Below, piece by piece: positions 1 to 64,000 of a DNA stretch of 64,000 nt. The notes below the pieces were generated by a model. That model ran no database searches and was not told the DNA's origin. It saw only the letters and a program-made list of their open reading frames with translations. Location of the stretch: positions 155,880 through 219,879 of the forward strand of contig CAOJEH010000001.1 in the NCBI GenBank assembly GCA_948434005.1, given 5' to 3'. The position numbers were made by a program, and so were the translations under genes. Each line of letters begins with the position of its first letter. Positions within the stretch are counted from its first letter, which is position 1. This DNA is from an uncultured Mycoplasmatota bacterium. Lineage in GTDB: Bacteria > Bacillota_I > Bacilli_A > RF39 > UBA660.

Positions 1-402
1 ATGGGTAGTCTATATACCAGTATATTACCAAATATTATATGTTCACAGGTAAAAGAAGCACTAAATAAAACTAAGGCTCCAATAATGTATTTATGTAATG
101 CCGTAACGCAACCAGGGGAGACAGATAATTATACAGTAGGAGATCATATAGAGTTGTTAAATAAATATTTAGATGAAAAGAAAATAGATGTTGTTATAGC
201 TAGTAATACTAAAATTGATAAACATATAGCTGAAAAATATGAAACAGAAGAAAGAAAAGATCCTATAGCGATAGATTATGTAAAATTAGATAAAATAGGT
301 GTTGAATTAATTGAAGCAGATTTAATAGTTGTAGAAGATAATGTGTTAAGACACGATAGTATGAAACTATGTTCTTTAATATTCACTTATTTGATGAGGT
401 AG
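1..402 (+). CDS. yvcK: YvcK/UPF0052 (CofD-like) gluconeogenesis-factor family protein, C-terminal part; 5' end lies outside the window
   Basis: The translation MYLCNAVTQPGETDNYTVGDHIELL...VLRHDSMKLCSLI matches the conserved YvcK C-terminus. It is followed directly by whiA, as in the Firmicute yvcJ-yvcK-whiA operon. Confidence 0.8.
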   Translation: MGSLYTSILPNIICSQVKEALNKTKAPIMYLCNAVTQPGETDNYTVGDHIELLNKYLDEKKIDVVIASNTKIDKHIAEKYETEERKDPIAIDYVKLDKIGVELIEADLIVVEDNVLRHDSMKLCSLIFTYLMR

Positions 403-406
403 AAAT

Positions 407-1345
407 ATGTCATATACTACAAATATAAAAAATGAAGTTGCATTTTTAGAAGAAACTAAGTCTGAGGCTATCGCAGAATTATCAGGATTTATAAGAAATA
501 ATAGTTATATAGAAGATAATAAATTATTTTTAACTACAGAAAATAAAAAGATAAAAGATAATATAGTAAATACTATAAAAAAAATATACGAAATAAATGT
601 AAGTGTAGAAATAAAGAATAATCTTAACTTTAGTAAAAAAGATTTATATTTAATAAGTATAGACCAAAAACTAGATTTTATTTTAAAAGATTTAGGAATT
701 TATAACAATGATATGAAATATTTAGATTCTCCCCCAAAATTTATAGTAGGCGCTAATGAAGAGATTAGAGCGTATTTAAGAGGTGTGTTTCTATCACAAG
801 GCAGTATAAATGATCCTAAAACATCTAGATATCATATGGAGTTATTAATATCCAAACCAGAAGAATCTGTTTTTGTTCAAAAATTATTAAATATATTTGA
901 TTTAAATGCAAAGATATTAAATAGAGACAAAGGTTATATGATATATATAAAAGAGGCAGAAAAAATAAGTGACTTTATTAAAATAATAGGTGCTACTAAA
1001 GCAGTACTTTATTTTGAAAATGTTAGAACATATCATGATAAGATAAATCATACAAATAGATTAAATAATTGTGAACAGGCAAATATAGATAAAGTAGTGA
1101 ATGCTGCTACAATCCAATTAAAGAATATAAAGGTTTTAGAAGATAATTTAGCAGTAGAGTTATTAGATGATAAAACAAAAGAAGCCTTGGATTATAGAAA
1201 AAAATATCCAGAGGCATCATTAAAAGAATTAAGTGAAATTATCTCTATAGAAACGGGTAATAAAATAACAAAGTCTGGATTAAATCATAGATTTAGAAAA
1301 ATAGGAGATTTAGCAAAGAGACTTAATGATAGTAATAAAAAATAG
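407..1345 (+). CDS. whiA: DNA-binding sporulation/cell-division regulator WhiA
   Basis: 312 aa with WhiA-like N-terminal and C-terminal HTH segments. RBS-spaced start 4 nt after the yvcK stop. Conserved yvcK-whiA synteny. Confidence 0.8.
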   Translation: MSYTTNIKNEVAFLEETKSEAIAELSGFIRNNSYIEDNKLFLTTENKKIKDNIVNTIKKIYEINVSVEIKNNLNFSKKDLYLISIDQKLDFILKDLGIYNNDMKYLDSPPKFIVGANEEIRAYLRGVFLSQGSINDPKTSRYHMELLISKPEESVFVQKLLNIFDLNAKILNRDKGYMIYIKEAEKISDFIKIIGATKAVLYFENVRTYHDKINHTNRLNNCEQANIDKVVNAATIQLKNIKVLEDNLAVELLDDKTKEALDYRKKYPEASLKELSEIISIETGNKITKSGLNHRFRKIGDLAKRLNDSNKK

Positions 1346-1476
1346 AGGAGATAATCAAAGTTGATTTTGACATAAACTTAAAAATATGTTATTATGAATA
1401 CGTCAAGGAAACTTGCATATAAATAAAAAAGGATACATTTGATTATGCGAATCAGATGTTATCCCTTAAATGGAGT

Positions 1477-1522
1477 GCATCTGAAATCAACTAATGTTGA
1501 AATCAGATGCTTTTTCTATTTT
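1477..1522 (+). terminator. Rho-independent terminator downstream of whiA
   Basis: Inverted repeat gcatctga..tcaac / gttga..tcagatgc followed by tttttctatttt. Confidence 0.5.
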
Positions 1523-1782
1523 AGAAGTAAAATAATTACTACTAAGAATAGGAGTAATATTATAATAAATAGAGGAAATTCTCTTTTTGGCATAAATACC
1601 ACCGCCTTTCTTTTATCTATTGATAAAGAAAAAGGAAAAGCATCTGATATATTTCAAATGTATCCGTAAACATTATATAAAACATTTGTTTTTGAAACAA
1701 TATTTTAACCATAATAATTTTATTTTCAATAGTAGATTTTTATTAATAGTACTAAACACTTTATGATGCATAATTAAATATA

Positions 1783-1808
1783 CCAAAAAAGATAGAAATC
1801 TATCTTTT
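1783..1808 (-). terminator. Intrinsic terminator of clpP (hairpin overlaps the stop codon)
   Basis: aagataga/tctatctt stem. The minus-strand RNA carries a U-run (A6 on the + strand at 1785-1790). Confidence 0.55.
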
Positions 1809-2384
1809 ATTCTTTGTAATAATTTTATCCACTATACCGTAATTTAGGGCTTCATCACTATCCATAAAGTTATCCCTTTCAGTATCTTGTTCTATTATTT
1901 TTATATCTTTACCTGTATTTTCTGAAAGTATTTTATTTAACTTATCTCTAGATTTTAATATCCTCTCAGCTGCTATTTTAATTTCAGTAGCTTGACCTTC
2001 TGCGCCACCTAATGGTTGATGAATCATTATCTCTGCATTAGGAAGAGCATATCTTTTCCCTTTAGTACCAGATGAGAGTAAAAATGCTCCCATAGATGCA
2101 GCCATACCTACACAAATTGTAGAAATATCACTATTAACTAAATTCATTGTATCATATATAGCCATACCCGATGTAATAGAACCACCTGGTGAATTTATAT
2201 ATATTGAAATATCATCATTACTTATAGAGTCAAGATATAAAAGTTCAGCTATTATACTACTTGCTAAACTATCATTTATTTCACCATTAAGTAAGATTAT
2301 TCTCTCTTTTAAAAGTCTAGAAAAAATATCATAACTTCTTTCACTATTGTTTTCTCTATCAATTACTATTGGAACTAAACTCAT
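1800..2384 (-). CDS. clpP: ATP-dependent Clp protease proteolytic subunit
   Basis: 194 aa. Typical ClpP sequence with the [11 protein letters not shown] serine-protease segment and an MIHQP histidine region. Confidence 0.92.
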
Positions 2385-2488
2385 ATTATCACCTAATAAT
2401 ATTTTAGTGTAAACAAGATAAAATATACATATTATAAATCGGCAAAATATGATATAATTATCATGAATAGAATATAAAGGGTGATATT

Positions 2489-4141
2489 ATGGATGAAACA
2501 ATAAAAGTAACAATAAATGGAAAAATATATGAATATTTTAAAGGAATAACATTAGAAGAGATATCTAAATTATTCCAATCAGAACAAAAATATCCAATCC
2601 TTTTAGCTAGAGTTGATAATAGTATAAAAGAATTAACTTATCAAGTTACTAAAAATAAAGAAATAGAGTTTTTAGACTTAACTTCAAGAGAAGGAAATAG
2701 AACTCATATAAGTGGTTTAACTTTTGTAATTATATATGCAGTAAAAACACTATATGGTAGAAATGCAGATATAATAATTCAACATTCTCTAGATAAAGGA
2801 ATATATATAGAAACAAATTTTGAGCTTAATGAAGATAAAGTTAATCAAATAAAACAAGAGATGATAAGAATAATTACAAGTGATTTAGATATTACTAAAC
2901 TTACTATTGATAGATTAGAAGCTATAAAGTATTTTAAAACAGTAAATGACCTACCTAAAGCAGGAGTAATGAAATATAATACTAATAATTATATTACTTT
3001 ATATAGATTAGGAAATATATACAATTATTTTTATAATACTATGCCTACTTCTACAGGAAAACTTAAAGATTTTGATTTAACATATATTAAGGACAATGGA
3101 TTTATATTAAGATTTCCAACAACATATATAAATGATAAAATAAAAGAATATCAACATCATCCTCATATGTTTGATGTATTTAAAGAATGCAGAGAATGGG
3201 CAAAAATTATAAATATAGAAAACTCTGTTGATTTAAATAAAGTAGTTTCAAGTGGAAAAATAAATGATCTTATTAGAATAGATGAAACACTACAAAGTAA
3301 TAGATTATTAAATATTGCAACTAAAATAAGTCAAAATAAAAATATAAAGATAGTTTTAATGGCAGGCCCTTCATCATCTGGAAAAACAACAACATCTTTG
3401 AAACTTTCAATGTATCTAAGAAGTTGTGGATTAAAGATAAGAACTCTAGCAATGGATGATTATTTTAAAGATGTAAAAGATACTCCCCTAGGACCTGATG
3501 GAAAACCAGATTTTGAATGTTTAGAGGCAATGGACTTAGATCTTTTCAATGACCAAATAGAAAAATTACTTAATAATGAGGAAGTAACTTTACCAACATA
3601 TAATTTTATTTTAGGGATAAAAGAATATAAAAATAAAGCTAAGTTAGAAAAAAATGAAATACTAGTAATTGAAGGAATTCATGGATTAGATACTAATATT
3701 TTAACTAATATTCCTAGAAAGAATAAATTTAAAATATATCTATCTCCATTAACAGAAATAAATATGGATAATCATAATAGAGTATCAACATCGGATAATA
3801 GAATATTAAGAAGAATGATTAGAGATAATAGAACTAGAGGTTATGGTGTAGAGAAAACTTTGGAATCTTGGGCTAAAGTTAGGGGTGGAGAAGAAAAATA
3901 CATTTTCCCATATCAAGATGATGCGGATGTTACATTTAATACTGCTTTAATATATGAAATAGGAGTATTAAAAACATATGTAGAACCACTTCTATATTCT
4001 GTTGAGTCAGATTCAAAGTATTATGAAGAAGCTAAAAGATTAATAGATTTCTTACGATTATTCTTACCTATACCTAGTGATGCTATACCACAAGACTCTA
4101 TTATAAGAGAGTTCATTGGTGGAGGATGTTTTGGTATATAA
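2489..4141 (+). CDS. Uridine/cytidine kinase-family nucleoside kinase with N-terminal TGS/ThrRS-like domains
   Basis: P-loop GPSSSGKTTTS in the C-terminal half (PRK/uridine-kinase fold). The N-terminal ~250 aa resembles the ThrRS TGS and second-additional domains. 550 aa. Confidence 0.65.
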   Translation: MDETIKVTINGKIYEYFKGITLEEISKLFQSEQKYPILLARVDNSIKELTYQVTKNKEIEFLDLTSREGNRTHISGLTFVIIYAVKTLYGRNADIIIQHSLDKGIYIETNFELNEDKVNQIKQEMIRIITSDLDITKLTIDRLEAIKYFKTVNDLPKAGVMKYNTNNYITLYRLGNIYNYFYNTMPTSTGKLKDFDLTYIKDNGFILRFPTTYINDKIKEYQHHPHMFDVFKECREWAKIINIENSVDLNKVVSSGKINDLIRIDETLQSNRLLNIATKISQNKNIKIVLMAGPSSSGKTTTSLKLSMYLRSCGLKIRTLAMDDYFKDVKDTPLGPDGKPDFECLEAMDLDLFNDQIEKLLNNEEVTLPTYNFILGIKEYKNKAKLEKNEILVIEGIHGLDTNILTNIPRKNKFKIYLSPLTEINMDNHNRVSTSDNRILRRMIRDNRTRGYGVEKTLESWAKVRGGEEKYIFPYQDDADVTFNTALIYEIGVLKTYVEPLLYSVESDSKYYEEAKRLIDFLRLFLPIPSDAIPQDSIIREFIGGGCFGI

Positions 4142-4207
4142 AAAAATTAAATTAAAAATATAAATATATTGAAATAAAATGTGCAAAACTATATAATGAA
4201 ACTATAG

Positions 4208-5221
<1,014 letters not shown>

Positions 5222-5224
<3 letters not shown>

Positions 5225-5246
5225 ACTCAAATTGAGTTTTTTTCTT
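5222..5246 (+). terminator. Rho-independent terminator after gap
   Basis: aaactcaaattgagttt hairpin followed by ttttctt. Confidence 0.6.
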
Positions 5247-5319
5247 TATAAATGGTATCTACTTATATATATTTTGTATAAAATATGATAAAATAGTTAT
5301 TAAAGAGTGGAGGTATAAA

Positions 5320-6360
5320 ATGTATTGTAATAAGTGTGGTAAAAAACTAAAAGAAAATGCTAACTTCTGTAATAATTGCGGAAGCCCGGTAGAAAATAAA
5401 GTTGATGATAAATATGATTATAATAAAACTAGTAGTATAAATGATGAGGATTTAATAAAAGCATATGTAGGTAATAATTATTATTCAATTAAAAATACTA
5501 AATTCTCTATCCCAACCTTTTTCTTAGGTACATATTATTTTTTATATAGAAAAATGTGGTTACAGGTATTATTAGTAATTCTTATTTCTATAGCAAGCTT
5601 AGTTATATCTATAGTAACTGAAATGTGGTATATTTCATTTGCTACAAGTTTATATATGATATTTATATCTATTAAGTTTAGTGATATTTATTTAGATACA
5701 GTTAGAAAAAGAGTAGAAAAAATAAAAATGAATAATCCAGATAAAACTAGTAAAGAACTATTAGATATATGTAAATCTAAAGGTGGAGTTAGCGTTTTAG
5801 CTGTAGTGATAACTGTTATATTTATATTACCTATTGTATTATTTGTAACATTTTTTACAATACTATATGGAGTATTTGAGGGTATAGATGAAGGATTATT
5901 TGATAATTATAAATCTGATATTAAAAATGAAAGCGAATTAGATTACGATATACCAGATATTTATAAGAAAAATGATAATTCATATAATAGTGATACATAT
6001 CAAAGTTATCATTATAATGATTCGAAAAGTTCGTGTAGTATTAGTATAACTAATTATACTACATATAGTAATAAGTCTATAGAAGAACATTTAAAAGATA
6101 ATGTTATATCTAGTATGAATGAAGATGTAAGTGAAATTAAAAACGAAACTATTAATAATTATAAGTGGAGTTCTGTAGAAATAAATAGTAAGGAAAAAAA
6201 GGAATATAAATATGCATCTGTATATAATGAAAGACTTTATATAGTAAGCTATGTCATTAAGAAGGATAATAATAAATTATGTTCTAATGGATATAATACA
6301 TTTATAAAATCATTAAGATTCAATTTAGATAAAAGTGGTGTTGATAATAATACAGTTTAG
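5320..6360 (+). CDS. Zinc-ribbon (CxxC...CxxC) membrane protein, function unknown
   Basis: N-terminal CNKCGKK...CNNCGSP zinc ribbon. Hydrophobic segments around aa 80-190. Ser/Asn/Tyr-rich C-terminal domain. Confidence 0.5.
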   Translation: MYCNKCGKKLKENANFCNNCGSPVENKVDDKYDYNKTSSINDEDLIKAYVGNNYYSIKNTKFSIPTFFLGTYYFLYRKMWLQVLLVILISIASLVISIVTEMWYISFATSLYMIFISIKFSDIYLDTVRKRVEKIKMNNPDKTSKELLDICKSKGGVSVLAVVITVIFILPIVLFVTFFTILYGVFEGIDEGLFDNYKSDIKNESELDYDIPDIYKKNDNSYNSDTYQSYHYNDSKSSCSISITNYTTYSNKSIEEHLKDNVISSMNEDVSEIKNETINNYKWSSVEINSKEKKEYKYASVYNERLYIVSYVIKKDNNKLCSNGYNTFIKSLRFNLDKSGVDNNTV

Positions 6361-6371
6361 GATGGTGACAT

Positions 6372-7544
6372 ATGAAAACAATAAATGATTTAGAATTAGA
6401 AGATAAAAAAGTATTAATAAGATGTGATTTTAATGTACCTATAAAAAGAGGAAAGATTATAGATGATACTCGTATAAAAGAAAGCTTAAAAACTATTAAT
6501 TATTGTATTGATAAAGGTTCAAAGTTAATTTTATTTTCACATTTAGGTAGAATAAAAGAAGAGTCTGATAAAAAAGATAAGTCTTTAAAACCAGTAGCAG
6601 AAAGATTAAGTGAACTATTAAATAAAAAGGTAATATTTATTAATGAAACAAGAGGAAAGAAATTAGAATCGGCAATTGATAAATTAAAAAATGGAGATGT
6701 CTTATTAGTAGAGAATACTAGATTTGAAGACTTGGATGGCAAAAAGGAAAGTAAAAATGATAAAGAATTAGGTAAATACTGGGCTTCTTTAGGAGATGTA
6801 TTTATAAATGATGCATTTGGTACTGTACATAGAGAGCACGCATCAAATGTTGGAATATCTTCAAATATTGATAGTGCTATAGGATTTCTTGTTGAAAAGG
6901 AGTTAAACATTTTATCGGAACTAAAATGCCCTAATAAACCATTTATACTAATTTTAGGTGGCAGTAAAGTTAATGATAAAATAGGTGTTATTAAAAAACT
7001 TGTTAAAAAAGCAGACTATATTTTAATAGGCGGTGGAATGGCATTTACTTTCTTACAGAGTGAAGGTTTTAATATTGGTAATTCAATATTAGATACAGAT
7101 AGTATTGATTTTTGTAGAGATATTTTAGAGAAATATCCAAATAAGATATTACTTCCAGTGGATGTTAATGTATCAACTGAATTTAGTAATAAAAAAGAAT
7201 CTATTACTAGAGGCATAACAGAAATAGATGATGAAGAAATGGGGTTAGATATAGGAGAAAATACTGTAAAACTATATGAGGATTATTTAAAAAATGCTAA
7301 AACAGTATTATGGAATGGACCTTTAGGAGTATATGAATTTAGTAAGTATAAGAAGTCTACTAACAAGATTTTAAAATATTTAGTAGATAATAATATCAAA
7401 ACTATTTTAGGTGGAGGAGATATTGTTGCAGCAGCAGCCAGTGCTAAACTAAAAGATAAGGTTTATCATGCCTCAACAGGAGGGGGAGCAACACTAGAAT
7501 ATTTAGAAGGTAAAAAACTACCAGGTGTGGAAGCAATAAAGTAG
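6372..7544 (+). CDS. pgk: Phosphoglycerate kinase
   Basis: RCDFNVP N-terminal motif and a GGGDxxAA-type C-terminal motif (GGGDIVAAA). 390 aa. Confidence 0.95.
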   Translation: MKTINDLELEDKKVLIRCDFNVPIKRGKIIDDTRIKESLKTINYCIDKGSKLILFSHLGRIKEESDKKDKSLKPVAERLSELLNKKVIFINETRGKKLESAIDKLKNGDVLLVENTRFEDLDGKKESKNDKELGKYWASLGDVFINDAFGTVHREHASNVGISSNIDSAIGFLVEKELNILSELKCPNKPFILILGGSKVNDKIGVIKKLVKKADYILIGGGMAFTFLQSEGFNIGNSILDTDSIDFCRDILEKYPNKILLPVDVNVSTEFSNKKESITRGITEIDDEEMGLDIGENTVKLYEDYLKNAKTVLWNGPLGVYEFSKYKKSTNKILKYLVDNNIKTILGGGDIVAAAASAKLKDKVYHASTGGGATLEYLEGKKLPGVEAIK

Positions 7545-7552
7545 GTGATTAT

Positions 7553-8002
7553 ATGAAGTTAGTAGCTTTAGCAAAAGGTGATAAAGCATTAACTAGTAAA
7601 CTAGAAACATTTCAAGTAAAAACAGGTAAAGACTTAAATTTTTTGGATAAGATAAATGGAAGATTTTCTTCAATGGAAGTACACGATTTAGTTTATTATG
7701 AAAAACCAGATGGAATAAGTAATATATGTTACTTTAAAGGAAATAAAGATAATAGATTAGTTAATCTAGAAATAACTAATTTAAATAATTCACAAGTTAA
7801 AACAAATCAGGATTTTGTAAAAGCTGCTACTGAGTATGCCTTTACAGTTTTAGATGCAGAAACCGTAACAATAATTTCAAATGAATGTAGTGAGAAAGAT
7901 TTAGTAAACATCGGATATGAACCTCTAGGTAAACACAATGGTATTAATACTTATGTTATCGATAAAGAAGAACAAATAGAAGTGGGAGCAGTTATAAAAT
8001 GA
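7553..8002 (+). CDS. Hypothetical protein, possibly a GNAT-fold acetyltransferase
   Basis: C-terminal ...ATEYAFTVLDAETVTIISNECSEKDLVNIGYEPLG resembles the GNAT C-terminal beta-alpha-beta. No clear Q/RxxGxG/A motif. Confidence 0.3.
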   Translation: MKLVALAKGDKALTSKLETFQVKTGKDLNFLDKINGRFSSMEVHDLVYYEKPDGISNICYFKGNKDNRLVNLEITNLNNSQVKTNQDFVKAATEYAFTVLDAETVTIISNECSEKDLVNIGYEPLGKHNGINTYVIDKEEQIEVGAVIK

Positions 8003-9006
8003 AGTTAATGGATAATATCAAAAAGAATACTTTTATAATATTAATAATAACTATTATTGTAATGTATTTTGTTTTAAGAGCAGATTTTAGTAATATAGTA
8101 AATACACTACTAACAGTAGATATTAAATATATCATATTAGCTATTATAGTCTTTTTCTTATCATTATTTTTTAAAGCATATATATCATATAAAACAGTTG
8201 ATGATAAAGAAAAATATTCATTATTAGAGGCTTTTAAACATAATGTTATCATTCAATTCTTTAATGGAGTTACACCATTTTCTACAGGTGGACAACCTAT
8301 GGAAATATATATGCTTACAGAGCATAAAATTAATGCCAATAGAGGAACTATGATAACTTTGCAAAATTTTATATTCTATCAAATTGCATTAGTATTATTT
8401 GGTCTAGGAGCAGTAATATATAATTCTATTTATGATATATTTCCAAAAGTACCTATTTTAAGAGAATTAGTTTTAATAGGTTTTATAGTAAATACCCTTG
8501 TAGCAGTAGCAATAATTTTAGTTTCTATATCAAAAAGATTTACAAAAGCCTTTGTTAAAATAATTATAAATATTTTATCAAAACTTAAACTAGTAAAAAA
8601 TAAAGAAAAAACAAGCAATAATTGGAATAATAGATTAAATGAATTCCATGAATGTGCAAAATATTTAAGAAAAAAGAAATTACTATTTATTGTAGGAGTA
8701 CTATTTAATATATTATCATTAGCGTGTTTATATATAATTCCTCTTTTTATAGCGTATAGTATGGGTGATTTTACTAGCCTAAATATAGAAAATACTTTAA
8801 CTGCATCAGCATATGTATTATTAATGGGAGCCTTTGTACCAATACCTGGAGCAAGTGGAGGTATAGAGTATGGTTTCTTATCATTTTATAGTAATTTTCT
8901 TACCAAAAGTAAAGTAAGTGTAGTACTATTAATATGGAGATTTATCACCTACTATATGCCAATGATTATAGGTGCTATAGTATTTAATCTAGACGAAAGG
9001 AAGTAA
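7999..9006 (+). CDS. UPF0104/LPG-synthase-TM (flippase-like) integral membrane protein
   Basis: About 8 predicted TM segments and a GG/GGIEYGF glycine-rich motif. Overlaps the upstream ORF by 4 nt and lies 5 nt upstream of a GT4 gene, a typical glycolipid pair. Confidence 0.5.
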   Translation: MKLMDNIKKNTFIILIITIIVMYFVLRADFSNIVNTLLTVDIKYIILAIIVFFLSLFFKAYISYKTVDDKEKYSLLEAFKHNVIIQFFNGVTPFSTGGQPMEIYMLTEHKINANRGTMITLQNFIFYQIALVLFGLGAVIYNSIYDIFPKVPILRELVLIGFIVNTLVAVAIILVSISKRFTKAFVKIIINILSKLKLVKNKEKTSNNWNNRLNEFHECAKYLRKKKLLFIVGVLFNILSLACLYIIPLFIAYSMGDFTSLNIENTLTASAYVLLMGAFVPIPGASGGIEYGFLSFYSNFLTKSKVSVVLLIWRFITYYMPMIIGAIVFNLDERK

Positions 9007-9010
9007 CATT

Positions 9011-10237
9011 ATGAGAATAGGATTATTTACAGATACTTATCCACCACAAATAAATGGTGTATCAACAAGTGTTCAAATGTTAAAAAATGCTTTAGAAAAA
9101 CAAGGTCATGAAGTATATGTAATAACATCTAATGCTAGTTCTATTAAATATAATTACGAAGAAGCTGAACATATAATTAGAATTCCAGGAATTCCAACAG
9201 GTATATATGATTATAGATTAACTCAAATTTATCCATTAAAAATAATAAACTTAATGAAGAGCTGGAAGTTAGAAGTAATTCATTCTCATACAGAATTTGG
9301 TGTAGGTATATTTGCTAGATTATTTGCTAAACAGTTTAATATACCATTAGTTCATACTTATCATACTATGTATGAAGATTATACTCATTATATAACTCAT
9401 GGTTATTTTGAAAAAACAAGTAAAAAAATAGTTGAATACCTAACAAAATTCTATTGTGATAAAACTGCATCAGAACTTATAGTACCTACAAATAAAACTT
9501 ATAATTTGTTTAAAGAAAAGTATAAATTTGATAAAAATATTCATATTGTTCCTACAGGAATTGAAGTTGAAAGATTTTTTAAAGAAAATGTAAATTTAGA
9601 AATTGCCCAAAATCTACGAAAAAAATTAGGATATACAAAAAAAGATATAGTGTTATTATTTGTTGGTAGAATAGCGCAAGAAAAGAATATAGAATTTTTA
9701 TTAAGAGCAGAACAAAAAATACTACAAAAGAATAAAAATATTAAATTACTAATAGTAGGAGATGGACCTGATAAACAAAATTTTGAGAATTTATCAAAAG
9801 ATTTAAAAATAGATAAGAATGTTATATTTGTAGGAAAGGTCCCTTGGGATGAAACAGAGTACTATTATAATATATCAGATATATTTGTAACTGCATCAAC
9901 TACAGAAACTCAAGGATTAACAATTATAGAAGCTATGGCTGCATCAACCCCACCAGTATGTATAAATGATGAAGCATTCGTAGATACTATAACTAATAAT
10001 TTAAATGGTTATATATTTAATAATGAAGATGAGTATTGTGATATTATTTTAAAACTTACTAAAGATAAGGATATGAGACTAAAAACAGGTAAACAAGCTA
10101 GAATTCAGTCTGAACATCTTTCTTCTAAGCAATTTGCAAGTAATGTTTTATTAGTATATGAACATGCTATCGCAAATAGTAAAAACTATCGTTACGGACT
10201 AATATCACAAATAGTAGAAAAAATAAGAGGAGAATAA
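9011..10237 (+). CDS. Family-4 glycosyltransferase (diacylglycerol glycosyltransferase-like)
   Basis: GT-B fold with an EX7E motif (ETQGLTIIEAMAAS), an N-terminal GGV-like segment and a DGP motif. 408 aa. Confidence 0.75.
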   Translation: MRIGLFTDTYPPQINGVSTSVQMLKNALEKQGHEVYVITSNASSIKYNYEEAEHIIRIPGIPTGIYDYRLTQIYPLKIINLMKSWKLEVIHSHTEFGVGIFARLFAKQFNIPLVHTYHTMYEDYTHYITHGYFEKTSKKIVEYLTKFYCDKTASELIVPTNKTYNLFKEKYKFDKNIHIVPTGIEVERFFKENVNLEIAQNLRKKLGYTKKDIVLLFVGRIAQEKNIEFLLRAEQKILQKNKNIKLLIVGDGPDKQNFENLSKDLKIDKNVIFVGKVPWDETEYYYNISDIFVTASTTETQGLTIIEAMAASTPPVCINDEAFVDTITNNLNGYIFNNEDEYCDIILKLTKDKDMRLKTGKQARIQSEHLSSKQFASNVLLVYEHAIANSKNYRYGLISQIVEKIRGE

Positions 10238-10238
10238 T

Positions 10239-10931
10239 ATGCTAGTAGTATTAAATAATAAATGTAATTTTGAAAAAGAAAGTTTTAAAAAATACATAAA
10301 AGAACTAAATAAAATAACAACTGCAAATGAAGTAGTATTGTGTCCTAGTAATATATTTTTAAGTGATGTAAAACTAAAAAGAAAGTTTCTTGGAAGTCAG
10401 GATGTTAGTAAAAATAGTAGTGGTTCGTATACTGGTGAAGTTTCAGCAAAACAGTTAAAAAGCATTAATGTAGATTACTGTATAGTAGGACATAGTGAAA
10501 GAAGATTAAATAATAGAGAAACAAATGAAGATATAAATTTAAAAATAAAAGAACTCTTAAAATATAATATAACGCCAATATTATGTACAGGTGAGGCCAA
10601 AGACGAAAGACTTAATAATAAAACTAAATCTGTAATAAAAAAGGAGTTGCAAGCTTGTCTAAAAAATATAGATAAAAAAGAAAAAGTAATTATATCTTAC
10701 GAACCATTATGGGCTATTGGAACAGATGATATTCCAACGTCTTCAGAAATAGAAGAAGTTATAGTATGTATTAAAGATATCCTACCAAATAATAGAGTAT
10801 TATATGGAGGAAGTGTAACGGAAGAAAATATAAAAGAATTAAATAAGACAAATTTAATTGATGGTTATTTATTAGGTAGAGTAAGCCTATATCCAAAAAG
10901 AGTAAAGAAATTATTAGAAGAAATAAAATAA
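10239..10931 (+). CDS. tpiA: Triosephosphate isomerase (short, divergent)
   Basis: NNKCN aligns with the NWKMN catalytic Lys motif. GHSERR His motif and YEPLWAIGT Glu motif are present, as is YGGSV. 230 aa (about 20 aa shorter than usual). Confidence 0.7.
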   Translation: MLVVLNNKCNFEKESFKKYIKELNKITTANEVVLCPSNIFLSDVKLKRKFLGSQDVSKNSSGSYTGEVSAKQLKSINVDYCIVGHSERRLNNRETNEDINLKIKELLKYNITPILCTGEAKDERLNNKTKSVIKKELQACLKNIDKKEKVIISYEPLWAIGTDDIPTSSEIEEVIVCIKDILPNNRVLYGGSVTEENIKELNKTNLIDGYLLGRVSLYPKRVKKLLEEIK

Positions 10932-11006
10932 TATTTCTTTTTCTTTTGTAATAAAAAAATATTTCCTCCATATAATTAAATGAAACTAAAAATATGGGGT
11001 GAATAA

Positions 11007-12002
11007 ATGAAAAAAGTACTTCTTTTTATTGTAATTGGATTAACTATATTATGTACAGGATGTGGTAAATATAGTGAAAGTGATATTGTAAAAGATCTGG
11101 AAAAGAAAGTGAATAAACTATCTGGATATAAATTAGATGGAGACCTAGAAATTGTTAATAATGATGAAGTATATAATTATAAAGTTGAATCATCATATAA
11201 AAAAGATGATTTATATAAAGTTAGTTTAACTAATACTTCTAATAATTATGAACAAGTCATCCTAAAAAACACGGATGGTATATTTGTACTAACGCCTTCT
11301 TTGAATAAAAGTTTTAAATTCCAAAGTGATTGGCCAAATAGTAATTCTCAAATATATTTATTACAATCAATAATAGATGATATTTCAAGAGATAAAGAAA
11401 AGGAATTTAAAGAAACTAAAAAATATTATATATTTACTACAGATGTTGATTATCCTAACAATAAGAAATTAGTAAAACAAAAAATTACTTTTGACAAGAA
11501 ATTAAACTTAAAAAAGGTAGTTGTTTATAACAATGATAATACTCCTATGATGACTTTTAAAGTAACAGATATTGATTATTCTCCAACATTTAAGAAAAAT
11601 AATTTTAAAGTAAATGAAGTTTTAAAAACAGTTAAAACTGAAACAACTAAAGAAACTGCTGCATTAGAAGATACTATATATCCCTTAGCGCTACCTGAAG
11701 GAACAAAACTTGTTAATGAGGAAAAAGTAGATAAAACAAATGGTAATAGAATTATAATGACATTTGATGGAGAAAAGCCTTTCTTATTAGTGGAGGAAAC
11801 TGCTAATATAGAAGAAGAAATGACTATAGTACCAACTTATGGTGAACCATATATGCTAATAGATACAGTAGGAGCTATGACAGAAAACTCACTAACTTGG
11901 ACTAGTGGTGGAATAGAATATTATATTGTTAGTGATGTAATGAATCAAGATGAACTTATAGAAGTCGCAGGTTCTATTGGTACTTTGCCTACAATGAAAT
12001 AA
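11007..12002 (+). CDS. Lipoprotein, function unknown
   Basis: Signal peptide with lipobox LTILCTGC. 331 aa. Confidence 0.5.
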   Translation: MKKVLLFIVIGLTILCTGCGKYSESDIVKDLEKKVNKLSGYKLDGDLEIVNNDEVYNYKVESSYKKDDLYKVSLTNTSNNYEQVILKNTDGIFVLTPSLNKSFKFQSDWPNSNSQIYLLQSIIDDISRDKEKEFKETKKYYIFTTDVDYPNNKKLVKQKITFDKKLNLKKVVVYNNDNTPMMTFKVTDIDYSPTFKKNNFKVNEVLKTVKTETTKETAALEDTIYPLALPEGTKLVNEEKVDKTNGNRIIMTFDGEKPFLLVEETANIEEEMTIVPTYGEPYMLIDTVGAMTENSLTWTSGGIEYYIVSDVMNQDELIEVAGSIGTLPTMK

Positions 12003-12050
12003 ATGTTTAAATAAAAATAATTTTATGATATAATCTAATTGGTGATATTA

Positions 12051-12605
12051 ATGGCAAAAAAGGTAAATACAAAGAATAAAACAAAGAAAAAGGAAAATAA
12101 TAAAAAAGAGTTAAATAGTAAAAGAATAATAGAGACTACAAGTAGTAAAGAAACATCAAGTGCAGTAAAATGTATAGTAATTGTATTAGTAATACTAGTA
12201 CTTGTATACTTATTAACAATATTTATTACAAAAAATTCTACAGACTCTGTAGTAAAGGAGACTACTGAAAATACAACTATTCAATATAATGAAATTTTGG
12301 TAGGTACTAGTTTTAATCAACAAGATAAAGAATATTTAGTATTATTTTATGATGTAGATGCTGATACTGGCAGTACATATTATACTTTAAAAAGTGACTA
12401 TGAAGCGAAAGATAATACACTACCAATCTATTATGTTGATTTAGGAAGTAAATTAAATTCAGATTGTATTAGTAGTGAGAAAAATGAAAATGCAGAAAAT
12501 GCAAGTGAATTAAAAATAAATGATACTACACTTATTAAATTTAAAGATAATAAAATAAGTGATTACATAGTAGGTTATGAAGATATTTCAAATTATTTAA
12601 AATAA
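12051..12605 (+). CDS. Membrane-anchored hypothetical protein (basic N-terminus, one TM, extracellular domain)
   Basis: ATG at 12051 (MAKK...) inside the track ORF that starts at a GTG. Lys-rich N-terminus, then the TM segment CIVIVLVILVLVYLLTIFI. Confidence 0.4.
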   Translation: MAKKVNTKNKTKKKENNKKELNSKRIIETTSSKETSSAVKCIVIVLVILVLVYLLTIFITKNSTDSVVKETTENTTIQYNEILVGTSFNQQDKEYLVLFYDVDADTGSTYYTLKSDYEAKDNTLPIYYVDLGSKLNSDCISSEKNENAENASELKINDTTLIKFKDNKISDYIVGYEDISNYLK

Positions 12606-12625
12606 TCATCTTATGATGATTTTTT

Positions 12626-12702
12626 GCCTCAATAGCTCAGTTGGTTAGAGCACTTGACTGTTAATCAAGGGGTCCTAGGTTCAAGTCCTAGTTGAGGCGC
12701 CA
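12626..12702 (+). tRNA. tRNA-Asn (anticodon GTT)
   Basis: Cloverleaf: acceptor GCCTCAA/TTGAGGC, D-loop AGCTCAGTTGGTTAGAGC, anticodon stem cttga/tcaag with loop ctGTTaa, T-arm GGTTCAAGTCC, 3' CCA encoded. Confidence 0.9.
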
Positions 12703-12720
12703 TATTGATATAAAGCATAA

Positions 12721-12746
12721 TATATGCTTTTTTTTTGAAAACAATT
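12721..12746 (+). terminator. Rho-independent terminator after the tRNA
   Basis: aaagcataatatatgcttt followed by tttttttt. Confidence 0.7.
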
Positions 12747-12796
12747 CTAAAATACAAGCGTTTATGATATTATATTAATGTATAGGTGGTGATAAT

Positions 12797-14038
12797 ATGC
12801 CAAAGAAAACTAATAAGAAAAAAACAAATAGAGTTAAAAAAGTTATTAATAAAATAAAGAAGAATAAATTAAAATTTAACTTACTAGAAGTAATTATTAT
12901 ATCAGTTATATCCATATCATTAGGTTTGATACTAGGTGGTACTATTATATATAGTAAAGAAAAAATAGCAATTACAAATATTCCAAAGGAATTAGATGAG
13001 TTTGTAAAAACTTATAATAGTATAAATGGTAACTATTATAAAAAGGTAAATAAAGATGATTTAGTAGATGCTGCAATAGAAGGTATGATAAATTCCCTAG
13101 ATGATCCATATTCAAATTATCTGAATAAAAATGATACGGAAACATTTAATGAAACAATAGATGGTGAGTATGTGGGAATAGGAGTAACTGTTAGTATAAG
13201 TGAAGATTATGTTGAAGTAATAGAAGTATCAGATAATTCAACTGCTAAATCTGCAGGAATTAAGAAAGGTGATAAGATAAAAGAGATAAATGGAAAGAGT
13301 GCTAAAGGTAAAACACCTACAGAAATATCTAAATTAGTAAAAGGTAAGGTTAATACTAATGTAAAATTAAAGATATTAAGAGGTGATAAAGAATTAGAAT
13401 TTAACTTAAAAAGAAAAGCTGTAGAGATATCTTCTATAGAATCAAAAATTATAGAAAAAAACTCTAAGAAAATAGGTTATATATACATAAATGTTTTTGC
13501 ATCAAATACATATAAACAATTTAAAAAGAATTTAAATAAATTAGAAGAAAAAAAGATAGATTCATTAATTATAGATGTAAGAAGTAATCCAGGAGGACAT
13601 CTAAATCAAGTTACTAAAATATTAGAAATGTTTTTAGATAAGAAAAAAGTATTATATCAAATAAAATCAAAGGGTAGTGTAAAAAAAGTATATTCAACTA
13701 CTAAAGAGATTAGAAAATATAAAGTAGCGGTATTAATAAATAAATCTAGTGCTTCTGCATCAGAAATATTAGCTAGTGCAATAAAAGAATCTTATAAAGG
13801 TTTAATAGTAGGAAAAACCTCTCATGGAAAAGGTACAGTTCAAAAATCATATGAGTTAAATAATGGAACTAGTTTAAAATATACAACAGAAGAGTGGTTA
13901 ACTCCTAAAGGAAACTCAATAAATAAAAAAGGAATAGTACCAGATGAAGAAATAGAACTAAGTAAAGAATACTATGATGATCCAATGGAAGAAAATGATA
14001 ATCAATTACAAAAGGCATTAGATATATTGGCTGAATGA
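12797..14038 (+). CDS. S41-family carboxyl-terminal processing peptidase (PDZ-containing)
   Basis: N-terminal TM, a PDZ-like segment (GIKKGDKIKEINGKS), and the S41 catalytic region with Ser/Lys segments (SASASE, GKTSHGKG). 413 aa. Confidence 0.75.
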   Translation: MPKKTNKKKTNRVKKVINKIKKNKLKFNLLEVIIISVISISLGLILGGTIIYSKEKIAITNIPKELDEFVKTYNSINGNYYKKVNKDDLVDAAIEGMINSLDDPYSNYLNKNDTETFNETIDGEYVGIGVTVSISEDYVEVIEVSDNSTAKSAGIKKGDKIKEINGKSAKGKTPTEISKLVKGKVNTNVKLKILRGDKELEFNLKRKAVEISSIESKIIEKNSKKIGYIYINVFASNTYKQFKKNLNKLEEKKIDSLIIDVRSNPGGHLNQVTKILEMFLDKKKVLYQIKSKGSVKKVYSTTKEIRKYKVAVLINKSSASASEILASAIKESYKGLIVGKTSHGKGTVQKSYELNNGTSLKYTTEEWLTPKGNSINKKGIVPDEEIELSKEYYDDPMEENDNQLQKALDILAE

Positions 14039-14136
14039 TAAAATTGATTTTTGAAAAAGTTGTCTATGGCATTACGAATATGCTAAGAAATTGCCAATGT
14101 ATGAGAACAAATTATATTTTTAACTTATAAAATAAT

Positions 14137-14180
14137 AAAAAAGATAATACGTAGCTTTTAAAATTAAGTATTATCTTTTT
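14137..14180. terminator. Bidirectional intrinsic terminator between ctp and the sortase (convergent)
   Basis: 11-bp stem aaagataatac/gtattatcttt flanked by an A-run on one side and a T-run on the other. Confidence 0.55.
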
Positions 14181-14701
14181 AAATTACTATTTATAATTAA
14201 TTGTTTCTTACTATCAGCCCTACTACAAGTTGTTAAGACAAGTTGATTATTAGAACTTTTATTAATTTCAATATCACCATCTTTATCTTCTAAAAACTTA
14301 TTATCAACAATATAAACATATTTTTTATTCTTATAGTAAAAGTTAATTTCATCACCCTTATTTAGTTTATCTAAATCATTAAAGTATGAAACATTACTAT
14401 TACCAGAATGGGCTGCTAAAAATATAATGCTATTACTTTTATCAGGAAAAATAGAACCATGGAGTAATTCTACATTTTTTTCTACAGTATTATTACTACT
14501 GTCTAATTTATAAATTGGTTTATTAATATTTATTTTATCTATAGATAAAGTAGCTATAGGTAATTCATTTGGTATAGATCCATTTTTAATGATACTAGGT
14601 GTAGAAATACTTGAAGAGATATTTGATGTATCCATAACAAATATACTGATTAATATGATAATACTAGTCAAGAATAGTCTTTTTAACAAAATAGCCACCA
14701 A
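14171..14701 (-). CDS. Sortase (small, class D/LPNTA-type-like)
   Basis: N-terminal TM, an active-site His region (LAAHSG), the TLxTC catalytic Cys motif (LVLTTCS) and a C-terminal conserved Arg. Overlaps the upstream substrate gene by 38 nt. Confidence 0.75.
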   Translation of the reverse strand: MVAILLKRLFLTSIIILISIFVMDTSNISSSISTPSIIKNGSIPNELPIATLSIDKININKPIYKLDSSNNTVEKNVELLHGSIFPDKSNSIIFLAAHSGNSNVSYFNDLDKLNKGDEINFYYKNKKYVYIVDNKFLEDKDGDIEINKSSNNQLVLTTCSRADSKKQLIINSNLKR

Positions 14702-16100
14702 ATATTAATAATAGTATAGTAATAAATATTGTATTATTTTTACTAGTATTAGGGACCTTTATTTTATAATCATATAAATATATGACCTCTTCTTCACTGT
14801 CTTCTATATTAATAGAAAAATCATCAGCATATTTATAACCGGGTGTGGTATTTTTTTGTTTAAATGTGTATCTTCCAAAAGGGAGTATTACTTTAGCATA
14901 TCCATTATTATCTGTAGTAATAGTAGTTACTAATTCATTTCTTTTATTAAAAATGTCAAATCCTATACCTTTTTCATTATCACCATTGGTTCCATCACCA
15001 TAAGTCTTATGTATCATTACTTCTTTTTTTATAACTTCATTTTCAAGTTCTAAAAAGATATCTTTATTTTCATGGGTTATTTCAAATTCATAAATATTTT
15101 CATCTAATAGATAACCAACTCCAGGTGATAATTCTTTTATATAGTATTTACCATAGTTTAAGTTTTCGATATTTGCTTTCATATCATCATCTATTTCAAG
15201 TTTTGAAACTTCATTCATATCACTATCATAAATTTGATATACTGCACCACTTAAAGAAGCATCACCACTAGGTTTAGTAGTTTTAGTATCACTATCTATT
15301 TTAGTAACTTCTACAGTAGTCTTTTCAACATTTACTTTTAATGAAACATTAATATTTTCAACATCACCTAAAGTCATTAAATTTTGACTATTAGAAGAAT
15401 TATAAAACAAAGGTATATTTGTATTTCTTCTCATATTTCTAACTAAATTAATTGTATGTTCTCCTTCTTCTAATCCAGTAATTATAAGTTTATTACCAGA
15501 TATAGAAGCATTTTTACTATTAGTAGTATAATTACTTAATACATTATTAGTATCGGTTAGAGTTATAGTACTACCTTCAACCATATTAAATTCTTTATTT
15601 GCAATACTAGGTTTAGTAAGATAATTATTTATTAATCTATTTATTTCATTAATCTCACCTCTAAAACCATCAATTCTATTGCCATCCAAGCTATCAGTAA
15701 AATATATATCACCAGAATTGTCTGCCTCTTTCCATATCATATACTGACTAATTGCATACCATTTAGCATCATGATGATTTCCATATGTATATCCAAAATA
15801 TGCGATTAAAGATATCCTCTTCATTTGTGCAGCACTTAAATTATCTGCAGTTAAACTCTCTGTATAAGTACCATTGTCGTTAAACATAGTAAATGGCTCA
15901 ATACAATAAGCAAAACCACCATTACCTTGTCTTAAAAATCTTGCTTTTTGATAATATCTAGTACCTCCTTTCGCTTTAGTTACCCATACTCCATCAATAA
16001 ATTCACCCTCATAAAAACCAAAGGATGCAGCATTAACATGAACTAAAGAAAAAATATTAATGCCTAAAATAATCATTAAGAAAACTATAAATTTTTTCAT
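14664..16100 (-). CDS. Sortase-anchored surface protein with thioester-domain (TED)-like N-terminal region
   Basis: Signal peptide. YCIEP ([YF]C[LIV][DE]) and SQYMIW (TQxxIW-like) motifs characteristic of Cys-Gln thioester domains. C-terminal sorting signal VPNTS, then a hydrophobic stretch and a KK tail. Confidence 0.65.
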   Translation of the reverse strand: MKKFIVFLMIILGINIFSLVHVNAASFGFYEGEFIDGVWVTKAKGGTRYYQKARFLRQGNGGFAYCIEPFTMFNDNGTYTESLTADNLSAAQMKRISLIAYFGYTYGNHHDAKWYAISQYMIWKEADNSGDIYFTDSLDGNRIDGFRGEINEINRLINNYLTKPSIANKEFNMVEGSTITLTDTNNVLSNYTTNSKNASISGNKLIITGLEEGEHTINLVRNMRRNTNIPLFYNSSNSQNLMTLGDVENINVSLKVNVEKTTVEVTKIDSDTKTTKPSGDASLSGAVYQIYDSDMNEVSKLEIDDDMKANIENLNYGKYYIKELSPGVGYLLDENIYEFEITHENKDIFLELENEVIKKEVMIHKTYGDGTNGDNEKGIGFDIFNKRNELVTTITTDNNGYAKVILPFGRYTFKQKNTTPGYKYADDFSINIEDSEEEVIYLYDYKIKVPNTSKNNTIFITILLLIFGGYFVKKTILD

Positions 16101-16268
16101 TCTTCTCCTCCTTTTTCTTAACGGTTATGACTATAACAAAGTAGTTTTAATAATTCAAAAGAGGAAAATTTAAAAATAAGGACTATTTAGATATAAAAAA
16201 ATAAAAACTATAATATAATTAAATAAATTAAAATATAAAAGCTAATATAAAAACTAAGTTTGATATAT

Positions 16269-16297
16269 TTGACAAAAAAAACTAATAAATTTATAAT
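16269..16297 (+). promoter_or_regulatory. Consensus sigma-A promoter of fhs (TTGACA-N17-TATAAT)
   Basis: Exact TTGACA at 16269-16274, a 17-nt spacer, exact TATAAT at 16292-16297. RBS gaggtga 4 nt before the fhs ATG. Confidence 0.7.
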
Positions 16298-16317
16298 GAG
16301 TTTACTGAGGTGATATA

Positions 16318-17913
16318 ATGACTGATATAGAAATAGCAAAAAAAGCCAATAAATTAAATATTAAGGATATTGCCAATAAATTAAATATTTCTGATGATAA
16401 CTTAATTATGTATGGTAATGATAAAGCAAAGATTACTCTAGAAAAAGGATCTTTGAATGGGAAACTAATTTTAGTTACTGCAATTAGTCCAACTCCATAT
16501 GGAGAAGGAAAAACTACAGTAAGTATAGGATTAGGGGATGCTTTAAATAGATTAAATAAAAATATATGTATAACATTAAGAGAACCTTCAATGGGACCCG
16601 TATTTGGACTTAAAGGAGGGGCAACTGGTGGAGGATATTCACAAGTTATACCAATGGAAGATATAAATCTTCATTTTACAGGTGATATGCATGCTATTAC
16701 AGAAGCTAATAATCTTATAGCAGCAGCTATTGATAATCATATTTTTAGAGGTAATGATTTAGATATACAAAAGGTAGTATTTAAAAGATGTATTGATGTA
16801 AACGATAGAGCTTTAAGATCTATAAGCCTAGAAAATAGAAAAGATAGTTTCTGTATAACTGCAGCAAGTGAAATTATGGCTATTTTATGTTTAGCAGAAG
16901 ACTTAAAGGACTTAAAAAGACGACTTTCAAATATAGTAATAGGATATAATAGTGAAAATAAATTTATTTATGCTAAAGATTTAAAAATAGATGGTGCCTT
17001 AACTGTTATATTAAAAGATGCCTTTTATCCAAATCTAGTTCAAACATTAGAAAATACTCCTGTTATAATCCATGGAGGACCATTTGCAAATATTGCTCAT
17101 GGATGTAATAGTATAGCGGCTACTAAATTAGCAAAAAGTTTATCTGACTATGTTATAACTGAAGCTGGGTTTGGAGCAGATTTAGGAGCAGAAAAGTTTA
17201 TAGATATAAAATGTAGAAAAGCAAATATTAAACCTGACTGTGTTATCCTAGTCGCAACAGTTAAAGCTTTAAAATATAATGATGTAACAAATAGTAATAA
17301 TTTAGAAAATGGCTTATCTAATTTGGAGGCCCATATTAATAACTTAAAAAAGACTAATTCAAATGTTATAGTATGTTTAAATAAATATATAGATGATACA
17401 GAAGAAGAAATAAATATTATAAAAGAGTTCTGTAATAATAAATCAATTAAATTTGCTATAAGTAGTGCTTATCTAGATGGAGGAGAAGGCGCAATCGATT
17501 TAGCTAATATGGTACTGGATACCCTAAATAATGAAAATAATTTTAGCTATTATTATTCTACTAATGACTCAATAAAAGATAAAATAGAGAAGTTATCAAA
17601 GAATGTTTATAATGCAAAAGATATAGAATATACAAAAGAAGTTCAAGAAAAAATAGATTATTTAGAAAAAAATAATCTATCTAATCTTCCAATTTGTGTT
17701 GCAAAAACTCAATATTCGTTATCTGACGATAAAAATAAATTAGGTTATCCAAAAGATCATACTATTCATATTAAGAATATAGAACTATATAATGGTGCAG
17801 AATTTATTACTGTATTTACTGGAAATATAATAGATATGCCAGGTTTACCAAATCATTCAAACTATGAAGAAATAGGTATTGATAGTAATAATAATATATA
17901 TGGAATAAGTTAA
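16318..17913 (+). CDS. fhs: Formate--tetrahydrofolate ligase
   Basis: 531 aa with the PTPYGEGKTT P-loop-like motif and overall FTHFS similarity. Confidence 0.95.
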   Translation: MTDIEIAKKANKLNIKDIANKLNISDDNLIMYGNDKAKITLEKGSLNGKLILVTAISPTPYGEGKTTVSIGLGDALNRLNKNICITLREPSMGPVFGLKGGATGGGYSQVIPMEDINLHFTGDMHAITEANNLIAAAIDNHIFRGNDLDIQKVVFKRCIDVNDRALRSISLENRKDSFCITAASEIMAILCLAEDLKDLKRRLSNIVIGYNSENKFIYAKDLKIDGALTVILKDAFYPNLVQTLENTPVIIHGGPFANIAHGCNSIAATKLAKSLSDYVITEAGFGADLGAEKFIDIKCRKANIKPDCVILVATVKALKYNDVTNSNNLENGLSNLEAHINNLKKTNSNVIVCLNKYIDDTEEEINIIKEFCNNKSIKFAISSAYLDGGEGAIDLANMVLDTLNNENNFSYYYSTNDSIKDKIEKLSKNVYNAKDIEYTKEVQEKIDYLEKNNLSNLPICVAKTQYSLSDDKNKLGYPKDHTIHIKNIELYNGAEFITVFTGNIIDMPGLPNHSNYEEIGIDSNNNIYGIS

Positions 17914-17943
17914 AAAGAAGATTATCAATTATCTTCTTTTTTA
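17912..17943. terminator. Bidirectional terminator between fhs and yqeK
   Basis: aagaagat/atcttctt stem with loop tatcaatt, followed by a T-run. Confidence 0.6.
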
Positions 17944-18501
17944 ATTGTTTTTTAATAGCTCAATTAATTTCAAACAACTTGGATGAAGTTTTAGTCCTCT
18001 TGATTTTAAATTTATAGTTAAACTTTCAAAATACCTAAGTAAAGCTTTATCTAAATATCCTGAATAAACTAAATCCTTTACTTGTTTTAGAGAATCATCT
18101 AGATTATCTCTAGCAATTTTATCAGCAATGAAAATAACTTTATCAAATCTATTCATGCACACATTTCCAATTGTATGATACTTAATAGCTTTACACATAT
18201 CATCATCAAAAGAAAATAAGTCCTTAGCAACAATAGCACCAATATCAGAATGTAAAATATTTTTATAGGATTTTTCTAAATACTTATGAGATAGCTTGTT
18301 TTTTTCTATCCAAAACATATTTTCTTCTACACTAAATTCTTTAGCAATATCATGAGTAAGCCCTACTAAATAGGCTTTTTCTAAATCTATTTTATATATT
18401 TTAGCTAACTTTTTTGCTTCGTCAGCAACTTTTAAACTATGCAAATAACGAAATTTTGATAGATGCTTCTTTATATAATTTTTAATCTCATCTTTATTCA
18501 T
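17941..18501 (-). CDS. yqeK: HD-domain hydrolase YqeK family (putative Ap4A hydrolase)
   Basis: HD motif (LTHDIAKE) and an N-terminal RYLHSL histidine region. Start reassigned to the internal MNKDEIK Met; the track ORF extends to 18555. Confidence 0.7.
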   Translation of the reverse strand: MNKDEIKNYIKKHLSKFRYLHSLKVADEAKKLAKIYKIDLEKAYLVGLTHDIAKEFSVEENMFWIEKNKLSHKYLEKSYKNILHSDIGAIVAKDLFSFDDDMCKAIKYHTIGNVCMNRFDKVIFIADKIARDNLDDSLKQVKDLVYSGYLDKALLRYFESLTINLKSRGLKLHPSCLKLIELLKNN

Positions 18502-18535
18502 GTAGATTCTCCTTAAGAATATAAAAAAAGGAAAC

Positions 18536-19201
18536 TTAGCTATTTTCCTTTTCAATGTTATCTTGTTCTTTTAATGTTGAGTTTGCTTTAGGTTCATAGA
18601 TGGTAATAGTGTTTGTATAAAACTTACCATTATAGCTTACTGAATATAAATATACTCCTGCAGTTTTAGAATCAACATTGCTAAGATCTAATTTAATTCC
18701 TGCTTTAACTTCATCTGATAATTTCTCTTGAATATATAAAGAAACGTCATTAGGAATTGTTGTATTAATTTCATACGATAATGATTTAAGTGTCATATTT
18801 TCAACATTTGGTAATGGTTTAGCTTTAATAACTACTGTTCCATTATAAATTTTCTTATTATATGTAATTGTATAATTATAATTTCCTACTTCATGGGTAT
18901 TTACATTAGAAGTATCAAGTTTTAATCTTTTAATTACACTATCATCTATATCATTTGGATTTGCTAAATAGTCTTTAACATCAACACTTAATGTATTGTT
19001 AACTTCCATCTCTATATCATTTAATTTAATCTCATTATTTTTAAAATCAGAGATTCTTAACTGATTAACTTTTAATTTTCCAACTTCAGTCTTTTCAAAC
19101 CTAACCATATTAGGCATTATAAGACCACTTGAAATGCATAATGTGCCAAGTACAGCGAATACCCCAACCATAAGATGATTTAATCTATCGTTCATATACA
19201 C
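18536..19201 (-). CDS. Membrane-anchored protein with two tandem ~65-aa repeat domains
   Basis: N-terminal TM. Two repeats of the type LD(T/L)SNV..T..VG.Y.Y(T/S)(I/V)(T/S)YN.K.Y...(V/I). Confidence 0.45.
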   Translation of the reverse strand: MYMNDRLNHLMVGVFAVLGTLCISSGLIMPNMVRFEKTEVGKLKVNQLRISDFKNNEIKLNDIEMEVNNTLSVDVKDYLANPNDIDDSVIKRLKLDTSNVNTHEVGNYNYTITYNKKIYNGTVVIKAKPLPNVENMTLKSLSYEINTTIPNDVSLYIQEKLSDEVKAGIKLDLSNVDSKTAGVYLYSVSYNGKFYTNTITIYEPKANSTLKEQDNIEKENS

Positions 19202-19301
19202 TCCTACTTTCTACAAAAATTATATAATAAAATTCAATAATATTCAAGAAAAATGTTGAAATTTACAGTATTTTGACATATACTTAACTTGAGGTGAGAT
19301 A

Positions 19302-19730
19302 ATGGTCGAAATATGGTTTATACTTGTTTTAATATTGCTATTTATAGAACTGATAACAGTAAACTTAGTAACTATTTGGTTTGTAATAGGTTCTCTAGCC
19401 GCTATGATAACTACACTTATAACAGATAATGTAACAATTCAAGTTATTGTCTTTATAGTAGTAAGTTTGATATCTTTAATTGCTACAAAACCATTTATAA
19501 AAAAGATGAGAACTAGAAAGATAATACCGACCAATTTAGATAGGGTTATTGGTAAAACAGGAATAGTAACAAAAGAAATAACAAAAAATTCTTATGGAGA
19601 AGTAAAGGTTGAAGGAAGTATTTGGACAGCCACTTCAAAAATAAAAATAGAGAAAGATTCTCAAGTAGAAGTTTTAAAAATTGATGGTGTAAAACTTGTA
19701 GTTGAGAAAATAAAGGAGGAAAAAGAATGA
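19302..19730 (+). CDS. NfeD-family membrane protein (short form), partner of an SPFH protein
   Basis: Two N-terminal TM helices plus a C-terminal OB-like beta domain. Overlaps the downstream SPFH gene by 4 nt. Confidence 0.6.
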   Translation: MVEIWFILVLILLFIELITVNLVTIWFVIGSLAAMITTLITDNVTIQVIVFIVVSLISLIATKPFIKKMRTRKIIPTNLDRVIGKTGIVTKEITKNSYGEVKVEGSIWTATSKIKIEKDSQVEVLKIDGVKLVVEKIKEEKE

Positions 19731-20623
19731 TTATTCCAATAATTATAATTATCATTGTTATATCAGCACTAGGTATAAAAATAATACCACAATCAAAAGC
19801 ATATGTAGTTGAGAGATTAGGAGCATATGATAGAACTATGCAAACAGGTCTTCATTATAAAGTACCAATAATTGATAGAGTTGCAAATGTTGTAAGTTTA
19901 AAAGAAACGGTAAAGGATTTTGCTCCGCAACCAGTTATTACCAAAGATAATGTAACTATGCAGATAGATACAGTAGTATATTATCAAATAACTGATCCTA
20001 AGTTATATACATATGGTGTTGATAATCCAATTAGTGCAATTGAGAATCTAACTGCAACAACACTACGTAATATAATTGGTGAACTTGAATTAGATGAAAC
20101 TTTGACATCACGTGATATTATTAATTCTAAAATGAGATCAATATTAGATGAAGCAACTGATCCTTGGGGAATTAAGGTTAATCGTGTAGAAGTTAAAAAC
20201 ATTTTACCACCGAGAGATATTCAAGATGCTATGGAAAAACAGATGAGAGCAGAACGTGAAAGACGTGAGGCTATTTTAAAAGCTGAAGGAGAAAAGAAAT
20301 CTGCAATTTTAATAGCAGAAGGAGAAAAAGAAAGTGCCATCTTAAGAGCAGAAGCTAAAAAACAAAGCCAAATTAAAGAGGCAGAAGGTGAAGCTGAAGC
20401 AATTGTAAAGATTAATCAGGCAACTGCTGAGGGATTAAAGCTTCTTAAAGATGCTAAGATAGATGAAGCAGTACTAAAACTAAAAAGTTATGAAGCATTA
20501 GTTGATGTAGCAAATGGACAATCTACAAAGATAATAGTACCAAGTGATTTACAAAATTTAGCTACTATTGGTACTACTATTGCAGAAACTATAAAAGAAA
20601 CTAAAAAGAAAAGTACAAAATAA
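19727..20623 (+). CDS. SPFH/band-7 (stomatin/prohibitin-like) membrane protein
   Basis: N-terminal TM, SPFH core, and a C-terminal Ala/Glu/Lys-rich coiled coil (AILKAEGEKKSAILIAEGEKESAILRAEA). Confidence 0.85.
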   Translation: MIIPIIIIIIVISALGIKIIPQSKAYVVERLGAYDRTMQTGLHYKVPIIDRVANVVSLKETVKDFAPQPVITKDNVTMQIDTVVYYQITDPKLYTYGVDNPISAIENLTATTLRNIIGELELDETLTSRDIINSKMRSILDEATDPWGIKVNRVEVKNILPPRDIQDAMEKQMRAERERREAILKAEGEKKSAILIAEGEKESAILRAEAKKQSQIKEAEGEAEAIVKINQATAEGLKLLKDAKIDEAVLKLKSYEALVDVANGQSTKIIVPSDLQNLATIGTTIAETIKETKKKSTK

Positions 20624-20646
20624 AGGTTGAAATTCAACCTTTTTGT
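20624..20646 (+). terminator. Rho-independent terminator after the SPFH gene
   Basis: aggttga aat tcaacct followed by ttttg. Confidence 0.65.
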
Positions 20647-20697
20647 TGTAATTTATTATAAGCTAGACTATAATTATTTTTAAGGTGAGGTGAGGTT

Positions 20698-21552
20698 ATG
20701 AAAGAATTTATAGTAGCAGAAAATTCAAATAATAAAGAAAATATTAAAAATACACTAAGTGGAATAAGAAAGATGGTAGTACCATATATATATGATAAAT
20801 TGCATATGATAGGTAGTTTTAAAAAGGATATAATAGTAGATAGTATAGATTGTAAGCCTTTCGCAGAATCATTATATACAGAGGATAGAAACGGAGATAA
20901 ATTTTTCTTCCCGATGGGCACTCTATATGGCGAGACTAAGATGAAAACTGATTTTTCTAGTAGTAATTATAGTTGTGTTATAGCAAAAGAACAAGAAGAA
21001 GGTTGTTATAATCTTTATAATGCATTAGATAATAATATGAACCCTTTTGCTATTATTTATGTAAAAGATAATAGTATGTTATGTGTATTTGAGGATTATA
21101 GAAAAACTGAAACAATATATAGAAGTAGAGAAAACTCTAACCTAGAATACAAGATAACAGTAGAAAATGATGAAAGTTTAGAAGAATATGAATTTAGAGA
21201 TTTAGCAATACTTAATAATGATAAAAAACCAGTAGCTTTGCTTGAATATCTCCACAATTATAGGTTATTTAGAGATATTAATAGATGTAGTTGTATTAGC
21301 ATTTCTTCTAATAATAAGGATGGGATAGTTGGAGAAATCCGAATAAGACAGGGACTATTAGATAAATATTCTATATGTGAATCTATAGAAGATTATAGTC
21401 TAGATATGTCAGTAAAAAATTCAGATGTAGTTGTAAATTCAGCAGATTGTCAATCTAAAAAAGTAGATATAGAAGAGTTACCAAAAAGTTTACAAAATAC
21501 TTATCAAGAAGGAATTCAGATTATAAAAAAATATGGAATAAAGAAGTGTTAA
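20698..21552 (+). CDS. Hypothetical cytoplasmic protein
   Basis: 284-aa ORF with RBS ggtgaggtgagg. No recognisable motif. Confidence 0.4.
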   Translation: MKEFIVAENSNNKENIKNTLSGIRKMVVPYIYDKLHMIGSFKKDIIVDSIDCKPFAESLYTEDRNGDKFFFPMGTLYGETKMKTDFSSSNYSCVIAKEQEEGCYNLYNALDNNMNPFAIIYVKDNSMLCVFEDYRKTETIYRSRENSNLEYKITVENDESLEEYEFRDLAILNNDKKPVALLEYLHNYRLFRDINRCSCISISSNNKDGIVGEIRIRQGLLDKYSICESIEDYSLDMSVKNSDVVVNSADCQSKKVDIEELPKSLQNTYQEGIQIIKKYGIKKC

Positions 21553-22052
21553 TTAATAATACTTCTTTTATATTCTTCTACTATTTCACTATATTTTTTG
21601 GTTTGATTAGCTGGTGAACTACTAGGTAAATAAATAGCTTTTATTCCTACATCATTTAGTAAATATTTGTTATATAAATTATAAGCTTTTTTTCCAGTAG
21701 TATAGATATATTTAATATTTGTATCCTTAATTAAAGTTTTAATATCATTAACAACTACATCCTTAATACTACTATCACTAGATCCTATTATAGTACAACT
21801 TTTAATAACATCCCATAAAGCAATTTTATGCTTTTTAAGAAAATGTTTTTTATCTTCTATTGATATAGGTTCTACTTCTTCATATATATCAGCTAAAATT
21901 TTAAAAAATCTATTTTGAGGATGAGCATAATAAAAGCCAGCTGACCTAGATTTAATACTAGGCATACTACCTAAAATAAGTATTTCAGAATCCTTATCAT
22001 AAAAAGGTAATAAATTATGTACTACTCTAGATTCTTTCCTTGATAAGTGCAT
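21549..22052 (-). CDS. UDG-superfamily DNA glycosylase (Mug/TDG-like)
   Basis: ILILGSMPSIKSRSAGFYYAHPQNRFFKIL matches the Mug/TDG GINPG...HPxNRFW region. 167 aa. Overlaps the upstream radical-SAM gene by 31 nt. Confidence 0.55.
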   Translation of the reverse strand: MHLSRKESRVVHNLLPFYDKDSEILILGSMPSIKSRSAGFYYAHPQNRFFKILADIYEEVEPISIEDKKHFLKKHKIALWDVIKSCTIIGSSDSSIKDVVVNDIKTLIKDTNIKYIYTTGKKAYNLYNKYLLNDVGIKAIYLPSSSPANQTKKYSEIVEEYKRSIIN

Positions 22053-22972
22053 TTTTCCACCATCCGTTTATCAATATCATTTAATACACAAAACTTCTTA
22101 ATAAGCCAAGTAGGAGCGATTACATCCTCCTTCATTGGATCTCCTGTAATTCTATGTATTACAATTTCTTTTCTTAAATTCTCTAATTGATTAATAACTA
22201 TGTCAATATATTCTTCTTTACTAAGAATATGGAACTTTTCATTTTTATATAAGGTTTCTAAAGGTGTGTTTTTAAGAACACTGAGCATATGTATTTTAAT
22301 TCCCTGTATATCTAAATTATTTAAATATTTTATGGTACTAATCATATCATCTTTAGTTTCATATGGAAGACCATTAATAATATGAACTACAACATCAATA
22401 TTTCTATTTCTTAGTTTTGTTACCATATTGGTAAATGTATCTAGACTGCAGCACCTATTAATAAGTTTAGCTGTTTTATCATGAATAGTTTGTAAACCTA
22501 ATTCTATAGTTAAATATGTTTTCTTGTTTAATTCTTCTAAATAATCTAAGCATTCATCACTAATTGAATCAGGACGTGTAGCAATATTAAGACCAATAAC
22601 ATCTTTATTTTCCAAAATAGTTTCATAAATCTTCTTTAGTTTTTTAACAGGTGCATATGTATTAGTTCTTGCCTGAAAATATCCTATATATTTTGCACTA
22701 GGCCATTTTTTTTCATAAATCTTTTTGACATCATCAAACTGCTTTAATAAATTATCTTTAATATTACCAGCAAATTCACCACTACCAAGTGCTGAACAAT
22801 AAATACAACCGCCATATCCAACTGTACCATCCATATTTGGACAGCTAAATCCTGCATTTAAACTTATTTTACACACCTTTGATCCAAATTTATGCTTATA
22901 AAAATAATCTAAGGTATGATATCTTTTATTATTATCACTATAAATAAATGGATTATTCATATTAAATCTCAC
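22022..22972 (-). CDS. Radical SAM protein, TIGR01212/YhcC family
   Basis: CPNMDGTVGYGGCIYCS: the Cx3Cx2C-type cluster with the GGCxYC feature typical of TIGR01212. 316 aa. Confidence 0.75.
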   Translation of the reverse strand: MRFNMNNPFIYSDNNKRYHTLDYFYKHKFGSKVCKISLNAGFSCPNMDGTVGYGGCIYCSALGSGEFAGNIKDNLLKQFDDVKKIYEKKWPSAKYIGYFQARTNTYAPVKKLKKIYETILENKDVIGLNIATRPDSISDECLDYLEELNKKTYLTIELGLQTIHDKTAKLINRCCSLDTFTNMVTKLRNRNIDVVVHIINGLPYETKDDMISTIKYLNNLDIQGIKIHMLSVLKNTPLETLYKNEKFHILSKEEYIDIVINQLENLRKEIVIHRITGDPMKEDVIAPTWLIKKFCVLNDIDKRMVEKCTYQGKNLE

Positions 22973-24122
22973 TCACTGTATATAAATATATAGCCATAAG
23001 AAGTTCTTTAGAAGATATAATATTTTTAAAACTCATATTTTTATAATCATCACATAAACACATTTTATATAAATTAATAACATTACTCATTTTTTTATTA
23101 ATAGGTTTATTTCCTTTAATAATTTTTTTAGTTCCTTTTAATAATAATTTATTATATCTTTTAAAAGAATATATTTTATAGTCATCTACGTTAAATAGTT
23201 TGCCTATATCTTCTATAATCTTTAGCATTAATTTATCATTAATTTTATTTATATCTAGGGAAATAACTCTTTTAATCTTTAGAATATCTTTTATTTTTTT
23301 AATAAAAACTTGTTTATAATCATCATTAATCTTTTTGAAACCACGTTTCTTAAAAGTATACTTTTTACCATAATACTTATCAAATACCTTCATTGTATCA
23401 TTATATCCATACTTCATATTAATTTTAGATTCTTCTTCATTAAAATTAAGAAAACTACTTAGCTTATTATTTGGTTTAATTATTGTAAGTTTTAAGTTTT
23501 TCTTATTTTTTACTATTTGTTTAATACCAGGTGCACATAAATCAACTGCTATAATTTCGTTTGCACCTAGTTTTACAGCCAAATTAATTGGCAAATTATC
23601 AAACATACCACCATCAATATATTTTTTACCATCTATATCTTTTGCTTGAAAAGCTGGATAGCAAGATGCACTAGCAATTAAGTAATCACATAACTTATTT
23701 TTCCTTATCTTATTCTTCTCTAGCTGAAGAAATTTTTTATTACTAACATTTATAGTAATAAGGCCATAATTTATTTTAGATTTAAAAAATAAATCATTAT
23801 CAATTGTTTTATCTATAAGATTTTGCAATTCATTTATCTTCATACCACCATTTTTAAAGAAATTATCACGGTATAATTTTATTAGTTCTTGCTTATTATT
23901 TGGTATTGATACTTCATTTCCAAATAAGGTATTCATATTTATATTTTTCCATAACCTACAAGCTTTATGATATTTATTTTGAACCATTAATGCCCCGTTT
24001 AAAGCTCCAACTGATGTACCTGTAACAATATCATATTTAAATTTTAATTTTCTTAAGGCTTTCCAAACACCTATCTGGTAAGAACCCTTACTTCCACCTC
24101 CGGATAGGACAACTGCTTTCAT
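22962..24122 (-). CDS. Patatin-like phospholipase
   Basis: GGGSKG oxyanion motif and GTSVGA (GxSxG) serine motif. DGG Asp motif later (YIDGGMFDN). Start chosen at the MKAVVLSGGG Met; the track ORF starts 10 codons upstream. Confidence 0.75.
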   Translation of the reverse strand: MKAVVLSGGGSKGSYQIGVWKALRKLKFKYDIVTGTSVGALNGALMVQNKYHKACRLWKNINMNTLFGNEVSIPNNKQELIKLYRDNFFKNGGMKINELQNLIDKTIDNDLFFKSKINYGLITINVSNKKFLQLEKNKIRKNKLCDYLIASASCYPAFQAKDIDGKKYIDGGMFDNLPINLAVKLGANEIIAVDLCAPGIKQIVKNKKNLKLTIIKPNNKLSSFLNFNEEESKINMKYGYNDTMKVFDKYYGKKYTFKKRGFKKINDDYKQVFIKKIKDILKIKRVISLDINKINDKLMLKIIEDIGKLFNVDDYKIYSFKRYNKLLLKGTKKIIKGNKPINKKMSNVINLYKMCLCDDYKNMSFKNIISSKELLMAIYLYTVSEI

Positions 24123-24258
24123 ATATATCACCTGCCCCATATTATAGCACATAACCTTTTTAATATAAAGATTAATTATTTAGTATTTAAAAATTTAATA
24201 TAAAAATATAAGGAAAAAATAAATTTATAGTCAATAATAAAGAGAAGGGAAGTGTATT

Positions 24259-25107
24259 ATGGAAAAATTTTATACATGTAGATATGATAGAGCATTTAAA
24301 GAAGTATTTATGAAAGAGGAAAATAAAGATATATTATCAAAACTATTAGAAAGTATATTAAAAGTAGAAATAGAAAAAATAGAGTTTTTAAATCTAGAAA
24401 GAAATGTAGATAATATAAATATAAAAAGAAAGCATCTAGATCTATATTTAGAAACAAATATAGGAAAGATACAAGTAGAAGTAAATTCAAGTAATCATAA
24501 ATATATAAGACCAAGAAATTTTTCATACTTATGTGATATATATTCACATAATGTTTTAGTAGGAGAAAGCTACAAAGAAGATAAACTAATAATTCAAATA
24601 AACTTTAATTATGGAGTAAGTAGTGAAAGTAATATAGAGAAATATATGTTAAAGAGTGATACCAATAAAACATATATAGAAAACTTTATAATCTATGAAA
24701 TAAATATGGAAAAATATAAAGAGATTTGGTACAATAGGGATGAAAAAAAGATAGAAGAAAACAAATATATAATAATGTTAGACTTATTACCGGAAGAGTT
24801 AAAAAATCTATCAAAAAGAAATCGGATGGTGTTAAAGTATATGAGTGAATTAGAAAGAGTAAATGAAAGTCCAAAGTTCAGAGAATTTATGAGTGCAGAA
24901 GAAGATAATAGAAAAATAGAGAATTCATTAAGAGAAGAGTATAAAGAAGAAGGTTTAGCCGAGGGAAGAGAACAGGGAATAAAAGAAGGTATAAAAGAAA
25001 GCTCTATATCCATTGCTAAGAAGATGCTACAAAAAAATATGGATTTAAATTTAATATCAGAGGTTACTGAATTACCAATAGAGGAATTAGAAAAACTTAA
25101 TATCTAA
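24259..25107 (+). CDS. Rpn-family recombination-promoting nuclease / putative transposase (PD-(D/E)XK, YhgA-like)
   Basis: N-terminal YDRAFKEVF...ILSKLLESIL, characteristic of the Rpn / transposase_31 family. Glu/Lys-rich C-terminal tail. Confidence 0.65.
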   Translation: MEKFYTCRYDRAFKEVFMKEENKDILSKLLESILKVEIEKIEFLNLERNVDNINIKRKHLDLYLETNIGKIQVEVNSSNHKYIRPRNFSYLCDIYSHNVLVGESYKEDKLIIQINFNYGVSSESNIEKYMLKSDTNKTYIENFIIYEINMEKYKEIWYNRDEKKIEENKYIIMLDLLPEELKNLSKRNRMVLKYMSELERVNESPKFREFMSAEEDNRKIENSLREEYKEEGLAEGREQGIKEGIKESSISIAKKMLQKNMDLNLISEVTELPIEELEKLNI

Positions 25108-25148
25108 TTCTTTTTTAGATTATTCAGTTTTATAGGAGGAAAATAGCT

Positions 25149-26045
25149 ATGTTCAATAAGATTGTTGTTTTAGAACCAATTCTAATAACTGCAGAATGAA
25201 AAAGAGAACTTGAAAAATATTCAAAAGAAGTAGTTTTTTATAACACTAAACCTACTTCAGAAAGTGAAGTAATAAATAGAATTGATAATGCAGATTGTAT
25301 TTTGTTATCATTTACTACTAAAATAACTAAGAATATTTTAGAAAAATGTAATAATATAAAATATATTGGTATGAGTTGTTCATACTATGGTGAGAAGTAT
25401 TCAAATTTAGATATGAATACAGCAAAAGAAAAAGGTATTACAGTTAGATATTTAAAAGACTATGGTGATGAAGCAGTTCCAGAATACATTATCTGTGAAC
25501 TAATAAGACTAATGCATGGATTAGGTGATAGTCAATGGAAAGATAGACCTTATGAATTAACGGATGTAAAAATAGGAATTATAGGTCTTGGTAAAATAGG
25601 TACTATGGTTGCTAATGCACTTAAATATTTTGGTGCTGATGTATATTATTATAGTAAAACAAGAAAGACTAAAGAGGAATCAAATGGAATTAAATACCTA
25701 CCGCTTGAAGAATTATTAAAAAATTGTGATATAATTTCTACTCATTTGAATAGAGATGTAGTTTTATTAAATGAAAAAGAATTTGAACAACTAGGTAATG
25801 GTAAAATTTACGTTAACACTACCATAGGATGTTGTTATGATGTTGAAGCATTAAAAAAGTGGTTAGATACAGGAACAAATTACCATATATGTGATTATGT
25901 TAGTAACACACCAAAAACACAAGAAATAATTAACCATAAAAAAACAATCTATACAAATAAGATTTGTGGTAATTCAAAACAGAGTGATATTAGAGCAACT
26001 ACACAAACAATAAATAATATTAAGGAATTTTTAAGTAATAAATAA
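25149..26045 (+). pseudogene. D-isomer-specific 2-hydroxyacid dehydrogenase interrupted by an in-frame TGA at 25197-25199
   Basis: ATG at 25149 gives MFNKIVVLEPILITAE, then TGA, then KRELEKY...; this is in frame with the track ORF at 25302..26045. NAD-binding GIIGLGKIG present. The N-terminal catalytic-domain segments lie upstream of the stop. Confidence 0.55.
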
Positions 26046-26130
26046 TTTGTCTGAATATAAGTTTATATATCTCCTTATTTGTACGCTTATTGATATGAAC
26101 TAAGTTTTTTGAACAAGAAACGAGGCCATA

Positions 26131-26691
26131 CTACTTTTTACTTTTATCTTTTATATACCCAATAAGAGCACATAAAGTTTTAATAAACTCTAGTAATATT
26201 CCAAAAATAGATTTTAAATATATATTATAAATAACATAAATAAAGCTAGAAATAAATCCAAATAATTTATAAGATTTAACATCAGTTTGCCATACTGAAT
26301 AAGTATATAATATAGTAGCAATTATAGGTAAAATACTAAATAAATCTTTATAAGTTACTATACCAAATATAATTGTAATAAAATATAAAACATATAGTAA
26401 AAATTTACTTTTTTTATTTACTTTATCTTCATATATAAAAATAACATTTCTAAATACTGCTACAACACCCATCATAGTAGCGGTATAACCACCAAGTAAT
26501 AGATAAGATATACTATGAATTAATATAGCAATAAATCCTATAAAAAGAATACTTGATCGCTTTTTCATATAATATGTAAGAGAAAAAAGTATATAATATA
26601 CTAATGCTAGTATTTGAGATGAAATATAAGTTAGTGTAAGCATTATTACCACTCCCAATATTATATTAATAGTATAACATATAAGAGTCAA
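26131..26691 (-). CDS. Polytopic membrane protein (YgjV-like)
   Basis: 186 aa with about 5 hydrophobic helices. Confidence 0.4.
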   Translation of the reverse strand: MTLICYTINIILGVVIMLTLTYISSQILALVYYILFSLTYYMKKRSSILFIGFIAILIHSISYLLLGGYTATMMGVVAVFRNVIFIYEDKVNKKSKFLLYVLYFITIIFGIVTYKDLFSILPIIATILYTYSVWQTDVKSYKLFGFISSFIYVIYNIYLKSIFGILLEFIKTLCALIGYIKDKSKK

Positions 26692-26767
26692 AAATTTAAT
26701 TATTTTCTTTTAATTGACTTAATAATATCTATTTAGTAAAATAAAACTATATAATGGTGGTGATAAT

Positions 26768-27895
26768 ATGGCTACTAAAAAGAGATTTAAACTAAAATCA
26801 GATGCAGAAAAAAAATTAAAGATTATAGGAATAATTATAGGAATTATAATAGTATTATTTATATTTTATAGATCAAATATAAATGATTTAAAAAAGATTG
26901 GTTATAGTGAAAAAGCATCTAAAAATATATTATTAAAATTTAAGAAAAAAGAAATAATCCATCTAGGTAAAAATAAGACTTTAAATAGAGCCTTTGAAAG
27001 TAGTGATTATATTGATAAGAACTTTACAAGTTATTCGAAAATTAAATATCAAAACCATAAAAATATAATTAAAAATATCAATAAATTATTAAAGATTGGC
27101 TATAGTAATGAAGAAATATCATTAATTTTATCACGAGGAAATGATAAAGATGTTAATGAGTTTACTAAAAGAAAAAAAGTTAGATATTTAGAAGAATTCT
27201 TTAGTGTTAGCTATTCAAAACTTAGAAATTATGATAGATATATTTCTTATATGAATAATTCACGTGAAGATGAAGAAACTAGTGTTTTATATGTTAATCT
27301 AGATATGGATAAAGAAAATTATAAAGATGCTAAAAAGATAGAGGATTTTAGTTATACTATGTTAGTTAATAAACATCATAAACTAGAAAAAGATTTTGTT
27401 CCAAAAGATTTAAAAACAGTAAGTACTGATTATGCTAGAGAAAAAGGTATAAAGGCTAATATTAATGCAATATCACAAGCAAAAAAAATGATAGATGATG
27501 CCAAGAAAGATGATAAAAATATTATTATTAATTCGGCTTATAGAAGTTATGAAGATCAAGAAGATATTGTTAATACTTATAGAGAATTATATGGGGACTC
27601 ATATATTGAAAAATATGTCCTGTTACCTGGATATTCCGAACATCAAACTGGTCTAGGGATAGATTTTGGAAGTACTGATTCTAAAATATTTATTCAAAGT
27701 GATGAATATAAATGGATGGAAGAAAATTGCTACAAATATGGTTTTATCCATAGATTCAAATCAAATTATGAAGAAATAACTGGAGTAAAAAATGAATCTT
27801 GGCACTATAGATATGTAGGTAAAAAGGCGGCTAAGTATATTTATGAAAACGATATAACTTTAGAAGAATATTATATAAAATTTATAGAAAAATAG
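26768..27895 (+). CDS. M15B/VanY-family D-alanyl-D-alanine carboxypeptidase, membrane-anchored
   Basis: N-terminal TM. SxHxxGxAxD-type Zn motif (SEHQTGLGIDFG) and a C-terminal H-motif (ESWHYRYVG). Confidence 0.7.
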   Translation: MATKKRFKLKSDAEKKLKIIGIIIGIIIVLFIFYRSNINDLKKIGYSEKASKNILLKFKKKEIIHLGKNKTLNRAFESSDYIDKNFTSYSKIKYQNHKNIIKNINKLLKIGYSNEEISLILSRGNDKDVNEFTKRKKVRYLEEFFSVSYSKLRNYDRYISYMNNSREDEETSVLYVNLDMDKENYKDAKKIEDFSYTMLVNKHHKLEKDFVPKDLKTVSTDYAREKGIKANINAISQAKKMIDDAKKDDKNIIINSAYRSYEDQEDIVNTYRELYGDSYIEKYVLLPGYSEHQTGLGIDFGSTDSKIFIQSDEYKWMEENCYKYGFIHRFKSNYEEITGVKNESWHYRYVGKKAAKYIYENDITLEEYYIKFIEK

Positions 27896-27918
27896 TATCA
27901 AATGATACTACTTTTTCT

Positions 27919-28077
27919 TTAGCAACAATTATTATTGCCATTATTCCAAAAACCATTACCTGAAAATAAGAAGAATATAATAATTACTACTATTATTATA
28001 GCCCAAACCCATCCAGAACCAAAACCATCATTATTATTTTGACAATTTTGATAATAGGGATAAGGATATACGTACAT
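27919..28077 (-). CDS. Small YjcZ-like sporulation-family peptide (52 aa); not in the supplied ORF track
   Basis: MYVYPYPYYQNCQNNNDGFGSGWVWAIIIVVIIIFFLFSGNGFWNNGNNNCC. A Gly/aromatic-rich, single-helix peptide resembling the YjcZ family. ATG with an upstream gaaaggag RBS. Confidence 0.4.
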   Translation of the reverse strand: MYVYPYPYYQNCQNNNDGFGSGWVWAIIIVVIIIFFLFSGNGFWNNGNNNCC

Positions 28078-28240
28078 AAATAACTCTCCTTTCGTTATAT
28101 TATATTAATGTGTTTCTATAATTAATATAATAGTAACCTATTTAATACAAAAAATATAAAAATTATAGGTTTAATCTACTTGGAAATATATATAAAATAT
28201 GTTATTATGATAATAGAATAAAATAGGGAAGGTGTGGCTT

Positions 28241-30661
28241 ATGTATCCACTAGGTAAGCAATTTGAAGTTGATTCTAAAAAGGCTTTATCGGAAATAAAG
28301 GCAATTTATAAGGGTACTAATTACAGAATTAGCATTATAACCGAACGTGTTGTAAGACTAGAATATAGTCCTAATGGTAATTTTGTAGATGCACCTACTC
28401 AATTAATACGAAATAGAAATTTAGGTTTTCCTGAGTTTAGAGTAAACCAAGACGCAAATTATATAGAGATTGTAACAAGATATTTTAAACTTAGTTATTA
28501 TAAAAGACAACCTTTTGAAGGAACTAAAATAGATCCAATGAAGAACTTAAAAATAACTCTTATGTCAGGAGAAAAAGATAGACAAAGAGATTGGTATTAT
28601 TTGCATCCAGAAGCTAGAAATATGAATGGTAATATGGTTTCAGTTGATGTTCCAATAAATAAAATGCTTAATAAAGGTTTATACTCACTAGAAGGTTTTG
28701 CAAGTATTGATGATACTCCAAATAAAATCCTTAATTCAGATGGAACATTAGTAGATAGACCAGAAAATACTATAGATATTTATGTATTTATGTATGATAA
28801 AGATTATAGACAAGCCCTACTTGATTATTTTAAAATGACTGGTTTTCCTGAATTAATACCTAGATATGCTTTAGGAAATTGGTGGAGTAGAAATATAGAT
28901 TATAACGATGAAAAGTTAGATGATTTAGTAAAAAACTTTGAAAAAAAGAAAATACCATTATCAATAATTTTATTGGATAACGATTGGCATTATAGAAATG
29001 TTGGAGATAAAAAAGGTTTAAAGAGTGGTTATACTTTTAATAGAAGTTTACTACCTAATCCAAAAGCAACTATAGAAAGACTTCATTCTAAAAATATAAG
29101 AGTTGGTTTAAATATAAATCCAACAGAGGGTATATTTCCACATGAAGCTGCCTATAAACAAGCAATTAGTTACCTATCTATAGAAAACAATAAAATAATT
29201 ACTTTTGATCCTCTAAACCCTAAACTAATGGATGTATATTTTAAATTATTTCTTCATCCTTTAGAGTCTTTAGGAGTAGATTTCTTTTGGAGTGATTATA
29301 AAGGAAATGGAAATTTAACTAAACTATGGTTTAATAATCATTACCTATATTTAGATTCAGCAAGAAATCCTTCTAAAAGAGGAATGTTACTTGCAAGAAG
29401 TCCTATATATGCTGCTCATAGATATCAAATTCTTTATGGTGGCAGTAGTGAAATAAGTTGGGAAGAGTTAAGAAAACTTCCTGGAAGATACTTAAATGCT
29501 GCTAATATCGGTGTATCCTTCTGGTCTCATGATGTTGGTGGAAATCATGGTGGAGTTGAAGAAAATGAATTATATATTAGATACTTACAATTAAGTGTCT
29601 TTTCACCAATCCTACGTTTCCATTCAGCAAGAGGACCTTATTATAAAAAAGAACCTTGGCTATGGGAACCAAAGACTCTAACTATTGCAACTGATTATTT
29701 AAGACTTAGACATAGACTAATACCATATCTTTATACTGAATCATATAATTATACAAAATCAGGAATTCCTATAATTCAACCATTTTATTATAATTATATG
29801 TGGACTTATGATGATGAATTATATAAAAACCAATACTATTTTGGATCACAACTATTAGTGTGTCCAATACTTACTAGAAAAGATCCAGTAATGAATAGAA
29901 CAATACATCGTTTCTTTATTCCAGAAGGTACTTGGTATGATTTTACTACAGGTTACAAGTTTCCTGGTAATAAAAAATATGTAGCCTTTTATAAAGAATC
30001 AGATTATCCAGTATTTGCTCATGCAGGATCAATTGTACCATTATCTAATAGAAGTGATTATAATAATACAGGTATACCAACTGATTTAGAAATACATATC
30101 TTTCCTGGAGTATCTAATACTTATAATTTATATGATGATGATGGAATAACTTCATTATATAAAGAAGGTTATTTCTTAAAAACTTCTATTGATTATAACT
30201 ATTTAAAGAATAACTATACAGTTATATTTAGATCTATTGAAGGAAAAAGTGGTATAGTTCCACCAAAAAGAAATTATAAAGTTGTGTTTAGAAATACTAA
30301 ACAAGCAGAAAATGTAACCGCATTCTTTAATACAGAACCTGCAGAGTCAAAAAACTATGTGGATGGAAATGACTTTATAGTAGAAGTAAAAAATGTTCCA
30401 ACTATAGGACAATTAACTATAAGTTGTAAAGGTAAAGATATAGAAATAGATGCTGCTAGAGTAATTAATGATGATATAAGAAGTATTTTACTAGATTTAC
30501 AAATTAATACTTATTTAAAAGAAGAAATTGCTGATATTATATTTAGTAGTTTAACTGTAACTAAAAAAAGAATTGAGATAAGAAAACTTAGAAAAAAAGG
30601 TTTATCTAGACAATATATGAATTTATTCTTAAAATTACTTGAATATATTGGAGAATTCTAG
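28241..30661 (+). CDS. Glycoside hydrolase, GH31-like (alpha-glucosidase/alpha-xylosidase family)
   Basis: LLDNDWHY, GVDFFWSDYKG and FWSHDVGGNHGG resemble the GH31 catalytic-region motifs. ATG at 28241 is preferred (RBS gggaagg) over the GTG at 28232. Confidence 0.55.
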   Translation: MYPLGKQFEVDSKKALSEIKAIYKGTNYRISIITERVVRLEYSPNGNFVDAPTQLIRNRNLGFPEFRVNQDANYIEIVTRYFKLSYYKRQPFEGTKIDPMKNLKITLMSGEKDRQRDWYYLHPEARNMNGNMVSVDVPINKMLNKGLYSLEGFASIDDTPNKILNSDGTLVDRPENTIDIYVFMYDKDYRQALLDYFKMTGFPELIPRYALGNWWSRNIDYNDEKLDDLVKNFEKKKIPLSIILLDNDWHYRNVGDKKGLKSGYTFNRSLLPNPKATIERLHSKNIRVGLNINPTEGIFPHEAAYKQAISYLSIENNKIITFDPLNPKLMDVYFKLFLHPLESLGVDFFWSDYKGNGNLTKLWFNNHYLYLDSARNPSKRGMLLARSPIYAAHRYQILYGGSSEISWEELRKLPGRYLNAANIGVSFWSHDVGGNHGGVEENELYIRYLQLSVFSPILRFHSARGPYYKKEPWLWEPKTLTIATDYLRLRHRLIPYLYTESYNYTKSGIPIIQPFYYNYMWTYDDELYKNQYYFGSQLLVCPILTRKDPVMNRTIHRFFIPEGTWYDFTTGYKFPGNKKYVAFYKESDYPVFAHAGSIVPLSNRSDYNNTGIPTDLEIHIFPGVSNTYNLYDDDGITSLYKEGYFLKTSIDYNYLKNNYTVIFRSIEGKSGIVPPKRNYKVVFRNTKQAENVTAFFNTEPAESKNYVDGNDFIVEVKNVPTIGQLTISCKGKDIEIDAARVINDDIRSILLDLQINTYLKEEIADIIFSSLTVTKKRIEIRKLRKKGLSRQYMNLFLKLLEYIGEF

Positions 30662-30699
30662 TATACTAAATACAATATTTTAAATATTGGTAGTAGTAG

Positions 30700-30875
30700 T
30701 AATATTAATTTCTATTTAAGAGAGTTTACGCATGGTGTGAGTAAATATAGAATTAATATGAACTTGATTACCTATAAGTATTTTGGGTAAGACCGTTATC
30801 TCTATTAAGTGCATAGAAATATGAATTAAGGTGGTACCGCGATTTAATCGTCCTTATTTAAGGGCGTTTTTTTAT
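30700..30875 (+). promoter_or_regulatory. T-box riboswitch leader of the leuS operon
   Basis: AGAGAG and GGTGTGAGTA (stem I / AGUA box), F-box-like CCGTTA at 30793, T-box AATTAAGGTGGTACCGCG at 30824-30841, and terminator cgtccttatttaagggcg+T7 at 30849-30873. Confidence 0.8.
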
Positions 30876-30890
30876 TTTGAGGAGGGATTT

Positions 30891-31244
30891 ATGAGGCATA
30901 TAGTATTATTTATAATGACATATATATTTGTTTTCTTTATTTATCAAGTTTTTGTTGTAAGTAAAGCAAAAAGAAGAAATAGTAAAAAAAGACCAATAGA
31001 AGTCAATTATTTAATAAAGAAATATAATATAGATATAGGAAAACTTAACTATAAAAAACTACTTATGACAATATCTTTAGTTAGTTCTCTAGATATATCA
31101 GTAATAGTAACTGTAATTTTATTATTCGATAATTATTTACTAGAGATAGTGATAGCATTTTTGATGGTTATACCTGTAATATTAATAAGTTATAGTTTTG
31201 TAGGAAAATATTATGTAAAGAGAGGAATGATTATAAATGAGTGA
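30891..31244 (+). CDS. Small 2-3-TM membrane protein, translationally coupled to leuS
   Basis: ATG at 30891 with RBS gaggaggg. The track ORF begins upstream inside the T-box. Its stop overlaps the leuS start by 8 nt. Confidence 0.5.
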   Translation: MRHIVLFIMTYIFVFFIYQVFVVSKAKRRNSKKRPIEVNYLIKKYNIDIGKLNYKKLLMTISLVSSLDISVIVTVILLFDNYLLEIVIAFLMVIPVILISYSFVGKYYVKRGMIINE

Positions 31245-34068
31245 TTATAAAAAAATAGAGGCAAAATGGCAAAAAAAATGGGAAGATGAAAAATCTTTTG
31301 TAGCAGATAATAATAGTACGAAGGAAAAATATTATTACTTAGTGGAGTTTCCTTATCCATCAGGTGCTGGACTTCATGTTGGACATTGTAGAAGTTATAC
31401 AGCTTTGGATGCTCTAGCTAGAAAAAAGAGGATGAATGGTTATAATGTTTTATTTCCAATGGGATGGGATGCTTTTGGAGCACCTGCAGAACAATATGCT
31501 ATTAAAAATCATATTCATCCAAGTGTAGCAGTTAAAGAAAATATTAAAACCTTCAAAGGACAAGTTAAATCACTAGGTTTATCAATAGATTGGACTAGAG
31601 AGTTTTCAACAACAGATCCAGAATATTATAAGTGGACTCAATGGCAATTTTTAAAATTCTTTGAAAAGGGTATGGCTTATAAAGCAAAGAAAAATATTAA
31701 CTGGTGTCCAAATTGTAAGATGGGTCTTTCTAATGAAGATTCATCAGGTGGAGTATGTGAAAGATGTGGTCATTCTGTTGAACAAAGAGAAAAAGAACAA
31801 TGGATGCTTAGAATGAGTGATTATGCAGAAGATTTAATCAAAGGATTAGATGATACAGACTTCCAAGAAAGAATAAAAACTGCTCAAATAAATTGGATAG
31901 GTAAATCTGAAGGTGCAGAAGTTAACTTTAAAGTAAAAGAAACTAATGAAGATTTAGTAGTATATACAACAAGACCTGATACTTTATATGGGGTTACTTT
32001 TATGGTAGTTGCACCTGAACATCCTATAATTGAAAAGAATAAAAATATTATATCTAATATGGATGAAATTAATTCTTATAAAGATGCTGCTAAAAATAAA
32101 ACAGAGTTTGAAAGAACTCAAGTAAATAAAGATAAAACAGGAGTAAAAATAGAAGGATTAACTGGAATAAATCCTATTACTAAAAAAGAAATTCCAATAT
32201 ATATATCAGACTATGTAATGATGAATTATGGTACAGGGGCTATTATGGCAGTGCCTGCTCATGACGAGAGAGATTTTGAATTTGCTAATAAGTTTGGAAT
32301 TGATATAATTCCTGTAATAGAACAAATTACAGGAACTCCTAGAGATGATGAAAAGAAGAAAAACAGTATAGTTGCAGTTTTATTTGATGAGGAAAACAAT
32401 AAATATTTAACTATTAATTGGGGTAATCTAGGAGGAAGATTATTTGTAGGCGGTACAAGAAAGGATAATGAAAGTCCTCTTGAATGTGCAATAAGAGAAA
32501 TAAAAGAAGAAACAGGATATACCGATATTACTTATATGCATGATATTTTCCCTATAAATCATCATTATTATGCTCATAATAAGAACCAAGCTTATGAAAT
32601 TGAATCTACTGGATTATTATTTAAGTTAAATAGTAATAAAAAAGTAGAAGTAGAGCTTGATGATGATGAAAAGGATAATTTTAAAGTTGAATGGGTAGAT
32701 AAAAATAAAATAGAAAAAGAAGTAGTTGATGAATTACATATTACTACATTTAGAAATTTACTAAAACCTACTGCATACATAGCGGATGGTAAAATGGTTA
32801 ATTCTGATATTCTAAATGGATTAACTAACAAAAAAGATTCTATAGAAAAAATGTTAGAGTATTTAGAAGAGAATAATCTAGGAAAAAGAAAAACAAATTA
32901 TAAACTTCAAGACTGGATTTTTTCTCGTCAAAGATTTTGGGGAGAACCTATTCCTTTAGTTCATTGCAAAGATTGTGGTTGGGTTGCAGTAGATGATAAA
33001 GATTTACCTGTAACTTTACCAGAAGTAGTTAACTATGAACCTACAGATGATGGAGAAAGCCCTCTAGCAGCAATTACCGATTGGGTAAATACAACTTGTC
33101 CTAAATGTGGTAATCCTGCTAAAAGAGAAACTGATACAATGCCAAACTGGGCAGGATCTTCATGGTATTGGCTAAGATATATGGATGCTCATAATGATAA
33201 AGAATTTGCAAGCAAAGATGCTTTAAAATATTGGGGTAAACTAGACTTTTATAATGGTGGAATGGAGCACGCAACTAGACATTTATTATATGCAAGATTT
33301 TGGAACCAATTTTTATATAACAATGGATTAGTTCCTAATAAAGAACCATTTAAAACTAGAGTATCACACGGAATGATTTTAGGTGAAGGTGGCGTAAAAA
33401 TGTCAAAATCACTTGGAAATGTAATTAACCCTAATGATATGATAAAAGAGTACGGAGCAGATGCACTTCGTTGTTATGAAATGTTTATAGGAGACTATGA
33501 AAAAGAAGTAGCATGGAGTGAACAAGGACTTAATGGTTGTAAAAGATTTATAGATAAAATAGTACGTATTGGAGATAAGTTATCTAATGATACTTCATAT
33601 ACAAAAGAATTAGAAAGTATAATTCATAAAACTATTAAGAAAGTTACAGAAGATATTGATAATATGAAATTTAATACTGCTGTATCTGCTCTTATGATTC
33701 TTTTAAATAAATATGAAGAACAAGATAAAATAACTAAAAAAGACTATAGAACATTCTTACTTTTATTTAATCCAATCGCTCCTCATATAACAGAGGAACT
33801 AAATGAAAAATATGATTTAGGTGAACAATTATGTAAGAGTAGTTGGCCAACTTATGATGATGAAAAAACAATAGATGAAGAAAAAGAAATAGCTGTTCAA
33901 GTAAATGGTAAAGTACGTGCTACTATGAAAATTAGTATTAATGAAGATGAAGAAGAGATAAAGAAAAAGGCTCTAGCTTTAGAAAATGTTATAAATCATA
34001 CTAAAGATAAAGAGATTATAAAGGTAATCGTAATAAAAGGTAAGATTGTAAATATAGTAGTTAAGTAA
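31237..34068 (+). CDS. leuS: Leucyl-tRNA synthetase carrying an inserted Nudix-hydrolase-like domain
   Basis: HIGH-type motif (LHVGH), the editing-domain TTRPDT and VPAHDERDFEFA segments, NYKLQDWIFSRQRFWGEPIP, and KMSKS. 943 aa. A ~147-aa insert (nt 32323-32763) contains a perfect Nudix box GGTRKDNESPLECAIREIKEETGY. Confidence 0.9.
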   Translation: MSDYKKIEAKWQKKWEDEKSFVADNNSTKEKYYYLVEFPYPSGAGLHVGHCRSYTALDALARKKRMNGYNVLFPMGWDAFGAPAEQYAIKNHIHPSVAVKENIKTFKGQVKSLGLSIDWTREFSTTDPEYYKWTQWQFLKFFEKGMAYKAKKNINWCPNCKMGLSNEDSSGGVCERCGHSVEQREKEQWMLRMSDYAEDLIKGLDDTDFQERIKTAQINWIGKSEGAEVNFKVKETNEDLVVYTTRPDTLYGVTFMVVAPEHPIIEKNKNIISNMDEINSYKDAAKNKTEFERTQVNKDKTGVKIEGLTGINPITKKEIPIYISDYVMMNYGTGAIMAVPAHDERDFEFANKFGIDIIPVIEQITGTPRDDEKKKNSIVAVLFDEENNKYLTINWGNLGGRLFVGGTRKDNESPLECAIREIKEETGYTDITYMHDIFPINHHYYAHNKNQAYEIESTGLLFKLNSNKKVEVELDDDEKDNFKVEWVDKNKIEKEVVDELHITTFRNLLKPTAYIADGKMVNSDILNGLTNKKDSIEKMLEYLEENNLGKRKTNYKLQDWIFSRQRFWGEPIPLVHCKDCGWVAVDDKDLPVTLPEVVNYEPTDDGESPLAAITDWVNTTCPKCGNPAKRETDTMPNWAGSSWYWLRYMDAHNDKEFASKDALKYWGKLDFYNGGMEHATRHLLYARFWNQFLYNNGLVPNKEPFKTRVSHGMILGEGGVKMSKSLGNVINPNDMIKEYGADALRCYEMFIGDYEKEVAWSEQGLNGCKRFIDKIVRIGDKLSNDTSYTKELESIIHKTIKKVTEDIDNMKFNTAVSALMILLNKYEEQDKITKKDYRTFLLLFNPIAPHITEELNEKYDLGEQLCKSSWPTYDDEKTIDEEKEIAVQVNGKVRATMKISINEDEEEIKKKALALENVINHTKDKEIIKVIVIKGKIVNIVVK

Positions 34069-34102
34069 AAAAAGAAATAGTAAATAAAATATGGAGGTTT
34101 AC

Positions 34103-35317
34103 ATGAACGATCAAATAAAAGATTCATTTGTTGTTGTAAGCGATTTTCATGGAGCAGATTGGGTTATGGATAAAATTAGAAGTCATTATATTAATGAATA
34201 TGAAAAAATATTTAATCTAGGGGATATAATAGACAGAGGCGAGCAACCATTTAAACTATTATTAGACTATATGGAATTATCAAAGCAAAATCCAGATAGA
34301 GTTATTTATGTACCAGGAAATCATGATAGTTTTATATATGGTGCATATATGGCTGCAGATGAAGAACAACGTTCCAATTATAGAACCTCATTAATACAAA
34401 ACGGAGGTTTAGAAACATATAAACAAGCAGAATATTTAAGGAAAACTAATCCTAGTAAATTTAATGAATTGATAGACTGGCTTGGTAGTCAGCCTCTACA
34501 AAGAGTGCATACATATGAAAAAAAGAAATATGCATTAGCGCATGCCTTTTTTAATCAGACAATATATAATAAAAATCCCAATTATTCATTAAAAGATTAT
34601 ATGAGGGATGTACACTATCCAAAGGGTCTGAAACAAAAAGAAGCTAATATACTTTGGTTTAGAAAAAATCATCCTACTCATGGATACTATAATCCAGCAG
34701 ATTTACCGAGTAATGATTATACTATGATTATAGGTCATACCGCTAATGCAAATGATTTAGGGTTATTCAATGTAGATGTAATATGTGTAGATGGTGCAGC
34801 CAATGAAAGAAGTCAACAAACAGGAAGTTACAGTACTAGAAAGTTTGACGGTGGAAGTGGGCATATGATAACAGTTTTTGGTGAACATTTAGATACATCA
34901 AATGATGATAAAACTAAATCCCAAGAAAGACAACATTTATCTATTAATTATGTACTAAATAATTTTATAAAGGATGTAAATACCAAATTGAATAGTGAAA
35001 CATATGCGCAAAATTTGTTATATAAATATGCATTTGGTATAGCAGGTGAAAATCATATTACAGGATCATATAGAGAGTTGATTTCAAAGTCAATAGGTGT
35101 AAGTGGAATATGTAGTTATTTGGGTCTTGATATTAATTGTGTAAATGAACAAAGAAGTATATATTCTGAAGCAATAAATATGTTAAATAATAGAAATATA
35201 CAAGAAGCAAAGGATTTAATTAGTAGTACTAATAATGAAGTATTAATAGGAGAAATAAATAAGCAGATATTAAAAATGGAAACGCCTCAATCATCATCAG
35301 GACAAAGAAGAAGATAA
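34103..35317 (+). CDS. Calcineurin-like metallophosphoesterase (ApaH/PrpE-like) with a ~150-aa C-terminal extension
   Basis: DFHG, GDIIDRG and GNHD metallophosphatase motifs. Start at 34103 (MNDQ, RBS ggagg). The track ORF starts 4 codons earlier. Confidence 0.65.
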   Translation: MNDQIKDSFVVVSDFHGADWVMDKIRSHYINEYEKIFNLGDIIDRGEQPFKLLLDYMELSKQNPDRVIYVPGNHDSFIYGAYMAADEEQRSNYRTSLIQNGGLETYKQAEYLRKTNPSKFNELIDWLGSQPLQRVHTYEKKKYALAHAFFNQTIYNKNPNYSLKDYMRDVHYPKGLKQKEANILWFRKNHPTHGYYNPADLPSNDYTMIIGHTANANDLGLFNVDVICVDGAANERSQQTGSYSTRKFDGGSGHMITVFGEHLDTSNDDKTKSQERQHLSINYVLNNFIKDVNTKLNSETYAQNLLYKYAFGIAGENHITGSYRELISKSIGVSGICSYLGLDINCVNEQRSIYSEAINMLNNRNIQEAKDLISSTNNEVLIGEINKQILKMETPQSSSGQRRR

Positions 35318-35431
35318 ATTAAACAGTATATATTATAATAATGAGATTTATATATTAAAAGGAGAATTTGTTTCTCTTTTTTTCAACAATTTTTGTGGAT
35401 AAAAAATATTACTATATTTATAGGTGATATA

Positions 35432-35602
35432 ATGAAAGTAAAACTATTTGATGAAGAAAATGAAAAAGATTTAGAAGAAGATGTTAATAATTTTTTAGAA
35501 GAAACTGATAAAGAAATAATAGATATAAAGTATCAAGTCAGTTGTTCTATTTATAGTGAAGAACAAATATATTGTTTTTCCGCTATGATTATCTATCATT
35601 GA
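35432..35602 (+). CDS. Small Cse60-like sporulation protein (56 aa)
   Basis: MKVKLFDEENEKDLEEDVNNFL...IKYQV..S...YCFSAMIIYH resembles the Cse60/YteV family. RBS aggtga. Confidence 0.4.
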   Translation: MKVKLFDEENEKDLEEDVNNFLEETDKEIIDIKYQVSCSIYSEEQIYCFSAMIIYH

Positions 35603-35660
35603 TATTTAAAAAAACATAATTTTATGATATGATGTTATAGATGATTGGATGTGATTTAAC

Positions 35661-37325
35661 TTGAAGAAAAGACGTGTAGATAAAAATAAAAAGATAATGA
35701 AAAAAAATAACTTTGTACAAGGTGCATTTATTGCAACCCTTGGAATAGTTATAACTAAGATATTAGGTATTTTATATGTTATACCATTTTATTCAATAAT
35801 TGGGGAAAAAGGTGGAGCATTATATGGATATGCTTATTCATTATACTTAGTATTTATGGCAATATCATCAGCTGGTATACCACTTGCTATAAGTAAGATT
35901 ATTAGTGAATATCAAACTCTTGGTTATTATGATGCTAAACAAAGGGCATTTAAAATGGGTAAACAAATTGCTATAACATTAGGTATAGTGTGCTTTATAA
36001 TTCTATTTGTATTTGCGAAACAACTAGCAACTGCAATACTAGGAGATTTAAAAGGTGGAAATACCATAGAGGATGTAACTTATGTTATTAGATTAATATC
36101 AACAGCTATTATAGTAGTACCAGTACTTAGCGTCTATAGAGGATATTTCGAAGGTCATAAGTTTATTACACCTACTGCAGTGAGCCAAGTATTTGAACAA
36201 ATTATGAGAGTATTAGTTATTGTAGTTGGAAGTTATATGGCTTTAAAAGTATTTAATCTTTCATTAACTACCGCTGTAGGAGTTGCTGTATTTGGTGCAA
36301 CAGTAGGTTCTATTGCATCATATTTTTATTTAATAGAAAAGAAAAGAAAGAATAAAAACAAATTTGAAGAAAAAGAAAAAGAAATAAAAGAACCTAAAAT
36401 AACAAATAAAGAAATATTTAAAAAAATAGTCATATATGCATTTCCACTAATAATGATAGATATATTTAAATCCCTTTATAGTATGGTTGATTCTGTTACT
36501 GTAGTTAAAGCACTAGGTAGTATTTATGGAACAAAAACTGCAGAAAGTATTATGAGCATTTTATCTACATGGGGTGCAAAGTTTAATATGATTATTATCT
36601 CAATAGCAACAGGTATGGTAGTAAGCCTAACTCCTAATTTAGCAGCAGCAGCAGTAGTAGGAAATAAAAAAGATGTTCATAAAAAGATAAATCAGAGCTT
36701 CCAAATGTTATCATTTTTAATAATACCAATGACAGTAGGATTATGCTTCTTATCTAAACCTATTTATACTGTATTTTATGGCCCAAGTAAATATGGTCCA
36801 TCTGTACTTAGTTTTTATGTATTTGTAGCTTTAATAACTGCTTTATTTACAACAGGAATAACAATAACTCAAATACTAAAATATTATAAAGTTGTATTTA
36901 TATCTATGGCATCAGGCTTACTTTTAAAGACATTAGTTAATGTAAGTTTGATAAACCAATTAAATAGTTTAGGACTACCAGCATATTATGGTTCTATTTT
37001 AGCATCTATTCTTGGATATGGCCTATCTTTAATAATCTGCTTAATAGCACTTAATAGAAAGTGTGGAGTTAATTATGAAGAGACTGCTAAGCAATTAGTT
37101 AATACTTTATGTGGTACAGTTTTAATGATAATAGCACTTTTATTAGTAAAGTTAGTAATACCTTTATCATCACAATCTAGATTTATGAACCTTCCAATAA
37201 TTATAGTTTATACAGTTGTAGGTGGTGCAGTCTATTTATTCTATATGTATAAAACTAAGTCTGTTAATCAAGTATTTGGTGATAAAATACTAAATAAATT
37301 TAAAAAGAGAAAAACAAACAAGTAG
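35661..37325 (+). CDS. MOP-superfamily polysaccharide/lipid-II flippase (SpoVB/MurJ-like)
   Basis: About 14 TM helices. N-terminus resembles SpoVB (GAFIATLGIVITKILGILYVIPFYSIIGEKGGALYGYAYSLY...AISSAGIPLAISK). The track start is a TTG; an alternative ATG lies at 35697. Confidence 0.65.
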   Translation: MKKRRVDKNKKIMKKNNFVQGAFIATLGIVITKILGILYVIPFYSIIGEKGGALYGYAYSLYLVFMAISSAGIPLAISKIISEYQTLGYYDAKQRAFKMGKQIAITLGIVCFIILFVFAKQLATAILGDLKGGNTIEDVTYVIRLISTAIIVVPVLSVYRGYFEGHKFITPTAVSQVFEQIMRVLVIVVGSYMALKVFNLSLTTAVGVAVFGATVGSIASYFYLIEKKRKNKNKFEEKEKEIKEPKITNKEIFKKIVIYAFPLIMIDIFKSLYSMVDSVTVVKALGSIYGTKTAESIMSILSTWGAKFNMIIISIATGMVVSLTPNLAAAAVVGNKKDVHKKINQSFQMLSFLIIPMTVGLCFLSKPIYTVFYGPSKYGPSVLSFYVFVALITALFTTGITITQILKYYKVVFISMASGLLLKTLVNVSLINQLNSLGLPAYYGSILASILGYGLSLIICLIALNRKCGVNYEETAKQLVNTLCGTVLMIIALLLVKLVIPLSSQSRFMNLPIIIVYTVVGGAVYLFYMYKTKSVNQVFGDKILNKFKKRKTNK

Positions 37326-37426
37326 TTTGCTCTTTACGTATAATTATTCTATTTTTAAGTAAAATTATATTTATACCAATATCCGTATGATATAATAAAG
37401 TTGAATACGATATTTGGAGGTTTAAT

Positions 37427-37741
37427 ATGGAAAACAGCGAATTAGAAGCTATGCTTGGTGATAGTGAAGAAAAGAAGTTTAATGAATGGGCAAATCAAGA
37501 AATACCATTTTTTGAAAAATTAACAAGTGAAGAAAAAGAACAATTAAGAGACTCTTATGAAAAAACTGAGAAATCTAAAGAAATTTGGGATAGAACTATG
37601 ACAGCTGGAATGAATCATTTTGGTAATGGAATTGATTATTCAAATGATATCGATAAAAGCGCTGCACGATGGGATCAAGCTAAACATAACTTGGAGGTAA
37701 CGATAGGTAAGTTGTCAGAAAAACATGGCAAATCTAAATAA
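37427..37741 (+). CDS. Small acidic hypothetical protein
   Basis: 104 aa with RBS ggaggt. Confidence 0.4.
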   Translation: MENSELEAMLGDSEEKKFNEWANQEIPFFEKLTSEEKEQLRDSYEKTEKSKEIWDRTMTAGMNHFGNGIDYSNDIDKSAARWDQAKHNLEVTIGKLSEKHGKSK

Positions 37742-37774
37742 TATCATGAAAAAAGTAACAAATCAGTTACTTTT

Positions 37775-38905
37775 TCATTTTAAATCATTTATAGTTTTAT
37801 TTTTACTCTTACAATATTTATAATACTGTTTATAAATAAAGGTATTAATTACTAAATCAAATTCACCTAATAATTTAACTACATTACCATTAAAGCCTTT
37901 GTAAGATTGATACAATTTATTATTATCATCTATATTATTATCTATAGGACCAAAATTATAAGTTTTATAATTATTCTCTATTGCCCATTTAATTACTTCA
38001 TAGTTAATACTATATTGTATTAGCATATCCCTAAATTTATCTTGTATTAAACTGCATAGAGTAGTTACTTCATCTTTATAACAAACTGATATGCTACATC
38101 CTACTATAACTTTATGACCATAGTTATATTCAAAGTTTTTAGCTTCTTCTTTTTCTGTATCAGTCGTGGCATTTTCTAAATATTTATCAATATCCATTTC
38201 TAATATTTTTACATTAACATGGTTATCTTCACCAAATATTTGTAAAAATTCTTTAATATTATTACCTATATGATTAATACTATTAGAATTATTATATATA
38301 ATATTAATAATTTTATCATACTCATTAGAATTAACATCTCTTGAATAAATTCCCTTTTTCTCATTAGTAATAATAGTATTTGCAACTTCCTGATTCATAT
38401 TATTCAAAATATCTTCTATACTTTTGTCTTCTATATTAAGTTTATAAAAAGTAACAGGATCTAAGTATTTATCCATTTTAATATAACCTAAACTCTTTAA
38501 TACATCTAGGCATTTTTCATTATCATAACCACCTTGTATATAGTTACCACTATTATCTAGTTCTTTTATTGATAAATAGGGATTTATTTTTACAAATACA
38601 GCCTTTTTACTAGAAATAAATTCTTTTACATGTTTTGAAAAACTTCTTACAAGTTCTAAATCTTTATAATTAATTATAAAACCATATGGAGCATAAAATA
38701 CTCTTCTTTTTATAATGGGAATTTCCTTAGCAAGTAATAAACTAGCAGCTTTAATTTGCCCATTATGATCTAAACCTATAAAATAAGTATGCCAACCATC
38801 TAATCTTTTATATTCAGCCCACTCTTTTGATTGATGAAAGTTATTAGTTTGATGAGTACTGCAAAAATCGAAAAACTCTTTTTTATTTATCTCTTTTAGC
38901 TTCAT
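37775..38905 (-). CDS. FemAB-family peptidoglycan interpeptide-bridge aminoacyltransferase (paralog 2)
   Basis: N-terminus FHQSKEWAEYKRLDGW...YAPYGF, typical of FemABX. 376 aa. Overlaps the upstream paralog by 23 nt. Confidence 0.7.
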   Translation of the reverse strand: MKLKEINKKEFFDFCSTHQTNNFHQSKEWAEYKRLDGWHTYFIGLDHNGQIKAASLLLAKEIPIIKRRVFYAPYGFIINYKDLELVRSFSKHVKEFISSKKAVFVKINPYLSIKELDNSGNYIQGGYDNEKCLDVLKSLGYIKMDKYLDPVTFYKLNIEDKSIEDILNNMNQEVANTIITNEKKGIYSRDVNSNEYDKIINIIYNNSNSINHIGNNIKEFLQIFGEDNHVNVKILEMDIDKYLENATTDTEKEEAKNFEYNYGHKVIVGCSISVCYKDEVTTLCSLIQDKFRDMLIQYSINYEVIKWAIENNYKTYNFGPIDNNIDDNNKLYQSYKGFNGNVVKLLGEFDLVINTFIYKQYYKYCKSKNKTINDLK

Positions 38906-40196
38906 TATTAACCTCCATTTTACCCTTTCTTCTAACTATTTTTCTATAAAATGGTACTAGTTTTGTAAAAACAAAGTACATAAATTTATTTATAACATAA
39001 TCAAATTCTCCAATAAATTCTACATAGTCTCCACCAAATTTCTTTTTAAATTCATGTAGGCCTATTCTTGGATTATCTTTACTTAAGTCACCTATAGTAC
39101 CAAATTGATCATATATTTTAATACCATTCTCCTTGCAGTATTTAATATGTTCAAAATATGTTAAATAGTTAGCATAACTTTCAGTTAAAATATTATGATT
39201 TCCAGCATATAATACCCAAGCTTTATTATTGTATTTTACTATCATATGAGCATTTAAAGTAATAACTTGTCCATATTTTTTTTGATATTTTCTATATTTA
39301 TCTATTTCTTTTTCTATCTTTTCTTTTTGACTATTAAGATTTTTTAATTTGTTTTTAGCATTTTTACCTGTATTGTTAGGATCAATACTTTCTATAGATT
39401 TCTTAATATCATCTATTTCTAGTTTTAAGTTATTTATAACTTTTTTTGTATCTACTTTGCCTAAGAATAAAATAGCCATATCCTCTTTAGCAAGCATCTT
39501 ATATTGTTCTTCATAATAATCCTTAGAATATGATACAAAGTCTTTTCTATTTTCCGTAAGCATCATTAAATGGTAGAATTCGTCTATATCGTTAATATCA
39601 CCGATTGATACTTCACATCCTAATTTTTCGGCTTTATTAATTCTTTGTTTAGTAGTTTTAGAAAAATGATTAATAATAGTATCTAAATCATTTTCCATGT
39701 CAATTCTAAATGTATATCTTGGCTGCATAGTTTCAAAATTTTTAGTAAAACCTAAATGTTTAAAACCACAAGATGTTATGTTATTAAATATATCACGATA
39801 ATTATAGTCTAATTTATTTTCCTCATTTAAATAATTATAGCTTTTAATAATAATATCAGGATCAATTTTTAAAAATAAAGCTTTCTTATTTTTAGTTTTA
39901 ATATAAGAAATTATTTTATTAGTTACTTCTCGTAATAACTTTTTATCAGAAAAATCTATAATAAATCCTCTAGGAGCATAGAAGTAACTATAACCTAGGG
40001 GTAATTTTTTTTCTAAAAGTAGTGTCGCTGCAGCTAAATTGTTATTTTCTTTTAATCCTAAATAGTAAGGTATAAGCTTCTTCTTTTTTTTAGAAAACTC
40101 TCCCCAAGTATATGACTTTAAAAAGTGTGAGCTATATTTATTCTTTTTTATAAAATTTTCATATTCTTTTTTATCAAGTTCGACAATTTCTAACAT
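38883..40196 (-). CDS. FemAB-family aminoacyltransferase with coiled-coil insert (paralog 1, FemA/FemB-like)
   Basis: SSHFLKSYTWGEF...FYAPRGF plus a central coiled-coil insert (KLEIDDIKKSIE...KEKIEKEIDKYRKYQ). Start set at the MLEIVELDKKEY Met with RBS aggtg. Confidence 0.7.
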   Translation of the reverse strand: MLEIVELDKKEYENFIKKNKYSSHFLKSYTWGEFSKKKKKLIPYYLGLKENNNLAAATLLLEKKLPLGYSYFYAPRGFIIDFSDKKLLREVTNKIISYIKTKNKKALFLKIDPDIIIKSYNYLNEENKLDYNYRDIFNNITSCGFKHLGFTKNFETMQPRYTFRIDMENDLDTIINHFSKTTKQRINKAEKLGCEVSIGDINDIDEFYHLMMLTENRKDFVSYSKDYYEEQYKMLAKEDMAILFLGKVDTKKVINNLKLEIDDIKKSIESIDPNNTGKNAKNKLKNLNSQKEKIEKEIDKYRKYQKKYGQVITLNAHMIVKYNNKAWVLYAGNHNILTESYANYLTYFEHIKYCKENGIKIYDQFGTIGDLSKDNPRIGLHEFKKKFGGDYVEFIGEFDYVINKFMYFVFTKLVPFYRKIVRRKGKMEVNNEAKRDK

Positions 40197-40264
40197 AATT
40201 TCACACCTTTCCATTATATAGTTATTATACCACAAAAATATAAAAAGAACACATACTTTGTGCT

Positions 40265-40486
40265 CTACATCATATACATACCATCATCATCTTGTGAATT
40301 ATCATTTTTAGTAGTTGTAACGAAAGGTGTTTTTTCTCTTTCTAAAACAGAAACGCGATGTTCTAATCTTTTAATTTCTCTATCAAGTTTTTTAATATAT
40401 CCTTCAAGTTCTGAACATTTATTTCCTAAATTCATATTCATAAGATTAGGATCAGGTATAAATGGATAAGACATATTATTATACAT
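40265..40486 (-). CDS. Small coiled-coil protein of unknown function, upstream and co-directional with the FemAB pair
   Basis: 73 aa: MYNNMSYPFIPDPNLMNMN...CSELEGYIKKLDREIKRLEHRVSVLERE...DDDGMYMM. RBS aaggag. Confidence 0.35.
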   Translation of the reverse strand: MYNNMSYPFIPDPNLMNMNLGNKCSELEGYIKKLDREIKRLEHRVSVLEREKTPFVTTTKNDNSQDDDGMYMM

Positions 40487-40568
40487 AACTATCTCCTTTA
40501 TCGCTTTATTATATGCAAGTATATGATATATGTGATAAAATATAAGTGCTGAAGTAGGAGTGATTTAA

Positions 40569-41201
40569 ATGCGAATACGTAATGTTAAGAATAAAGAAGA
40601 AATATTAAATAATTCTAAGTTTTTAGTACATAATTATAAAAACAATTGTGGTAATTGGAATAAAATATTTAAAAATAATAATCCAATATATATAGAAATA
40701 GGTATGGGTAAAGGTAAGTTTATAATAGAAAATGCTAAGAAATATAAAAATATTAATTTTATTGGTATTGAAAGATTTGACTCTATTTTAGCAAAAGCAC
40801 TTCCTAAAATAGATGAAGATATTAATAATTTATTAATTATTAGAATGAATGCTTTAGAAATAGATGAAGTCTTTAATAAAGAAATAGATAGAATATATTT
40901 AAATTTTTCTGACCCTTGGCCTAAAGTAAGACACCATAATAGAAGATTAACTAGTGAAATATTTTTAAATAAGTATGATAAAATATTTAAAAGTAAAAAT
41001 GAAATATATTTAAGAACAGATAATACTGATTTATATAGATACTCTATAGAAACATTAAGTAATCATAAATATAGTTTATGTGAAGTTACATTTGATCTAC
41101 ATAAAGATAAAGAAGATTTAATAACTACAGAGTATGAAGATAAATTTTCTAAAAAAAATATGCCTATATATGCTTTAACTGCTATAAAGGAAGATGTCTA
41201 A
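40569..41201 (+). CDS. trmB: tRNA (guanine46-N7)-methyltransferase
   Basis: IEIGMGKG SAM motif, FSDPWPK and RHHNRR motifs. 210 aa. Confidence 0.85.
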   Translation: MRIRNVKNKEEILNNSKFLVHNYKNNCGNWNKIFKNNNPIYIEIGMGKGKFIIENAKKYKNINFIGIERFDSILAKALPKIDEDINNLLIIRMNALEIDEVFNKEIDRIYLNFSDPWPKVRHHNRRLTSEIFLNKYDKIFKSKNEIYLRTDNTDLYRYSIETLSNHKYSLCEVTFDLHKDKEDLITTEYEDKFSKKNMPIYALTAIKEDV

Positions 41202-41276
41202 TATAGTAAAGAATTTATTAAAATATTTTTATTTTATAAAATATTTGCTATAATATAAGATAAGAGTAGGTGAAAT

Positions 41277-41933
41277 ATGAAAAAAGTAATTGTTTTACTC
41301 TCTTTATTGTCTTTATTTTTAATAACAGGATGTACTAATTTAAACACTCTAAGTATAGATAAGATAATAGAAACAGTAATTAAAAAAGATAATAAATTAA
41401 AGAATGTAAACTTCGAAGGATATAGTTACTATGTACCTAAAGGTTTAAAATTTCTAAATAAAAAGGAGTATAATGCATATCTAAGTGACTTTAATAACAA
41501 TCATTATTATATTTATGTAGATGTTGTAAGTAAACATAGTAAAATTAAACATAAATATAAAGTTAATAAAGATGCATACTATTCAAAAGCAATAAAAAAT
41601 AAAAATAAGTTTGGTTATTTAGAAATAAATGAATATAAAGATAATTACTTTATAGAAGCAATGTATAACTATATGAAAGTAGAAGCTTATGTTAATAAAG
41701 ATAACTTAAATGATGCTTTAACTAATATAGGTATGATGCTATCATCTGTAAAATATAATAATAAGATTTTAGATACAATAGTAGGAGAAAATATTTTAAA
41801 TTATAAAGAAGAAAGTTATAGTATCTTTGAGACAAAAAAGAATAATGGAGATTTCTTAGATTATGTAAAAGAATATGATTCTGAAGAGACTACCAAAGAT
41901 GAAGATAGTATAGAAATAGAAGAGGAAGAATAG
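41277..41933 (+). CDS. Lipoprotein, function unknown
   Basis: Signal peptide with lipobox FLITGC. Asp/Glu-rich C-terminus. Confidence 0.5.
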   Translation: MKKVIVLLSLLSLFLITGCTNLNTLSIDKIIETVIKKDNKLKNVNFEGYSYYVPKGLKFLNKKEYNAYLSDFNNNHYYIYVDVVSKHSKIKHKYKVNKDAYYSKAIKNKNKFGYLEINEYKDNYFIEAMYNYMKVEAYVNKDNLNDALTNIGMMLSSVKYNNKILDTIVGENILNYKEESYSIFETKKNNGDFLDYVKEYDSEETTKDEDSIEIEEEE

Positions 41934-41942
41934 AGGTGTCTT

Positions 41943-43019
41943 ATGAAACTAATAGATAAATTAAAAAATGCACTTTTTGAAGAAGAATATGTAGAAGTCG
42001 AAGACAAACCAAAAAGAAAAGAAATAAAAAAAGAAAAGAAAGTAAAAGAACCACGTATAAAAGAAAAACCAGTTAAAGAGAAAAAAGAAGAGGTACTTGA
42101 AGAAAAACCTATTGCTAAAAAAATAGTGCAAGAAGAAAAAGAACCAAAGAAAGATGAATCTGTACCAAATGAAGATGAACATTTAGGAGAATCTTTAGCA
42201 TGTAAAAAGGAATTAGAAAATGATTTTAAGTTTCCAATGGTCAGTGATAATGAATTTAAAACAGATGATTATTTAGAAGAGGCTCCAAAGAAACCTAAAA
42301 AGTTTAAGAAATTTGCAGGACTAGAAAAACCACTATATCAAGGAAAAAAGAAATCAGATAATAAGCCTTATGGTTTAGATGAATTAGATTTACAAGAACA
42401 TGAATATGGAGCATACGAGAAAAAAGAAGAAAGAACTTATTTTAAACCATCACCAATAATTTCTCCAATTTATGGTATTTTAGATAAAAACTATACAAAA
42501 GATGATATAACACCTAAAAAAGAAATTAGATTAACAAGTAGTTATTCAAGAGAAAATATAAATGTTGATGATGTAAGACAAAAAGCATTCGGAACCTTAG
42601 AAAATGACATAAAAAAAGAAATAGAAGATATGGATAGCTTTGAAGATACTGAAGAGGAAGAAGATAGCCTATTAGATTTAAGTTCAGATAATAAAACTCC
42701 TGAAGTTAATAAAGTAACTATGGGAGATGCTGAAGAATATTTTGAAGACCTTGGGTTAGAATATAATGTAGATTATACAGATACATCTAGAGAAAAAGCT
42801 AGCGGTAGAAGAACTAAAGAAGACTATGATAAGGAAGAAGAAGTAACAGATACAGAAGATAATTATGATATTGAAGAAGAAGAATACGATGTAGAAAACC
42901 AAGAAGAAGTAGAAGAAAAAAGTGAAGTAAAAATATCTGATAGTAACGATAACGAAGAAAAAGAAGACGATGATGATAATTTATTTGATTTAATTGATTC
43001 AATGTATGATAAAGAATAA
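41943..43019 (+). CDS. Highly charged Lys/Glu/Asp-rich low-complexity protein
   Basis: 358 aa with KEEKK repeats and a central conserved-looking peptide (FKPSPIISPIYGIL). RBS agaggtg. Confidence 0.45.
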   Translation: MKLIDKLKNALFEEEYVEVEDKPKRKEIKKEKKVKEPRIKEKPVKEKKEEVLEEKPIAKKIVQEEKEPKKDESVPNEDEHLGESLACKKELENDFKFPMVSDNEFKTDDYLEEAPKKPKKFKKFAGLEKPLYQGKKKSDNKPYGLDELDLQEHEYGAYEKKEERTYFKPSPIISPIYGILDKNYTKDDITPKKEIRLTSSYSRENINVDDVRQKAFGTLENDIKKEIEDMDSFEDTEEEEDSLLDLSSDNKTPEVNKVTMGDAEEYFEDLGLEYNVDYTDTSREKASGRRTKEDYDKEEEVTDTEDNYDIEEEEYDVENQEEVEEKSEVKISDSNDNEEKEDDDDNLFDLIDSMYDKE

Positions 43020-43033
43020 AAAGGAGAGTAACT

Positions 43034-43321
43034 ATGGAAGAAATGAGTCTTATATTAGGTATAATAACATATATTTTTACTATAATATTATTAGTAGTTG
43101 CAATAATAATTGGAATAAGAATAATTGGTTTAACTGAAAAAGCTGATAAAGTATTAGACGATATACAAGAAAAGGTTAATTCACTAAATGGAATGTTTAG
43201 TGTTGTTAATAAGGTTTCATCAAGTATGGAATTAATTAGTAGTAAAATTGCCAATGCAATTGTTAGTTTGTTTGGTAAAGTACTAAAAAAGAAAAAGGAG
43301 GATACTGAAGAAGATGAGTAA
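43034..43321 (+). CDS. DUF948/YtxG-like small membrane protein
   Basis: N-terminal TM followed by a coiled coil. Synteny with ytxH. Confidence 0.5.
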   Translation: MEEMSLILGIITYIFTIILLVVAIIIGIRIIGLTEKADKVLDDIQEKVNSLNGMFSVVNKVSSSMELISSKIANAIVSLFGKVLKKKKEDTEEDE

Positions 43322-43721
43322 AAAAGGAACAGGGAAATTTGTTTTAGGTGCTGCTTTAGGTGCTGGATTAGGACTTTTATTTGCACCTAAGAAAGGTAAA
43401 GAGTTAAGAGCAGATTTAAAAGAAAAAATTGATGAAGTAATTGAAAATATTAAATCTTTAGATAAAGATGAAGTAAAAAAAGAATTTGATAAAAAAGTAA
43501 AAGATATCAAAAAAGAGTTAAAAGATCTTGATAAAGAAAAAGTATTAAAGATAGCGAAGAAAAAAGGAGAAGATATCAAAGCTAAAACAGAAGAATTAGT
43601 AGAATTAGCTAAAGAAAAAGGAACTCCTGTATTAAAAAAAGCTGCTGAAGGATTAAGAGATAAAGCAGTAGAAGTAACTAAAGATGTAACAAAAAAATTA
43701 GAGTCTATTGATATAAAGTAA
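43314..43721 (+). CDS. ytxH: YtxH-like general stress protein
   Basis: MSKKGTGKFVLGAALGAGLGLLFAPKKGKELRADLKEKI matches the YtxH N-terminal glycine-zipper / KSGKE motif. Lys/Glu-rich coiled coil follows. Confidence 0.65.
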   Translation: MSKKGTGKFVLGAALGAGLGLLFAPKKGKELRADLKEKIDEVIENIKSLDKDEVKKEFDKKVKDIKKELKDLDKEKVLKIAKKKGEDIKAKTEELVELAKEKGTPVLKKAAEGLRDKAVEVTKDVTKKLESIDIK

Positions 43722-43722
43722 C

Positions 43723-43751
43723 TTGAGCAATAAGCTCTTTTTTTGTATAAT
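43723..43751 (+). promoter_or_regulatory. Putative sigma-A promoter of the downstream four-gene operon
   Basis: TTGAGC at 43723-43728, a 17-nt spacer, TATAAT at 43746-43751. RBS agaggt before the ATG at 43771. Confidence 0.4.
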
Positions 43752-43770
43752 GAAACTAGAGGTATATATT

Positions 43771-44337
43771 ATGTATGAAAATATTAAAAGTCCAGAAGAA
43801 TTATTAAAGTTTATGAGTAATCATATTAATTATGGTTTTGTAGATGAAGATAAAAAGATATATGATTGTAATAATATGGATGAATTTGAAGAAGGTTGTA
43901 AAACTAAATGGAAATTATCGAGTCCAAAAAGATTAATAGATGTAGGATACGGGCATTGTTTTGACCAAGTAGAACTAGAAAGAGATTGGTTTTTAAATAA
44001 TGGATATAGTATAAAAACATTTTATATCTGGTTTGAACTTCCATATGATAATGAGTATACTACTCATACATATTTAGTATATAAGGATAAAGAAAAATAC
44101 TATTATTTTGAACACTCAGATTCATCTAACAGAGGAATTTATGAGTTTAATAGTTATGAAGAAGCGGTAAGATATAAAAAAAATAAACATATTGAATATA
44201 ATAAAAGATTTAATGTAGTAGGAGAAAAAGAACTAAAAAGTATTACTATTTATGAATATGAACAACCAAAATATGGTTTGAATTTTAATGAATTTATAGA
44301 AAATATATTATATAATGGAAAAATTATAGAAGTGTAG
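43771..44337 (+). CDS. Hypothetical protein with transglutaminase-like / papain-fold Cys...His...Asp arrangement
   Basis: GYGHCFDQVELERDWFLNNGY (Cys segment resembling TGase-like G.C..fA...R..GIPAR), then THTYLVY and FEHSD. Start at 43771 (MYENIKS) rather than the track start at 43723. Confidence 0.35.
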   Translation: MYENIKSPEELLKFMSNHINYGFVDEDKKIYDCNNMDEFEEGCKTKWKLSSPKRLIDVGYGHCFDQVELERDWFLNNGYSIKTFYIWFELPYDNEYTTHTYLVYKDKEKYYYFEHSDSSNRGIYEFNSYEEAVRYKKNKHIEYNKRFNVVGEKELKSITIYEYEQPKYGLNFNEFIENILYNGKIIEV

Positions 44338-44347
44338 AGGAATTAAT

Positions 44348-45784
44348 ATGAGAATAGGATTGGATATCGATAATGTAATTGCTAATTTTGATAAAACTGT
44401 ACTAGAAGAATTCAAAAAAGAAGATAAAAACAAAAGAAATAGTGGAATCATAAATCCAAAAGGAAGACACGTTGAGTATATGTTTGATTGGACTAAGGAA
44501 GAAGCTCAAGAGTTTTTTTATAAGAATATGGAAAGACTTGAAGAAATATTAGAACCTAGAGAAGATGCTAAATTATATATGGAAAAATTAATAGCGGATG
44601 GACATGAATTATTTTTAATATCACATCGAGTATATCCACATTATAAAAATCCAAAAGAAGTAACTTTGAAATGGTTAGAAAAATATAAAATACCATATAC
44701 AAAATTAATCTTATCAAAAGATACAGATAAAAGTTTAGAGTGTATTGAAAATAAAATCGATATCTTATTTGATGATTCTATTAATAATTGCAAAGCAGTT
44801 TTAAAAAATGGCATTTCTTCATGCATCATGGGAACAGTTCAAAATAAAAACTGTAAATCCGATTTTGAAAGAGTAGAAAATTGGGAAGAATTATATGAAA
44901 AAGTATGTGATTTAGCTGTAAAAAAGATGCCTAAATCACATATTATCCTAGATACAGATATAGATAATGAAGTAGATGACTGCTTTGCTCTAGATTATAT
45001 ATTAAATTCAAATGATAGATTGATATTAGATGCTGTAACTATCGCCCCATTTTATCATGAAAATGATATTTCTATAGAAGAAGGAATAGAAAACAGTGAA
45101 AATATTTGTAAAAGAATTTTTATGTTTAATAATATTGATAGTAAAAATATGATATATAAAGGTTCAACAGATTATTTTAAAAATGGTTATAGAAAAGAAA
45201 CCCCTGCAATTAAACGTATGGTAGAAGTAATTAATAAAAATGATTTAACTTATATCCTTTCGATAGGTGCAATAACGAATACAGCAGTATTACTATACTT
45301 ACATCCTGAATTAAAAAATAAGATTAAAGTTGTTTGGTTAGGTGGACATAGTATTATGAGCCTAGATAATAGTGAATATAATTTTAAACAGGATGTGGAA
45401 GCAGTAAAATATGTATATAATTCTAATGTTGATTTAACAGTAATTCCATGTCAAGGAGTAGCCTCAAATTTAACAACTTCAATAGAAGAATTATCTAGTT
45501 ATTTAGATTTAAACAGTAAAACAGGAAAATATTTATATAAAAGATTTTATAATGATGGAAAACATGGAATAACTAAAAGAAGAGTTATTTGGGATATTAG
45601 TGTTATTGCTTATATGATTAATCCTTATTGGTTTGATTTTAGAATAATGAATATCCCAAAAATAAATGATGATTTATCCTATGATTTTTCTAAAGAAACA
45701 AACCATCAAATAAAGTTTGCTGTAGGATTAAAACAAAATAAAATATTTTATGACTTGTTTGAAAAAGTAAATAAGAAACTATAG
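44348..45784 (+). CDS. Fusion protein: N-terminal HAD/NT5C-type 5'(3')-(deoxy)nucleotidase + C-terminal inosine-uridine-preferring nucleoside hydrolase
   Basis: N-terminus: GLDIDNVIANFD (HAD motif I DxD) and ILFDDS (motif IV). C-terminus from about aa 195: ILDTDIDNEVDDCFAL (IUNH aspartate cluster). 478 aa. Confidence 0.65.
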   Translation: MRIGLDIDNVIANFDKTVLEEFKKEDKNKRNSGIINPKGRHVEYMFDWTKEEAQEFFYKNMERLEEILEPREDAKLYMEKLIADGHELFLISHRVYPHYKNPKEVTLKWLEKYKIPYTKLILSKDTDKSLECIENKIDILFDDSINNCKAVLKNGISSCIMGTVQNKNCKSDFERVENWEELYEKVCDLAVKKMPKSHIILDTDIDNEVDDCFALDYILNSNDRLILDAVTIAPFYHENDISIEEGIENSENICKRIFMFNNIDSKNMIYKGSTDYFKNGYRKETPAIKRMVEVINKNDLTYILSIGAITNTAVLLYLHPELKNKIKVVWLGGHSIMSLDNSEYNFKQDVEAVKYVYNSNVDLTVIPCQGVASNLTTSIEELSSYLDLNSKTGKYLYKRFYNDGKHGITKRRVIWDISVIAYMINPYWFDFRIMNIPKINDDLSYDFSKETNHQIKFAVGLKQNKIFYDLFEKVNKKL

Positions 45785-45797
45785 TATAGGAGTAAAT

Positions 45798-46325
45798 ATG
45801 AAGTTATATGTAATTAGACATGGACAAACTGAAAAAAATAGAAATCATATAATCGCAGATATAGAAGAAGATATAAATGAAACAGGTATTAAACAAGCTA
45901 TAATAACTGGTAAAGAATTAAAGAAGAAGGATATAGATTTAATTATATGTTCACCTTCTAAAAGAACAAAACATACATTAAAATTACTTAATTTAGATTC
46001 TGATATAGAAGTTAAATATGATGATAGATTAATAGAAAGAGATATGGGTATTTATGAAAATAGTAAATTTGATGATTTAGATTGGAATCTATTTTGGAAT
46101 TATTATGATATAAAGTATAAAAATTTAGAATCTATGAAGAGTGTATATGATAGAATTTCAAATCTATTAGATGAGTTAAAAGAAAAATATCAAAACAAAA
46201 ATATATTATTAATAACTCATGGAGGATGTTTTAGAGCAATTTATTGGTACCTTAAAGGTATTCCAACTAATGGCAATGTTCCACATGATTTAGGTAACTG
46301 TGAGATATGGGAAGAAAGTTTATAG
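45798..46325 (+). CDS. Short histidine phosphatase (phosphoglycerate-mutase superfamily), paralog A
   Basis: YVIRHGQT (catalytic RHG) and LITHGG second His. 175 aa. Confidence 0.7.
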   Translation: MKLYVIRHGQTEKNRNHIIADIEEDINETGIKQAIITGKELKKKDIDLIICSPSKRTKHTLKLLNLDSDIEVKYDDRLIERDMGIYENSKFDDLDWNLFWNYYDIKYKNLESMKSVYDRISNLLDELKEKYQNKNILLITHGGCFRAIYWYLKGIPTNGNVPHDLGNCEIWEESL

Positions 46326-46334
46326 AGGTGTAAT

Positions 46335-46868
46335 ATGAAATTATATGTAATTAGACATGGATATACTGATACTAATAAATTAGATATTTATAATGGTAAA
46401 TTAGATGAAGATATTAATGAAGTAGGAATAAAACAAGCAGAAGAAGCATCAAAAATAGTAAAAGATTTAAAACTAGATTTAATTATTTGCTCTCCTCTTT
46501 TAAGAACAAGACATACTTGTCGAATAGTAAATAAAAATAATATTCCTGTAATATATGATGAGAGAATAGAAGAAAGAGATTGTGGAAGTCTAACTAATAC
46601 TAAAATGAATGAATTCTATTATACTGAATATTGGAATTACTACTCTAAAGTAGAGGTAGAAGGATTAGAAACAGTCCCACACCTATTTGACAGAGTTCAT
46701 AAGTTTCTAGATGAAATAAAAGAAAAATATAAGAATAAAAATATATTATTAGTAACCCATGGTGGAGTAGCAAGAGCAATACACTTCTACTTTAATGATT
46801 TACCAACAGATGGACAAGTAGAAAAATATCTACCTGATAATTGTGAAATAAGAGAGTATAACAATTAA
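46335..46868 (+). CDS. Short histidine phosphatase (PGM superfamily), paralog B
   Basis: YVIRHGYT and LVTHGG. 177 aa. Tandem with paralog A, 9-nt gap. Confidence 0.7.
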   Translation: MKLYVIRHGYTDTNKLDIYNGKLDEDINEVGIKQAEEASKIVKDLKLDLIICSPLLRTRHTCRIVNKNNIPVIYDERIEERDCGSLTNTKMNEFYYTEYWNYYSKVEVEGLETVPHLFDRVHKFLDEIKEKYKNKNILLVTHGGVARAIHFYFNDLPTDGQVEKYLPDNCEIREYNN

Positions 46869-46897
46869 TTGTAAAAATTTAGTGTGTGTGTTATAAT
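46869..46897 (+). promoter_or_regulatory. Near-consensus sigma-A promoter with extended -10 (TTGTAA-N17-TGtTATAAT)
   Basis: TTGTAA at 46869-46874, 17-nt spacer, TG at 46889-46890, TATAAT at 46892-46897. Starts immediately after the stop of the upstream gene. Confidence 0.55.
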
Positions 46898-46931
46898 AGA
46901 CAAAAAATTTTGAAAGGAATAGAGTGTTTTT

Positions 46932-47375
46932 ATGGGTTCGAATAATAAGTTAAAAGAATTATGTCTATATGCTATAGTTCCATTCATATATATAGTTGGA
47001 AGTCCATTAGTAATAGCCGGTATAGGTAGCGCAGTAGCGTATGAATTGCATGAAAAAAAAGAAGAAGTAAGTATTGAAGATACGAATACAGATAATATAT
47101 ATACTAATTCAGATGGAGAATTGTGCTGTAAATTTGATGTGGGAGAACATAGAATTATTATTTCTAGTGATGATAAATTTTATCACAAGATGGAGGCAGT
47201 AGAAGGTTACGAAATACAAAATGTTGAGATTAATGATTCAAAAAATAATAATAGAGTTACTTATATAAATAAAAAGCCTGTAGTAGCAAAAGCAACTGGA
47301 GTAAATAAAGATGGAAAAGTAGAATTTGCTAATTTTGGTGAAGTAGTAAAAAATAAAGTGAAATCCATAAAATAA
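46932..47375 (+). CDS. Hypothetical membrane-anchored protein
   Basis: 147 aa with N-terminal TM (LYAIVPFIYIVGSPLVIAGIG). RBS aaaggaa. Confidence 0.4.
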   Translation: MGSNNKLKELCLYAIVPFIYIVGSPLVIAGIGSAVAYELHEKKEEVSIEDTNTDNIYTNSDGELCCKFDVGEHRIIISSDDKFYHKMEAVEGYEIQNVEINDSKNNNRVTYINKKPVVAKATGVNKDGKVEFANFGEVVKNKVKSIK

Positions 47376-47454
47376 TACTCTTTTCATTTTAGTAATATTA
47401 TGATATATTTATAATATAATTTTCAGTGATTAATTATAAGTAGTATTTTTAAAT

Positions 47455-47625
47455 ACTTTTAGAGACTTAGTGGTTGGTGCAAACTAAGATACTTAAAAAT
47501 ATGAAATACAGATTATGAGAAAAATCGTTTATCGCGTTAAGATATTAGAGGTAGCATAAGCTATAAATTAAGGTGGTACCACGAACTATTCGTCCTTATG
47601 ATAGGGATGAATAGTTTTTATTTTA
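47455..47625 (+). promoter_or_regulatory. T-box riboswitch leader of the CYTH-tyrS operon
   Basis: AGAGAC near 47463, F-box-like CGTTA near 47534, T-box AATTAAGGTGGTACCACG at 47566-47583, and a terminator (12-bp stem aactattcgtcc/gggatgaatagtt + T-run) at 47583-47625. Confidence 0.75.
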
Positions 47626-47636
47626 GGAGGGATTTT

Positions 47637-48182
47637 ATGCATACAGAATATGAAGTAAGAGTACTAGAAATTAATGAAGAAGAAATGAAAAAGAAATTAG
47701 AAGAAATAAATGCTAAGTTTGAATGGGAACATATCCAAAAACGTTATGTTTATGATTTTATTCCAAAAGAAGATAAAAAATGGATAAGATTAAGAACTAA
47801 TGGTGATAAGACAACGTTAACAATAAAAAATATTACTACATCAAGAATAGATGGAACTCAGGAATTAGAAGTTGAAGTAGATAACTTTGAAAGAACAAAT
47901 TTAATTTTGAAAGAGTTAGGATATATTCCAAAGGGATATCAAGAGAATAAAAGAAGACAATATACTCTAAATGGAGTAGAAATTGATATTGACTCTTGGC
48001 CTAATATTCCTACTTATCTAGAAATAGAAGGACCTAGTGAAGAAGCTGTTTATTATACATTAGATTTATTAGGAATTGAAAAAGAAAAGACTACTACAAA
48101 AGATGTAGATCGAATATATTTAGATTATGGATATAACTTATCAGAGATTAAAGACCTTAAATTAGAGGAGGATAGAAAATGA
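47637..48182 (+). CDS. CYTH-domain protein (CyaB/thiamine-triphosphatase-like triphosphate tunnel metalloenzyme)
   Basis: N-terminal EYEVR (ExExK-type), IRLRTNG...TLTIK, ELEVEVDNFE...LGY, and KRRQYTLNGVEIDIDSW...YLEIEG. ATG at 47637 with RBS taggaggg. Stop overlaps the tyrS start by 4 nt. Confidence 0.55.
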   Translation: MHTEYEVRVLEINEEEMKKKLEEINAKFEWEHIQKRYVYDFIPKEDKKWIRLRTNGDKTTLTIKNITTSRIDGTQELEVEVDNFERTNLILKELGYIPKGYQENKRRQYTLNGVEIDIDSWPNIPTYLEIEGPSEEAVYYTLDLLGIEKEKTTTKDVDRIYLDYGYNLSEIKDLKLEEDRK

Positions 48183-49411
48183 AAATATATGAAGATTTAA
48201 AATGGAGAGGTTTAATTAAGGATACAGCAGGAGAAGATATTGCTGATAAATTAAATCAAGGTGGATTAACCTTTTATATTGGAGCCGATCCTTCAGCCGA
48301 TAGCTTACATATTGGACAACTTCCTACTTTCTTAGTAGCTGAAAGATTAAGAAGAGCAGGACATAAGCCAATTATTTTAGTAGGTGGCGCAACTGGTCGT
48401 GTTGGAGATCCTAGAGGTACTAAAGAAAGAGAAAAATCTGATGTAAAAGTTGTAGAGCACAATTTTGAAAAAATAAAACTACAAATGAAGAAATTATTTG
48501 GAGAAGATACTTTAGTAGTTAACAATTATGATTGGTTTAAAGAGTATAATTTTATTGATTTTTTAAGAGATGTTGGTAAATATGTAAATGTCTCATATAT
48601 GATTAATAAAGACTTAGTAAAAAGACAAATGGAGTCAGGGATTTCTTATGCAGAGTTTTCTTATATGTTAATACAAGGCTATGACTTTAAATATATTCAT
48701 GACCATTATGGAGCTACATTACAATTTGGTGGATCTGATCAATGGGGTAACTTAACTACAGGGATAGAATTAATTAGAAAGTTAAATGATGAAGTAGTAT
48801 ATGCTTTCTCTTGCCCACTAACTCTTGATGCAAGTGGAAAAAAGATTGGAAAGAGTGAAGGAAATGCTTTATGGTTAGATAAAGAGAAGACATCTAGCTA
48901 TGAATTATATCAATATTTAATTAACTTTGAAGATGTAATGATGGAAACATATTTAAAAGTATATACATTCTTATCAAAAGAAGAAATAGAAAATATTTTA
49001 AATGAACATAGTAAAGCTCCAGAAAAAAGATTAGCTCAAAAAACATTAGCAGAAGAAGTAATAACTTATTTACATGGAGAATCATCATATCATGAAGCAG
49101 TAGAAATAAGTGAAGCTTTATTTAGTGGAGATATAAAAAGATTAAACGGTAAAGAAATAGAAATGGCATTTAAAGGATTAACTCCAAAGACTATAGAAGA
49201 AGATATTAATATAGTTGATTTATTAGTTGAAAAAGAAATATGTAAAAGTAAAAGAGAAGCTCGTGAATTTATTTCTAATGGTTCAATCACAGTTAATGGA
49301 GATAAAGTAACAGATAATGGATTTAATATTACAAAAAGTGTAGCTATAGAACAAAAATATATAGTTATAAGACGTGGAAAAAAGAAATATTACATAGTAA
49401 CGTTTGAATAA
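48179..49411 (+). CDS. tyrS: Tyrosyl-tRNA synthetase
   Basis: HIG-type motif (SLHIGQL), KIGKS (KMSKS-type), and a C-terminal S4-like domain. 410 aa. Confidence 0.9.
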   Translation: MKIYEDLKWRGLIKDTAGEDIADKLNQGGLTFYIGADPSADSLHIGQLPTFLVAERLRRAGHKPIILVGGATGRVGDPRGTKEREKSDVKVVEHNFEKIKLQMKKLFGEDTLVVNNYDWFKEYNFIDFLRDVGKYVNVSYMINKDLVKRQMESGISYAEFSYMLIQGYDFKYIHDHYGATLQFGGSDQWGNLTTGIELIRKLNDEVVYAFSCPLTLDASGKKIGKSEGNALWLDKEKTSSYELYQYLINFEDVMMETYLKVYTFLSKEEIENILNEHSKAPEKRLAQKTLAEEVITYLHGESSYHEAVEISEALFSGDIKRLNGKEIEMAFKGLTPKTIEEDINIVDLLVEKEICKSKREAREFISNGSITVNGDKVTDNGFNITKSVAIEQKYIVIRRGKKKYYIVTFE

Positions 49412-49450
49412 TTATAAAAATAGATACAGTTTATTATAATAGGTGATAAT

Positions 49451-50671
49451 ATGAAAAGTAATTATAAAAGAATAATAAAAGCAGTCGTTATTATATGTAT
49501 CATTGTTCTAATAATAGATATATCATATCTTGTTTATAAAAAAATAGTTAATAAACCTAAAGAAACTTCTTTTGATAGTATTAATTCCTTTGAGGTTATA
49601 GATGAAGGTTATATATCAGTAGGTAGTAACAATAATAATAAAAATAAGTATGAGAAAGCTAAAATAACTAAGTATAATAATAAATTAGAAAAAGTATGGG
49701 AAAAACTATATAATAAGAAATATAATAGTAGTTATTTTGGTATAAAACAAGATAATGACTACTTTATAGCAGTAGGAGATTATGAGTCTAATAGTGAAGA
49801 AAATAAAGATAGTGTAAGATCTGCTTTGATTGTAAAATATGATAGTGAGGGAAAAATACTAAATGAGAAGAAATTTCAAGTATTAGGTGATTCTAAATTT
49901 ACTAACTTACTAGTAATACCAGATGGTTATTTAGTAATTGGTCAAAGTATTTATGAGAATATGACGTTAGGATTATCAGACGAAGGTGGAGCTTTCTTAA
50001 TAAAATATGATAAAGATTTAAATGAAATATGGAAAAGTAATTATGGAGGCTCTAAGTCTGCAATATATAATGATTTAATAGTAGTAGATAATTACATTTA
50101 TGCAGTAGGTAAAGATGCTACAAATACAGGAATAATATCAAAGTATAATATGAATGGTGAAAGACAAAAGACTACTACCTATAGCTATACTGATAGATTT
50201 GGTTTTACTGGTATTGTAAGTATTGATAATAATTTATATGTGGTGGGTGCTAAAAAAGTTACTGAAGATAAAAATGATTATGATACAGATGGACTTATAG
50301 TTAAATATGATTTGGACTGTAATAAATTAAAAGAAACTACTTATAAAGGAAAAGGAATAGATCGCTTTAATAAGTTAATCTCAGATAATAATAATCTTGC
50401 AATAGTAGGTCAAACAGGTATTTATAATAAAGATAAATCAACAGATAAAATAAATGTATTTTCTTATAATGGTATATTTGCAATCTATAGTAAAAATTTA
50501 GATAAAATAAAACTAGATAATTATGGGACTGATATTGATGACTATTTTACAGATATAAAGAAAATAAGTAATAAATATATTGTGAGTGGATACGGAGTGT
50601 ATGAAGAAAATAGTTATATATCAAAACTAATTGAATATAAAACATCTGGTAAATTGATAGGAGAAAGCTAA
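49451..50671 (+). CDS. Membrane-anchored protein with seven degenerate ~45-aa repeats (predicted beta-propeller)
   Basis: N-terminal TM. Seven repeats of the type (Y/L)xx(V/A)(G/S)....(15-20 aa)....(I/L)(V/I)KYD..G (e.g. YFIAVGD...LIVKYDSEGK, YIYAVGK...ISKYNMNGE, LYVVGAK...LIVKYDLDCN). Confidence 0.45.
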   Translation: MKSNYKRIIKAVVIICIIVLIIDISYLVYKKIVNKPKETSFDSINSFEVIDEGYISVGSNNNNKNKYEKAKITKYNNKLEKVWEKLYNKKYNSSYFGIKQDNDYFIAVGDYESNSEENKDSVRSALIVKYDSEGKILNEKKFQVLGDSKFTNLLVIPDGYLVIGQSIYENMTLGLSDEGGAFLIKYDKDLNEIWKSNYGGSKSAIYNDLIVVDNYIYAVGKDATNTGIISKYNMNGERQKTTTYSYTDRFGFTGIVSIDNNLYVVGAKKVTEDKNDYDTDGLIVKYDLDCNKLKETTYKGKGIDRFNKLISDNNNLAIVGQTGIYNKDKSTDKINVFSYNGIFAIYSKNLDKIKLDNYGTDIDDYFTDIKKISNKYIVSGYGVYEENSYISKLIEYKTSGKLIGES

Positions 50672-51204
50672 TGAAAATTGTGTTAGTAAGACATGGGAAA
50701 ACGGATTATAATGTTGAATGTAAAACACAAGGTAGAATAAATATTCCTTTAAATGATTCAGGAAGAAGAGAAGTTCAAAAATTAAAATATAAGATGAAGG
50801 ATATGGATTTTGATATATGTTTTTCCTCTCCCTTAATTAGAGCGGTAGAAACAGCTATGATTTTAGTAGGAGATAGAGTAGAGATAAAAATAGATGATAG
50901 ATTAATTGAAAGAAATATGGGTAATCAAGAAGGTATGCCATATAAAGACTATGATGGGAATGCACATTGGGATTATAATCTTAATTTAGATGATAATGGT
51001 ATTGAACCTGTACAAGATATAATAAAAAGAGCATCAGATTTTATAGATTATTTAAAAGAAAATTATAATGATAAAGATATATTAATAGTTTCGCATGGTG
51101 CAACTATAAGAGCACTACATCATATACTTCATAATACTGATTTAAATAGTAATTTATCAGATTTTAGTATAGGAAATTGTTATACAGAAACAATAATAAT
51201 ATAA
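50671..51204 (+). CDS. Short histidine phosphatase (PGM superfamily), paralog C
   Basis: IVLVRHGKT (RHG) and IVSHGA. 177 aa. Its ATG overlaps the stop of the upstream repeat protein (taATGa). Confidence 0.7.
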   Translation: MKIVLVRHGKTDYNVECKTQGRINIPLNDSGRREVQKLKYKMKDMDFDICFSSPLIRAVETAMILVGDRVEIKIDDRLIERNMGNQEGMPYKDYDGNAHWDYNLNLDDNGIEPVQDIIKRASDFIDYLKENYNDKDILIVSHGATIRALHHILHNTDLNSNLSDFSIGNCYTETIII

Positions 51205-51221
51205 AAAGAAAATTCCTAAAA

Positions 51222-51635
51222 CTAGGAATTTTTTTGACTACATTTTACAAAATGCTTATTTATAGGTACTTGTTCAATAGAATTATCATTAGATATAAGT
51301 ACCTCTAAAGGTGTATCTCCACTAACTATAGAATATTTACTAACAGTTTTATTTTTAGAAGGAATTATTTCATATATAGGTCTTTCTTCATTATCAATTT
51401 TTTCATAAGAACTATTAGGATCATAAAAATAAGCCTTACTATCTGTATATTCTAAATAACTAGTATTAGCAAGTGAAGGTGCAAAATGAGATAAATAGTT
51501 ATCCATAAAACCAATTTGAATATCTTTAGAAAATATAGATTTATATAAAACATAAGTATCCCATATTTTATTAAATTTTGGTAATTCTTTTTCAGAAATT
51601 GCTACAAGAGTAAGTGAGCTTTTATTAGTTTTCAT
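51222..51635 (-). CDS. Hypothetical protein
   Basis: 137-aa ORF. No recognisable motif. Confidence 0.35.
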   Translation of the reverse strand: MKTNKSSLTLVAISEKELPKFNKIWDTYVLYKSIFSKDIQIGFMDNYLSHFAPSLANTSYLEYTDSKAYFYDPNSSYEKIDNEERPIYEIIPSKNKTVSKYSIVSGDTPLEVLISNDNSIEQVPINKHFVKCSQKNS

Positions 51636-51718
51636 TATATAAAGACTCCTTTCTTTAGTGGCTATATTCTAACACAGGATGACTAAATAGTCAATAAAAA
51701 AGGATTATCATGTAATCC

Positions 51719-52321
51719 TTATTTATTATAAAATTCAACTATTAATGCTTCATTAATATCAGCATTTAGTTCACTTCTTTCAGGTAATCTTACATAGGTA
51801 CCTTCCATTTTCTTATCATCGTAGTTTATGAATTCAACTCTTTTTGTTACTTTTGATAAAGCTTCAAGAACTACTTTTAATTCTTTATCCTTATCTTTTA
51901 ATGATATAACATCTCCAATTTTAACTCTGTATGAAGGAATGTCAACTTTCTTACCATTAACAGTAACATGTCCATGATTAACTAATTGTCTAGCACCACG
52001 TCTAGTTGAAGCAAAACCGATACGATAAACTAAGTTATCTAATCTTGATTCAAGTAATCTTAAGAAGTTAGTACCATGAATACCTTTGATTTTAGAAGCT
52101 TCAACGAATGTTTTCTTAAGTTGTCTTTCACTAAGTCCATACATAAATCTAACTTTTTGTTTTTCTTTTAATTGAACACCGTAGTCTGATAATTTACCAC
52201 GACGAGCATTACCATGTTGACCAGGACCATATGGACGACGAGCTAGTTCTTTACCAGTCTCAGTTGTTGAAAATCCAACACGACGACTTCTTTTGTATTC
52301 AGAACCTGTATATCTTGACAT
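51719..52321 (-). CDS. rpsD: 30S ribosomal protein S4
   Basis: [18 protein letters not shown]...S4 domain. 200 aa from the internal Met; the track ORF extends 28 codons upstream through a probable leader region. Confidence 0.9.
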
Positions 52322-52523
52322 ATTGTTCTCCTTTCTATAAATATTACATAAATACTTAAAGTAATCTAGTCGAACCTTAGGGAGTTTTTCTTCACCTAAT
52401 GGCAACGGTTACTAAAACCGAAAAACACTTTAATGAACTCTAGATTATGCCATCTAAGTCAATATGCAGTATTATTATATATAAATTATATGAAATAGTC
52501 AAGTTTTCTTGACTATCATATGT

Positions 52524-53162
52524 CTATTTACGTTTTCTTTTATATGTTCTAAAGAAAAGGTCTTTTTCTATACTATGTGTAGGAAGTTGCTGTTCTATTA
52601 CTTCTCTATCTAAATTATTTAAAATCATATTTTTAAATTTTTCATAAACTTTATTTCCCCATGCCCATTGCTCATTTAGTGGTTTATCAGGGATTGTAAG
52701 TTCAAATGCACTTCTTGAAGACATATCTTCTCCTAACATACCGAAGGTCAAAGCAAGAAATTTAAATTCATTAATATCAAATGTTTTTGCAATAACTTTG
52801 ATATCAACTTTTCTTAAAAGTGCTATACAAGTTTCATCTGCACCATAATTACTTGTATCATAGTTTGATAATATGTTAGATATTCTTTCTTTTTTTTGTT
52901 CCCATTCGTTAAACTCTAAATCAGTTTTCGCAAGTTTTTGTTCATAGTATTCCTTTCCATATTCTGTTAGATGATAGATACGGCTTCTACCTGCCTTTTT
53001 AATACTAAAAATAGGTGGTTCGATTGTTTGATATCTTTTAATTCTATTTGATAAAGAATTTTGCGAAGTTTCTAGTAGTTTTGCTAATTCGCCCTGTGTT
53101 ATGCCATCATTAAAATATAAATTTTTAATAAAAGAATCTAAACATTTAGTATGTTTTTCCAT
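52524..53162 (-). CDS. HTH-domain putative transcriptional regulator
   Basis: N-terminal GITQGELAKLLETSQNSLSNRIKRY helix-turn-helix. 212 aa from MEKHTK. Confidence 0.45.
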   Translation of the reverse strand: MEKHTKCLDSFIKNLYFNDGITQGELAKLLETSQNSLSNRIKRYQTIEPPIFSIKKAGRSRIYHLTEYGKEYYEQKLAKTDLEFNEWEQKKERISNILSNYDTSNYGADETCIALLRKVDIKVIAKTFDINEFKFLALTFGMLGEDMSSRSAFELTIPDKPLNEQWAWGNKVYEKFKNMILNNLDREVIEQQLPTHSIEKDLFFRTYKRKRK

Positions 53163-53307
53163 TATAACTCCTCCCAATAGAATTTACTTGCCATATTATA
53201 GCACAAACCAATTAAAAAAACTATATTAAATCACCAATTTTTTACAAATTACCGAATTTTGTAGAAAAATATAACCTATTTATGATAGAATAATATATAT
53301 AATAGAG

Positions 53308-55029
53308 GTGTATATTATGGAAGGACAAGTATTAGTAATTGGTACAGTTATATTAATATGTTTAATTATAGTAATTATCTGTTTATCTTTTATAAGAAAA
53401 AAAGAACAAAAAAAGTATATTGATGTTGCTAATAGACTAGAAGTGTCTAAAAATAAAATAACAAGTACGCCAGTTTTATTAGAATTATCTAAAGTTGAAC
53501 CATTAACTAAAAATGATTTGATGGAAGATAAGTATAATAAATGGAATGATCGTTTTATATCTATAAAAGAGAATAAAATATCAAAAATAGATGATATATT
53601 AATAGATTTAGATTTATATATAGAAAATAGAAAATATAAAGATTGTAAAATAAGTATTGCTAAAGCAGAAATGGAAATATATAAAGCTAAAGAAAGTGCA
53701 GATCACTTATTAGATGAAATAAAAGAAGTTACTTTAAGTGAAGAAAAATATAGAAGTATTGTAACTAAGTTAAAGACAAAGTATCGAAAAACAAATAGAG
53801 AATATCAAAGACATAAGAATATGTATGATGATATGCAAGAAGCTATAGAATTACAACTAGAAAATATAGAAAAGACTTTCTTAGACTTTGAAAAAGTAAT
53901 GGATAAAAATGAATATAATGAGGTAGTTAAGGTAGTTAAAGCTCTAGATACAATGATAGATCATATAAGTATTATTGTAGACGAAACTCCAGATATATTA
54001 TTAATGGCAAAACAATTAATTCCAAAAAGAATTAAAGAAATAAAAGATACTGCTAAAGAGATGACTGATAGTGGTTATCCTATAGAATATTTAAATATTG
54101 ATTATAATATTAAAGAATCAGAAAAAAATATTAAAAAGGTATTAGATAAAGTAAAAATACTAAATTTAGAAGACTGTATGTTTGAACTTAAAACTATTTT
54201 AGATTATTTAGATTCTATTTTTGTAGATTTTGAAAAAGAAAGATTAAGTCGTAAAGTATATGAAGAAATAGAAGAAAGCTTTAATAAAAAAGTAGAAAAA
54301 ACTAATAAAGTTGTTGATGATATATATAGTGAACTACATGATATAAAGAATATGTATGATTTAAATGAAGAAGATGTTAAAACAATACATGATGCTAAAA
54401 AAACTTTAGTGGTAATAAATGATGATTATAAAAATATGGTTGGTAAAGTAGGCTCACTATCTGTACCATATTCAGTTCTTCATAAGGATGTAGAAAGTTT
54501 AACTGAAAGACTTAAAAAGATGGAAGAGGATTTAGATATTTCTCTAAAATCATTAGGCAATATGCATGATGATGAAGAAAGAGCTAGAGAACAGTTAGAT
54601 GAAATAGAAAACTTCTTACAAGAGTCAAAAACTAAAATGCGTAGCTTTAAACTTCCTGTAATAACAGATGACTATTTTATACAGTTAAAGGAAGCAAATG
54701 AAGCTATAGAGGAAGTTATAAAAGAATTAGAGAAGAAACCTATTGTAATAAAGGTACTTAATACAAGAGTTGATACTGCAAGAGACTTAGTATTAAAGTT
54801 GTATAATACTACTAATGAAATGATAAAAACTGCCATTTTAGCAGAAAAATCTATTGTTTATGGAAATAGATATAAACCATATTATGATGAAGTAGAAGAA
54901 GGTTTAGATGAAGCAGAAGAATATTTTTATAAAGGTGAATATAAAAAATCGCTTGATACTGTACTTAAAACCTGTTCTTTAGTAGATGAAAATATATATA
55001 CAAGATTACTTGCTGTATATGATAAATAG
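53308..55029 (+). CDS. ezrA: Septation ring formation regulator EzrA
   Basis: N-terminal TM followed by about 540 aa of coiled-coil repeats. Length and architecture are typical of EzrA. Synteny ezrA...thiI...SASP as in Bacillus. Confidence 0.75.
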   Translation: MYIMEGQVLVIGTVILICLIIVIICLSFIRKKEQKKYIDVANRLEVSKNKITSTPVLLELSKVEPLTKNDLMEDKYNKWNDRFISIKENKISKIDDILIDLDLYIENRKYKDCKISIAKAEMEIYKAKESADHLLDEIKEVTLSEEKYRSIVTKLKTKYRKTNREYQRHKNMYDDMQEAIELQLENIEKTFLDFEKVMDKNEYNEVVKVVKALDTMIDHISIIVDETPDILLMAKQLIPKRIKEIKDTAKEMTDSGYPIEYLNIDYNIKESEKNIKKVLDKVKILNLEDCMFELKTILDYLDSIFVDFEKERLSRKVYEEIEESFNKKVEKTNKVVDDIYSELHDIKNMYDLNEEDVKTIHDAKKTLVVINDDYKNMVGKVGSLSVPYSVLHKDVESLTERLKKMEEDLDISLKSLGNMHDDEERAREQLDEIENFLQESKTKMRSFKLPVITDDYFIQLKEANEAIEEVIKELEKKPIVIKVLNTRVDTARDLVLKLYNTTNEMIKTAILAEKSIVYGNRYKPYYDEVEEGLDEAEEYFYKGEYKKSLDTVLKTCSLVDENIYTRLLAVYDK

Positions 55030-55158
55030 GAAAAATATAATTTAGTTTTTCCTTTTTTAATATAATAAAACTTCTCTTTCTAAAGTATATCGATTTATTG
55101 ATTATTTTATAATTATATAATATAATACAAGAAATAAAAAGAAAGAAGTAGAAATACT

Positions 55159-55794
55159 ATGGAGATTAACGGATTACCAAAAGATTTGAAAACATGGGCT
55201 ATTTACCATAATGCAATAAAGTTTGGAAAAAGAAATTCTCATGAACAAATATTTACAGAACTTATATTAAAATATTATATAGAATTAAAAGAAAACATCC
55301 CTGTAAAATTCATTGCTTTTTCAGAACAGTACTTTCCAAAATATCTTTGGAGAAATCCTAATTTTGCTAACCCTAAAGAAATGTTGATTTTGGAATGTAA
55401 TCTTAATAGCTTTATCTTTACAAAAAAGCACGAGTATGAAATGGATATTTCAGACGAAGATTTAAATAAGGCTTTTGAATTTGGAGAAATTGCTACCAGA
55501 TTCTGTATACAATATTTAGGTTATAGCCTTATTGGATATTGTGGAGGTAAAGCTATTGTAACAGCCCAAGATCAATGCGATAAAAAATTTGATTATTTTT
55601 TAAGTAAGGGAGAAGAATATTGGTTACATAGAATACCAAAAGTGTATTATGTTCCAAGCAAATATGATCTTTATGGATATTTTAAAGAACTTCCAGTATT
55701 ACCAACAAATAACTTATACTATGGAAATGATGAATATATACAAAGTACTAATCATAGTTTCCAAAAAGTTCTAAAAAATAGAAATTCTATTTAA
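55159..55794 (+). CDS. Hypothetical protein
   Basis: 211-aa ORF. No recognisable motif. Confidence 0.4.
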   Translation: MEINGLPKDLKTWAIYHNAIKFGKRNSHEQIFTELILKYYIELKENIPVKFIAFSEQYFPKYLWRNPNFANPKEMLILECNLNSFIFTKKHEYEMDISDEDLNKAFEFGEIATRFCIQYLGYSLIGYCGGKAIVTAQDQCDKKFDYFLSKGEEYWLHRIPKVYYVPSKYDLYGYFKELPVLPTNNLYYGNDEYIQSTNHSFQKVLKNRNSI

Positions 55795-55845
55795 TTTTTA
55801 GCAGTAACTTTTTTATAAATAATAAATAGATTCGGAGTGATATAT

Positions 55846-57033
55846 ATGAATAGAGTTATCTTAATAAAATATGGAGAACTTACAACAAAAAAAGGAAATA
55901 GAAATTTTTTTATAAATACTTTATATAATAATATTAAAGAAAAACTACAAAATTATAATGTAAATATTTCTAAAGATAGATCAAGAATGTATATAGAGTT
56001 TGAAGATAATGAGTTAGATAGTATTAAAAAGATTATTGATAATATATTTGGTATTCATATGTATCACATCGCGTATATAGTTAATACTAATATTGAGGAT
56101 ATTAAAGATAATTTACTAAATATAATAACTAATGAAAGTTTTAAAACATTTAAAATAGAAACTAAAAGAAGTGATAAAACATTTCCTTATAGTAGTATGG
56201 AAGTTAATCCTATATTAGGTGGACATCTTTTAAAAAATATTAAAGATATAAAAGTAGATGTTCATAATCCAGATATTTTAGTTAAATTGGAAATTAGAGA
56301 TAAAAATTCATATATATATACTAATGGTTATAAAGGTAGTGGTGGATATCCTATAGGTACTCAAGCTAAAGGAATGCTTATGTTAAGTGGAGGAATTGAT
56401 TCTCCAGTAGCAGGATATCTTGCTATGAAGCGTGGAATAAAATTAGATGCAGTATATTTTGAAGCTATACCTCATACTAGTCTAGATGCTAGAAATAAAG
56501 TTATAGAACTTACTAAAAAATTAGTAAAATATACAAATAATATAAACCTACATATAGTAAATTTTACTAAAATTCAAGAAGAAATATATAAGACTGCAGA
56601 TAATACTTACTGTATTACTATTATGCGTAGAATGATGTATAAAATTATGGAAAAGCTTGCTAAAAAAAATAAAGCATTAGTAATTATTAATGGAGAAAGT
56701 ATTGGACAAGTAGCATCTCAAACACTAACAAGTATGTCTGTTATAAATAGTGTTACTAATATGCCTGTTATTAGGCCAGTCGCATGTTTAGATAAATTAG
56801 AAATAATAGATATTGCCAAAAAAATAAATACTTATGAAACTAGTATTTTACCATATGAAGATTGTTGTACAGTATTTGTACCAAAGCATCCAGTAATTAA
56901 TCCAAAGTTATCAGAATGTATGAGAATGGAAGAAAAAGTTGATTATAATAACTTAATAGACGAAGCAGTAAATAGTGTTTATACTATAAAGATAAAAGAT
57001 GAAGAAGATCTAAAATATAAAGATTTATTATAG
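55846..57033 (+). CDS. thiI: tRNA 4-thiouridine(8) synthase ThiI
   Basis: THUMP domain N-terminus (ILIKYGELTTKKGNR) and PP-loop SGGIDS. ATG at 55846 with RBS ggagtg. Confidence 0.85.
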   Translation: MNRVILIKYGELTTKKGNRNFFINTLYNNIKEKLQNYNVNISKDRSRMYIEFEDNELDSIKKIIDNIFGIHMYHIAYIVNTNIEDIKDNLLNIITNESFKTFKIETKRSDKTFPYSSMEVNPILGGHLLKNIKDIKVDVHNPDILVKLEIRDKNSYIYTNGYKGSGGYPIGTQAKGMLMLSGGIDSPVAGYLAMKRGIKLDAVYFEAIPHTSLDARNKVIELTKKLVKYTNNINLHIVNFTKIQEEIYKTADNTYCITIMRRMMYKIMEKLAKKNKALVIINGESIGQVASQTLTSMSVINSVTNMPVIRPVACLDKLEIIDIAKKINTYETSILPYEDCCTVFVPKHPVINPKLSECMRMEEKVDYNNLIDEAVNSVYTIKIKDEEDLKYKDLL

Positions 57034-57109
57034 GTATAAATTACCAATATTATTTATGTATTATTTGGAAGATATTTCACACTCTATAAATGTAGGAGGT
57101 GAAATATAA

Positions 57110-57325
57110 ATGAGCAATTCAAGCAATAACTCAAGTATGAAAATGAGAGTTCCAGGAGCTAAACAAGCTATCGATAAAATGAAATATGAAATAGCTAATG
57201 AATTCGGTGTTAACTTAGGTGCTGATGCTACTTCACGTGCTAACGGTTCAGTTGGTGGTGAAATCACAAGACGTTTAGTTCAAAACGGACTTAATCAAGT
57301 AAGTGGAAGCTACACTAATAAGTAA
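57110..57325 (+). CDS. Small acid-soluble spore protein, alpha/beta type
   Basis: [17 protein letters not shown] and [21 protein letters not shown] are the two SASP signature regions. 71 aa. RBS aggaggtg. Confidence 0.85.
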
Positions 57326-57336
57326 TGTTAGCTTAA

Positions 57337-57370
57337 AAGATAGACTGTAATATGTCTATCTTTTGTTTTG
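57337..57370 (+). terminator. Rho-independent terminator after the SASP gene
   Basis: aagatagac/gtctatctt stem followed by ttgtttt. Confidence 0.65.
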
Positions 57371-57443
57371 ACACATAATTATAAATATGCTATGATATGT
57401 AGTAATTTTTTAATATATTTATAAAGAAAAAAGAGTTGTTATT

Positions 57444-58283
57444 ATGGATAAATGCTTTGAAATATTTAAGGAAAATGAATTAAACTATAGAGAAAAAGAA
57501 GAGGAAATGTATAAAAAAGTTTATTATGACTTTTCTAAAGTAAGTGAAAAAGAATATAATATTGGTGATTGGAGCTATCAAGAAGCAATATTCAATCTTA
57601 AATCTCTTATATATGGCTATAACTCACATGAAATTGATAAATTTTTTGATATATTAAAAAAATATAATTATGATATGCGATGGGAAATATCTGATGCTAT
57701 TTTTAATTTAGGATATCAAAAAAATTCAACAGATATGTTAAAAACTATTAATAGTTGGTTAAATTCTCCTGTAATAGATTATATTGGTTTTGATGGAGAT
57801 AGTAAGCTTGAAATAGGCAGTGATGAATATGGTACTTTTCCATTTATGCAAGCTTCTAAATATTTAGATAGAGAAGATATAACAGATTATATATGGGAAA
57901 ATAGAACTAAAAATATATGCCATTCACATGCCTATAATATTGCTAGGGTATATCCAGATTGGTATACTATAACATCCAAAATATCAGATAGGATTATAGG
58001 TACATACTATCACTCATATACTTATGATAAAGAAAATGATATTGTTATTGACTTACGATCAAATTGTGCTATGTATATGGAAATATTTGAAAGACTACAT
58101 GATACTACTTGTGTATCACAAATTCTAAATAGTCAATTAAATAAAGAAATTGAAATTACAAATAAAAAAATAGATTTACAAGAAGTAAAAGCTAAAGTAT
58201 TAAGGGTAGCACTTTATAAAGAATATTTAAATAGCATTGGGTATATTGGTCCTATAGAAAAGGGTCCTTCATTAAGAAAGTAG
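57444..58283 (+). CDS. Hypothetical protein, tandem paralog 1 (possible papain/transglutaminase-like Cys-His-Asp fold)
   Basis: MDKCFEIFKE..., NICHSHAYN, YYHSYTYD, DLR. C-terminal tail LRVALYKEYLNSIGYIGPIEKGPSL. Confidence 0.5.
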   Translation: MDKCFEIFKENELNYREKEEEMYKKVYYDFSKVSEKEYNIGDWSYQEAIFNLKSLIYGYNSHEIDKFFDILKKYNYDMRWEISDAIFNLGYQKNSTDMLKTINSWLNSPVIDYIGFDGDSKLEIGSDEYGTFPFMQASKYLDREDITDYIWENRTKNICHSHAYNIARVYPDWYTITSKISDRIIGTYYHSYTYDKENDIVIDLRSNCAMYMEIFERLHDTTCVSQILNSQLNKEIEITNKKIDLQEVKAKVLRVALYKEYLNSIGYIGPIEKGPSLRK

Positions 58284-58340
58284 ATTTATCAGTTATAAAA
58301 TATTTAACTTATACATAAATTAAAAGATGGGATGGAGAGT

Positions 58341-59195
58341 ATGGATAAATGTTGGGAAATCTTTAAGGAAAAAGAGCTAAAAAGTATTAAAAAAGAAGAA
58401 AAAATGTATAAAACTGTTTATAAAGAATTTTGTAAAACAAGTAATCCAAAATATAGATTTAACTATTTTTCTTCATATAACACAGTAGTTGCTATGCTTG
58501 AAAATTGTTTGTATGAATCACAAAGAAAAGAAGAGATAGATCTACTTTTTAACATACTAAAAAAATATAACTATCGTATGCAGTGGGAAATTTGTTATGC
58601 AATTCAGGGATTAGCATTTTTAGAAGATCCTAATAATAATACCGAAAAAATTAAATTTTATTTAAATTCCCCCACAATAGATGATATTAGTTTTAATGGA
58701 ATAGATGCATTTGAAATATTCAGTGAAGAATGCGGAAAGTTCACATTTCAATTAGCAGATAAATATTTAAATGATAGAGATATAGGAAACTATATTAAAA
58801 AAAATAGATATAATGGTATGTGTCATGAGCATACCTATAATATGGCTCAATGGTATCCAAATTATTATGCTATAACGTCTTTAGTAGAAAATAGATTTTT
58901 AGGAAGTTTTCATCACTCAAATACTTATGATAGCGATAGGAATGTCATTATAGATTTACGCTTTAATTCAGTAATGGATAAAGAAGCATCTGATAATTTG
59001 TATCATTCTCAGTGCGTATCAAAAACATTAAATAGTGAGCTTAATAGTGAGATTGATATTGTAAATCAAAAAATAAAATTAAAAAAAGTAAAGGCTGAAG
59101 TATTAAGAGTAGCACTTTACAAAGAATACTTAAATAGTATTGGATATACTGGGCCTATAGAAAAAGGACCCTCACTAAAAAAATCAATTTATTAA
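58341..59195 (+). CDS. Hypothetical protein, tandem paralog 2
   Basis: MDKCWEIFKE..., GMCHEHTYN, FHHSNTYD, DLR, and a C-terminal tail identical to paralog 1 for about 24 aa. ATG at 58341 chosen to parallel paralog 1; the track start is at 58332. Confidence 0.5.
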   Translation: MDKCWEIFKEKELKSIKKEEKMYKTVYKEFCKTSNPKYRFNYFSSYNTVVAMLENCLYESQRKEEIDLLFNILKKYNYRMQWEICYAIQGLAFLEDPNNNTEKIKFYLNSPTIDDISFNGIDAFEIFSEECGKFTFQLADKYLNDRDIGNYIKKNRYNGMCHEHTYNMAQWYPNYYAITSLVENRFLGSFHHSNTYDSDRNVIIDLRFNSVMDKEASDNLYHSQCVSKTLNSELNSEIDIVNQKIKLKKVKAEVLRVALYKEYLNSIGYTGPIEKGPSLKKSIY

Positions 59196-59312
59196 TTATA
59201 AAATATTTAACTAATCATAAATTAAAAACTACAATAATTAACAAAAAAGTCAATGTAAAAATAATTGTATTGATTATATAACTTTGATAAAGTAAAGGAA
59301 GTGTAATGAATA

Positions 59313-60020
59313 ATGGAAACACTAAGAGAAAGTTTTCAGAGTTTGCAATCTTGCTATATGTTTTTGGAATGTAATCCAAATGATACAGAAACTACCATAA
59401 GGGAAAACTTTTACTATAAAATAAGCGAGGGATATAGAGAAACTATGGCATGTCCTGATTGGCATCATCTATACTATGATTATGCAAGTAATGGTGATTC
59501 AGATGAAAAAATGAAGCTAGATTATTACCGTGAATTACAATTAATTCATCAGGACATAGAATTATTATGTGCTTCATATTTAGCAATTATCTTATCAAGA
59601 AAAGATCCAGAACAATATAAAAACTTTATTAAAGGATTAGTTAAAATGTGGTATCACGGGTATCCTAGTCAATTTTTAAATGATACTGAATTCAATCCTT
59701 ATTTTGCACTTAGATTTCCAAGAGAAGATGAAAATATAGAAATGTTAGAACCTGACTATATAACCAAAGAAGAATATTTAAAAAGAATAGATCATTATTA
59801 CCACGAACTGCATTATCATGGTTATGGTTGCGTGCCAACACTTGGAATAATAATAGAATTAGAAAAGGAAATAATGGATAAAAATATGGTAATTAAAAGA
59901 TATATGAAACGACAATACCCTCTTGGGAGAATTAAAGTAAAGAATGAGCAGGCTATAAAATTAGAGAGAATAGAACAAAATAAAACAGAAGGAAGACATA
60001 TACAAAAACGCAAAGTATAG
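59313..60020 (+). CDS. Hypothetical protein (His/Tyr/Cys-rich)
   Basis: 235-aa ORF. No recognisable motif. Confidence 0.4.
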   Translation: METLRESFQSLQSCYMFLECNPNDTETTIRENFYYKISEGYRETMACPDWHHLYYDYASNGDSDEKMKLDYYRELQLIHQDIELLCASYLAIILSRKDPEQYKNFIKGLVKMWYHGYPSQFLNDTEFNPYFALRFPREDENIEMLEPDYITKEEYLKRIDHYYHELHYHGYGCVPTLGIIIELEKEIMDKNMVIKRYMKRQYPLGRIKVKNEQAIKLERIEQNKTEGRHIQKRKV

Positions 60021-60188
60021 TATTTATTAACATAATTTTAATATCACATTTTAGTATTAATAATTATATAAGAACGATTATTTAAAAATTGCTCTTATTT
60101 TTTTGCTATAAATTTATTAATTTTTTTATTCTTTGTGTGTATGAAAAAAGTAAGTTTTATAGTATAATATATTAGGAGGAGTGATTAG

Positions 60189-61367
60189 ATGAAGATTATA
60201 TCAATAAATGCAGGAAGTACTACCTTAAAATTTCAATTATTCAATATGGATAATGAAGAAGTAATAGTTAAAGGTTTATTTGAAAGGATAGGAATTGATG
60301 GAAGTCAATATACATTAAAATATAATGGAGAAAAAATAGAAGAACAAGTAGATTTACCAAATCATACTGAAGCAGTTAATATTTTATTAGATAAACTAAT
60401 ATCTCTAAATATTATAAAATCTTTAGATGAGATTGATGGTGTAGGACATAGAGTTGTTCAAGGTGGAGATAAATATGATTCATCAGTTATAATTACAGAA
60501 GATGTAATTAATGATATAGAAAATTTAAAGGAGCTAGCTCCACTTCATAATCCAGCAGGATTACTTGGAATAAGAGCTTTTAAAGAAGCATTACCAGATG
60601 TTAAAATGGTAGCAGTTTTTGATACTGCATTCCATCAAACTATGCCTAGGGAAAGCTATTTATATCCAGTTCCTTATGATTGGTACAAAAACTATAGAGT
60701 TAGAAAATATGGATTCCATGGAACAAGTCATAGATATATAGTAGAAAAGGTAAAAGAATTAACAGGTAAAGATGACTTAAAAGTAATAAGTTGTCATATT
60801 GGTGGAGGAGCATCAATTGCTGCAGTAGATGGAGGAAAATGTATCGATACTACTATGGGATTTACTCCTTTAGCAGGAATAATGATGGGAACTAGATCTG
60901 GTGATATTGATCCTTCAATAATTCCATATATTATGGAAAAAGAAGGTAAAAATGCTAGTGAAGTTATCGATGACTTAAATAAAAAATCAGGACTTCTTGG
61001 TATGAGTCAAGTAAGTTCAGACTATAGAGATATTCAAAAAGGTATGAGTGAAGGTGATGATAGCTGTATACTAGCTAATGATAAAATGATAAAAACAATT
61101 GTTGGTTATATTGCTAATTACTATGTTTTATTAGGAGGAGCTGACGTTATAACCTTTACTGCAGGGCTTGCAGAAAATAGTGTTGCCTTAAGAGCAACAA
61201 TAATTGAGAAACTATCTTGTCTTGGAATCAAAGTAGATGATGAAGCAAATAGTACCAATGGTGAGATTAGAAAGATTAGTGCTGAAGATTCAAGTACTTT
61301 AGTATATGTAATTCCAACAGATGAGGAATTAATGATAGCAAGAGATACATTGAGTTTAGTAAAATAG
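60189..61367 (+). CDS. ackA: Acetate kinase
   Basis: N-terminal ISINAGSTTLKFQLF and GFHGTSH motifs. 392 aa. Confidence 0.92.
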   Translation: MKIISINAGSTTLKFQLFNMDNEEVIVKGLFERIGIDGSQYTLKYNGEKIEEQVDLPNHTEAVNILLDKLISLNIIKSLDEIDGVGHRVVQGGDKYDSSVIITEDVINDIENLKELAPLHNPAGLLGIRAFKEALPDVKMVAVFDTAFHQTMPRESYLYPVPYDWYKNYRVRKYGFHGTSHRYIVEKVKELTGKDDLKVISCHIGGGASIAAVDGGKCIDTTMGFTPLAGIMMGTRSGDIDPSIIPYIMEKEGKNASEVIDDLNKKSGLLGMSQVSSDYRDIQKGMSEGDDSCILANDKMIKTIVGYIANYYVLLGGADVITFTAGLAENSVALRATIIEKLSCLGIKVDDEANSTNGEIRKISAEDSSTLVYVIPTDEELMIARDTLSLVK

Positions 61368-61375
61368 GTATAAAT

Positions 61376-62338
61376 ATGTTTAAACAAATTTTTAAAGAAA
61401 TAAAAAAATACAATAATATTGTAATTGCAAGGCACGTTGGAGTAGATCCAGATGCTATGGCAAGTCAAATAGCATTAAGAGATTCTATTAAATTAACATT
61501 TCCAGAAAAGAAAGTAATTGCAGTAGGAACAGGTAGTTCTAAATTTAGATTTATTGGAGATTTAGATAAATTCGAAGAAATGGAAGATTCTCTTCTAATT
61601 ATAGTTGATACACCGGATATGAAAAGAGTAGATATACCCACTTTAGAAGGATTTAAATATAAAATAAAAATAGATCATCATCCATTTATTGAAGAGTTTT
61701 GTGATATTGAATATATAGAAGATACTGCATCATCAGCTGCAGAAATAATAATGAAAATAATAGAAGATACTAAGTTAGAATGTAATGAGATGATAGCAAG
61801 AACTTTATTTATTGGACTTGCATCAGATTCTAATAGATTTTTATTTAATACATGTAGTCCAAAAACATTTAGTTTAGTCTCTACATATTTAGATAAATAT
61901 AAATTTGACCTTCAAAGTATTTATCAAGAAATGTATAAAAGGCCTATAAAAGAAGTTAAATTTGAAGGATTTATTTCAAATAACATAGAGCTGACTGAAA
62001 ATGGTGTTGCCTATATGAAGATTACCGATCAGATGATAAATGATTATGGAGTTGATTCAGCCTCAGCAGGTAATATGGTTAATGATTTTAACTTTATCGA
62101 AGAAGCTCTTGTCTGGATGACAATTACTGAGGATAAAAAAAATGAGATGATTAGGGTCTCTATAAGATCACGTGGACCTGAAATAAATAAAGTAGCTGAA
62201 AAACATCATGGTGGTGGACATAAAATGGCTAGTGGGGTTAAACTTACAACCTTTGATGAAGCTATGTTAGTGGTTGAAGATTTAGATAAAGTTTGTAAAA
62301 AATATAAGAAAGATAATAATCTATCTAAGGAGGATTAA
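61376..62338 (+). CDS. nrnA: DHH/DHHA1 phosphoesterase (NrnA-like nanoRNase/pAp phosphatase)
   Basis: ARHVGVDPDAMAS (DHH motif I/II region), DHH (KIDHHP) and GGGH (DHHA1) motifs. 320 aa. Confidence 0.75.
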   Translation: MFKQIFKEIKKYNNIVIARHVGVDPDAMASQIALRDSIKLTFPEKKVIAVGTGSSKFRFIGDLDKFEEMEDSLLIIVDTPDMKRVDIPTLEGFKYKIKIDHHPFIEEFCDIEYIEDTASSAAEIIMKIIEDTKLECNEMIARTLFIGLASDSNRFLFNTCSPKTFSLVSTYLDKYKFDLQSIYQEMYKRPIKEVKFEGFISNNIELTENGVAYMKITDQMINDYGVDSASAGNMVNDFNFIEEALVWMTITEDKKNEMIRVSIRSRGPEINKVAEKHHGGGHKMASGVKLTTFDEAMLVVEDLDKVCKKYKKDNNLSKED

Positions 62339-62339
62339 T

Positions 62340-62936
62340 ATGGAAGTAAAAAAAGCCGATTTAGAAGTTATCGCAACACGCCGTAGTCAATATCCAGATA
62401 TGTCAAAACCAGAATTTTTATTAGTTGGTAGAAGTAATGTAGGTAAAAGTAGTTTTATTAATACACTTTTAAAAAGAAAAAATCTTGCTCATACTTCAGG
62501 TAGACCAGGTAAAACTAAGACTCTTAATTTCTATTCAGTTAATGATGAAATTTATTTGATTGACGTTCCAGGATATGGATATGCTCAAGTAGATAAAAAA
62601 ACTCAAGCTAAATTTGGTATGATGATAGAAGAATATTTAGAAACTAGAGAACAATTACAAAGAGTGTTTTTACTTGTAGATTTTAGACATAAACCAAGTG
62701 AAGATGATCAACTTATGTATAATTTTCTTAAATATTATAAAGTTCCTGTAACAATAATTGCAACTAAAGCAGATAAAGTAGGAAATAGTAAAAAAGAAAA
62801 AAACCTACAATTAATAAAAGATACTATGGACTTAGTAGTAGGAGATGACTTAATACTATTCTCTAGTGTAACTAAACTAGGTGTAGATCAAGTATTACAG
62901 AGAATAGATGAGGTAGTAAGAACAAATACAATATAA
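62340..62936 (+). CDS. engB: Ribosome-biogenesis GTPase YihA/YsxC (EngB)
   Basis: G1 GRSNVGKSS, G3 DVPGYG, G4 TKADK. 198 aa. Confidence 0.85.
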   Translation: MEVKKADLEVIATRRSQYPDMSKPEFLLVGRSNVGKSSFINTLLKRKNLAHTSGRPGKTKTLNFYSVNDEIYLIDVPGYGYAQVDKKTQAKFGMMIEEYLETREQLQRVFLLVDFRHKPSEDDQLMYNFLKYYKVPVTIIATKADKVGNSKKEKNLQLIKDTMDLVVGDDLILFSSVTKLGVDQVLQRIDEVVRTNTI

Positions 62937-62958
62937 GAACCAATAGGTTCTTTTTTTC
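62936..62958 (+). terminator. Rho-independent terminator after engB
   Basis: agaacc aata ggttct followed by ttttttt. Confidence 0.65.
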
Positions 62959-62980
62959 ATATTATATTATGGGTGGTCTA

Positions 62981-63439
62981 ATGAGGGTAGAAAAGGTAAA
63001 TGATGATTTGATTAATGTCTATTTTAATCCATTTTATTTTAAAGATATTGATTTAAATAATAAAATGGAGTTAGTAGATGTTATAAAGGGACTGATAAAA
63101 AAAGTAGAAGTTAGATATAAATTATTTTTATCAGGATTTTATAAAATAAAAGTATATCCTAGTCAAAAATTAGGAGTTTTTCTAAATATTATTAAAATAG
63201 ACGATAATGAGTTTTCTAATACTACAAATTTTAGAATAGTTATATATCCAAATGAGAAGTTTTATTTAGAAACAGAGTTTTATGAATTGTTTGATAATGT
63301 AAAAAAGAGATACTGTAATAATAAATTTTATATTGATAGTGAAGATATAGAAAATATAGATTCTATTTCAGATATGATAAATGTAATATATGGTAATGAA
63401 GTTAAAGATTTAATTAGTAATTCTATAATTATAAAATAA
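62981..63439 (+). CDS. Hypothetical protein; N-terminus weakly resembles the MecA adaptor N-domain
   Basis: MRVEKVNDDLINVYF... compared with MecA M.IERIN..T.KF. 152 aa. Low confidence. Confidence 0.3.
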   Translation: MRVEKVNDDLINVYFNPFYFKDIDLNNKMELVDVIKGLIKKVEVRYKLFLSGFYKIKVYPSQKLGVFLNIIKIDDNEFSNTTNFRIVIYPNEKFYLETEFYELFDNVKKRYCNNKFYIDSEDIENIDSISDMINVIYGNEVKDLISNSIIIK

Positions 63440-63462
63440 AAAAAAGAGGTTTCCCTCCAATT

Positions 63463-64000
63463 TTATATAACTATAGCTATCATATTATTTGAACCTTTAT
63501 TTACTACTTTGGTTAGAGTTTGTTGAAGTTTTAATCTAATGTTATCTGGCATTAGATTTATTTTTGATTGAATACCTTCTTGTACAATATTATCTAGGCT
63601 CCTACCAAATATTTCGCTATTCCAAATACTCTTAGGATCTGTTTTATAATCTTTCATTAAATAGTCAATTAACTCTTTACTTTGAACTTCACTACCTATT
63701 ATTGGTTCAAATGTTGATTCTACATCTACTCTAATCATATGAATAGAAGGTGCGATGGCTTTTAGTTTAACACCGTATCTAGGTCCTTGTTTAACAACTT
63801 CAGGTGTATTTAGTTTCATATCATCAAGTGATGGAACAGCTACACCATATCCAGTTTGTTTAACCATTTTTAAAGCGTATTTTATTTGATCATATTCTTT
63901 TTTAGCAATATTAAAGTCTTGGAATAATGATAATAAATCAGCTTTATTCTTAACATCAACATTAATAATTTCTGTAAGAGTTTCATTATATAAGTTTGAC
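63463..64000 (-). CDS. spoIVA: C-terminal part of a stage IV sporulation protein A (SpoIVA)-like protein; gene start lies beyond the window end
   Basis: The reading frame is open to the window edge. C-terminus ...IWNSEIFGRSLDNIVQEGIQSKINLMPDNIRLKLQQTLTKVVNKGSNNMIAIVI resembles the conserved SpoIVA C-terminal region. Confidence 0.45.
   Translation of the reverse strand, partial: SNLYNETLTEIINVDVKNKADLLSLFQDFNIAKKEYDQIKYALKMVKQTGYGVAVPSLDDMKLNTPEVVKQGPRYGVKLKAIAPSIHMIRVDVESTFEPIIGSEVQSKELIDYLMKDYKTDPKSIWNSEIFGRSLDNIVQEGIQSKINLMPDNIRLKLQQTLTKVVNKGSNNMIAIVI

Follow-up and report, generated by a model that had tools for sequence, protein, structure and literature searches.

Control of aminoacyl-tRNA synthetase (aaRS) genes by T-box riboswitches is textbook knowledge. 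In the T-box-controlled leuS genes of Firmicutes, as exemplified by the leuS leader of Bacillus subtilis, a leucine specifier of the type CUN followed by a purine is combined with an antiterminator and a terminator that compete at the T-box sequence, and the regulated target is an aaRS. We know of no earlier description of a conserved membrane-protein gene that is located between riboswitch and synthetase. Transporters of the cognate amino acid are also well documented under T-box control, e.g. at the Leu T-box ahead of yvbW (PMC2494555), while a physical link of leucyl-tRNA synthetase (LeuRS) to membranes is represented by the CAAD domain, which anchors the cyanobacterial enzyme and thereby places charging at the membrane (PMC4893482).

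The locus considered here belongs to an uncultured gut bacterium and was analysed within a window of 64 kb, i.e. the whole stretch of DNA under study, to which all coordinates refer. It shares the leader architecture of the Firmicutes leuS genes; unlike these, however, it carries an apparently coupled membrane-protein gene between leader and leuS, as does most of its clade. The features follow each other in the order T-box leader, 117-aa membrane ORF, leuS and phosphoesterase:

30683..30873, + strand: Leu-specific T-box leader (Rfam RF00230, terminator scan, GAA-CUN-R across relatives)
30891..31244, + strand: small membrane protein, 117 aa (ORF, family HMM, structure model)
31237-34068, + strand: leuS, leucine--tRNA ligase, 943 aa (TIGR00396, Pfam)
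roughly 32368-32718, + strand: NUDIX domain, aa 378-494 of LeuRS (Pfam PF00293)
34103..35317, + strand: PPP/calcineurin-like metallophosphoesterase, 404 aa (PF00149, motifs)
35357..35384, + strand: weak hairpin with U-run (fold of 35318-35395)

We regard it as reasonably likely that the whole region constitutes a single transcription unit under a Leu (CUU) T-box riboswitch, in which the membrane protein and LeuRS form the conserved pair and the phosphoesterase is accessory.

In the Rfam covariance-model scan, the leader gave a full-length match to RF00230 (30683-30858, + strand; model positions 1-219; 95.2 bits against a gathering threshold of 93; E = 1.3e-19). The following elements were located, among them every one that the first-pass annotation had quoted when describing a complete T-box leader:

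30719-30724, + strand: AGAGAG of Stem I
within the leader: GGTG, distal element of Stem I
30734-30743, + strand: leader element GGTGTGAGTA
30763-30765, + strand: specifier CUU (Leu), followed by G (GAA-CUU-G at 30760-30766)
30793-30798, + strand: F-box CCGTTA
30824-30841, + strand: T-box sequence AATTAAGGTGGTACCGCG
30849-30866, + strand: leader terminator hairpin, with T7 at 30867-30873 (terminator scan)

In about 50 relatives the specifier site reads GAA-CUN-R, i.e. CUU, CUC or CUA with G or A as the next base, and covaries as a leucine codon plus purine. This pattern excludes an alternative reading of the specifier as UUG-A, which was dropped since the CUC-G, CUC-A and CUA-G of the relatives would then give serine or stop codons. 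The leader hence unites a score above gathering, a leucine specifier with its purine, and AATTAAGGTGGTACCGCG with the antiterminator/terminator alternative; the covariance-model scan, which had been suggested, confirmed the leader, and the pattern in relatives identified CUU (Leu) as its specifier codon.

The membrane ORF extends from the ATG at 30891 to a stop at 31242-31244 and is preceded by a Shine-Dalgarno sequence (GAGGAGG, 30879-30885). Its end overlaps the leuS ATG (31237) by 8 nt, exactly as had been claimed. In the 59 homologues with coordinates, for which the gap was computed, ORF end and leuS start overlap or abut in almost all cases (-8, -4, +1, +2 or -20 nt; the exception is +257), and a GGAGG-type site precedes the ORF in 49 of 59 homologues. 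Since both ribosome-binding site and ATG of leuS lie within the 3' end of the membrane ORF, translational coupling of the two genes is suggested. On the upstream side, about 60 nt separate the T-box core from the membrane ORF at 47 of 60 loci, and in three loci devoid of the ORF the core is found 56-81 nt 5' of leuS.

By means of a family HMM, 64 of 80 related species were found to carry a single copy of the membrane protein between T-box and leuS; there is one copy per locus, and none other inside the window. Profiling of the small ORF beside leuS, as proposed in the first-pass annotation, thus revealed its conservation, and the protein that had been left unexplained there can now be assigned to a conserved unannotated family. 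The pairing is seen with and without the Nudix insert of LeuRS and also where flanking genes differ; judged by sequence comparison, the genes for the membrane protein and LeuRS have been conserved as a pair in a whole clade of uncultured gut Bacilli. The family comprises 674 clusters at 50% identity without a Pfam match, and the 117-aa protein itself yielded no match in Pfam (E <= 0.01), NCBIfam, PHROG or PADLOC and no informative Foldseek match against the PDB, while the database annotation of the ORF reads 'hypothetical protein' only. Weak Pfam matches of 109 members (E <= 1) led to heterogeneous families featuring a single transmembrane (TM) segment plus a basic stretch. By these searches the family is new and unannotated, being without a counterpart among Pfam, NCBIfam, PHROGs or PADLOC families. 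No fusion of the membrane protein to LeuRS occurs among the top 150 family representatives (73-189 aa). Another ORF of 117 aa, located 5' of argS in locus L087, was rejected as a member because it bears no resemblance to the membrane protein; its sequence resembles what we take to be a soluble DUF1934/YwiB-type protein.

The AlphaFold model of the 117-aa protein (mean pLDDT 88) features three long helices and one short helix, which narrows the earlier description of two to three TM segments to three TM helices. These comprise aa ~2-23 (TM1), 54-76 (TM2) and 82-110 (TM3), whereas the cytoplasmic loop is basic and contains the short helix (aa 36-45). The topology is conserved in the family, and on average loop 1 has 9.9 and the C-tail 4.9 K+R residues, as opposed to ~0.4-0.5 on the outside. 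The residues Y18, E37, Y45 and Y101 are conserved; E37 and Y45 sit in the cytoplasmic loop, in which the conservation of the family is concentrated, and Y18 and Y101 would be situated close to where TM1 and TM3 reach the cytoplasm according to model and topology. Of 109 family members, 52 retain D68, the sole acidic residue within the membrane. This placement of the conserved residues together with the poor retention of D68 speaks for a cytoplasmic interaction rather than for a transport pathway.

The following scenario can be envisaged for the locus. Uncharged tRNA-Leu would allow formation of the antiterminator and thus read-through into the membrane ORF, leuS and the downstream gene. The first product would be the small membrane protein with three helices, an outer N-terminus and an inner C-terminus; its strongly basic cytoplasmic loop would present the best-conserved residues of the family, and translation of ORF and leuS would be coupled, as the end of the former contains the ribosome-binding site and start codon of the latter. 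By analogy with the CAAD domain of cyanobacterial LeuRS, we tentatively propose, as our best guess, that the membrane protein, being made together with LeuRS, binds the enzyme via the conserved cytoplasmic helix and the basic tail. In this way, some of the leucine-charging activity would be kept at the membrane, or the activity would be modulated.

Alternatively, the membrane protein might be unrelated to leucine and LeuRS and be kept by historical accident and by virtue of its 3' end, which carries the ribosome-binding site and start of leuS; we consider this rather doubtful. Compact genomes also show translational coupling of neighbouring genes without a functional relation, and the family evolves fast, with a median identity of 38% in related species versus 69% for LeuRS. 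Moreover, the conserved C-terminal KKG codons of the ORF double as the leuS ribosome-binding site, a role that may partly account for their conservation, and the ORF is missing in some relatives with leuS visibly unchanged; nine Firmicute-like relatives without it possess a normal leuS, which implies that the ORF is dispensable for LeuRS function as such. On the other hand, the pair is present in the 64 species mentioned and has survived a rearrangement of the flanks in L094, where it is kept in another neighbourhood (rpoA-rplQ...T-box-TM-leuS), as well as the insertion of a GNAT gene upstream in L096. Away from leuS the family was never seen except on one chimeric-looking contig, L098, which carries T-box and TM ORF without leuS. 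This contig was set aside as a probable chimera, as it measures 2.3 kb at 1.8x coverage and shifts in composition inside the ORF, the C-terminus of which matches YfiO/BamD; a Trp/Tyr-type permease follows ~570 nt 3' of the TM ORF.

A part in the uptake or export of leucine or branched-chain amino acids, be it as an oligomeric mini-transporter or as an accessory subunit, appears unlikely. It would explain the placement under a Leu T-box, as for other T-box-controlled transporters, and would suit the three TM helices of the family as well as hosts that appear to be reduced-genome gut Bacilli and that we assume to import amino acids. However, the family lacks conserved polar or charged intramembrane residues, D68 included, its conservation is centred on the cytoplasmic loop, and no transporter family of Pfam, AzlD and LIVCS included, resembles it. 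Searches for AzlD-type small transport subunits gave neither a Pfam/NCBIfam match nor a PDB fold match, and the neighbourhoods of relatives contain no conserved transporter gene beside the membrane ORF or leuS.

The second member of the pair is a regular LeuRS by TIGR00396 (941 bits; cut-off 548.4) with Pfam tRNA-synt_1_2 at aa 219-372. Its Nudix insert, already recognised in the first-pass annotation, is substantiated by a PF00293 score of 39.1 bits against a gathering threshold of 21.1 and by the Nudix box GTRKDNESPLECAIREIKEETGY, which begins at aa 406 and is perfect, with the canonical GX5EX7REUXEEXGU intact. According to the insertion-site alignment, the domain directly follows the CP1 editing domain, and the same site is used in LeuRS of CPR/Patescibacteria; nothing relevant on LeuRS-Nudix fusions was found in the searchable literature library. 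An apparent LeuRS of 1336 aa in L061 proved to be an ORF-extension artefact.

The phosphoesterase ORF has its first ATG at 34091, for which the earlier distance of 22 nt past the leuS stop is correct. The ATG at 34103, 34 nt past this stop, is the likelier start, since it is preceded by GGAGG (34093-34097) and is also called in metagenome assemblies. A terminator between leuS and the phosphoesterase, named beforehand as a finding that would speak against a common operon, was looked for by terminator scan and folding, and no terminator-like hairpin was detected in the gap. The first hairpin with a U-run after leuS comes only past the phosphoesterase gene, at 35357..35384, where the transcription unit probably ends. 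Downstream of this hairpin lies the box CAACAATTTTTGTGGATAAAA; relatives have this box just 3' of the leuS terminator and 5' of cse60 (junctions compared with L007, L035 and L037). Given the gap of 34 nt without a terminator, a ribosome-binding site of its own and a first hairpin with U-run only downstream, the phosphoesterase probably resides on the leuS transcript in this one species; an internal promoter is possible, as promoter-like matches occur at chance frequency. Elsewhere in the window, a second aaRS operon (tyrS) also contains phosphohydrolase-type genes, namely CYTH and His_Phos_1.

As a protein, the phosphoesterase is assigned by PF00149 (Metallophos; 39.5 bits against a gathering threshold of 21.5) and by the motifs SDFHG, GDIIDRG, GNHD and GH, which form invariant columns in the alignment (A2); across 74 homologues, conservation extends to D14, H16, D41, D44, R45, N73, H74, D75, H147 and H212. 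The catalytic domain covers ~aa 1-265 and is followed by a helical, poorly conserved C-terminal region of ~140 aa. The best profile match is phrog_246 (NinI/lambda-like Ser/Thr phosphatase; E = 1.1e-14, aa 11-214), whereas the scores stay below the cut-offs for ApaH (NF001204, 27.8 versus 176 bits; TIGR00668, 18.2 versus 222.85) and PrpE (NF010148, 16.8 versus 340), and PrpA (NF008516) reaches 20 versus 326 bits. Likewise, the sequence match to ApaH in the PDB has an E-value of ~0.9, and Foldseek finds the protein about equally similar to ApaH, lambda phosphatase, SapH and PnkP; overall, PP5 is about as similar as these. Of the former assignment to a calcineurin-like enzyme of the ApaH/PrpE type, the PPP fold with GDIIDRG and GNHD therefore stands, while the subfamily does not. 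The gene shows no compositional signal of a mobile element (G+C 0.291 versus 0.295 for leuS, with similar GC3) and only a marginal PADLOC match.

The first-pass annotation had combined these genes into a module for clearance of dinucleoside polyphosphates, in which the Nudix-bearing LeuRS and the PPP phosphoesterase would form a co-regulated unit that removes synthetase-made Ap4A and related ApnA compounds, tuned by tRNA-Leu charging. This is highly improbable. It can draw on the probable location of the phosphoesterase on the T-box-controlled transcript, on the intact Nudix box, on a weak NCBIfam ApaH match, on fold matches to ApaH and SapH (E = 3e-7 to 1e-6), both of which are Ap4A hydrolases, and on the comparable gene content of the tyrS operon. 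On the contrary, no homologue of the phosphoesterase adjoins leuS in any of the 80 related species, nor does one in the nearest relative, which has the same Nudix-bearing 943-aa LeuRS, and in this data set the adjacency is confined to the present species. Relatives have, after leuS, the terminator of this gene and cse60, or else unrelated genes; this slot is variable, and 51 loci together contribute at least 29 unrelated gene clusters, among them RNase HII, D-Tyr-tRNA deacylase (Dtd), UDG, TrpRS and CDP-alcohol phosphatidyltransferase. In addition, homologues of the phosphoesterase (<= 46% identity) are found in unrelated neighbourhoods, the distribution of the Nudix insert does not follow that of the enzyme, the scores of the enzyme lie far under the ApaH and PrpE cut-offs, and lambda phosphatase (E = 6.6e-7), PnkP, PP5 and RLPH2 are no worse matches to it than ApaH. 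On this comparative evidence the phosphoesterase is a lineage-specific accessory passenger outside any conserved module, which in this species only would have entered the stretch that separates the leuS stop from the ancestral terminator region. The alarmone-module interpretation is attractive yet unsupported, and neither this label nor an annotation as Ap4A hydrolase is warranted; the conserved and interesting part is the membrane protein.

Finally, the notion that the small ORF is no gene at all but a frame left open by chance in an AT-rich leader sequence, for which its annotation as a hypothetical protein might be adduced, is effectively refuted by the strong ribosome-binding site, the conservation of frame, length and topology over 64 species, the 674 family clusters and the confident structure model.

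Compared with known systems, the Nudix domain retains the box of Nudix hydrolases (PF00293) but is embedded in LeuRS right after the editing domain. The phosphoesterase shares its core and metal motifs (D-x-H, GDxxDRG, GNHD, H and GH), as well as a helical insert after GNHD, with PPP enzymes such as lambda phosphatase/NinI, PrpA/PrpB, Shelph/RLPH2, ApaH, PrpE, SapH and the phosphatase domain of PnkP; it differs from them by its additional poorly conserved C-terminal region, by an identity of at most 18% to solved members and by scores below the ApaH, PrpE and PrpA cut-offs. With respect to the membrane protein, the coupled gene between T-box and leuS spans hundreds of lineages of gut Bacilli, and its closest parallel is the CAAD domain of cyanobacterial class I aaRSs, a homologue of CURT1. 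The likeness lies in a small helical membrane module linked to LeuRS and is a functional analogy: the membrane protein has no Pfam match to CAAD/CURT1 at E <= 0.01, and CAAD is absent from the 25 most frequent weak matches listed for the 109 family members at E <= 1. CAAD consists of two TM helices and a coiled coil inserted within the synthetase and is confined to cyanobacteria and their thylakoids, whereas the protein described here is a separate three-helix polypeptide. If it binds LeuRS, the localisation of tRNA charging at membranes would no longer be confined to cyanobacteria, and a handle would be gained on the organisation of translation in uncultured, probably amino-acid-dependent gut bacteria. 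Should it act as a tether or regulator of the synthetase at the cytoplasmic membrane, it would constitute the first dedicated membrane partner of LeuRS outside the CAAD-containing aaRSs of cyanobacteria and the first anchor provided as a distinct subunit, translationally coupled to its enzyme under the control of tRNA-Leu.

The T-box-leuS unit of the window is an already known kind of operon, and the new variation on this type is a conserved, coupled and unannotated membrane-protein family within it. Well established is an operon in which a Leu T-box precedes the membrane protein gene and the leuS coupled to it, with a passenger phosphoesterase gene added in this species; identical copies of the region are present in several gut metagenome assemblies. 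The features of the unit and its surroundings are as follows.

Upstream of the unit: GH31 glycosidase gene
30683-30858, + strand: full-length T-box leader
30719-30724: AGAGAG element of the leader
30734-30743: GGTGTGAGTA element of the leader
30793-30798: F-box CCGTTA
30824-30841: T-box sequence
30849-30866: leader terminator CGTCCTTATTTAAGGGCG, followed by seven T
30879-30885: strong ribosome-binding site GAGGAGG of the membrane ORF
30891-31244: membrane ORF (ATG at 30891), 117 aa
31237: leuS start ATG
34091: first ATG of the phosphoesterase ORF (PF00149), 22 nt past the leuS stop
34093-34097: GGAGG before the phosphoesterase
Downstream of the unit: cse60, then a SpoVB/MurJ-like gene

All T-box elements quoted in the first-pass annotation, as well as its 8-nt overlap between the membrane ORF and leuS, were found in place, and the covariance-model scan it had proposed yielded an Rfam T-box match (95.2 bits, gathering threshold 93) with the Leu specifier CUU. 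The specifier loop reads GAA-CUU-G, and the same segment extracted from about 50 related leaders is always GAA-CUN-R, with mostly CUU, CUC in two loci (L055, L058), CUA in one (L065), and G or A as the next base. Judged by sequence, this pattern fits a Leu CUN codon plus a conserved purine. A UUG-A register is excluded, since the relatives with CUC or CUA would then read Ser or stop.

Downstream of leuS, the first-pass annotation had placed an ApaH/PrpE-type phosphoesterase after a gap of 22 nt and had combined it with the Nudix insert of LeuRS into an alarmone-clearing module. The gap holds for the first ATG, but because of the GGAGG at 34093-34097 the real start is more probably ATG 34103, where metagenome gene calls likewise begin, giving a predicted product of 404 aa and a spacer of 34 nt. 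This spacer is unstructured upon folding (-2.2 kcal/mol, z -0.56) and no terminator separates the two genes, an interruption that would have spoken against a common transcript; the first hairpin with a U-run in the terminator scan lies past the phosphoesterase at ~35357-35384. The calcineurin-like assignment is borne out by PF00149 (39.5 bits) and by an alignment in which all PPP metal ligands are retained. The ApaH/PrpE type, on the other hand, is not assignable, as the protein widely misses the equivalogs ApaH (27.8 vs 176), PrpE (16.8 vs 340) and PrpA (20 vs 326). Its top profile match is the NinI/lambda-like phosphatase phrog_246 (1e-14), among PDB sequence matches protein phosphatases of Shewanella type (E 0.01) rank ahead of ApaH (E 0.9), and the structural model (pLDDT 83) fits ApaH, lambda phosphatase, SapH, PnkP, PP5 and RLPH2 about equally (E 3e-7 to 1e-5). 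Homologues share at most 46% identity over the catalytic domain, vary in their C-termini (270-700 aa) and sit in unrelated gene contexts.

For comparison, a LeuRS-based scan with one genome per species provided 80 related loci, apparently mostly uncultured 'Bacilli/Tenericutes' MAGs of RF39/UBA660 type with a few CPR bacteria, and tblastn found a phosphoesterase homologue in none of the 80. In the nearest relative found (L099/L100), with an 81% identical membrane protein and the same 943-aa Nudix-LeuRS, cse60 directly follows leuS and the phosphoesterase is absent. Three further loci (L007, L035, L037) have a good terminator right behind leuS (z -3.6 in L037), next a CAACAATTTTTGTGGATAAAA box, clearest in L007 and L035, and then cse60. 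Since the same box occurs in the window past the phosphoesterase (35384-35410), behind the weak hairpin that follows this gene and before cse60, the gene must have entered downstream of the leuS stop and ahead of the terminator region. In the window and in at least two related species this box separates the terminator of the leuS unit from the sporulation gene cse60, for which it may act as promoter or regulator site.

The slot after leuS is variable: the genes that come next behind leuS in 51 loci (L007-L086) form at least 29 unrelated clusters, among them RNase HII, D-Tyr-tRNA deacylase, UDG, TrpRS, a zinc-ribbon protein, CDP-alcohol phosphatidyltransferase and several proteins without Pfam match, and some are separated from the leuS stop by 0-30 nt or overlap it. 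As an accessory gene, the phosphoesterase is unremarkable. The alarmone module is unsupported, because its three supposed parts co-occur in this one species only and the phosphoesterase is not assignable to ApaH/PrpE. A second variable insertion point is the interval between cse60 and the SpoVB-like gene, which in L099 (9494-11248) holds a 584-aa ORF without Pfam match and in the window nothing.

LeuRS itself (943 aa; TIGR00396, 941 bits) carries the annotated Nudix insert directly behind the editing domain (Pfam NUDIX, aa 378-494, window 32368-32718), with a perfect Nudix box at aa 406. The insert is unevenly distributed: it is present in about 22 species of related Bacilli (L007-L026, L043, L050), and LeuRSs up to 85% identical (L032-L037) are cleanly devoid of it at the same junction. 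LeuRSs of CPR/Patescibacteria (Paceibacterota, Zambryskibacteria, Saccharibacteria; L027, L028, L031, L038) feature a Nudix domain with intact box at the same site. A literature search found no paper describing a LeuRS-Nudix fusion.

The window harbors another aaRS operon:

47417-51204: region of this operon, with a second T-box of 99.8 bits and specifier UAC (Tyr; GAA-A-UAC-A)
47637: likely start ATG of a CYTH-domain (triphosphate tunnel) ORF, behind AGGAGGG
48179-48182: 4-nt overlap of the CYTH-domain ORF end with the tyrS start
Following the CYTH-domain ORF: tyrS, a 406-aa protein (no Pfam match), a His_Phos_1 phosphatase

Like the leuS unit, this second aaRS operon thus has a gene coupled ahead of the synthetase as well as genes of phosphohydrolase type.

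Profiling of the small ORF beside leuS, likewise proposed earlier, revealed exactly one membrane ORF homologue in 64 of the 80 loci (tblastn and family HMM), always on the leuS strand and immediately upstream, except for a 257-nt gap in L040, and irrespective of a Nudix insert in the adjoining LeuRS. Of the 59 homologues with computed coordinates, almost all run into the leuS start or stop right next to it, the distance being -8 nt in most and otherwise -4, +1, +2 or -20; a GGAGG-like sequence stands before the start codon of the membrane ORF in 49 of 59 homologues. The T-box core motif lies ~60 nt before the ORF in 47 of 60 loci and, in three ORF-less loci (L058, L072, L076), 56-81 nt before leuS itself, a spacing which marks the ORF as an insertion between riboswitch and synthetase that was retained by the clade. 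The pair is kept in a changed neighbourhood in L094 (rpoA-rplQ-...-T-box-TM-leuS, Rfam-grade T-box), and L096 (3298-4766) and L097 show a variant operon, T-box-GNAT-TM-leuS, where in L096 (Rfam-grade T-box, 130 bits) the GNAT acetyltransferase gene overlaps the membrane ORF start by 13 nt. A low-coverage contig (L098, 1-2283) contains a T-box (57 bits), a membrane-family ORF and next to it a Trp/Tyr-permease-type gene, with leuS absent; the last ~70 residues of this ORF shift in composition and bear a weak resemblance to YfiO/BamD. The contig is probably chimeric; were it genuine, its ORF would be the sole member of the membrane family found apart from leuS.

A profile search against 1.84 billion representatives retrieved 674 clusters with a cut-off of E <= 1e-3, of which 357 remained at E <= 1e-10, with no fusions among the best 150 of the 674, all of 73-189 aa. 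A word-indexed search gave 325 clusters at 90% identity, none of which has a Pfam domain or any name other than 'hypothetical', and the protein matched no Pfam, NCBIfam, PHROG or PADLOC family and no PDB fold. The confident AlphaFold model (pLDDT 88, pTM 0.76) comprises helices at 2-23, 36-45, 54-76 and 82-110. Across 109 diverse members, mean Lys+Arg counts are 9.9 in loop 1 (between TM1 and TM2) and 4.9 in the C-tail, compared with 0.4-0.5 in the N-terminus and loop 2, which implies a predicted topology with the N-terminus outside, the C-terminus inside and loop 1 cytoplasmic. Conservation is strongest at Y18, E37, Y45 and Y101; E37 and Y45 belong to the cytoplasmic loop, and Y18 and Y101 would, by model and topology, lie close to where their helices meet the cytoplasm. 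D68, the sole intramembrane acidic residue, is kept in just 52 of the 109. The protein evolves faster than LeuRS (median identity 38% vs 69%). Part of the conservation of its C-terminal Lys-Lys-Gly may reflect nucleotide-level constraint, because these codons (AAGAAAGGA or similar) also serve as leuS ribosome-binding site in the window (31205-31236) and homologues.

The membrane protein-LeuRS pair is the part of the operon that merits attention. The most economical hypothesis would be a cytoplasmic protein-protein interaction with LeuRS, a tentative reading favoured by the stop/start overlap, by the survival of the pair through rearrangements, by the occurrence of the gene as a single copy in a locus, almost without exception right ahead of leuS, and by conservation that centres on the cytoplasmic helix, not on intramembrane polar residues. 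That the protein has an unrelated function and is retained through constraints on the operon is unlikely, and a leucine-transport role, for which T-box logic speaks (PMC2494555), is more doubtful still. The proposed interaction with LeuRS on the cytoplasmic side would resemble the CAAD domain, by which LeuRS and further class I synthetases of cyanobacteria are anchored to thylakoids (PMC4893482).

Follow-up and report, generated by a model that had tools for sequence, protein, structure and literature searches.

We hold with moderate confidence that a compact gene cluster from an uncultured Mycoplasmatota bacterium constitutes a cytoplasmic catabolic or salvage module that would take ribonucleotides to free base plus ribose, organized around a predicted bifunctional enzyme. 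The window, meaning the whole 64,000-nucleotide stretch of DNA that was analyzed, belongs to the very AT-rich genome of a gut-type, spore-forming bacterium. We document the domain identities, the conservation of catalytic residues, the fold and the gene-neighborhood statistics for this cluster, and from sequence we infer the substrates, the order of the reactions, the co-transcription of the genes and the physiological role of the module.

ORF calling gave four co-directional ORFs on the plus strand at 43771-46868 (Table 1). The first-pass annotation had described four tightly packed genes, and the gaps of 10 nt (genes 1 and 2), 13 nt (genes 2 and 3) and 9 nt (genes 3 and 4) agree with that description. 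A Shine-Dalgarno-like GGAG or GAGG precedes every one of the four starts, and all of the motifs quoted for genes 1 to 4 were located in the translations. Signal peptides are absent from all four proteins; for gene 2 this follows from the position of the catalytic Asp, at residue 6.

Table 1. Coordinates of the cluster and flanking features in the window.
Feature	Position	Strand	Basis or remark
Candidate sigma-70-like promoter, TTGAGC-17-TATAAT	43723..43751	+	10/12 consensus matches
Gene 1, 188-aa transglutaminase-fold protein	43771..44337	+	ATG start, AGAGGT ahead
Gene 2, 478-aa predicted bifunctional fusion, cluster anchor	44348..45784	+	Pfam NT5C + IU_nuc_hydro
Gene 2 N-domain, HAD/NT5C-type nucleotidase, residues 3-186	44354..44905	+	PF06941
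Gene 2 C-domain, IUNH-fold N-ribohydrolase, residues ~197-478	44936..45781	+	PF01156
Gene 3, 175-aa branch-1 histidine phosphatase	45798..46325	+	PF00300, 122.7 bits
Gene 4, 177-aa branch-1 histidine phosphatase	46335..46868	+	PF00300, 125.9 bits
Second promoter-like site, TTGTAA-17-(TG)TTATAAT	46869..46897	+	Precedes 147-aa membrane-anchored ORF
Membrane-anchored ORF, 147 aa	46932-47375	+	Downstream of gene 4
T-box leader + terminator	47417..47600	+	Rfam RF00230, 99.8 bits

The reading of gene 2 as a fusion of an NT5C-type nucleotidase with an IU-nucleoside hydrolase holds, since domain searches support both folds (PF06941 NT5C, 54.9 bits against a cut-off of 24.8, E 1.3e-14; PF01156 IU_nuc_hydro, 72.8 bits against a cut-off of 34.2). 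The AF2 model (pLDDT 89.5, pTM 0.86) and Foldseek, which matched the C-domain to RihA, RihC and IU-NH (E 6e-16, TM 0.69-0.77), agree, and a profile search with the C-domain matched solved nucleoside hydrolases with their motifs aligned. The N-domain, too divergent for a sequence search against solved structures to return a match, carries the HAD motifs D6-x-D8, S92, K128 and D142-D143; the motifs quoted earlier for gene 2 lie at residues 6-9 (DIDN), 141-144 (FDDS) and 202-211 (DTDIDNEVDD). Thirty homologues sharing 48-91% identity with the window protein all have D6, D8, R94, K128 and D143 in the N-domain and D202, D204, D210, D211, T310, N311, E343, N345 and D416 in the C-domain. Given this conservation of both active sites, neither half is a decayed module, and both are catalytically plausible.

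The C-domain retains its metal and ribose ligands, and its further key residues are T310-N311, E343-x-N345 and W415-D416. Its fingerprint is a variant, D202-T-D204-x-x-N207-E208-x-D210-D211, with a two-residue insertion, an invariant Asn-Glu, and Trp415 occupies the usual position of the catalytic His. Because of the non-canonical fingerprint and the Trp in place of His, the specificity of the C-domain, or even its activity, could differ from that of classical nucleoside hydrolases. The same two departures would suit an IUNH-like domain that, in the manner of Sde_0182 or XopQ, binds ribose or ADP-ribose and serves to direct or control the HAD phosphatase; nucleoside-hydrolase-like proteins without activity have been described (PMC8910321), and some homologues of gene 2 also match PF07632 (Sde182 NH-like). 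We regard such a binding role as very improbable, given that the Ca2+ and ribose ligands and the general-base-equivalent Asp are all invariant, that active purine-specific nucleoside hydrolases likewise have Trp-Asp at this position (PMC8910321), and that the window protein does not match PF07632 at E <= 0.01.

In the catabolic or salvage route that we favor, the N-domain would take the phosphate off a nucleoside monophosphate and the C-domain would then cut the N-glycosidic bond of the ribonucleoside, releasing a base that phosphoribosyltransferases could re-use and ribose that could serve as a carbon source. Trp415-Asp416 occupies the His-Asp site of group-I enzymes, as in the purine-specific IAG/IG enzymes, a hint that aromatic stacking may activate the leaving group and that the substrate may be a purine or other aromatic riboside. 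An unfused precedent exists in yeast, where the HAD nucleotidase Phm8 and then the IUNH-family Urh1 salvage ribose in starvation (PMC4039369), and salvage based on nucleoside hydrolases is typical of auxotrophic parasites (PMC10474468). All characterized nucleoside hydrolases are strictly ribose-specific, requiring the 2'-, 3'- and 5'-OH (PMC8910321), and the dismantling of dNMPs is therefore doubtful; of the initial suggestion that the fusion converts (d)NMP to base plus sugar, we retain the NMP part as a proposal. Since the family of the C-domain needs ribose, the two halves of gene 2 agree only if the N-domain accepts ribonucleotides. The Pfam NT5C family takes its name from deoxyribonucleotidases, which counts against our best explanation. 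An intracellular route that dephosphorylates and then hydrolyzes is futile without regulation.

The NT5C-IUNH fusion is not rare in sequence space. Scoring of 8,000 candidates gave 2,222 matches (protein clusters); the best 120 show near-complete query coverage, most being ~470-480 aa, and nearly all of these contain both Pfam domains. Hundreds of uncultured species encode the fusion, and in 460 GTDB species genomes the proposed two consecutive pathway steps are maintained in one protein, to which Nuc_deoxyri_tr2 is additionally fused in one homologue (P0062). The first-pass annotation had not recognized the architecture as a described one, and we found no paper describing it in the searchable literature; a 2022 review of N-ribohydrolases lists Sde_0182 as the sole multidomain nucleoside-hydrolase protein (PMC8910321). 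The distribution also bears on the earlier idea of an anti-phage system that depletes nucleotides, for which there is just the general notion that several defense systems act in this way. The fusion is near-universal within one lineage (the 460 species) rather than patchy, and just 2 viral contigs out of 2.9 million carry it. A PADLOC defense search matched 0 of 6 proteins, the neighbors in the window are housekeeping genes (YtxH, TrmB, FemAB, T-box-tyrS), and the cluster has no sensor or regulatory component, all of which make an anti-phage role extremely unlikely.

Genes 3 and 4 are, as first described, tandem RHG phosphatases, with scores above the PF00300 (His_Phos_1) cut-off of 21.7 bits and the residues R7-H8-G9, R56, E80 and H141 in gene 3 and R7-H8-G9, R57, E80 and H142 in gene 4; the best NCBIfam model for gene 3 is CobC, under its cut-off. 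We suggest they are accessory phosphomonoesterases that would widen entry to the pathway, possibly for 2'- or 3'-NMPs of RNA turnover or for other sugar phosphates. They had been called duplicated, and they are paralogues, but the duplication is not recent: their 49% identity, together with the separate orthologues beside the fusion elsewhere, marks an old pair. Gene 3-type orthologues (54-56% identity) adjoin the fusion in ~8 loci and gene 4-type orthologues (61-70%) in ~16, with the stop and start codons of the fusion and the gene 4-type orthologue often overlapping.

The fusion and genes 3 and 4 are retained together at 91% and at 75% fusion identity. Among 68 distant loci in which the sequence continues for 2.5 kb or more past the fusion, the commonest partner is a ~200-aa HD-domain phosphohydrolase (41 loci, 60%), which may provide a further upstream step in most other genomes, and a His_Phos partner is found in 27 (40%). 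One or both lie beside the fusion on the same strand in 57 of the 68, in many arrangements, a variety that favors selection over inherited synteny. The window holds no ortholog of the HD partner, its only HD-type gene being of the YqeK type (17941-18555). Sporadic neighbors and fusions, namely stand-alone NT5C, NUDIX, LOG/SLOG, Nuc_deoxyri_tr2, PHP, GDPD and EEP, are all nucleotide or phosphoester hydrolases. Speaking against the salvage reading, the fusion has no consistent phosphoribosyltransferase, ribokinase or nucleoside transporter nearby, and no known riboswitch lies upstream of it in 13 loci, so that this clue to a ligand is missing.

Co-conservation, for which the first-pass annotation had suggested a check, extends to three of the four genes and leaves out gene 1: the fusion is found in 0 of 80 gene 1 loci elsewhere (neighborhood anchored on gene 1), joint occurrence of the two is confined to relatives at 91% identity or more, gene 1 is missing upstream in the relative with 75% fusion identity, and among 82 fusion loci just two further lineages have gene 1 close by. 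Gene 1 is thus a lineage-specific addition that would have joined the row only here, and its tie to the pathway is weak. Its start is most plausibly the ATG, giving 188 aa rather than the 189 first noted; the TTG start of the mechanical ORF, at 43723, coincides with the -35-like hexamer. The transglutaminase-like Cys..His..Asp arrangement is borne out by the motifs GHCFDQ (61-66), THTY (98-101) and FEHSD (113-117), which contain Cys63, His99, Glu114 and Asp117, by an AF2 model (pLDDT 96.6) and by Foldseek, whose PDB matches are nearly all transglutaminase-like Cys enzymes. Domain scans, proposed as a check, returned no Pfam or NCBIfam match for the window protein, whose fold was recognized through Foldseek, and 6 of 38 relatives match Pfam DUF553; by sequence, gene 1 belongs to an uncharacterized family distantly akin to DUF553. 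From the model we propose a Cys-His-acid enzyme of the amidase, esterase or acyl-transferase type; at least one member of the family has another residue in place of the Cys.

Gene 1 also enters the argument for a house-cleaning role, in which non-canonical or modified nucleotides, coming from damaged bases or as modified NMPs from tRNA and rRNA turnover, would be broken down to base and ribose and so barred from re-incorporation, gene 1 removing acyl or amide decorations. Its domain is fused elsewhere to NUDIX (P0220), Cof-type HAD (P0244) and GNAT (P0252, P0317), GNAT and GNAT_C genes recur next to the gene 2-type fusion, and the neighbors NUDIX, HD, LOG/SLOG and the DNPH1-like Nuc_deoxyri_tr2 are sanitation families. 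One locus (L001) has Ham1p-like ITPase and ASCH genes a few genes upstream, and another (L006) has the same ORF pattern; the ASCH call for gene 1 neighbors is a by-eye reading of one sequence. Given further that no specificity determinant can be read in the sequence, that each accessory gene occurs in only 1-11 of 82 fusion loci and that gene 1 and the fusion are not conserved together, we consider house-cleaning rather unlikely.

A route from NMN or NaMN through nicotinamide riboside to nicotinamide and ribose would parallel yeast Sdt1/Isn1 with Urh1 and the Trichomonas riboside hydrolase. Between fusion and phosphatase, three loci (L087, L016 and L061) encode Imp-YgjV and ~4 encode SemiSWEET/PQ-loop proteins, which we take to be in the fold group of the PnuC riboside transporters; such small membrane proteins are, however, found in few loci only. 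An IUNH-family enzyme with top specificity for nicotinamide riboside has been described (PMC10474468). The HD partner weakly resembles the HD domain fused to NadD, in a match far under the cut-off (17.8 against 315 bits), and pncA, pncB, nadD, nadE and nadR are absent among the recurrent neighbors of the fusion, leaving this pyridine chemistry improbable.

The promoter candidate noted in the first pass lies in the 49-nt spacer between gene 1 and the upstream ytxH (YtxH, 64.6 bits in Pfam). The motif itself is not above chance, because shuffled sequences hold as many promoter-like sites (41.8 +/- 5.8, against 36 in the region), but its place in this gap and the conservation of the spacer support it: from the ytxH stop through TATAAT the spacer is 100% conserved in two relatives (L085 and L086) whose proteins are only 87-91% identical. 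The same bases overlap a weak GAGC-aataa-GCTC hairpin of ordinary fold energy (z = -0.93) followed by a T7 run, which could be a ytxH terminator. The four genes are presumably co-transcribed; terminator-like sites were not found at 42900-47580, so sequence does not settle the limits of the transcription unit. Downstream of gene 4, the second promoter-like site, whose -10 element is kept in the same two relatives, suggests possible separate transcription of the membrane-anchored ORF, and the T-box leader, with a terminator-like hairpin at 47583-47617, opens a distinct CYTH-tyrS unit. The cluster's sole promoter-like site belongs to the sigma-70/sigma-A class, which speaks against nucleoside turnover tied to sporulation or germination, conceivable by analogy with the Bacillus exosporium nucleoside hydrolase IunH, which destroys the germinants inosine and adenosine (PMC8910321). 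The host forms spores, an alpha/beta SASP is encoded in the window, and Spore_II_R and cotJ-like genes lie near the fusion in some loci, but these genes are not consistently tied to it and the cluster's proteins lack features for export or for targeting to the exosporium, so that we judge a sporulation role highly improbable.

Among the closest known counterparts of the ribonucleotide route that we favor is the yeast pair Phm8 and Urh1, which draws on the same two superfamilies to convert NMP to nucleoside and then to base and ribose in the cytoplasm (PMC4039369). The yeast enzymes are two separate, unlinked proteins, whereas a single predicted 478-aa polypeptide clustered with histidine phosphatases would do this work here, and its HAD domain is of the NT5C subfamily rather than the Phm8/Sdt1 type. 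The N-domain covers 171 of 180 model positions of the NT5C/NT5M 5'(3')-deoxyribonucleotidases (PF06941), with the four HAD motifs and a helical cap between motifs I and II; a preference for deoxyribonucleotides is nevertheless unlikely because the partner domain requires ribose. The C-domain resembles RihA, RihB, RihC, IU-NH and IAG-NH (PF01156) in fold (TM 0.69-0.77), Ca2+ Asp cluster, GxxTN loop, ExN ribose contacts and last Asp, and shares a Trp-Asp pair with the purine-specific IAG/IG enzymes. It differs in its fusion to a phosphatase, in the fingerprint DTDxxNExDD in place of the classical DxDxxxDD and in lacking the His before the last Asp, and gene 2 falls far under the RihA/RihB/RihC equivalog cut-offs (62 against 382 bits in NCBIfam). 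The predicted fold of gene 1, and the order and spacing of its Cys, His and acidic residue, are those of transglutaminase-like proteases and amidases (PeiP/PeiW, CPR-C4, vasohibin and LapG; DUF553, Transglut_core), but TM-scores are just ~0.4 and the window protein has no Pfam match. Finally, PpnN/LOG, AMP nucleosidase and DNPH1/Nuc_deoxyri_tr have the same net effect of freeing a base from a nucleotide, and LOG/SLOG or Nuc_deoxyri_tr2 adjoin or are fused to the gene 2-type fusion in a few genomes. Those single-step N-glycosidases cut the nucleotide directly and yield ribose-5-phosphate, whereas the gene 2 fusion would begin by removing the phosphate and would then set ribose free.

The second gene of the cluster encodes a fusion of an N-terminal NT5C/HAD nucleotidase domain to a C-terminal IUNH nucleoside hydrolase domain. 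The sequence comparisons indicate that this is a genuine, widespread and uncharacterised architecture, putatively bifunctional, with an atypical nucleoside hydrolase active site. Both halves exceeded their Pfam cut-offs, NT5C (PF06941) with 54.9 bits against 24.8 (residues 3-186, model positions 4-174 of 180) and IU_nuc_hydro (PF01156) with 72.8 bits against 34.2 (residues 199-432). The AlphaFold model has a pLDDT of 89.5 and a pTM of 0.86. For its C-terminal half, all 50 Foldseek matches listed were nucleoside hydrolases, including RihA, RihC, IU-NH and plant NRh enzymes (target TM 0.69-0.77), with L. reuteri RihC giving the best E value (5.9e-16, target TM 0.77). The N-terminal domain is too divergent to have given a match in a PDB sequence search.

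The catalytic residues of both halves are conserved among 30 homologues that are 48-91% identical to the window protein. With the HAD motifs defined as DxDx[TV], S/T, K and [DE]D, the nucleotidase half carries D6-I-D8-N-V, S92, K128 and D142-D143; D6, D8, K128 and D143 are invariant, position 92 is Ser or Thr in all, and position 142 is Asp or Glu. In the hydrolase half, the metal and ribose ligands D202, D204, D210, D211, T310-N311, E343-x-N345 and D416 are likewise invariant, and a profile search against solved structures aligned the ligand residues to the canonical positions: T310-N311 to the GxxTN backbone ligand, E343 and N345 to the E-x-N ribose contacts, and D416 to the third Ca2+-ligand Asp, some 200-230 residues downstream. 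The usual DxDxxxDD fingerprint is altered, the protein reading D202-T-D204-I-D-N207-E208-V-D210-D211. The four fingerprint Asp residues align, but a two-residue insertion converts the motif to DTDxxNExDD, in which the Asn-Glu is invariant in the family. The group-I His before the last Asp is also absent, its place being taken by an invariant Trp415. A Trp-Asp in place of His-Asp is the arrangement of the purine-specific IAG/IG enzymes (group-II/IG-NH), which activate the base by stacking, and in a Sulfolobus enzyme a Glu within the fingerprint changed the bound metal (PMC8910321). The NCBIfam equivalogs for RihA, RihB, RihC and UriH all fell short of their cut-offs (best, RihC, 62.3 bits against 382).

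The first-pass annotation had assigned both domains correctly and had proposed that the fusion converts (d)NMP to base. The domain calls stand; the substrate should probably read NMP, since the nucleoside hydrolases characterised so far depend on the three hydroxyls of ribose (PMC8910321). By analogy with those enzymes, the ribose-specific partner domain also argues against a preference of the NT5C half for deoxyribonucleoside monophosphates (PMC8910321). The fusion would then act in the order NMP to nucleoside to base plus ribose.

A word-indexed protein search returned 2,222 matches to the fusion among 8,000 candidates scored. The best 120 of these all cover the query almost fully, most are about 470-480 aa long, and nearly all carry both Pfam domains; the JGI record of one homologue is named 'inosine-uridine nucleoside N-ribohydrolase/uncharacterized HAD superfamily protein'. 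Across one genome per GTDB species, 460 genomes encode the fusion, nearly all of them uncultured MAGs from gut or rumen that bear the labels Clostridium sp., Clostridia, Bacilli or Tenericutes, and one fusion locus comes from a 1.2-Mb circular genome. The best match in this set is only 61% identical, so the lineage of the window lacks a close species representative there. Literature searches found no publication describing an NT5C-IUNH fusion, and a 2022 review of N-ribohydrolases names no multidomain nucleoside hydrolase protein other than Sde_0182 (PMC8910321). A 611-aa metagenomic protein (P0062) is a triple fusion, with a C-terminal Nuc_deoxyri_tr2 domain (nucleoside 2-deoxyribosyltransferase-like) following NT5C and IUNH, and in two loci (L083 and L084) a stand-alone Nuc_deoxyri_tr2 gene directly follows the fusion.

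We also asked which neighbours travel with the fusion. Strains with an identical fusion and two contigs with a 91% identical one keep the order ytxH, gene 1, fusion, gene 3, gene 4, 147-aa ORF. At 75% identity (L087), the fusion is followed by an Imp-YgjV membrane protein and phosphatases of the gene-3 and gene-4 types, and what lies upstream is a gene unrelated to gene 1. At 59% (L176), the fusion, a gene-4-type phosphatase and an HD protein follow one another in this order, with overlapping stops and starts. Label-free clustering of neighbours in 82 fusion loci gave two recurrent partners, an HD/HDIG protein of about 200 aa and a histidine phosphatase. Counting same-strand neighbours in the 68 loci with at least 2.5 kb downstream, the HD protein alone was near the fusion in 30, the phosphatase alone in 16, both in 11 and neither in 11. 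Position varies by locus, the partner being adjacent, upstream, or spaced by GDPD, GNAT_C, PHP, YgjV or SemiSWEET genes, and this variation in arrangement argues for selection on the linkage. The proposed compact four-gene pathway therefore holds in part: the conserved core is the fusion with one or more histidine phosphatases, usually also the HD protein, and gene 1 is a lineage-specific passenger.

The 64-kb window has no orthologue of the HD partner. Its sole HD-type gene is YqeK-type, and we rejected it as a candidate because it is not orthologous. Identification of the partner as a YpgQ-like NTP pyrophosphohydrolase or an alarmone hydrolase found no sequence support, the matches being to generic HD/HDIG families. 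In at least three lineages, Imp-YgjV lies between the fusion and the phosphatase (L087:1694-2215; L016:5008-5523; L061), and in about four others SemiSWEET/PQ-loop proteins adjoin the fusion; these membrane proteins may transport a substrate or product. YgjV is uncharacterised in the literature searched. Elsewhere, in 16 of the 82 loci (for example L019, L025, L028, L047 and L050), the fusion/HD pair is followed at about 1.4 kb by a large serine recombinase (about 516 aa), adjoined by genes resembling the spore-coat cotJ operon; this region may be a hot spot of integration or an intervening element linked to sporulation. The divergent gene upstream of the fusion in L176 (626-1579, minus strand) is a full-length match to Pfam HMUDK_hel (E 1e-104), the helical domain of 5-hmdU DNA kinase, a family known from phage DNA hypermodification.

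Genes 3 and 4 are histidine phosphatases (His_Phos_1, PF00300; 122.7 and 125.9 bits against a cut-off of 21.7) with a complete branch-1 catalytic set of R7-H8-G9, R56/R57, E80 and H141/H142. CobC (TIGR03162), though the best NCBIfam model, was rejected as their specific identity at 103 and 107 bits against a cut-off of 162.9. A third, unlinked branch-1 phosphatase of 177 aa, about 4 kb downstream, also scores below the CobC threshold (104 bits); since this unrelated protein matches equally well, the CobC scores of genes 3 and 4 say nothing specific. The two had been described as duplicated. They are indeed a paralogous pair, but not a recent one: they are 49% identical to each other, and separate orthologues lie beside the fusion in different genomes (gene-4 type 61-70% identical, gene-3 type 54-56%), so the pair is old. 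In one strain with a 100% identical fusion protein (L169), a 179-nt out-of-frame deletion (L169:4833-4960 against window 46259-46437) joins gene 3 at about codon 155 to gene 4 at about codon 35, so that gene 4 loses its catalytic RHG; either the strain has naturally lost one phosphatase or the deletion is an artefact of assembly.

Gene 1 had been proposed to be transglutaminase-like, and its structural model, its conserved residues and the family matches of its relatives make that a reasonable guess at its fold. The protein itself has no Pfam match even at E <= 1 and no NCBIfam or PDB sequence match; 6 of 38 relatives match Pfam DUF553 ('transglutaminase-like'; best E 4.7e-06). In the AF2 model (pLDDT 96.6), Cys63 opens a helix (63-76), His99 opens a strand (99-106) and Glu114 ends another (109-114); Cys63 is at least 90% conserved in the family, and His99 and Glu114 are invariant. 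Nearly all Foldseek matches listed are transglutaminase-like Cys enzymes (PeiP, CPR-C4, vasohibin, LapG, SseI, arylamine N-acetyltransferases and PNGase), but they are weak (E >= 2e-3, TM about 0.4). Among the 82 fusion loci, gene 1 appears in only one environmental lineage (L002 and L003, ordered fusion, HD, NT5C, gene 1), with a weak occurrence in L038. When gene 1 served as the anchor of a metagenome scan, the fusion was nearby in 0 of 80 loci, and in 79 metagenome loci no conserved partner or operon emerged, the neighbours being variable housekeeping or mobile genes. The domain is widespread, with 1,569 representative clusters at E <= 1e-3. It is found fused to NUDIX (P0220), Cof-type HAD (P0244) and GNAT (P0252, P0317) domains, and also inside proteins of 1,000-1,700 aa, behind a canonical transglutaminase core. 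Such fusions hint at a part in the phospho- or acyl-metabolism of small molecules, but do not tie the domain to the nucleotide pathway. In four of the large proteins (P0294, P0295, P0296 and P0317; 1,045-1,669 aa), the gene-1-type domain lies mid-protein, about 150-300 residues C-terminal to Transglut_core/DUF553, forming a tandem pair of transglutaminase-like modules.

The features of the locus are collected in the table; all sequence motifs quoted in the first-pass annotation were found. The window has a G+C content of 25.7%, and its two FemAB genes and alpha/beta SASP point to a Gram-positive, spore-forming host.

Features of the fusion locus and of related genes in the window
Feature	Position	Strand	Detail
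YqeK-type HD gene	17941-18555		
Lys/Glu/Asp-rich protein	41943-43019		358 aa
ytxH	43314-43721	+	Pfam YtxH, 64.6 bits
Promoter-like TTGAGC-17-TATAAT	43723-43751	+	motif scan
Gene 1	43771-44337	+	188 aa
Gene 2 (fusion)	44348-45784	+	478 aa
Gene 3	45798-46325	+	175 aa
Gene 4	46335-46868	+	177 aa
Second promoter-like site, extended -10	46869-46897	+	motif scan
T-box leader	47417-47600	+	Rfam, 99.8 bits
Third His_Phos gene	50671-51204		177 aa

Genes 1-4 lie co-directionally between ytxH and the 147-aa membrane-anchored ORF, with a Shine-Dalgarno-like sequence before every start. By the usual marks of an operon, they share a strand, their gaps span 9-13 nt (10, 13 and 9 nt in order), and no terminator-like site was found within them or onward to the T-box terminator (47583-47617); genes 2-4 are co-conserved, but gene 1 is not. 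The promoter-like motif ahead of gene 1 alone proves nothing, since such matches in the region are no more frequent than in shuffled sequence (36 against 41.8 +/- 5.8). Two relatives, with proteins 87-91% identical, have the same spacer sequence from the ytxH stop through TATAAT, with three substitutions between the -10 and the ATG, and this identity suggests a functional element. The same bases double as a weak hairpin and T-run of unremarkable energy, which could be a ytxH terminator. Downstream, the T-box leader sets the limit of the unit and makes CYTH-tyrS a separate one. That T-box is tyrosyl-type and directly precedes not tyrS but a CYTH-domain gene (class-IV adenylate cyclase/triphosphatase-like) whose stop (48182) overlaps the tyrS start (48179), so tRNA charging appears to regulate the CYTH protein together with tyrS. 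Rfam found no known riboswitch at 40-50 kb of the window or upstream of the fusion in 13 long-spacer loci; the only matches there were the tyrS T-box, a tRNA and a group II intron fragment. Just upstream of ytxH and a DUF948-like gene, the window encodes a protein extremely rich in Lys, Glu and Asp, without a Pfam match, whose synteny is kept in L085, L086 and L168.

What the locus does can be weighed from these observations. Most likely it degrades or salvages nucleotides inside the cell. The fusion of two successive steps, the conservation of both active sites and the lack of a signal peptide in every protein of the cluster all argue for this, as do the phosphohydrolase partners and the occasional neighbours or extra fusions, which are nucleotide and phosphoester hydrolases (stand-alone NT5C, NUDIX, LOG/SLOG, Nuc_deoxyri_tr2, PHP, GDPD and EEP). 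As to the purpose, we lean, with somewhat better than even confidence, towards bulk salvage; sanitation of odd nucleotides, one of the roles first proposed, seems unlikely, and turnover of NMN and nicotinamide riboside very improbable. A broader reading, which we hold to be quite doubtful, is that the fusion anchors an unrecognised, modular 'riboside-nucleotide disposal' cluster that would characterise a large clade of gut Firmicutes which are uncultured, form spores and have small genomes. The DTDxxNExDD/Trp-Asp site would then be adapted to one particular non-standard riboside, for instance nicotinamide riboside or a modified nucleoside released by RNA turnover. Gene 1, as its independent NUDIX, Cof-HAD and GNAT fusions hint, would be the founding member of a new amidohydrolase family with a transglutaminase fold, whose substrates would be acylated nucleosides or nucleotide-sugar derivatives. 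An anti-phage role, also suggested earlier, did not survive: PADLOC gave no match for genes 1-4 and two downstream genes, housekeeping genes surround the locus, the fusion is spread lineage-wide and not patchily, and scans of viral contigs gave only two loci for the fusion and one for gene 1.

If the fusion indeed acts as proposed, it would take nucleotides to free base and ribose by a compact and probably channelled route in a large group of uncultured gut bacteria. It would be a useful marker of nucleotide auxotrophy and might take part in the turnover of purines and pyrimidines in the gut. To enzymologists it offers a nucleoside hydrolase variant from nature whose metal fingerprint is altered. 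The fusion merits an enzymology project, with no surprise in principle: it opens no long-standing question, and there is no sign of a new biological principle or of immunity. Some fusion hosts have very small genomes, for which a salvage lifestyle is expected, as in the parasitic protozoa that have nucleoside hydrolases; auxotrophic parasites characteristically salvage bases with these enzymes (PMC10474468). Among characterised routes, the closest analogue is the rescue of ribose in starved yeast, where the HAD enzyme Phm8 and then the IUNH-family enzyme Urh1 act in succession as unfused proteins (PMC4039369).

What the first reader, a model, noticed from the sequence alone, without database searches (positions are those of the whole stretch)
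47455..49411. CYTH triphosphate-tunnel protein co-transcribed and translationally coupled with tyrS behind a T-box leader
The T-box AATTAAGGTGGTACCACG with a downstream terminator precedes a 181-aa ORF with CYTH hallmarks: N-terminal EYEVR (ExExK-type), RLRTNG..TLTIK, ELEVEVDNFE and KRRQYTL..IDIDSW..YLEIEG. Its stop overlaps the tyrS ATG by 4 nt. Together with the leuS locus, both aaRS operons in this window pair an aminoacyl-tRNA synthetase with a nucleotide polyphosphate hydrolase or cyclase-type enzyme (Nudix + PPP phosphoesterase there, CYTH here). That is an unusual recurring theme and may indicate regulated nucleotide/polyphosphate signalling linked to tRNA charging.
Basis: partly seen in the sequence, partly recalled or inferred. 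Interest (0 to 1): 0.6.

Follow-up and report, generated by a model that had tools for sequence, protein, structure and literature searches.

The report
T-box operon pairing triphosphatase with TyrRS
A tyrosine-tRNA-sensing RNA switch in an uncultured gut bacterium controls a predicted triphosphate-cleaving enzyme together with the tyrosyl-tRNA synthetase; the pairing is real and conserved, but it arose once in one lineage and shows no sign of cyclic-nucleotide signalling.

Summary
Rfam finds a T-box leader at 47417-47600 with a UAC (Tyr) specifier, followed by a terminator. Next comes a 181-aa CYTH/triphosphate-tunnel ORF (47637-48182). Its stop overlaps the tyrS ATG by 4 nt (ATGA), and its last codons encode the tyrS Shine-Dalgarno sequence.

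Of the 80 closest species-level genomes, 65 have a T-box-like Tyr leader, then CYTH, then tyrS. 53 of them keep the ATGA overlap. These CYTH genes form one clade. Relatives outside it have neither a T-box nor any synthetase nearby, so the linkage arose once and was inherited.

By the published CYTH motif test the protein is not a class IV adenylate cyclase. It has no HF motif, keeps the central Arg, and has an intact ExE. It is a predicted metal-dependent triphosphatase. It also carries the WxRxR motif otherwise typical of thiamine triphosphatases, which suggests an organic triphosphate substrate.

The Nudix at the leuS locus is a rare domain inserted inside LeuRS. The phosphoesterase downstream of leuS is not conserved there. 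The gene between the Leu T-box and leuS is a small membrane ORF.

This is a new variant of a T-box operon, of moderate interest.

The parts
47381..47409 (+). Candidate sigma-70-type promoter of the leader (TTTTCA-17-TATATT with TG)
   Evidence: Consensus scan. It ends 8 nt before the first position of the T-box model. This is a pattern match only, and the number of hits does not exceed that in shuffled sequence.
47417..47600 (+). T-box leader (Stem I, specifier loop, Stem III, antiterminator)
   Evidence: Rfam RF00230, 99.8 bits against a gathering score of 93, full-length model match. Homologous leaders lie upstream of CYTH in relatives.
47507..47509 (+). Specifier codon UAC (Tyr), followed by purine A47510
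   Evidence: Position in the cmscan alignment. GAA-N(1-2)-UAC-R is present upstream of CYTH in 65 of 65 linked loci.
47566..47583 (+). Conserved T-box sequence AAUUAAGGUGGUACCACG, with the UGGU bulge that pairs with the tRNA 3' end (NCCA)
   Evidence: The core GGTGGNACCRCG is found in 58 of 65 loci, and variant cores in the other 7.
47583..47624 (+). Intrinsic terminator hairpin (47583-47617) plus U-tract. Its 5' arm is shared with the antiterminator.
   Evidence: 16 pairs, the only terminator-like site in 46800-49800. (MFE -21.2 kcal/mol, z -3.14).
47625..47631 (+). Shine-Dalgarno sequence AGGAGGG of the CYTH gene
   Evidence: Read directly from the sequence, 5 nt before ATG 47637.
47637..48182 (+). 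CYTH / triphosphate tunnel metalloenzyme gene (181 aa)
   Evidence: Pfam PF01928. AF2 model with pLDDT 92.4. Foldseek matches to PH1012, the Pfu CYTH protein and SaTTM at E 1e-12 to 1e-9. Catalytic residues are invariant.
48165..48172 (+). Shine-Dalgarno sequence GAGGAGGA of tyrS, embedded in CYTH codons L-E-E-D-R-K
   Evidence: An SD is present in 64 of 65 loci. The C-terminal tail has pLDDT below 50, and its third codon positions are the most conserved in the gene.
48179..49411 (+). tyrS, tyrosine--tRNA ligase (410 aa). Its ATG overlaps the CYTH stop (ATGA).
   Evidence: TIGR00234, 364.5 bits. Pfam tRNA-synt_1b + SYY_C-terminal + S4. The -4 overlap is kept in 53 of 65 loci.
49451..50671 (+). 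406-aa ORF of unknown function with an N-terminal hydrophobic segment; a possible further operon member
   Evidence: No Pfam, NCBIfam or PADLOC hit. No terminator between tyrS and this ORF. Present in many but not all linked loci.
50671..51204 (+). His_Phos_1 histidine phosphatase (177 aa); a possible last operon member
   Evidence: Pfam PF00300, E 5e-41. The best NCBIfam match is cobC-like, below its cut-off. It follows tyrS, directly or after the 406-aa ORF, in most linked loci. No terminator-like site was found in 49300-52600, which spans the region from the end of tyrS past this gene.

Best explanation
This is a T-box-controlled operon of an uncultured, low-GC gut Bacilli lineage. Its first gene is an active CYTH-family triphosphate tunnel metalloenzyme, and its second gene is tyrS.

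Mechanism:
1. Transcription starts near 47416.
2. When tRNA-Tyr is charged, the 47583-47617 hairpin terminates the leader.
3. Uncharged tRNA-Tyr pairs its GUA anticodon with the UAC specifier and its 3' end with the UGGU bulge. This stabilises the antiterminator and lets RNA polymerase read into CYTH and tyrS, and probably on into the 406-aa ORF and the His_Phos_1 gene.
4. tyrS is translated from an SD that lies inside the last CYTH codons, with an ATGA stop/start overlap, so the two proteins are made from one message in a coupled way.
5. The CYTH protein is predicted to remove the terminal phosphate of a triphosphate substrate by the two-metal TTM mechanism. It is not predicted to make cAMP. 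Its invariant Trp in a WxRxR motif suggests a substrate with an aromatic head group, such as a nucleoside tri- or tetraphosphate or thiamine triphosphate, rather than bare PPPi.

The linkage to tyrS arose once in the ancestor of this lineage and has been kept by vertical descent.

What is shown: the RNA element, the fold, the motifs, the gene overlap, the conservation and the single origin. What is inferred: antitermination, co-transcription, coupling, enzyme activity and substrate class.
For: RNA element: T-box above the Rfam gathering score, with a Tyr specifier and a terminator. Equivalent leaders precede CYTH in relatives.

Enzyme: CYTH above the Pfam cut-off. AF2 model with pLDDT 92.4 and an all-beta barrel. 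Best structural matches are archaeal CYTH proteins and SaTTM; sequence E-values to SaTTM are 3e-8 for the single protein and 5e-16 for the profile. E4, E6, R/K8, R51, R53, K64, E76, E78, R106, D119, E129 and E131 are invariant or nearly so in 344 family members. The motif rules of Vogt et al. 2021 (PMC8233210) give: no HFxxxxExExK, central Arg kept, ExE intact. That means not AC-IV. W49-x-R51-x-R53 aligns with SaTTM A54/R56/R58 and with ThTPase W53/R55/R57.

Junction: the ATGA overlap and the SD inside the CYTH tail are conserved. No promoter-like hit lies on the + strand inside CYTH, and there is no terminator between the genes.

Selection: 65 of the 80 closest species genomes are linked. CYTH is more conserved than TyrRS (mean identity 71% against 61%; CYTH is higher in 57 of 65 loci).

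Single origin: the linked genes form one clade in an NJ tree. Unlinked relatives have unrelated neighbours.
Against: - No transcript or enzyme data exist. A weak internal tyrS promoter cannot be excluded from sequence alone.
- The third-position conservation scan was uninformative apart from the SD.
- Seven linked loci have variant T-box cores that fall below the Rfam gathering score, as do 5 of a further 17 sampled.
- The hallmark Lys is Arg here (ExExR).
Model coordinates could not be inspected.
- The NJ tree has no support values.
- A single origin does not by itself exclude a real functional link.
Confidence: 0.7

Rival explanations
1. Starvation-signal processing. The CYTH enzyme hydrolyses an organic triphosphate that accumulates on amino-acid starvation, such as thiamine triphosphate or pppGpp. 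Placing it under a T-box ties turnover of that signal directly to tRNA-Tyr charging.
For: - The WxRxR motif, otherwise described as the ThTPase signature, is invariant.
- ThTP is made in E. coli only on amino-acid starvation (review PMC8615392).
- Another Firmicute CYTH gene, yjbK, lies next to the alarmone synthetase gene relQ in S. pyogenes, and YjbK cross-links to RNA (PMC12234827).
- CYTH is under stronger constraint than TyrRS.
Against: - The same W-containing family occurs without any T-box or synthetase in all sampled sister lineages, and in CPR bacteria and DPANN archaea according to the source names.
- No thiamine or alarmone gene was identified among the annotated neighbours of the operon.
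- The pppGpp idea rests only on my own reasoning.
- The yjbK family is only distantly related (3sy3 and 2gfg, E 0.1-0.5).
Confidence: 0.12
2. By-product clearance, a stricter form of the first reader's theme. The enzyme removes PPPi, adenosine tetraphosphate or Ap4A-type compounds formed by aminoacyl-tRNA synthetases. The Nudix and PPP phosphoesterase at leuS would do the same job.
For: - SaTTM-type enzymes hydrolyse PPPi, tetraphosphate and NTPs.
- The leuS-linked Metallophos protein has weak, sub-threshold similarity to the ApaH and PrpE Ap4A hydrolases.
- LeuRS carries an intact Nudix box.
- A CYTH-Nudix fusion exists in this family (P0202). A Nudix gene in one relative and a pyrophosphatase gene in another lie next to CYTH.
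Against: - The linkage to a synthetase arose once.
- The LeuRS Nudix insert has only 9 detectable homologues.
- The Metallophos gene is absent downstream of leuS in L093.
- The ORF between the Leu T-box and leuS is a small membrane protein, not a hydrolase.
- The ApaH-like scores are far below their cut-offs (28 against 176 bits).
Confidence: 0.08
3. Class IV adenylate cyclase. The protein makes cAMP as a second messenger when tRNA-Tyr is uncharged.
For: The best NCBIfam hit is TIGR00318 cyaB (E 3e-12). Some sources label relatives 'adenylate cyclase class 2/IV'. Yersinia AC-IV structures are among the fold matches.
Against: - The TIGR00318 score of 46.6 is below the cut-off of 57.95.
- All three AC-IV determinants fail. 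Only three residues precede ExExR, so there is no HFxxxx. R51 is kept where cyclases have C, V or L. E131 is kept where cyclases have Ala.
- The closest characterised relative, SaTTM, makes no cyclic nucleotide.
Confidence: 0.04
4. Neutral hitch-hiking. The CYTH gene was inserted between the leader and tyrS by chance, and it stays there only because the overlapping junction is hard to break. T-box control has no adaptive meaning for the enzyme.
For: - Single origin.
- The same lineage also has an unrelated small ORF wedged between the Leu T-box and leuS with an overlapping junction.
- T-boxes preceding unrelated or unknown genes are documented: 8% in Wels et al. 2008.
- Gene content around the operon is fluid, as shown by the window-specific insertion at 43723-47375.
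Against: - The arrangement has survived divergence down to 50-60% TyrRS identity in at least 65 species.
- The junction has been reshaped in 12 loci (gaps of -1 to +5 nt, and 420 nt in L023) without loss of the order.
- The enzyme is highly constrained.
- None of these points proves that the regulation is adaptive.
Confidence: 0.25

Closest known systems
T-box leader of tyrS (Bacillus subtilis tyrS type, Rfam RF00230)
   Same: Full-length match to the T-box model. UAC specifier followed by a purine, UGGU bulge, and competing antiterminator and terminator, upstream of the tyrosyl-tRNA synthetase operon.
   Different: The first gene after the leader is a CYTH enzyme, not the synthetase. tyrS is the second cistron, with its ribosome-binding site inside the CYTH gene. 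No paper in the searched library mentions CYTH or a class IV cyclase together with T-box or tyrS.
SaTTM (Saci_0718) and the Pyrococcus CYTH proteins PH1012 and Pfu-838710 (cluster 3 of Vogt et al. 2021)
   Same: Closest solved relatives by sequence and fold. Single-domain proteins of about 180 aa. Same ExExK-type strand, RxR, Lys and ExE residues, so the same two-metal gamma-phosphate hydrolysis is expected.
   Different: Only 24-27% identity. Trp replaces the small residue (SaTTM A54) before RxR. Arg replaces the hallmark Lys in the linked clade. N104 sits where SaTTM has K110. The hosts are bacteria (gut Bacilli MAGs, CPR), not thermophilic archaea.
Metazoan 25-kDa thiamine triphosphatase (THTPA)
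   Same: Shares the W-x-R-x-R motif, in which the Trp stacks on the thiazolium ring. ExE is intact. Tyr and Lys residues lie near the positions of the catalytic dyad.
   Different: Overall similarity is very weak (hhalign probability 16%; Foldseek TM 0.6, 15% identity). ThTPase activity is so far described only in metazoans. No activity data exist here.
Class IV adenylate cyclase (CyaB, YpAC-IV)
   Same: Same superfamily and fold, and the best NCBIfam hit.
   Different: All three cyclase-specific motifs are absent, and the score is below the family cut-off.
YjbK-type CYTH proteins of Firmicutes (next to relQ and nadK)
   Same: A CYTH gene of unknown role in Firmicutes, positioned beside a gene of the amino-acid-starvation response. 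YjbK cross-links to RNA.
   Different: A different CYTH subfamily (3sy3 and 2gfg match only at E 0.1-0.5, TM about 0.5). It has no T-box and is not coupled to a synthetase.
ORFs of unknown function between T-boxes and synthetase genes ('X-tRNA ligase related hypothetical', Wels et al. 2008)
   Same: A non-synthetase ORF sits as the first gene of a T-box-controlled synthetase operon. The leuS operon in this window is built the same way.
   Different: Here the ORF is a recognisable, catalytically intact enzyme that is more conserved than the synthetase itself.

Membership tests
T-box leader (RF00230) | Covariance-model score at or above the Rfam gathering score | tested here: met
   99.8 bits against 93, full model 1-219. 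Among linked relatives, L001 and L006 (109.6 bits), L023 and 12 of a further 17 sampled loci also pass.
T-box leader (RF00230) | Specifier loop with a codon that matches the regulated amino acid, followed by a purine | tested here: met
   GAA-A-UAC-A at 47503-47510. The same pattern is present in 65 of 65 linked loci.
T-box leader (RF00230) | Conserved T-box sequence with a UGGN bulge, and mutually exclusive antiterminator and terminator | tested here: met
   AAUUAAGGUGGUACCACG at 47566-47583. The terminator at 47583-47617 shares its 5' arm with the antiterminator helix of the Rfam structure.
T-box leader (RF00230) | Read-through dependent on uncharged tRNA | not testable with these tools
   Needs in vitro transcription with tRNA-Tyr or reporter assays.
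CYTH / triphosphate tunnel metalloenzyme (PF01928) | Profile score above the Pfam gathering score | tested here: met
   33.7 bits against 23.2.
CYTH / triphosphate tunnel metalloenzyme (PF01928) | N-terminal ExExK motif | tested here: met
   E4-Y-E6-V-R8. Arg replaces Lys in the linked clade, while Lys predominates in relatives below 55% identity. Both Glu residues are invariant.
CYTH / triphosphate tunnel metalloenzyme (PF01928) | Eight-stranded beta-barrel tunnel fold with a C-terminal plug helix | tested here: met
   AF2 model with pLDDT 92.4. It has eight long strands plus helices, including C-terminal helices. Foldseek probability is 1.00 to CYTH structures, TM 0.72-0.79.
CYTH / triphosphate tunnel metalloenzyme (PF01928) | Metal-dependent triphosphate hydrolysis | not testable with these tools
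   Needs enzymology.
Class IV adenylate cyclase (CyaB, TIGR00318) | HFxxxxExExK extension of the N-terminal motif | tested here: not met
   Only M-H-T precede E4, and no Phe is present.
Class IV adenylate cyclase (CyaB, TIGR00318) | First Arg of xRxR replaced by a small neutral residue | tested here: not met
   R51 is present in 342 of 344 aligned family members.
Class IV adenylate cyclase (CyaB, TIGR00318) | Second Glu of the beta8 ExE replaced by Ala | tested here: not met
   E129-I-E131. E131 is conserved in 340 of 344 sequences.
Class IV adenylate cyclase (CyaB, TIGR00318) | NCBIfam equivalog score above its cut-off | tested here: not met
   46.6 bits against 57.95.
Thiamine triphosphatase (THTPA type) | W/YxRxR motif with an aromatic residue that stacks the thiazolium ring | tested here: met
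   W49-I-R51-L-R53. W is present in 328 of 344 sequences. It aligns to SaTTM A54 and to ThTPase W53.
Thiamine triphosphatase (THTPA type) | Significant overall sequence similarity to THTPA | tested here: inconclusive
Foldseek E 2e-7, TM about 0.6, 15% identity.
Thiamine triphosphatase (THTPA type) | Specific hydrolysis of ThTP | not testable with these tools
   Needs enzymology.
Inorganic triphosphatase TTMs (SaTTM, NeuTTM, CthTTM type) | Both Arg of xRxR and both Glu of ExE present | tested here: met
   R51, R53, E129 and E131.
Inorganic triphosphatase TTMs (SaTTM, NeuTTM, CthTTM type) | Small residue at the position before xRxR | tested here: not met
   Trp49 stands in place of Ala or Ser.

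The most novel reading that the evidence does not exclude
The CYTH protein is the first bacterial counterpart of a thiamine-triphosphatase-like enzyme, or more generally a hydrolase for a starvation-linked organic triphosphate such as ThTP or pppGpp. In this lineage a T-box riboswitch wires its synthesis directly to the charging state of tRNA-Tyr. That would be a new output of the T-box system: control of a small-molecule signal rather than of amino-acid supply.
Probability: 0.1. Interest if true: 0.75.

Novelty: new variant of a known kind. Interest (0 to 1): 0.4.

Why it matters
T-box riboswitches are thought to control amino-acid supply genes: synthetases, biosynthesis and transport. Here one controls a well-conserved phosphohydrolase of unknown substrate, which is the first cistron of the tyrS operon in at least 65 uncultured gut Bacilli species.

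The enzyme belongs to a large uncharacterised CYTH subfamily that also occurs in CPR bacteria and DPANN archaea. It is defined by a Trp in the position that gives mammalian thiamine triphosphatase its specificity. That makes it a concrete target for enzymology. It also corrects the common 'adenylate cyclase class 2/IV' label on these proteins.

If the substrate turns out to be a starvation-linked triphosphate, the operon would link tRNA charging to small-molecule signalling. If not, it is an example of how operon architecture freezes a chance gene capture.

Tried and rejected
1. Class IV cyclase reading. Rejected on three motif tests and a sub-threshold equivalog score.

2. 'Recurring nucleotide-polyphosphate theme'. 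I checked the leuS locus. The Nudix is an internal LeuRS domain, the Metallophos gene is not conserved in L093, and the ORF next to the leader is a small membrane protein.

3. Recurrence of CYTH-synthetase adjacency outside the clade. I sampled 14 unlinked contexts: L067-type, L072, L077, L083-L085, L087, L089, L091, L092, L096-L098 and the P0347 locus. No synthetase and no T-box was found.

4. Anti-phage defence role. There were no PADLOC hits.

5. Internal tyrS promoter. The consensus scan found none on the + strand inside CYTH. The third-position conservation profile showed only the SD peak and was otherwise uninformative.

6. Tool failures:
- The first wide alignment (A2) was too divergent for the genome scan, so the narrower A3 was used.
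- The afdb50 fold library was unavailable.
- The profile search of PDB sequences did not reach ThTPase, so hhalign was run against a sequence recalled from memory, with a weak result.
- Residue-level placement of the Tyr/Lys dyad and of the DxY motif against SaTTM and ThTPase was not reliable, and I make no claim about it.

7. Literature searches for CYTH with T-box, tyrS or aminoacyl-tRNA synthetase, and for LeuRS with Nudix, found nothing relevant.
Full report
**Observation.** Rfam's T-box model matches 47417-47600 on the + strand at 99.8 bits (gathering score 93, E 8e-21, full-length).

- In the cmscan alignment the specifier loop reads GAA-A-UAC-A. UAC lies at 47507-47509 and is followed by a purine, so the leader is tyrosine-specific.
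- The conserved T-box sequence AAUUAAGGUGGUACCACG lies at 47566-47583.
- The only terminator-like site in 46800-49800 is a 16-pair hairpin at 47583-47617 followed by a T-run. It folds at -21.2 kcal/mol, z = -3.1 against shuffles. Its 5' arm is the 3' strand of the antiterminator in the Rfam structure.
- A promoter-like site (47381-47409) ends just before the model start. This is a consensus match only.
- AGGAGGG (47625-47631) precedes ATG 47637. The longer ORF from 47598 listed mechanically starts inside the terminator, and all homologues start at MHTEYEV.
- The 181-aa product matches Pfam CYTH above its cut-off (33.7 against 23.2 bits).
- Its TGA (48180-48182) overlaps the ATG (48179-48181) of a 410-aa ORF that is unambiguously TyrRS (TIGR00234, 364 bits).

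**What the protein is.** An AlphaFold model built on 25 homologues is confident (pLDDT 92.4, pTM 0.86) and is a beta-barrel with interspersed helices.

- Foldseek against the PDB gives as best matches the Pyrococcus CYTH proteins (2dc4 and 1yem, E about 1e-12, TM 0.72-0.79). Next come the Sulfolobus triphosphate tunnel metalloenzyme SaTTM, then class IV cyclases, ThTPases and plant TTMs.
- Sequence searches of the PDB agree.
- In 344 family members from 35% to 96% identity, the tunnel residues are invariant or nearly so: E4, E6, R/K8, R36, R51, R53, K64, E76, E78, Q102, E103, N104, R106, D119, E129 and E131.

Vogt et al. 2021 (PMC8233210) derived three motifs that separate CYTH activities.
1. 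Class IV cyclases need HFxxxxExExK. Here only M-H-T precede E4.
2. Cyclases have a small residue in place of the first Arg of xRxR. Here R51 is kept.
3. Cyclases have Ala in place of the second Glu of the beta8 ExE. Here E131 is kept.

The NCBIfam cyaB equivalog scores 46.6 bits, below its cut-off of 57.95. The protein is therefore not a class IV cyclase. SaTTM, the closest characterised relative, hydrolyses PPPi, tetraphosphate and NTPs and makes no cyclic nucleotide.

The residue before xRxR is a Trp (W49; W in 328 of 344 sequences). Vogt et al. and the Bettendorff review (PMC8615392) describe this W/YxRxR motif as the ThTPase signature, in which the Trp stacks on the thiazolium ring. They report a small residue at this position in other TTMs. 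Because W49, R51 and R53 alternate on one strand (E48-55 in the model), W49 should face the tunnel like the two arginines. That is an inference from strand periodicity, not a measured geometry.

I therefore predict a two-metal gamma-phosphate hydrolase whose substrate has an aromatic or heterocyclic head group. The substrate itself is unknown.

**Conservation of the arrangement.** A scan of one genome per GTDB species found at least 596 loci encoding relatives, and the best 80 were kept. Results for these 80:

- In 65, tyrS follows CYTH immediately. 53 have the ATGA overlap, and 11 have gaps of -1 to +5 nt. One (L023) has a 420-nt gap without a second T-box.
- The tyrS Shine-Dalgarno GAGGAGG lies in the last CYTH codons (L-E-E-E/D-R-K) in 64 of 65. 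That tail is disordered in the model, has the most conserved third codon positions in the gene, and is absent from unlinked relatives.
- All 65 have GAA-N-UAC-R upstream. 58 have the canonical T-box core, and the other 7 have variant cores plus a terminator.
- Rfam's gathering score is reached in L001, L006 and L023 and in 12 of a further 17 sampled linked loci. No locus has a T-box between CYTH and tyrS.
- Across the 65 loci CYTH is more conserved than TyrRS: mean identity to the window proteins is 71% against 61%, and CYTH is higher in 57 loci.
- Synteny is trmB, four unknown ORFs, T-box, CYTH, tyrS, sometimes the 406-aa ORF, His_Phos_1, then rpsD on the other strand.
- No terminator-like site was found between tyrS and the end of His_Phos_1, so the transcript may include those genes.
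- The window has a lineage-specific insertion upstream (43723-47375).

The organisms are uncultured gut MAGs. They are labelled Bacilli, Mycoplasmatota, Tenericutes or Candidatus Faecimonas.

**Is the linkage general?** No.

- In an NJ tree (no support values) all tyrS-linked CYTH genes form one clade.
- The 15 unlinked loci among the best 80 (61-64% identity) have no tyrS within 4 kb. Four of them were scanned with Rfam and have no T-box. Their neighbours vary: Fe-hydrogenase, acetyl-CoA carboxylase, LysR, GGDEF, YebC and serpin genes.
- Eight more distant members were examined, including a Jacksonbacteria (CPR) member. Other relatives are labelled Patescibacteria or Woesearchaeota by their sources. 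These eight have unrelated neighbours.
- The only faint hints are a convergent inorganic pyrophosphatase gene (L096), a convergent Nudix gene (L098), and single-cluster fusions of this CYTH to Nudix, ASCH, DUF1653 and DUF3658 domains. These point to nucleotide or phosphate metabolism, not to tRNA charging.

The capture of CYTH by the tyrS leader therefore happened once and was inherited.

**The 'recurring theme' with leuS.** The second T-box (30683-30858, 95.2 bits) is followed by a 117-aa hydrophobic ORF with no family match (30891-31244). This ORF overlaps the leuS ATG at 31237.

- The Nudix domain is not a separate gene. It is inserted in LeuRS after the editing domain (aa 378-494, with an intact Nudix box GGTRKDNESPLECAIREIKEETGY).
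- A search with the insert found only 9 proteins. Several are LeuRS fragments.
- In the relative L093 the same T-box, small ORF and leuS order is kept, again with an ATGA junction, and LeuRS carries the insert. Downstream of leuS, however, lie rpmE and rpiB, not the Metallophos gene.
- The Metallophos protein resembles ApaH and PrpE only far below their cut-offs.

What the two operons share is therefore an extra ORF wedged between a T-box and a synthetase gene with an overlapping junction. That pattern was noted for streptococci by Wels et al. 2008, where 8% of T-boxes precede unknown or unrelated genes. They do not share a nucleotide-polyphosphate enzyme.

**Explanation and rivals.**

*Best supported (0.7).* A Tyr T-box controls a polycistronic message, CYTH then tyrS and perhaps more. 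tyrS translation is coupled to CYTH. The CYTH protein is an active TTM phosphohydrolase and not a cyclase. The linkage is a single ancestral capture that has since been maintained.

*Rivals about why it is there.*
- Neutral hitch-hiking (0.25).
- Hydrolysis of a starvation-linked organic triphosphate such as ThTP or pppGpp (0.12). ThTP is made in E. coli on amino-acid starvation. The pppGpp idea is my own, by analogy with the yjbK-relQ adjacency.
- Clearance of synthetase by-products (0.08).
- Cyclase signalling (0.04).

The probabilities of the 'why' rivals overlap with the main statement. The main statement commits to the regulatory and catalytic mechanism but not to the substrate.

**Novelty.** No paper in the searched library combines CYTH or class IV cyclase with T-box, tyrS or aminoacyl-tRNA synthetases. 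T-box operons and CYTH enzymes are both known, but the combination is not described, nor is this W-containing bacterial CYTH subfamily. I rate it a new variant of a known kind, with interest 0.4.

Noticed in passing
window 31237-34068 (Nudix part about 32368-32718): LeuRS is 943 aa and carries a complete NUDIX domain inserted just after the CP1 editing domain. The domain matches PF00293 at E 9e-10 and has an intact Nudix box GGTRKDNESPLECAIREIKEETGY. Only 9 homologues of the insert were found among 5.8 billion proteins, and several are LeuRS fragments. The relative L093 (LeuRS about 60% identical) has the insert too. No paper on this was found.
   Followed up: partly
window 30683-31244; L093 3700-4280: The Leu T-box (95.2 bits) is followed by a 117-aa hydrophobic ORF with no family match. 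This ORF overlaps the leuS start. The same order, with an ATGA junction, is present in L093, where the ORF is frameshifted in that assembly. So a second synthetase operon in this lineage also has an ORF wedged between leader and synthetase.
   Followed up: partly
window 43723-47375: Compared with most related genomes, the window has an insertion between the conserved 135-aa ORF and the Tyr T-box. It holds a 204-aa unknown ORF, an NT5C + IU_nuc_hydro fusion (478 aa), two tandem His_Phos_1 paralogues and a 147-aa unknown ORF. With the third His_Phos_1 after tyrS, this makes a local concentration of nucleotide and phosphatase genes.
   Followed up: partly
window 49451-51204; L001 7873-9573: A His_Phos_1 phosphatase follows tyrS in most linked genomes, directly or after a variable unknown ORF of about 380-406 aa. 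Its best NCBIfam match is cobC-like, at 104 bits against a cut-off of 163. No terminator was detected, so it may belong to the T-box operon.
   Followed up: partly
P0202, P0151, P0266, P0128, P0140 (representatives): Single 50%-identity clusters of this CYTH subfamily are fused to NUDIX, ASCH, DUF1653, or DUF1835 + DUF3658 domains. A separate DUF1653 gene also lies near CYTH in L091. These may be hints to a nucleotide or RNA substrate, or they may be gene-calling artefacts.
   Followed up: no
L054 1-191; L060 3720-4000; L018, L022, L024, L027 about 3720-4000; L065: Seven linked genomes have T-box-like leaders that fall below the Rfam gathering score. L054 and L060 have a much shortened Stem I and an AAGGAUGGUACCGUG core. 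The L018 group has an extra hairpin inside Stem I and an ACCAUG core. L065 has GGUGGUAACGCG.
   Followed up: partly
L023 4529-4963: One linked genome has a 420-nt spacer between CYTH and tyrS instead of the overlap, with no second T-box in it. The content of the spacer was not examined.
   Followed up: no
P0273, P0305, P0358; L087: Members of the same W-containing CYTH subfamily (about 50% identity) are labelled by their sources as Candidatus Jacksonbacteria, Patescibacteria and Woesearchaeota. The family is thus shared among small-genome bacteria and archaea, and it is commonly mislabelled 'adenylate cyclase class 2/IV'.
   Followed up: no
window 34091-35317: The 408-aa Metallophos protein after leuS has only weak, sub-threshold similarity to the ApaH and PrpE Ap4A hydrolases and to Ser/Thr phosphatases. 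It also has a marginal PADLOC hit (PDC-S10, E 0.0014). It is not downstream of leuS in L093.
   Followed up: partly
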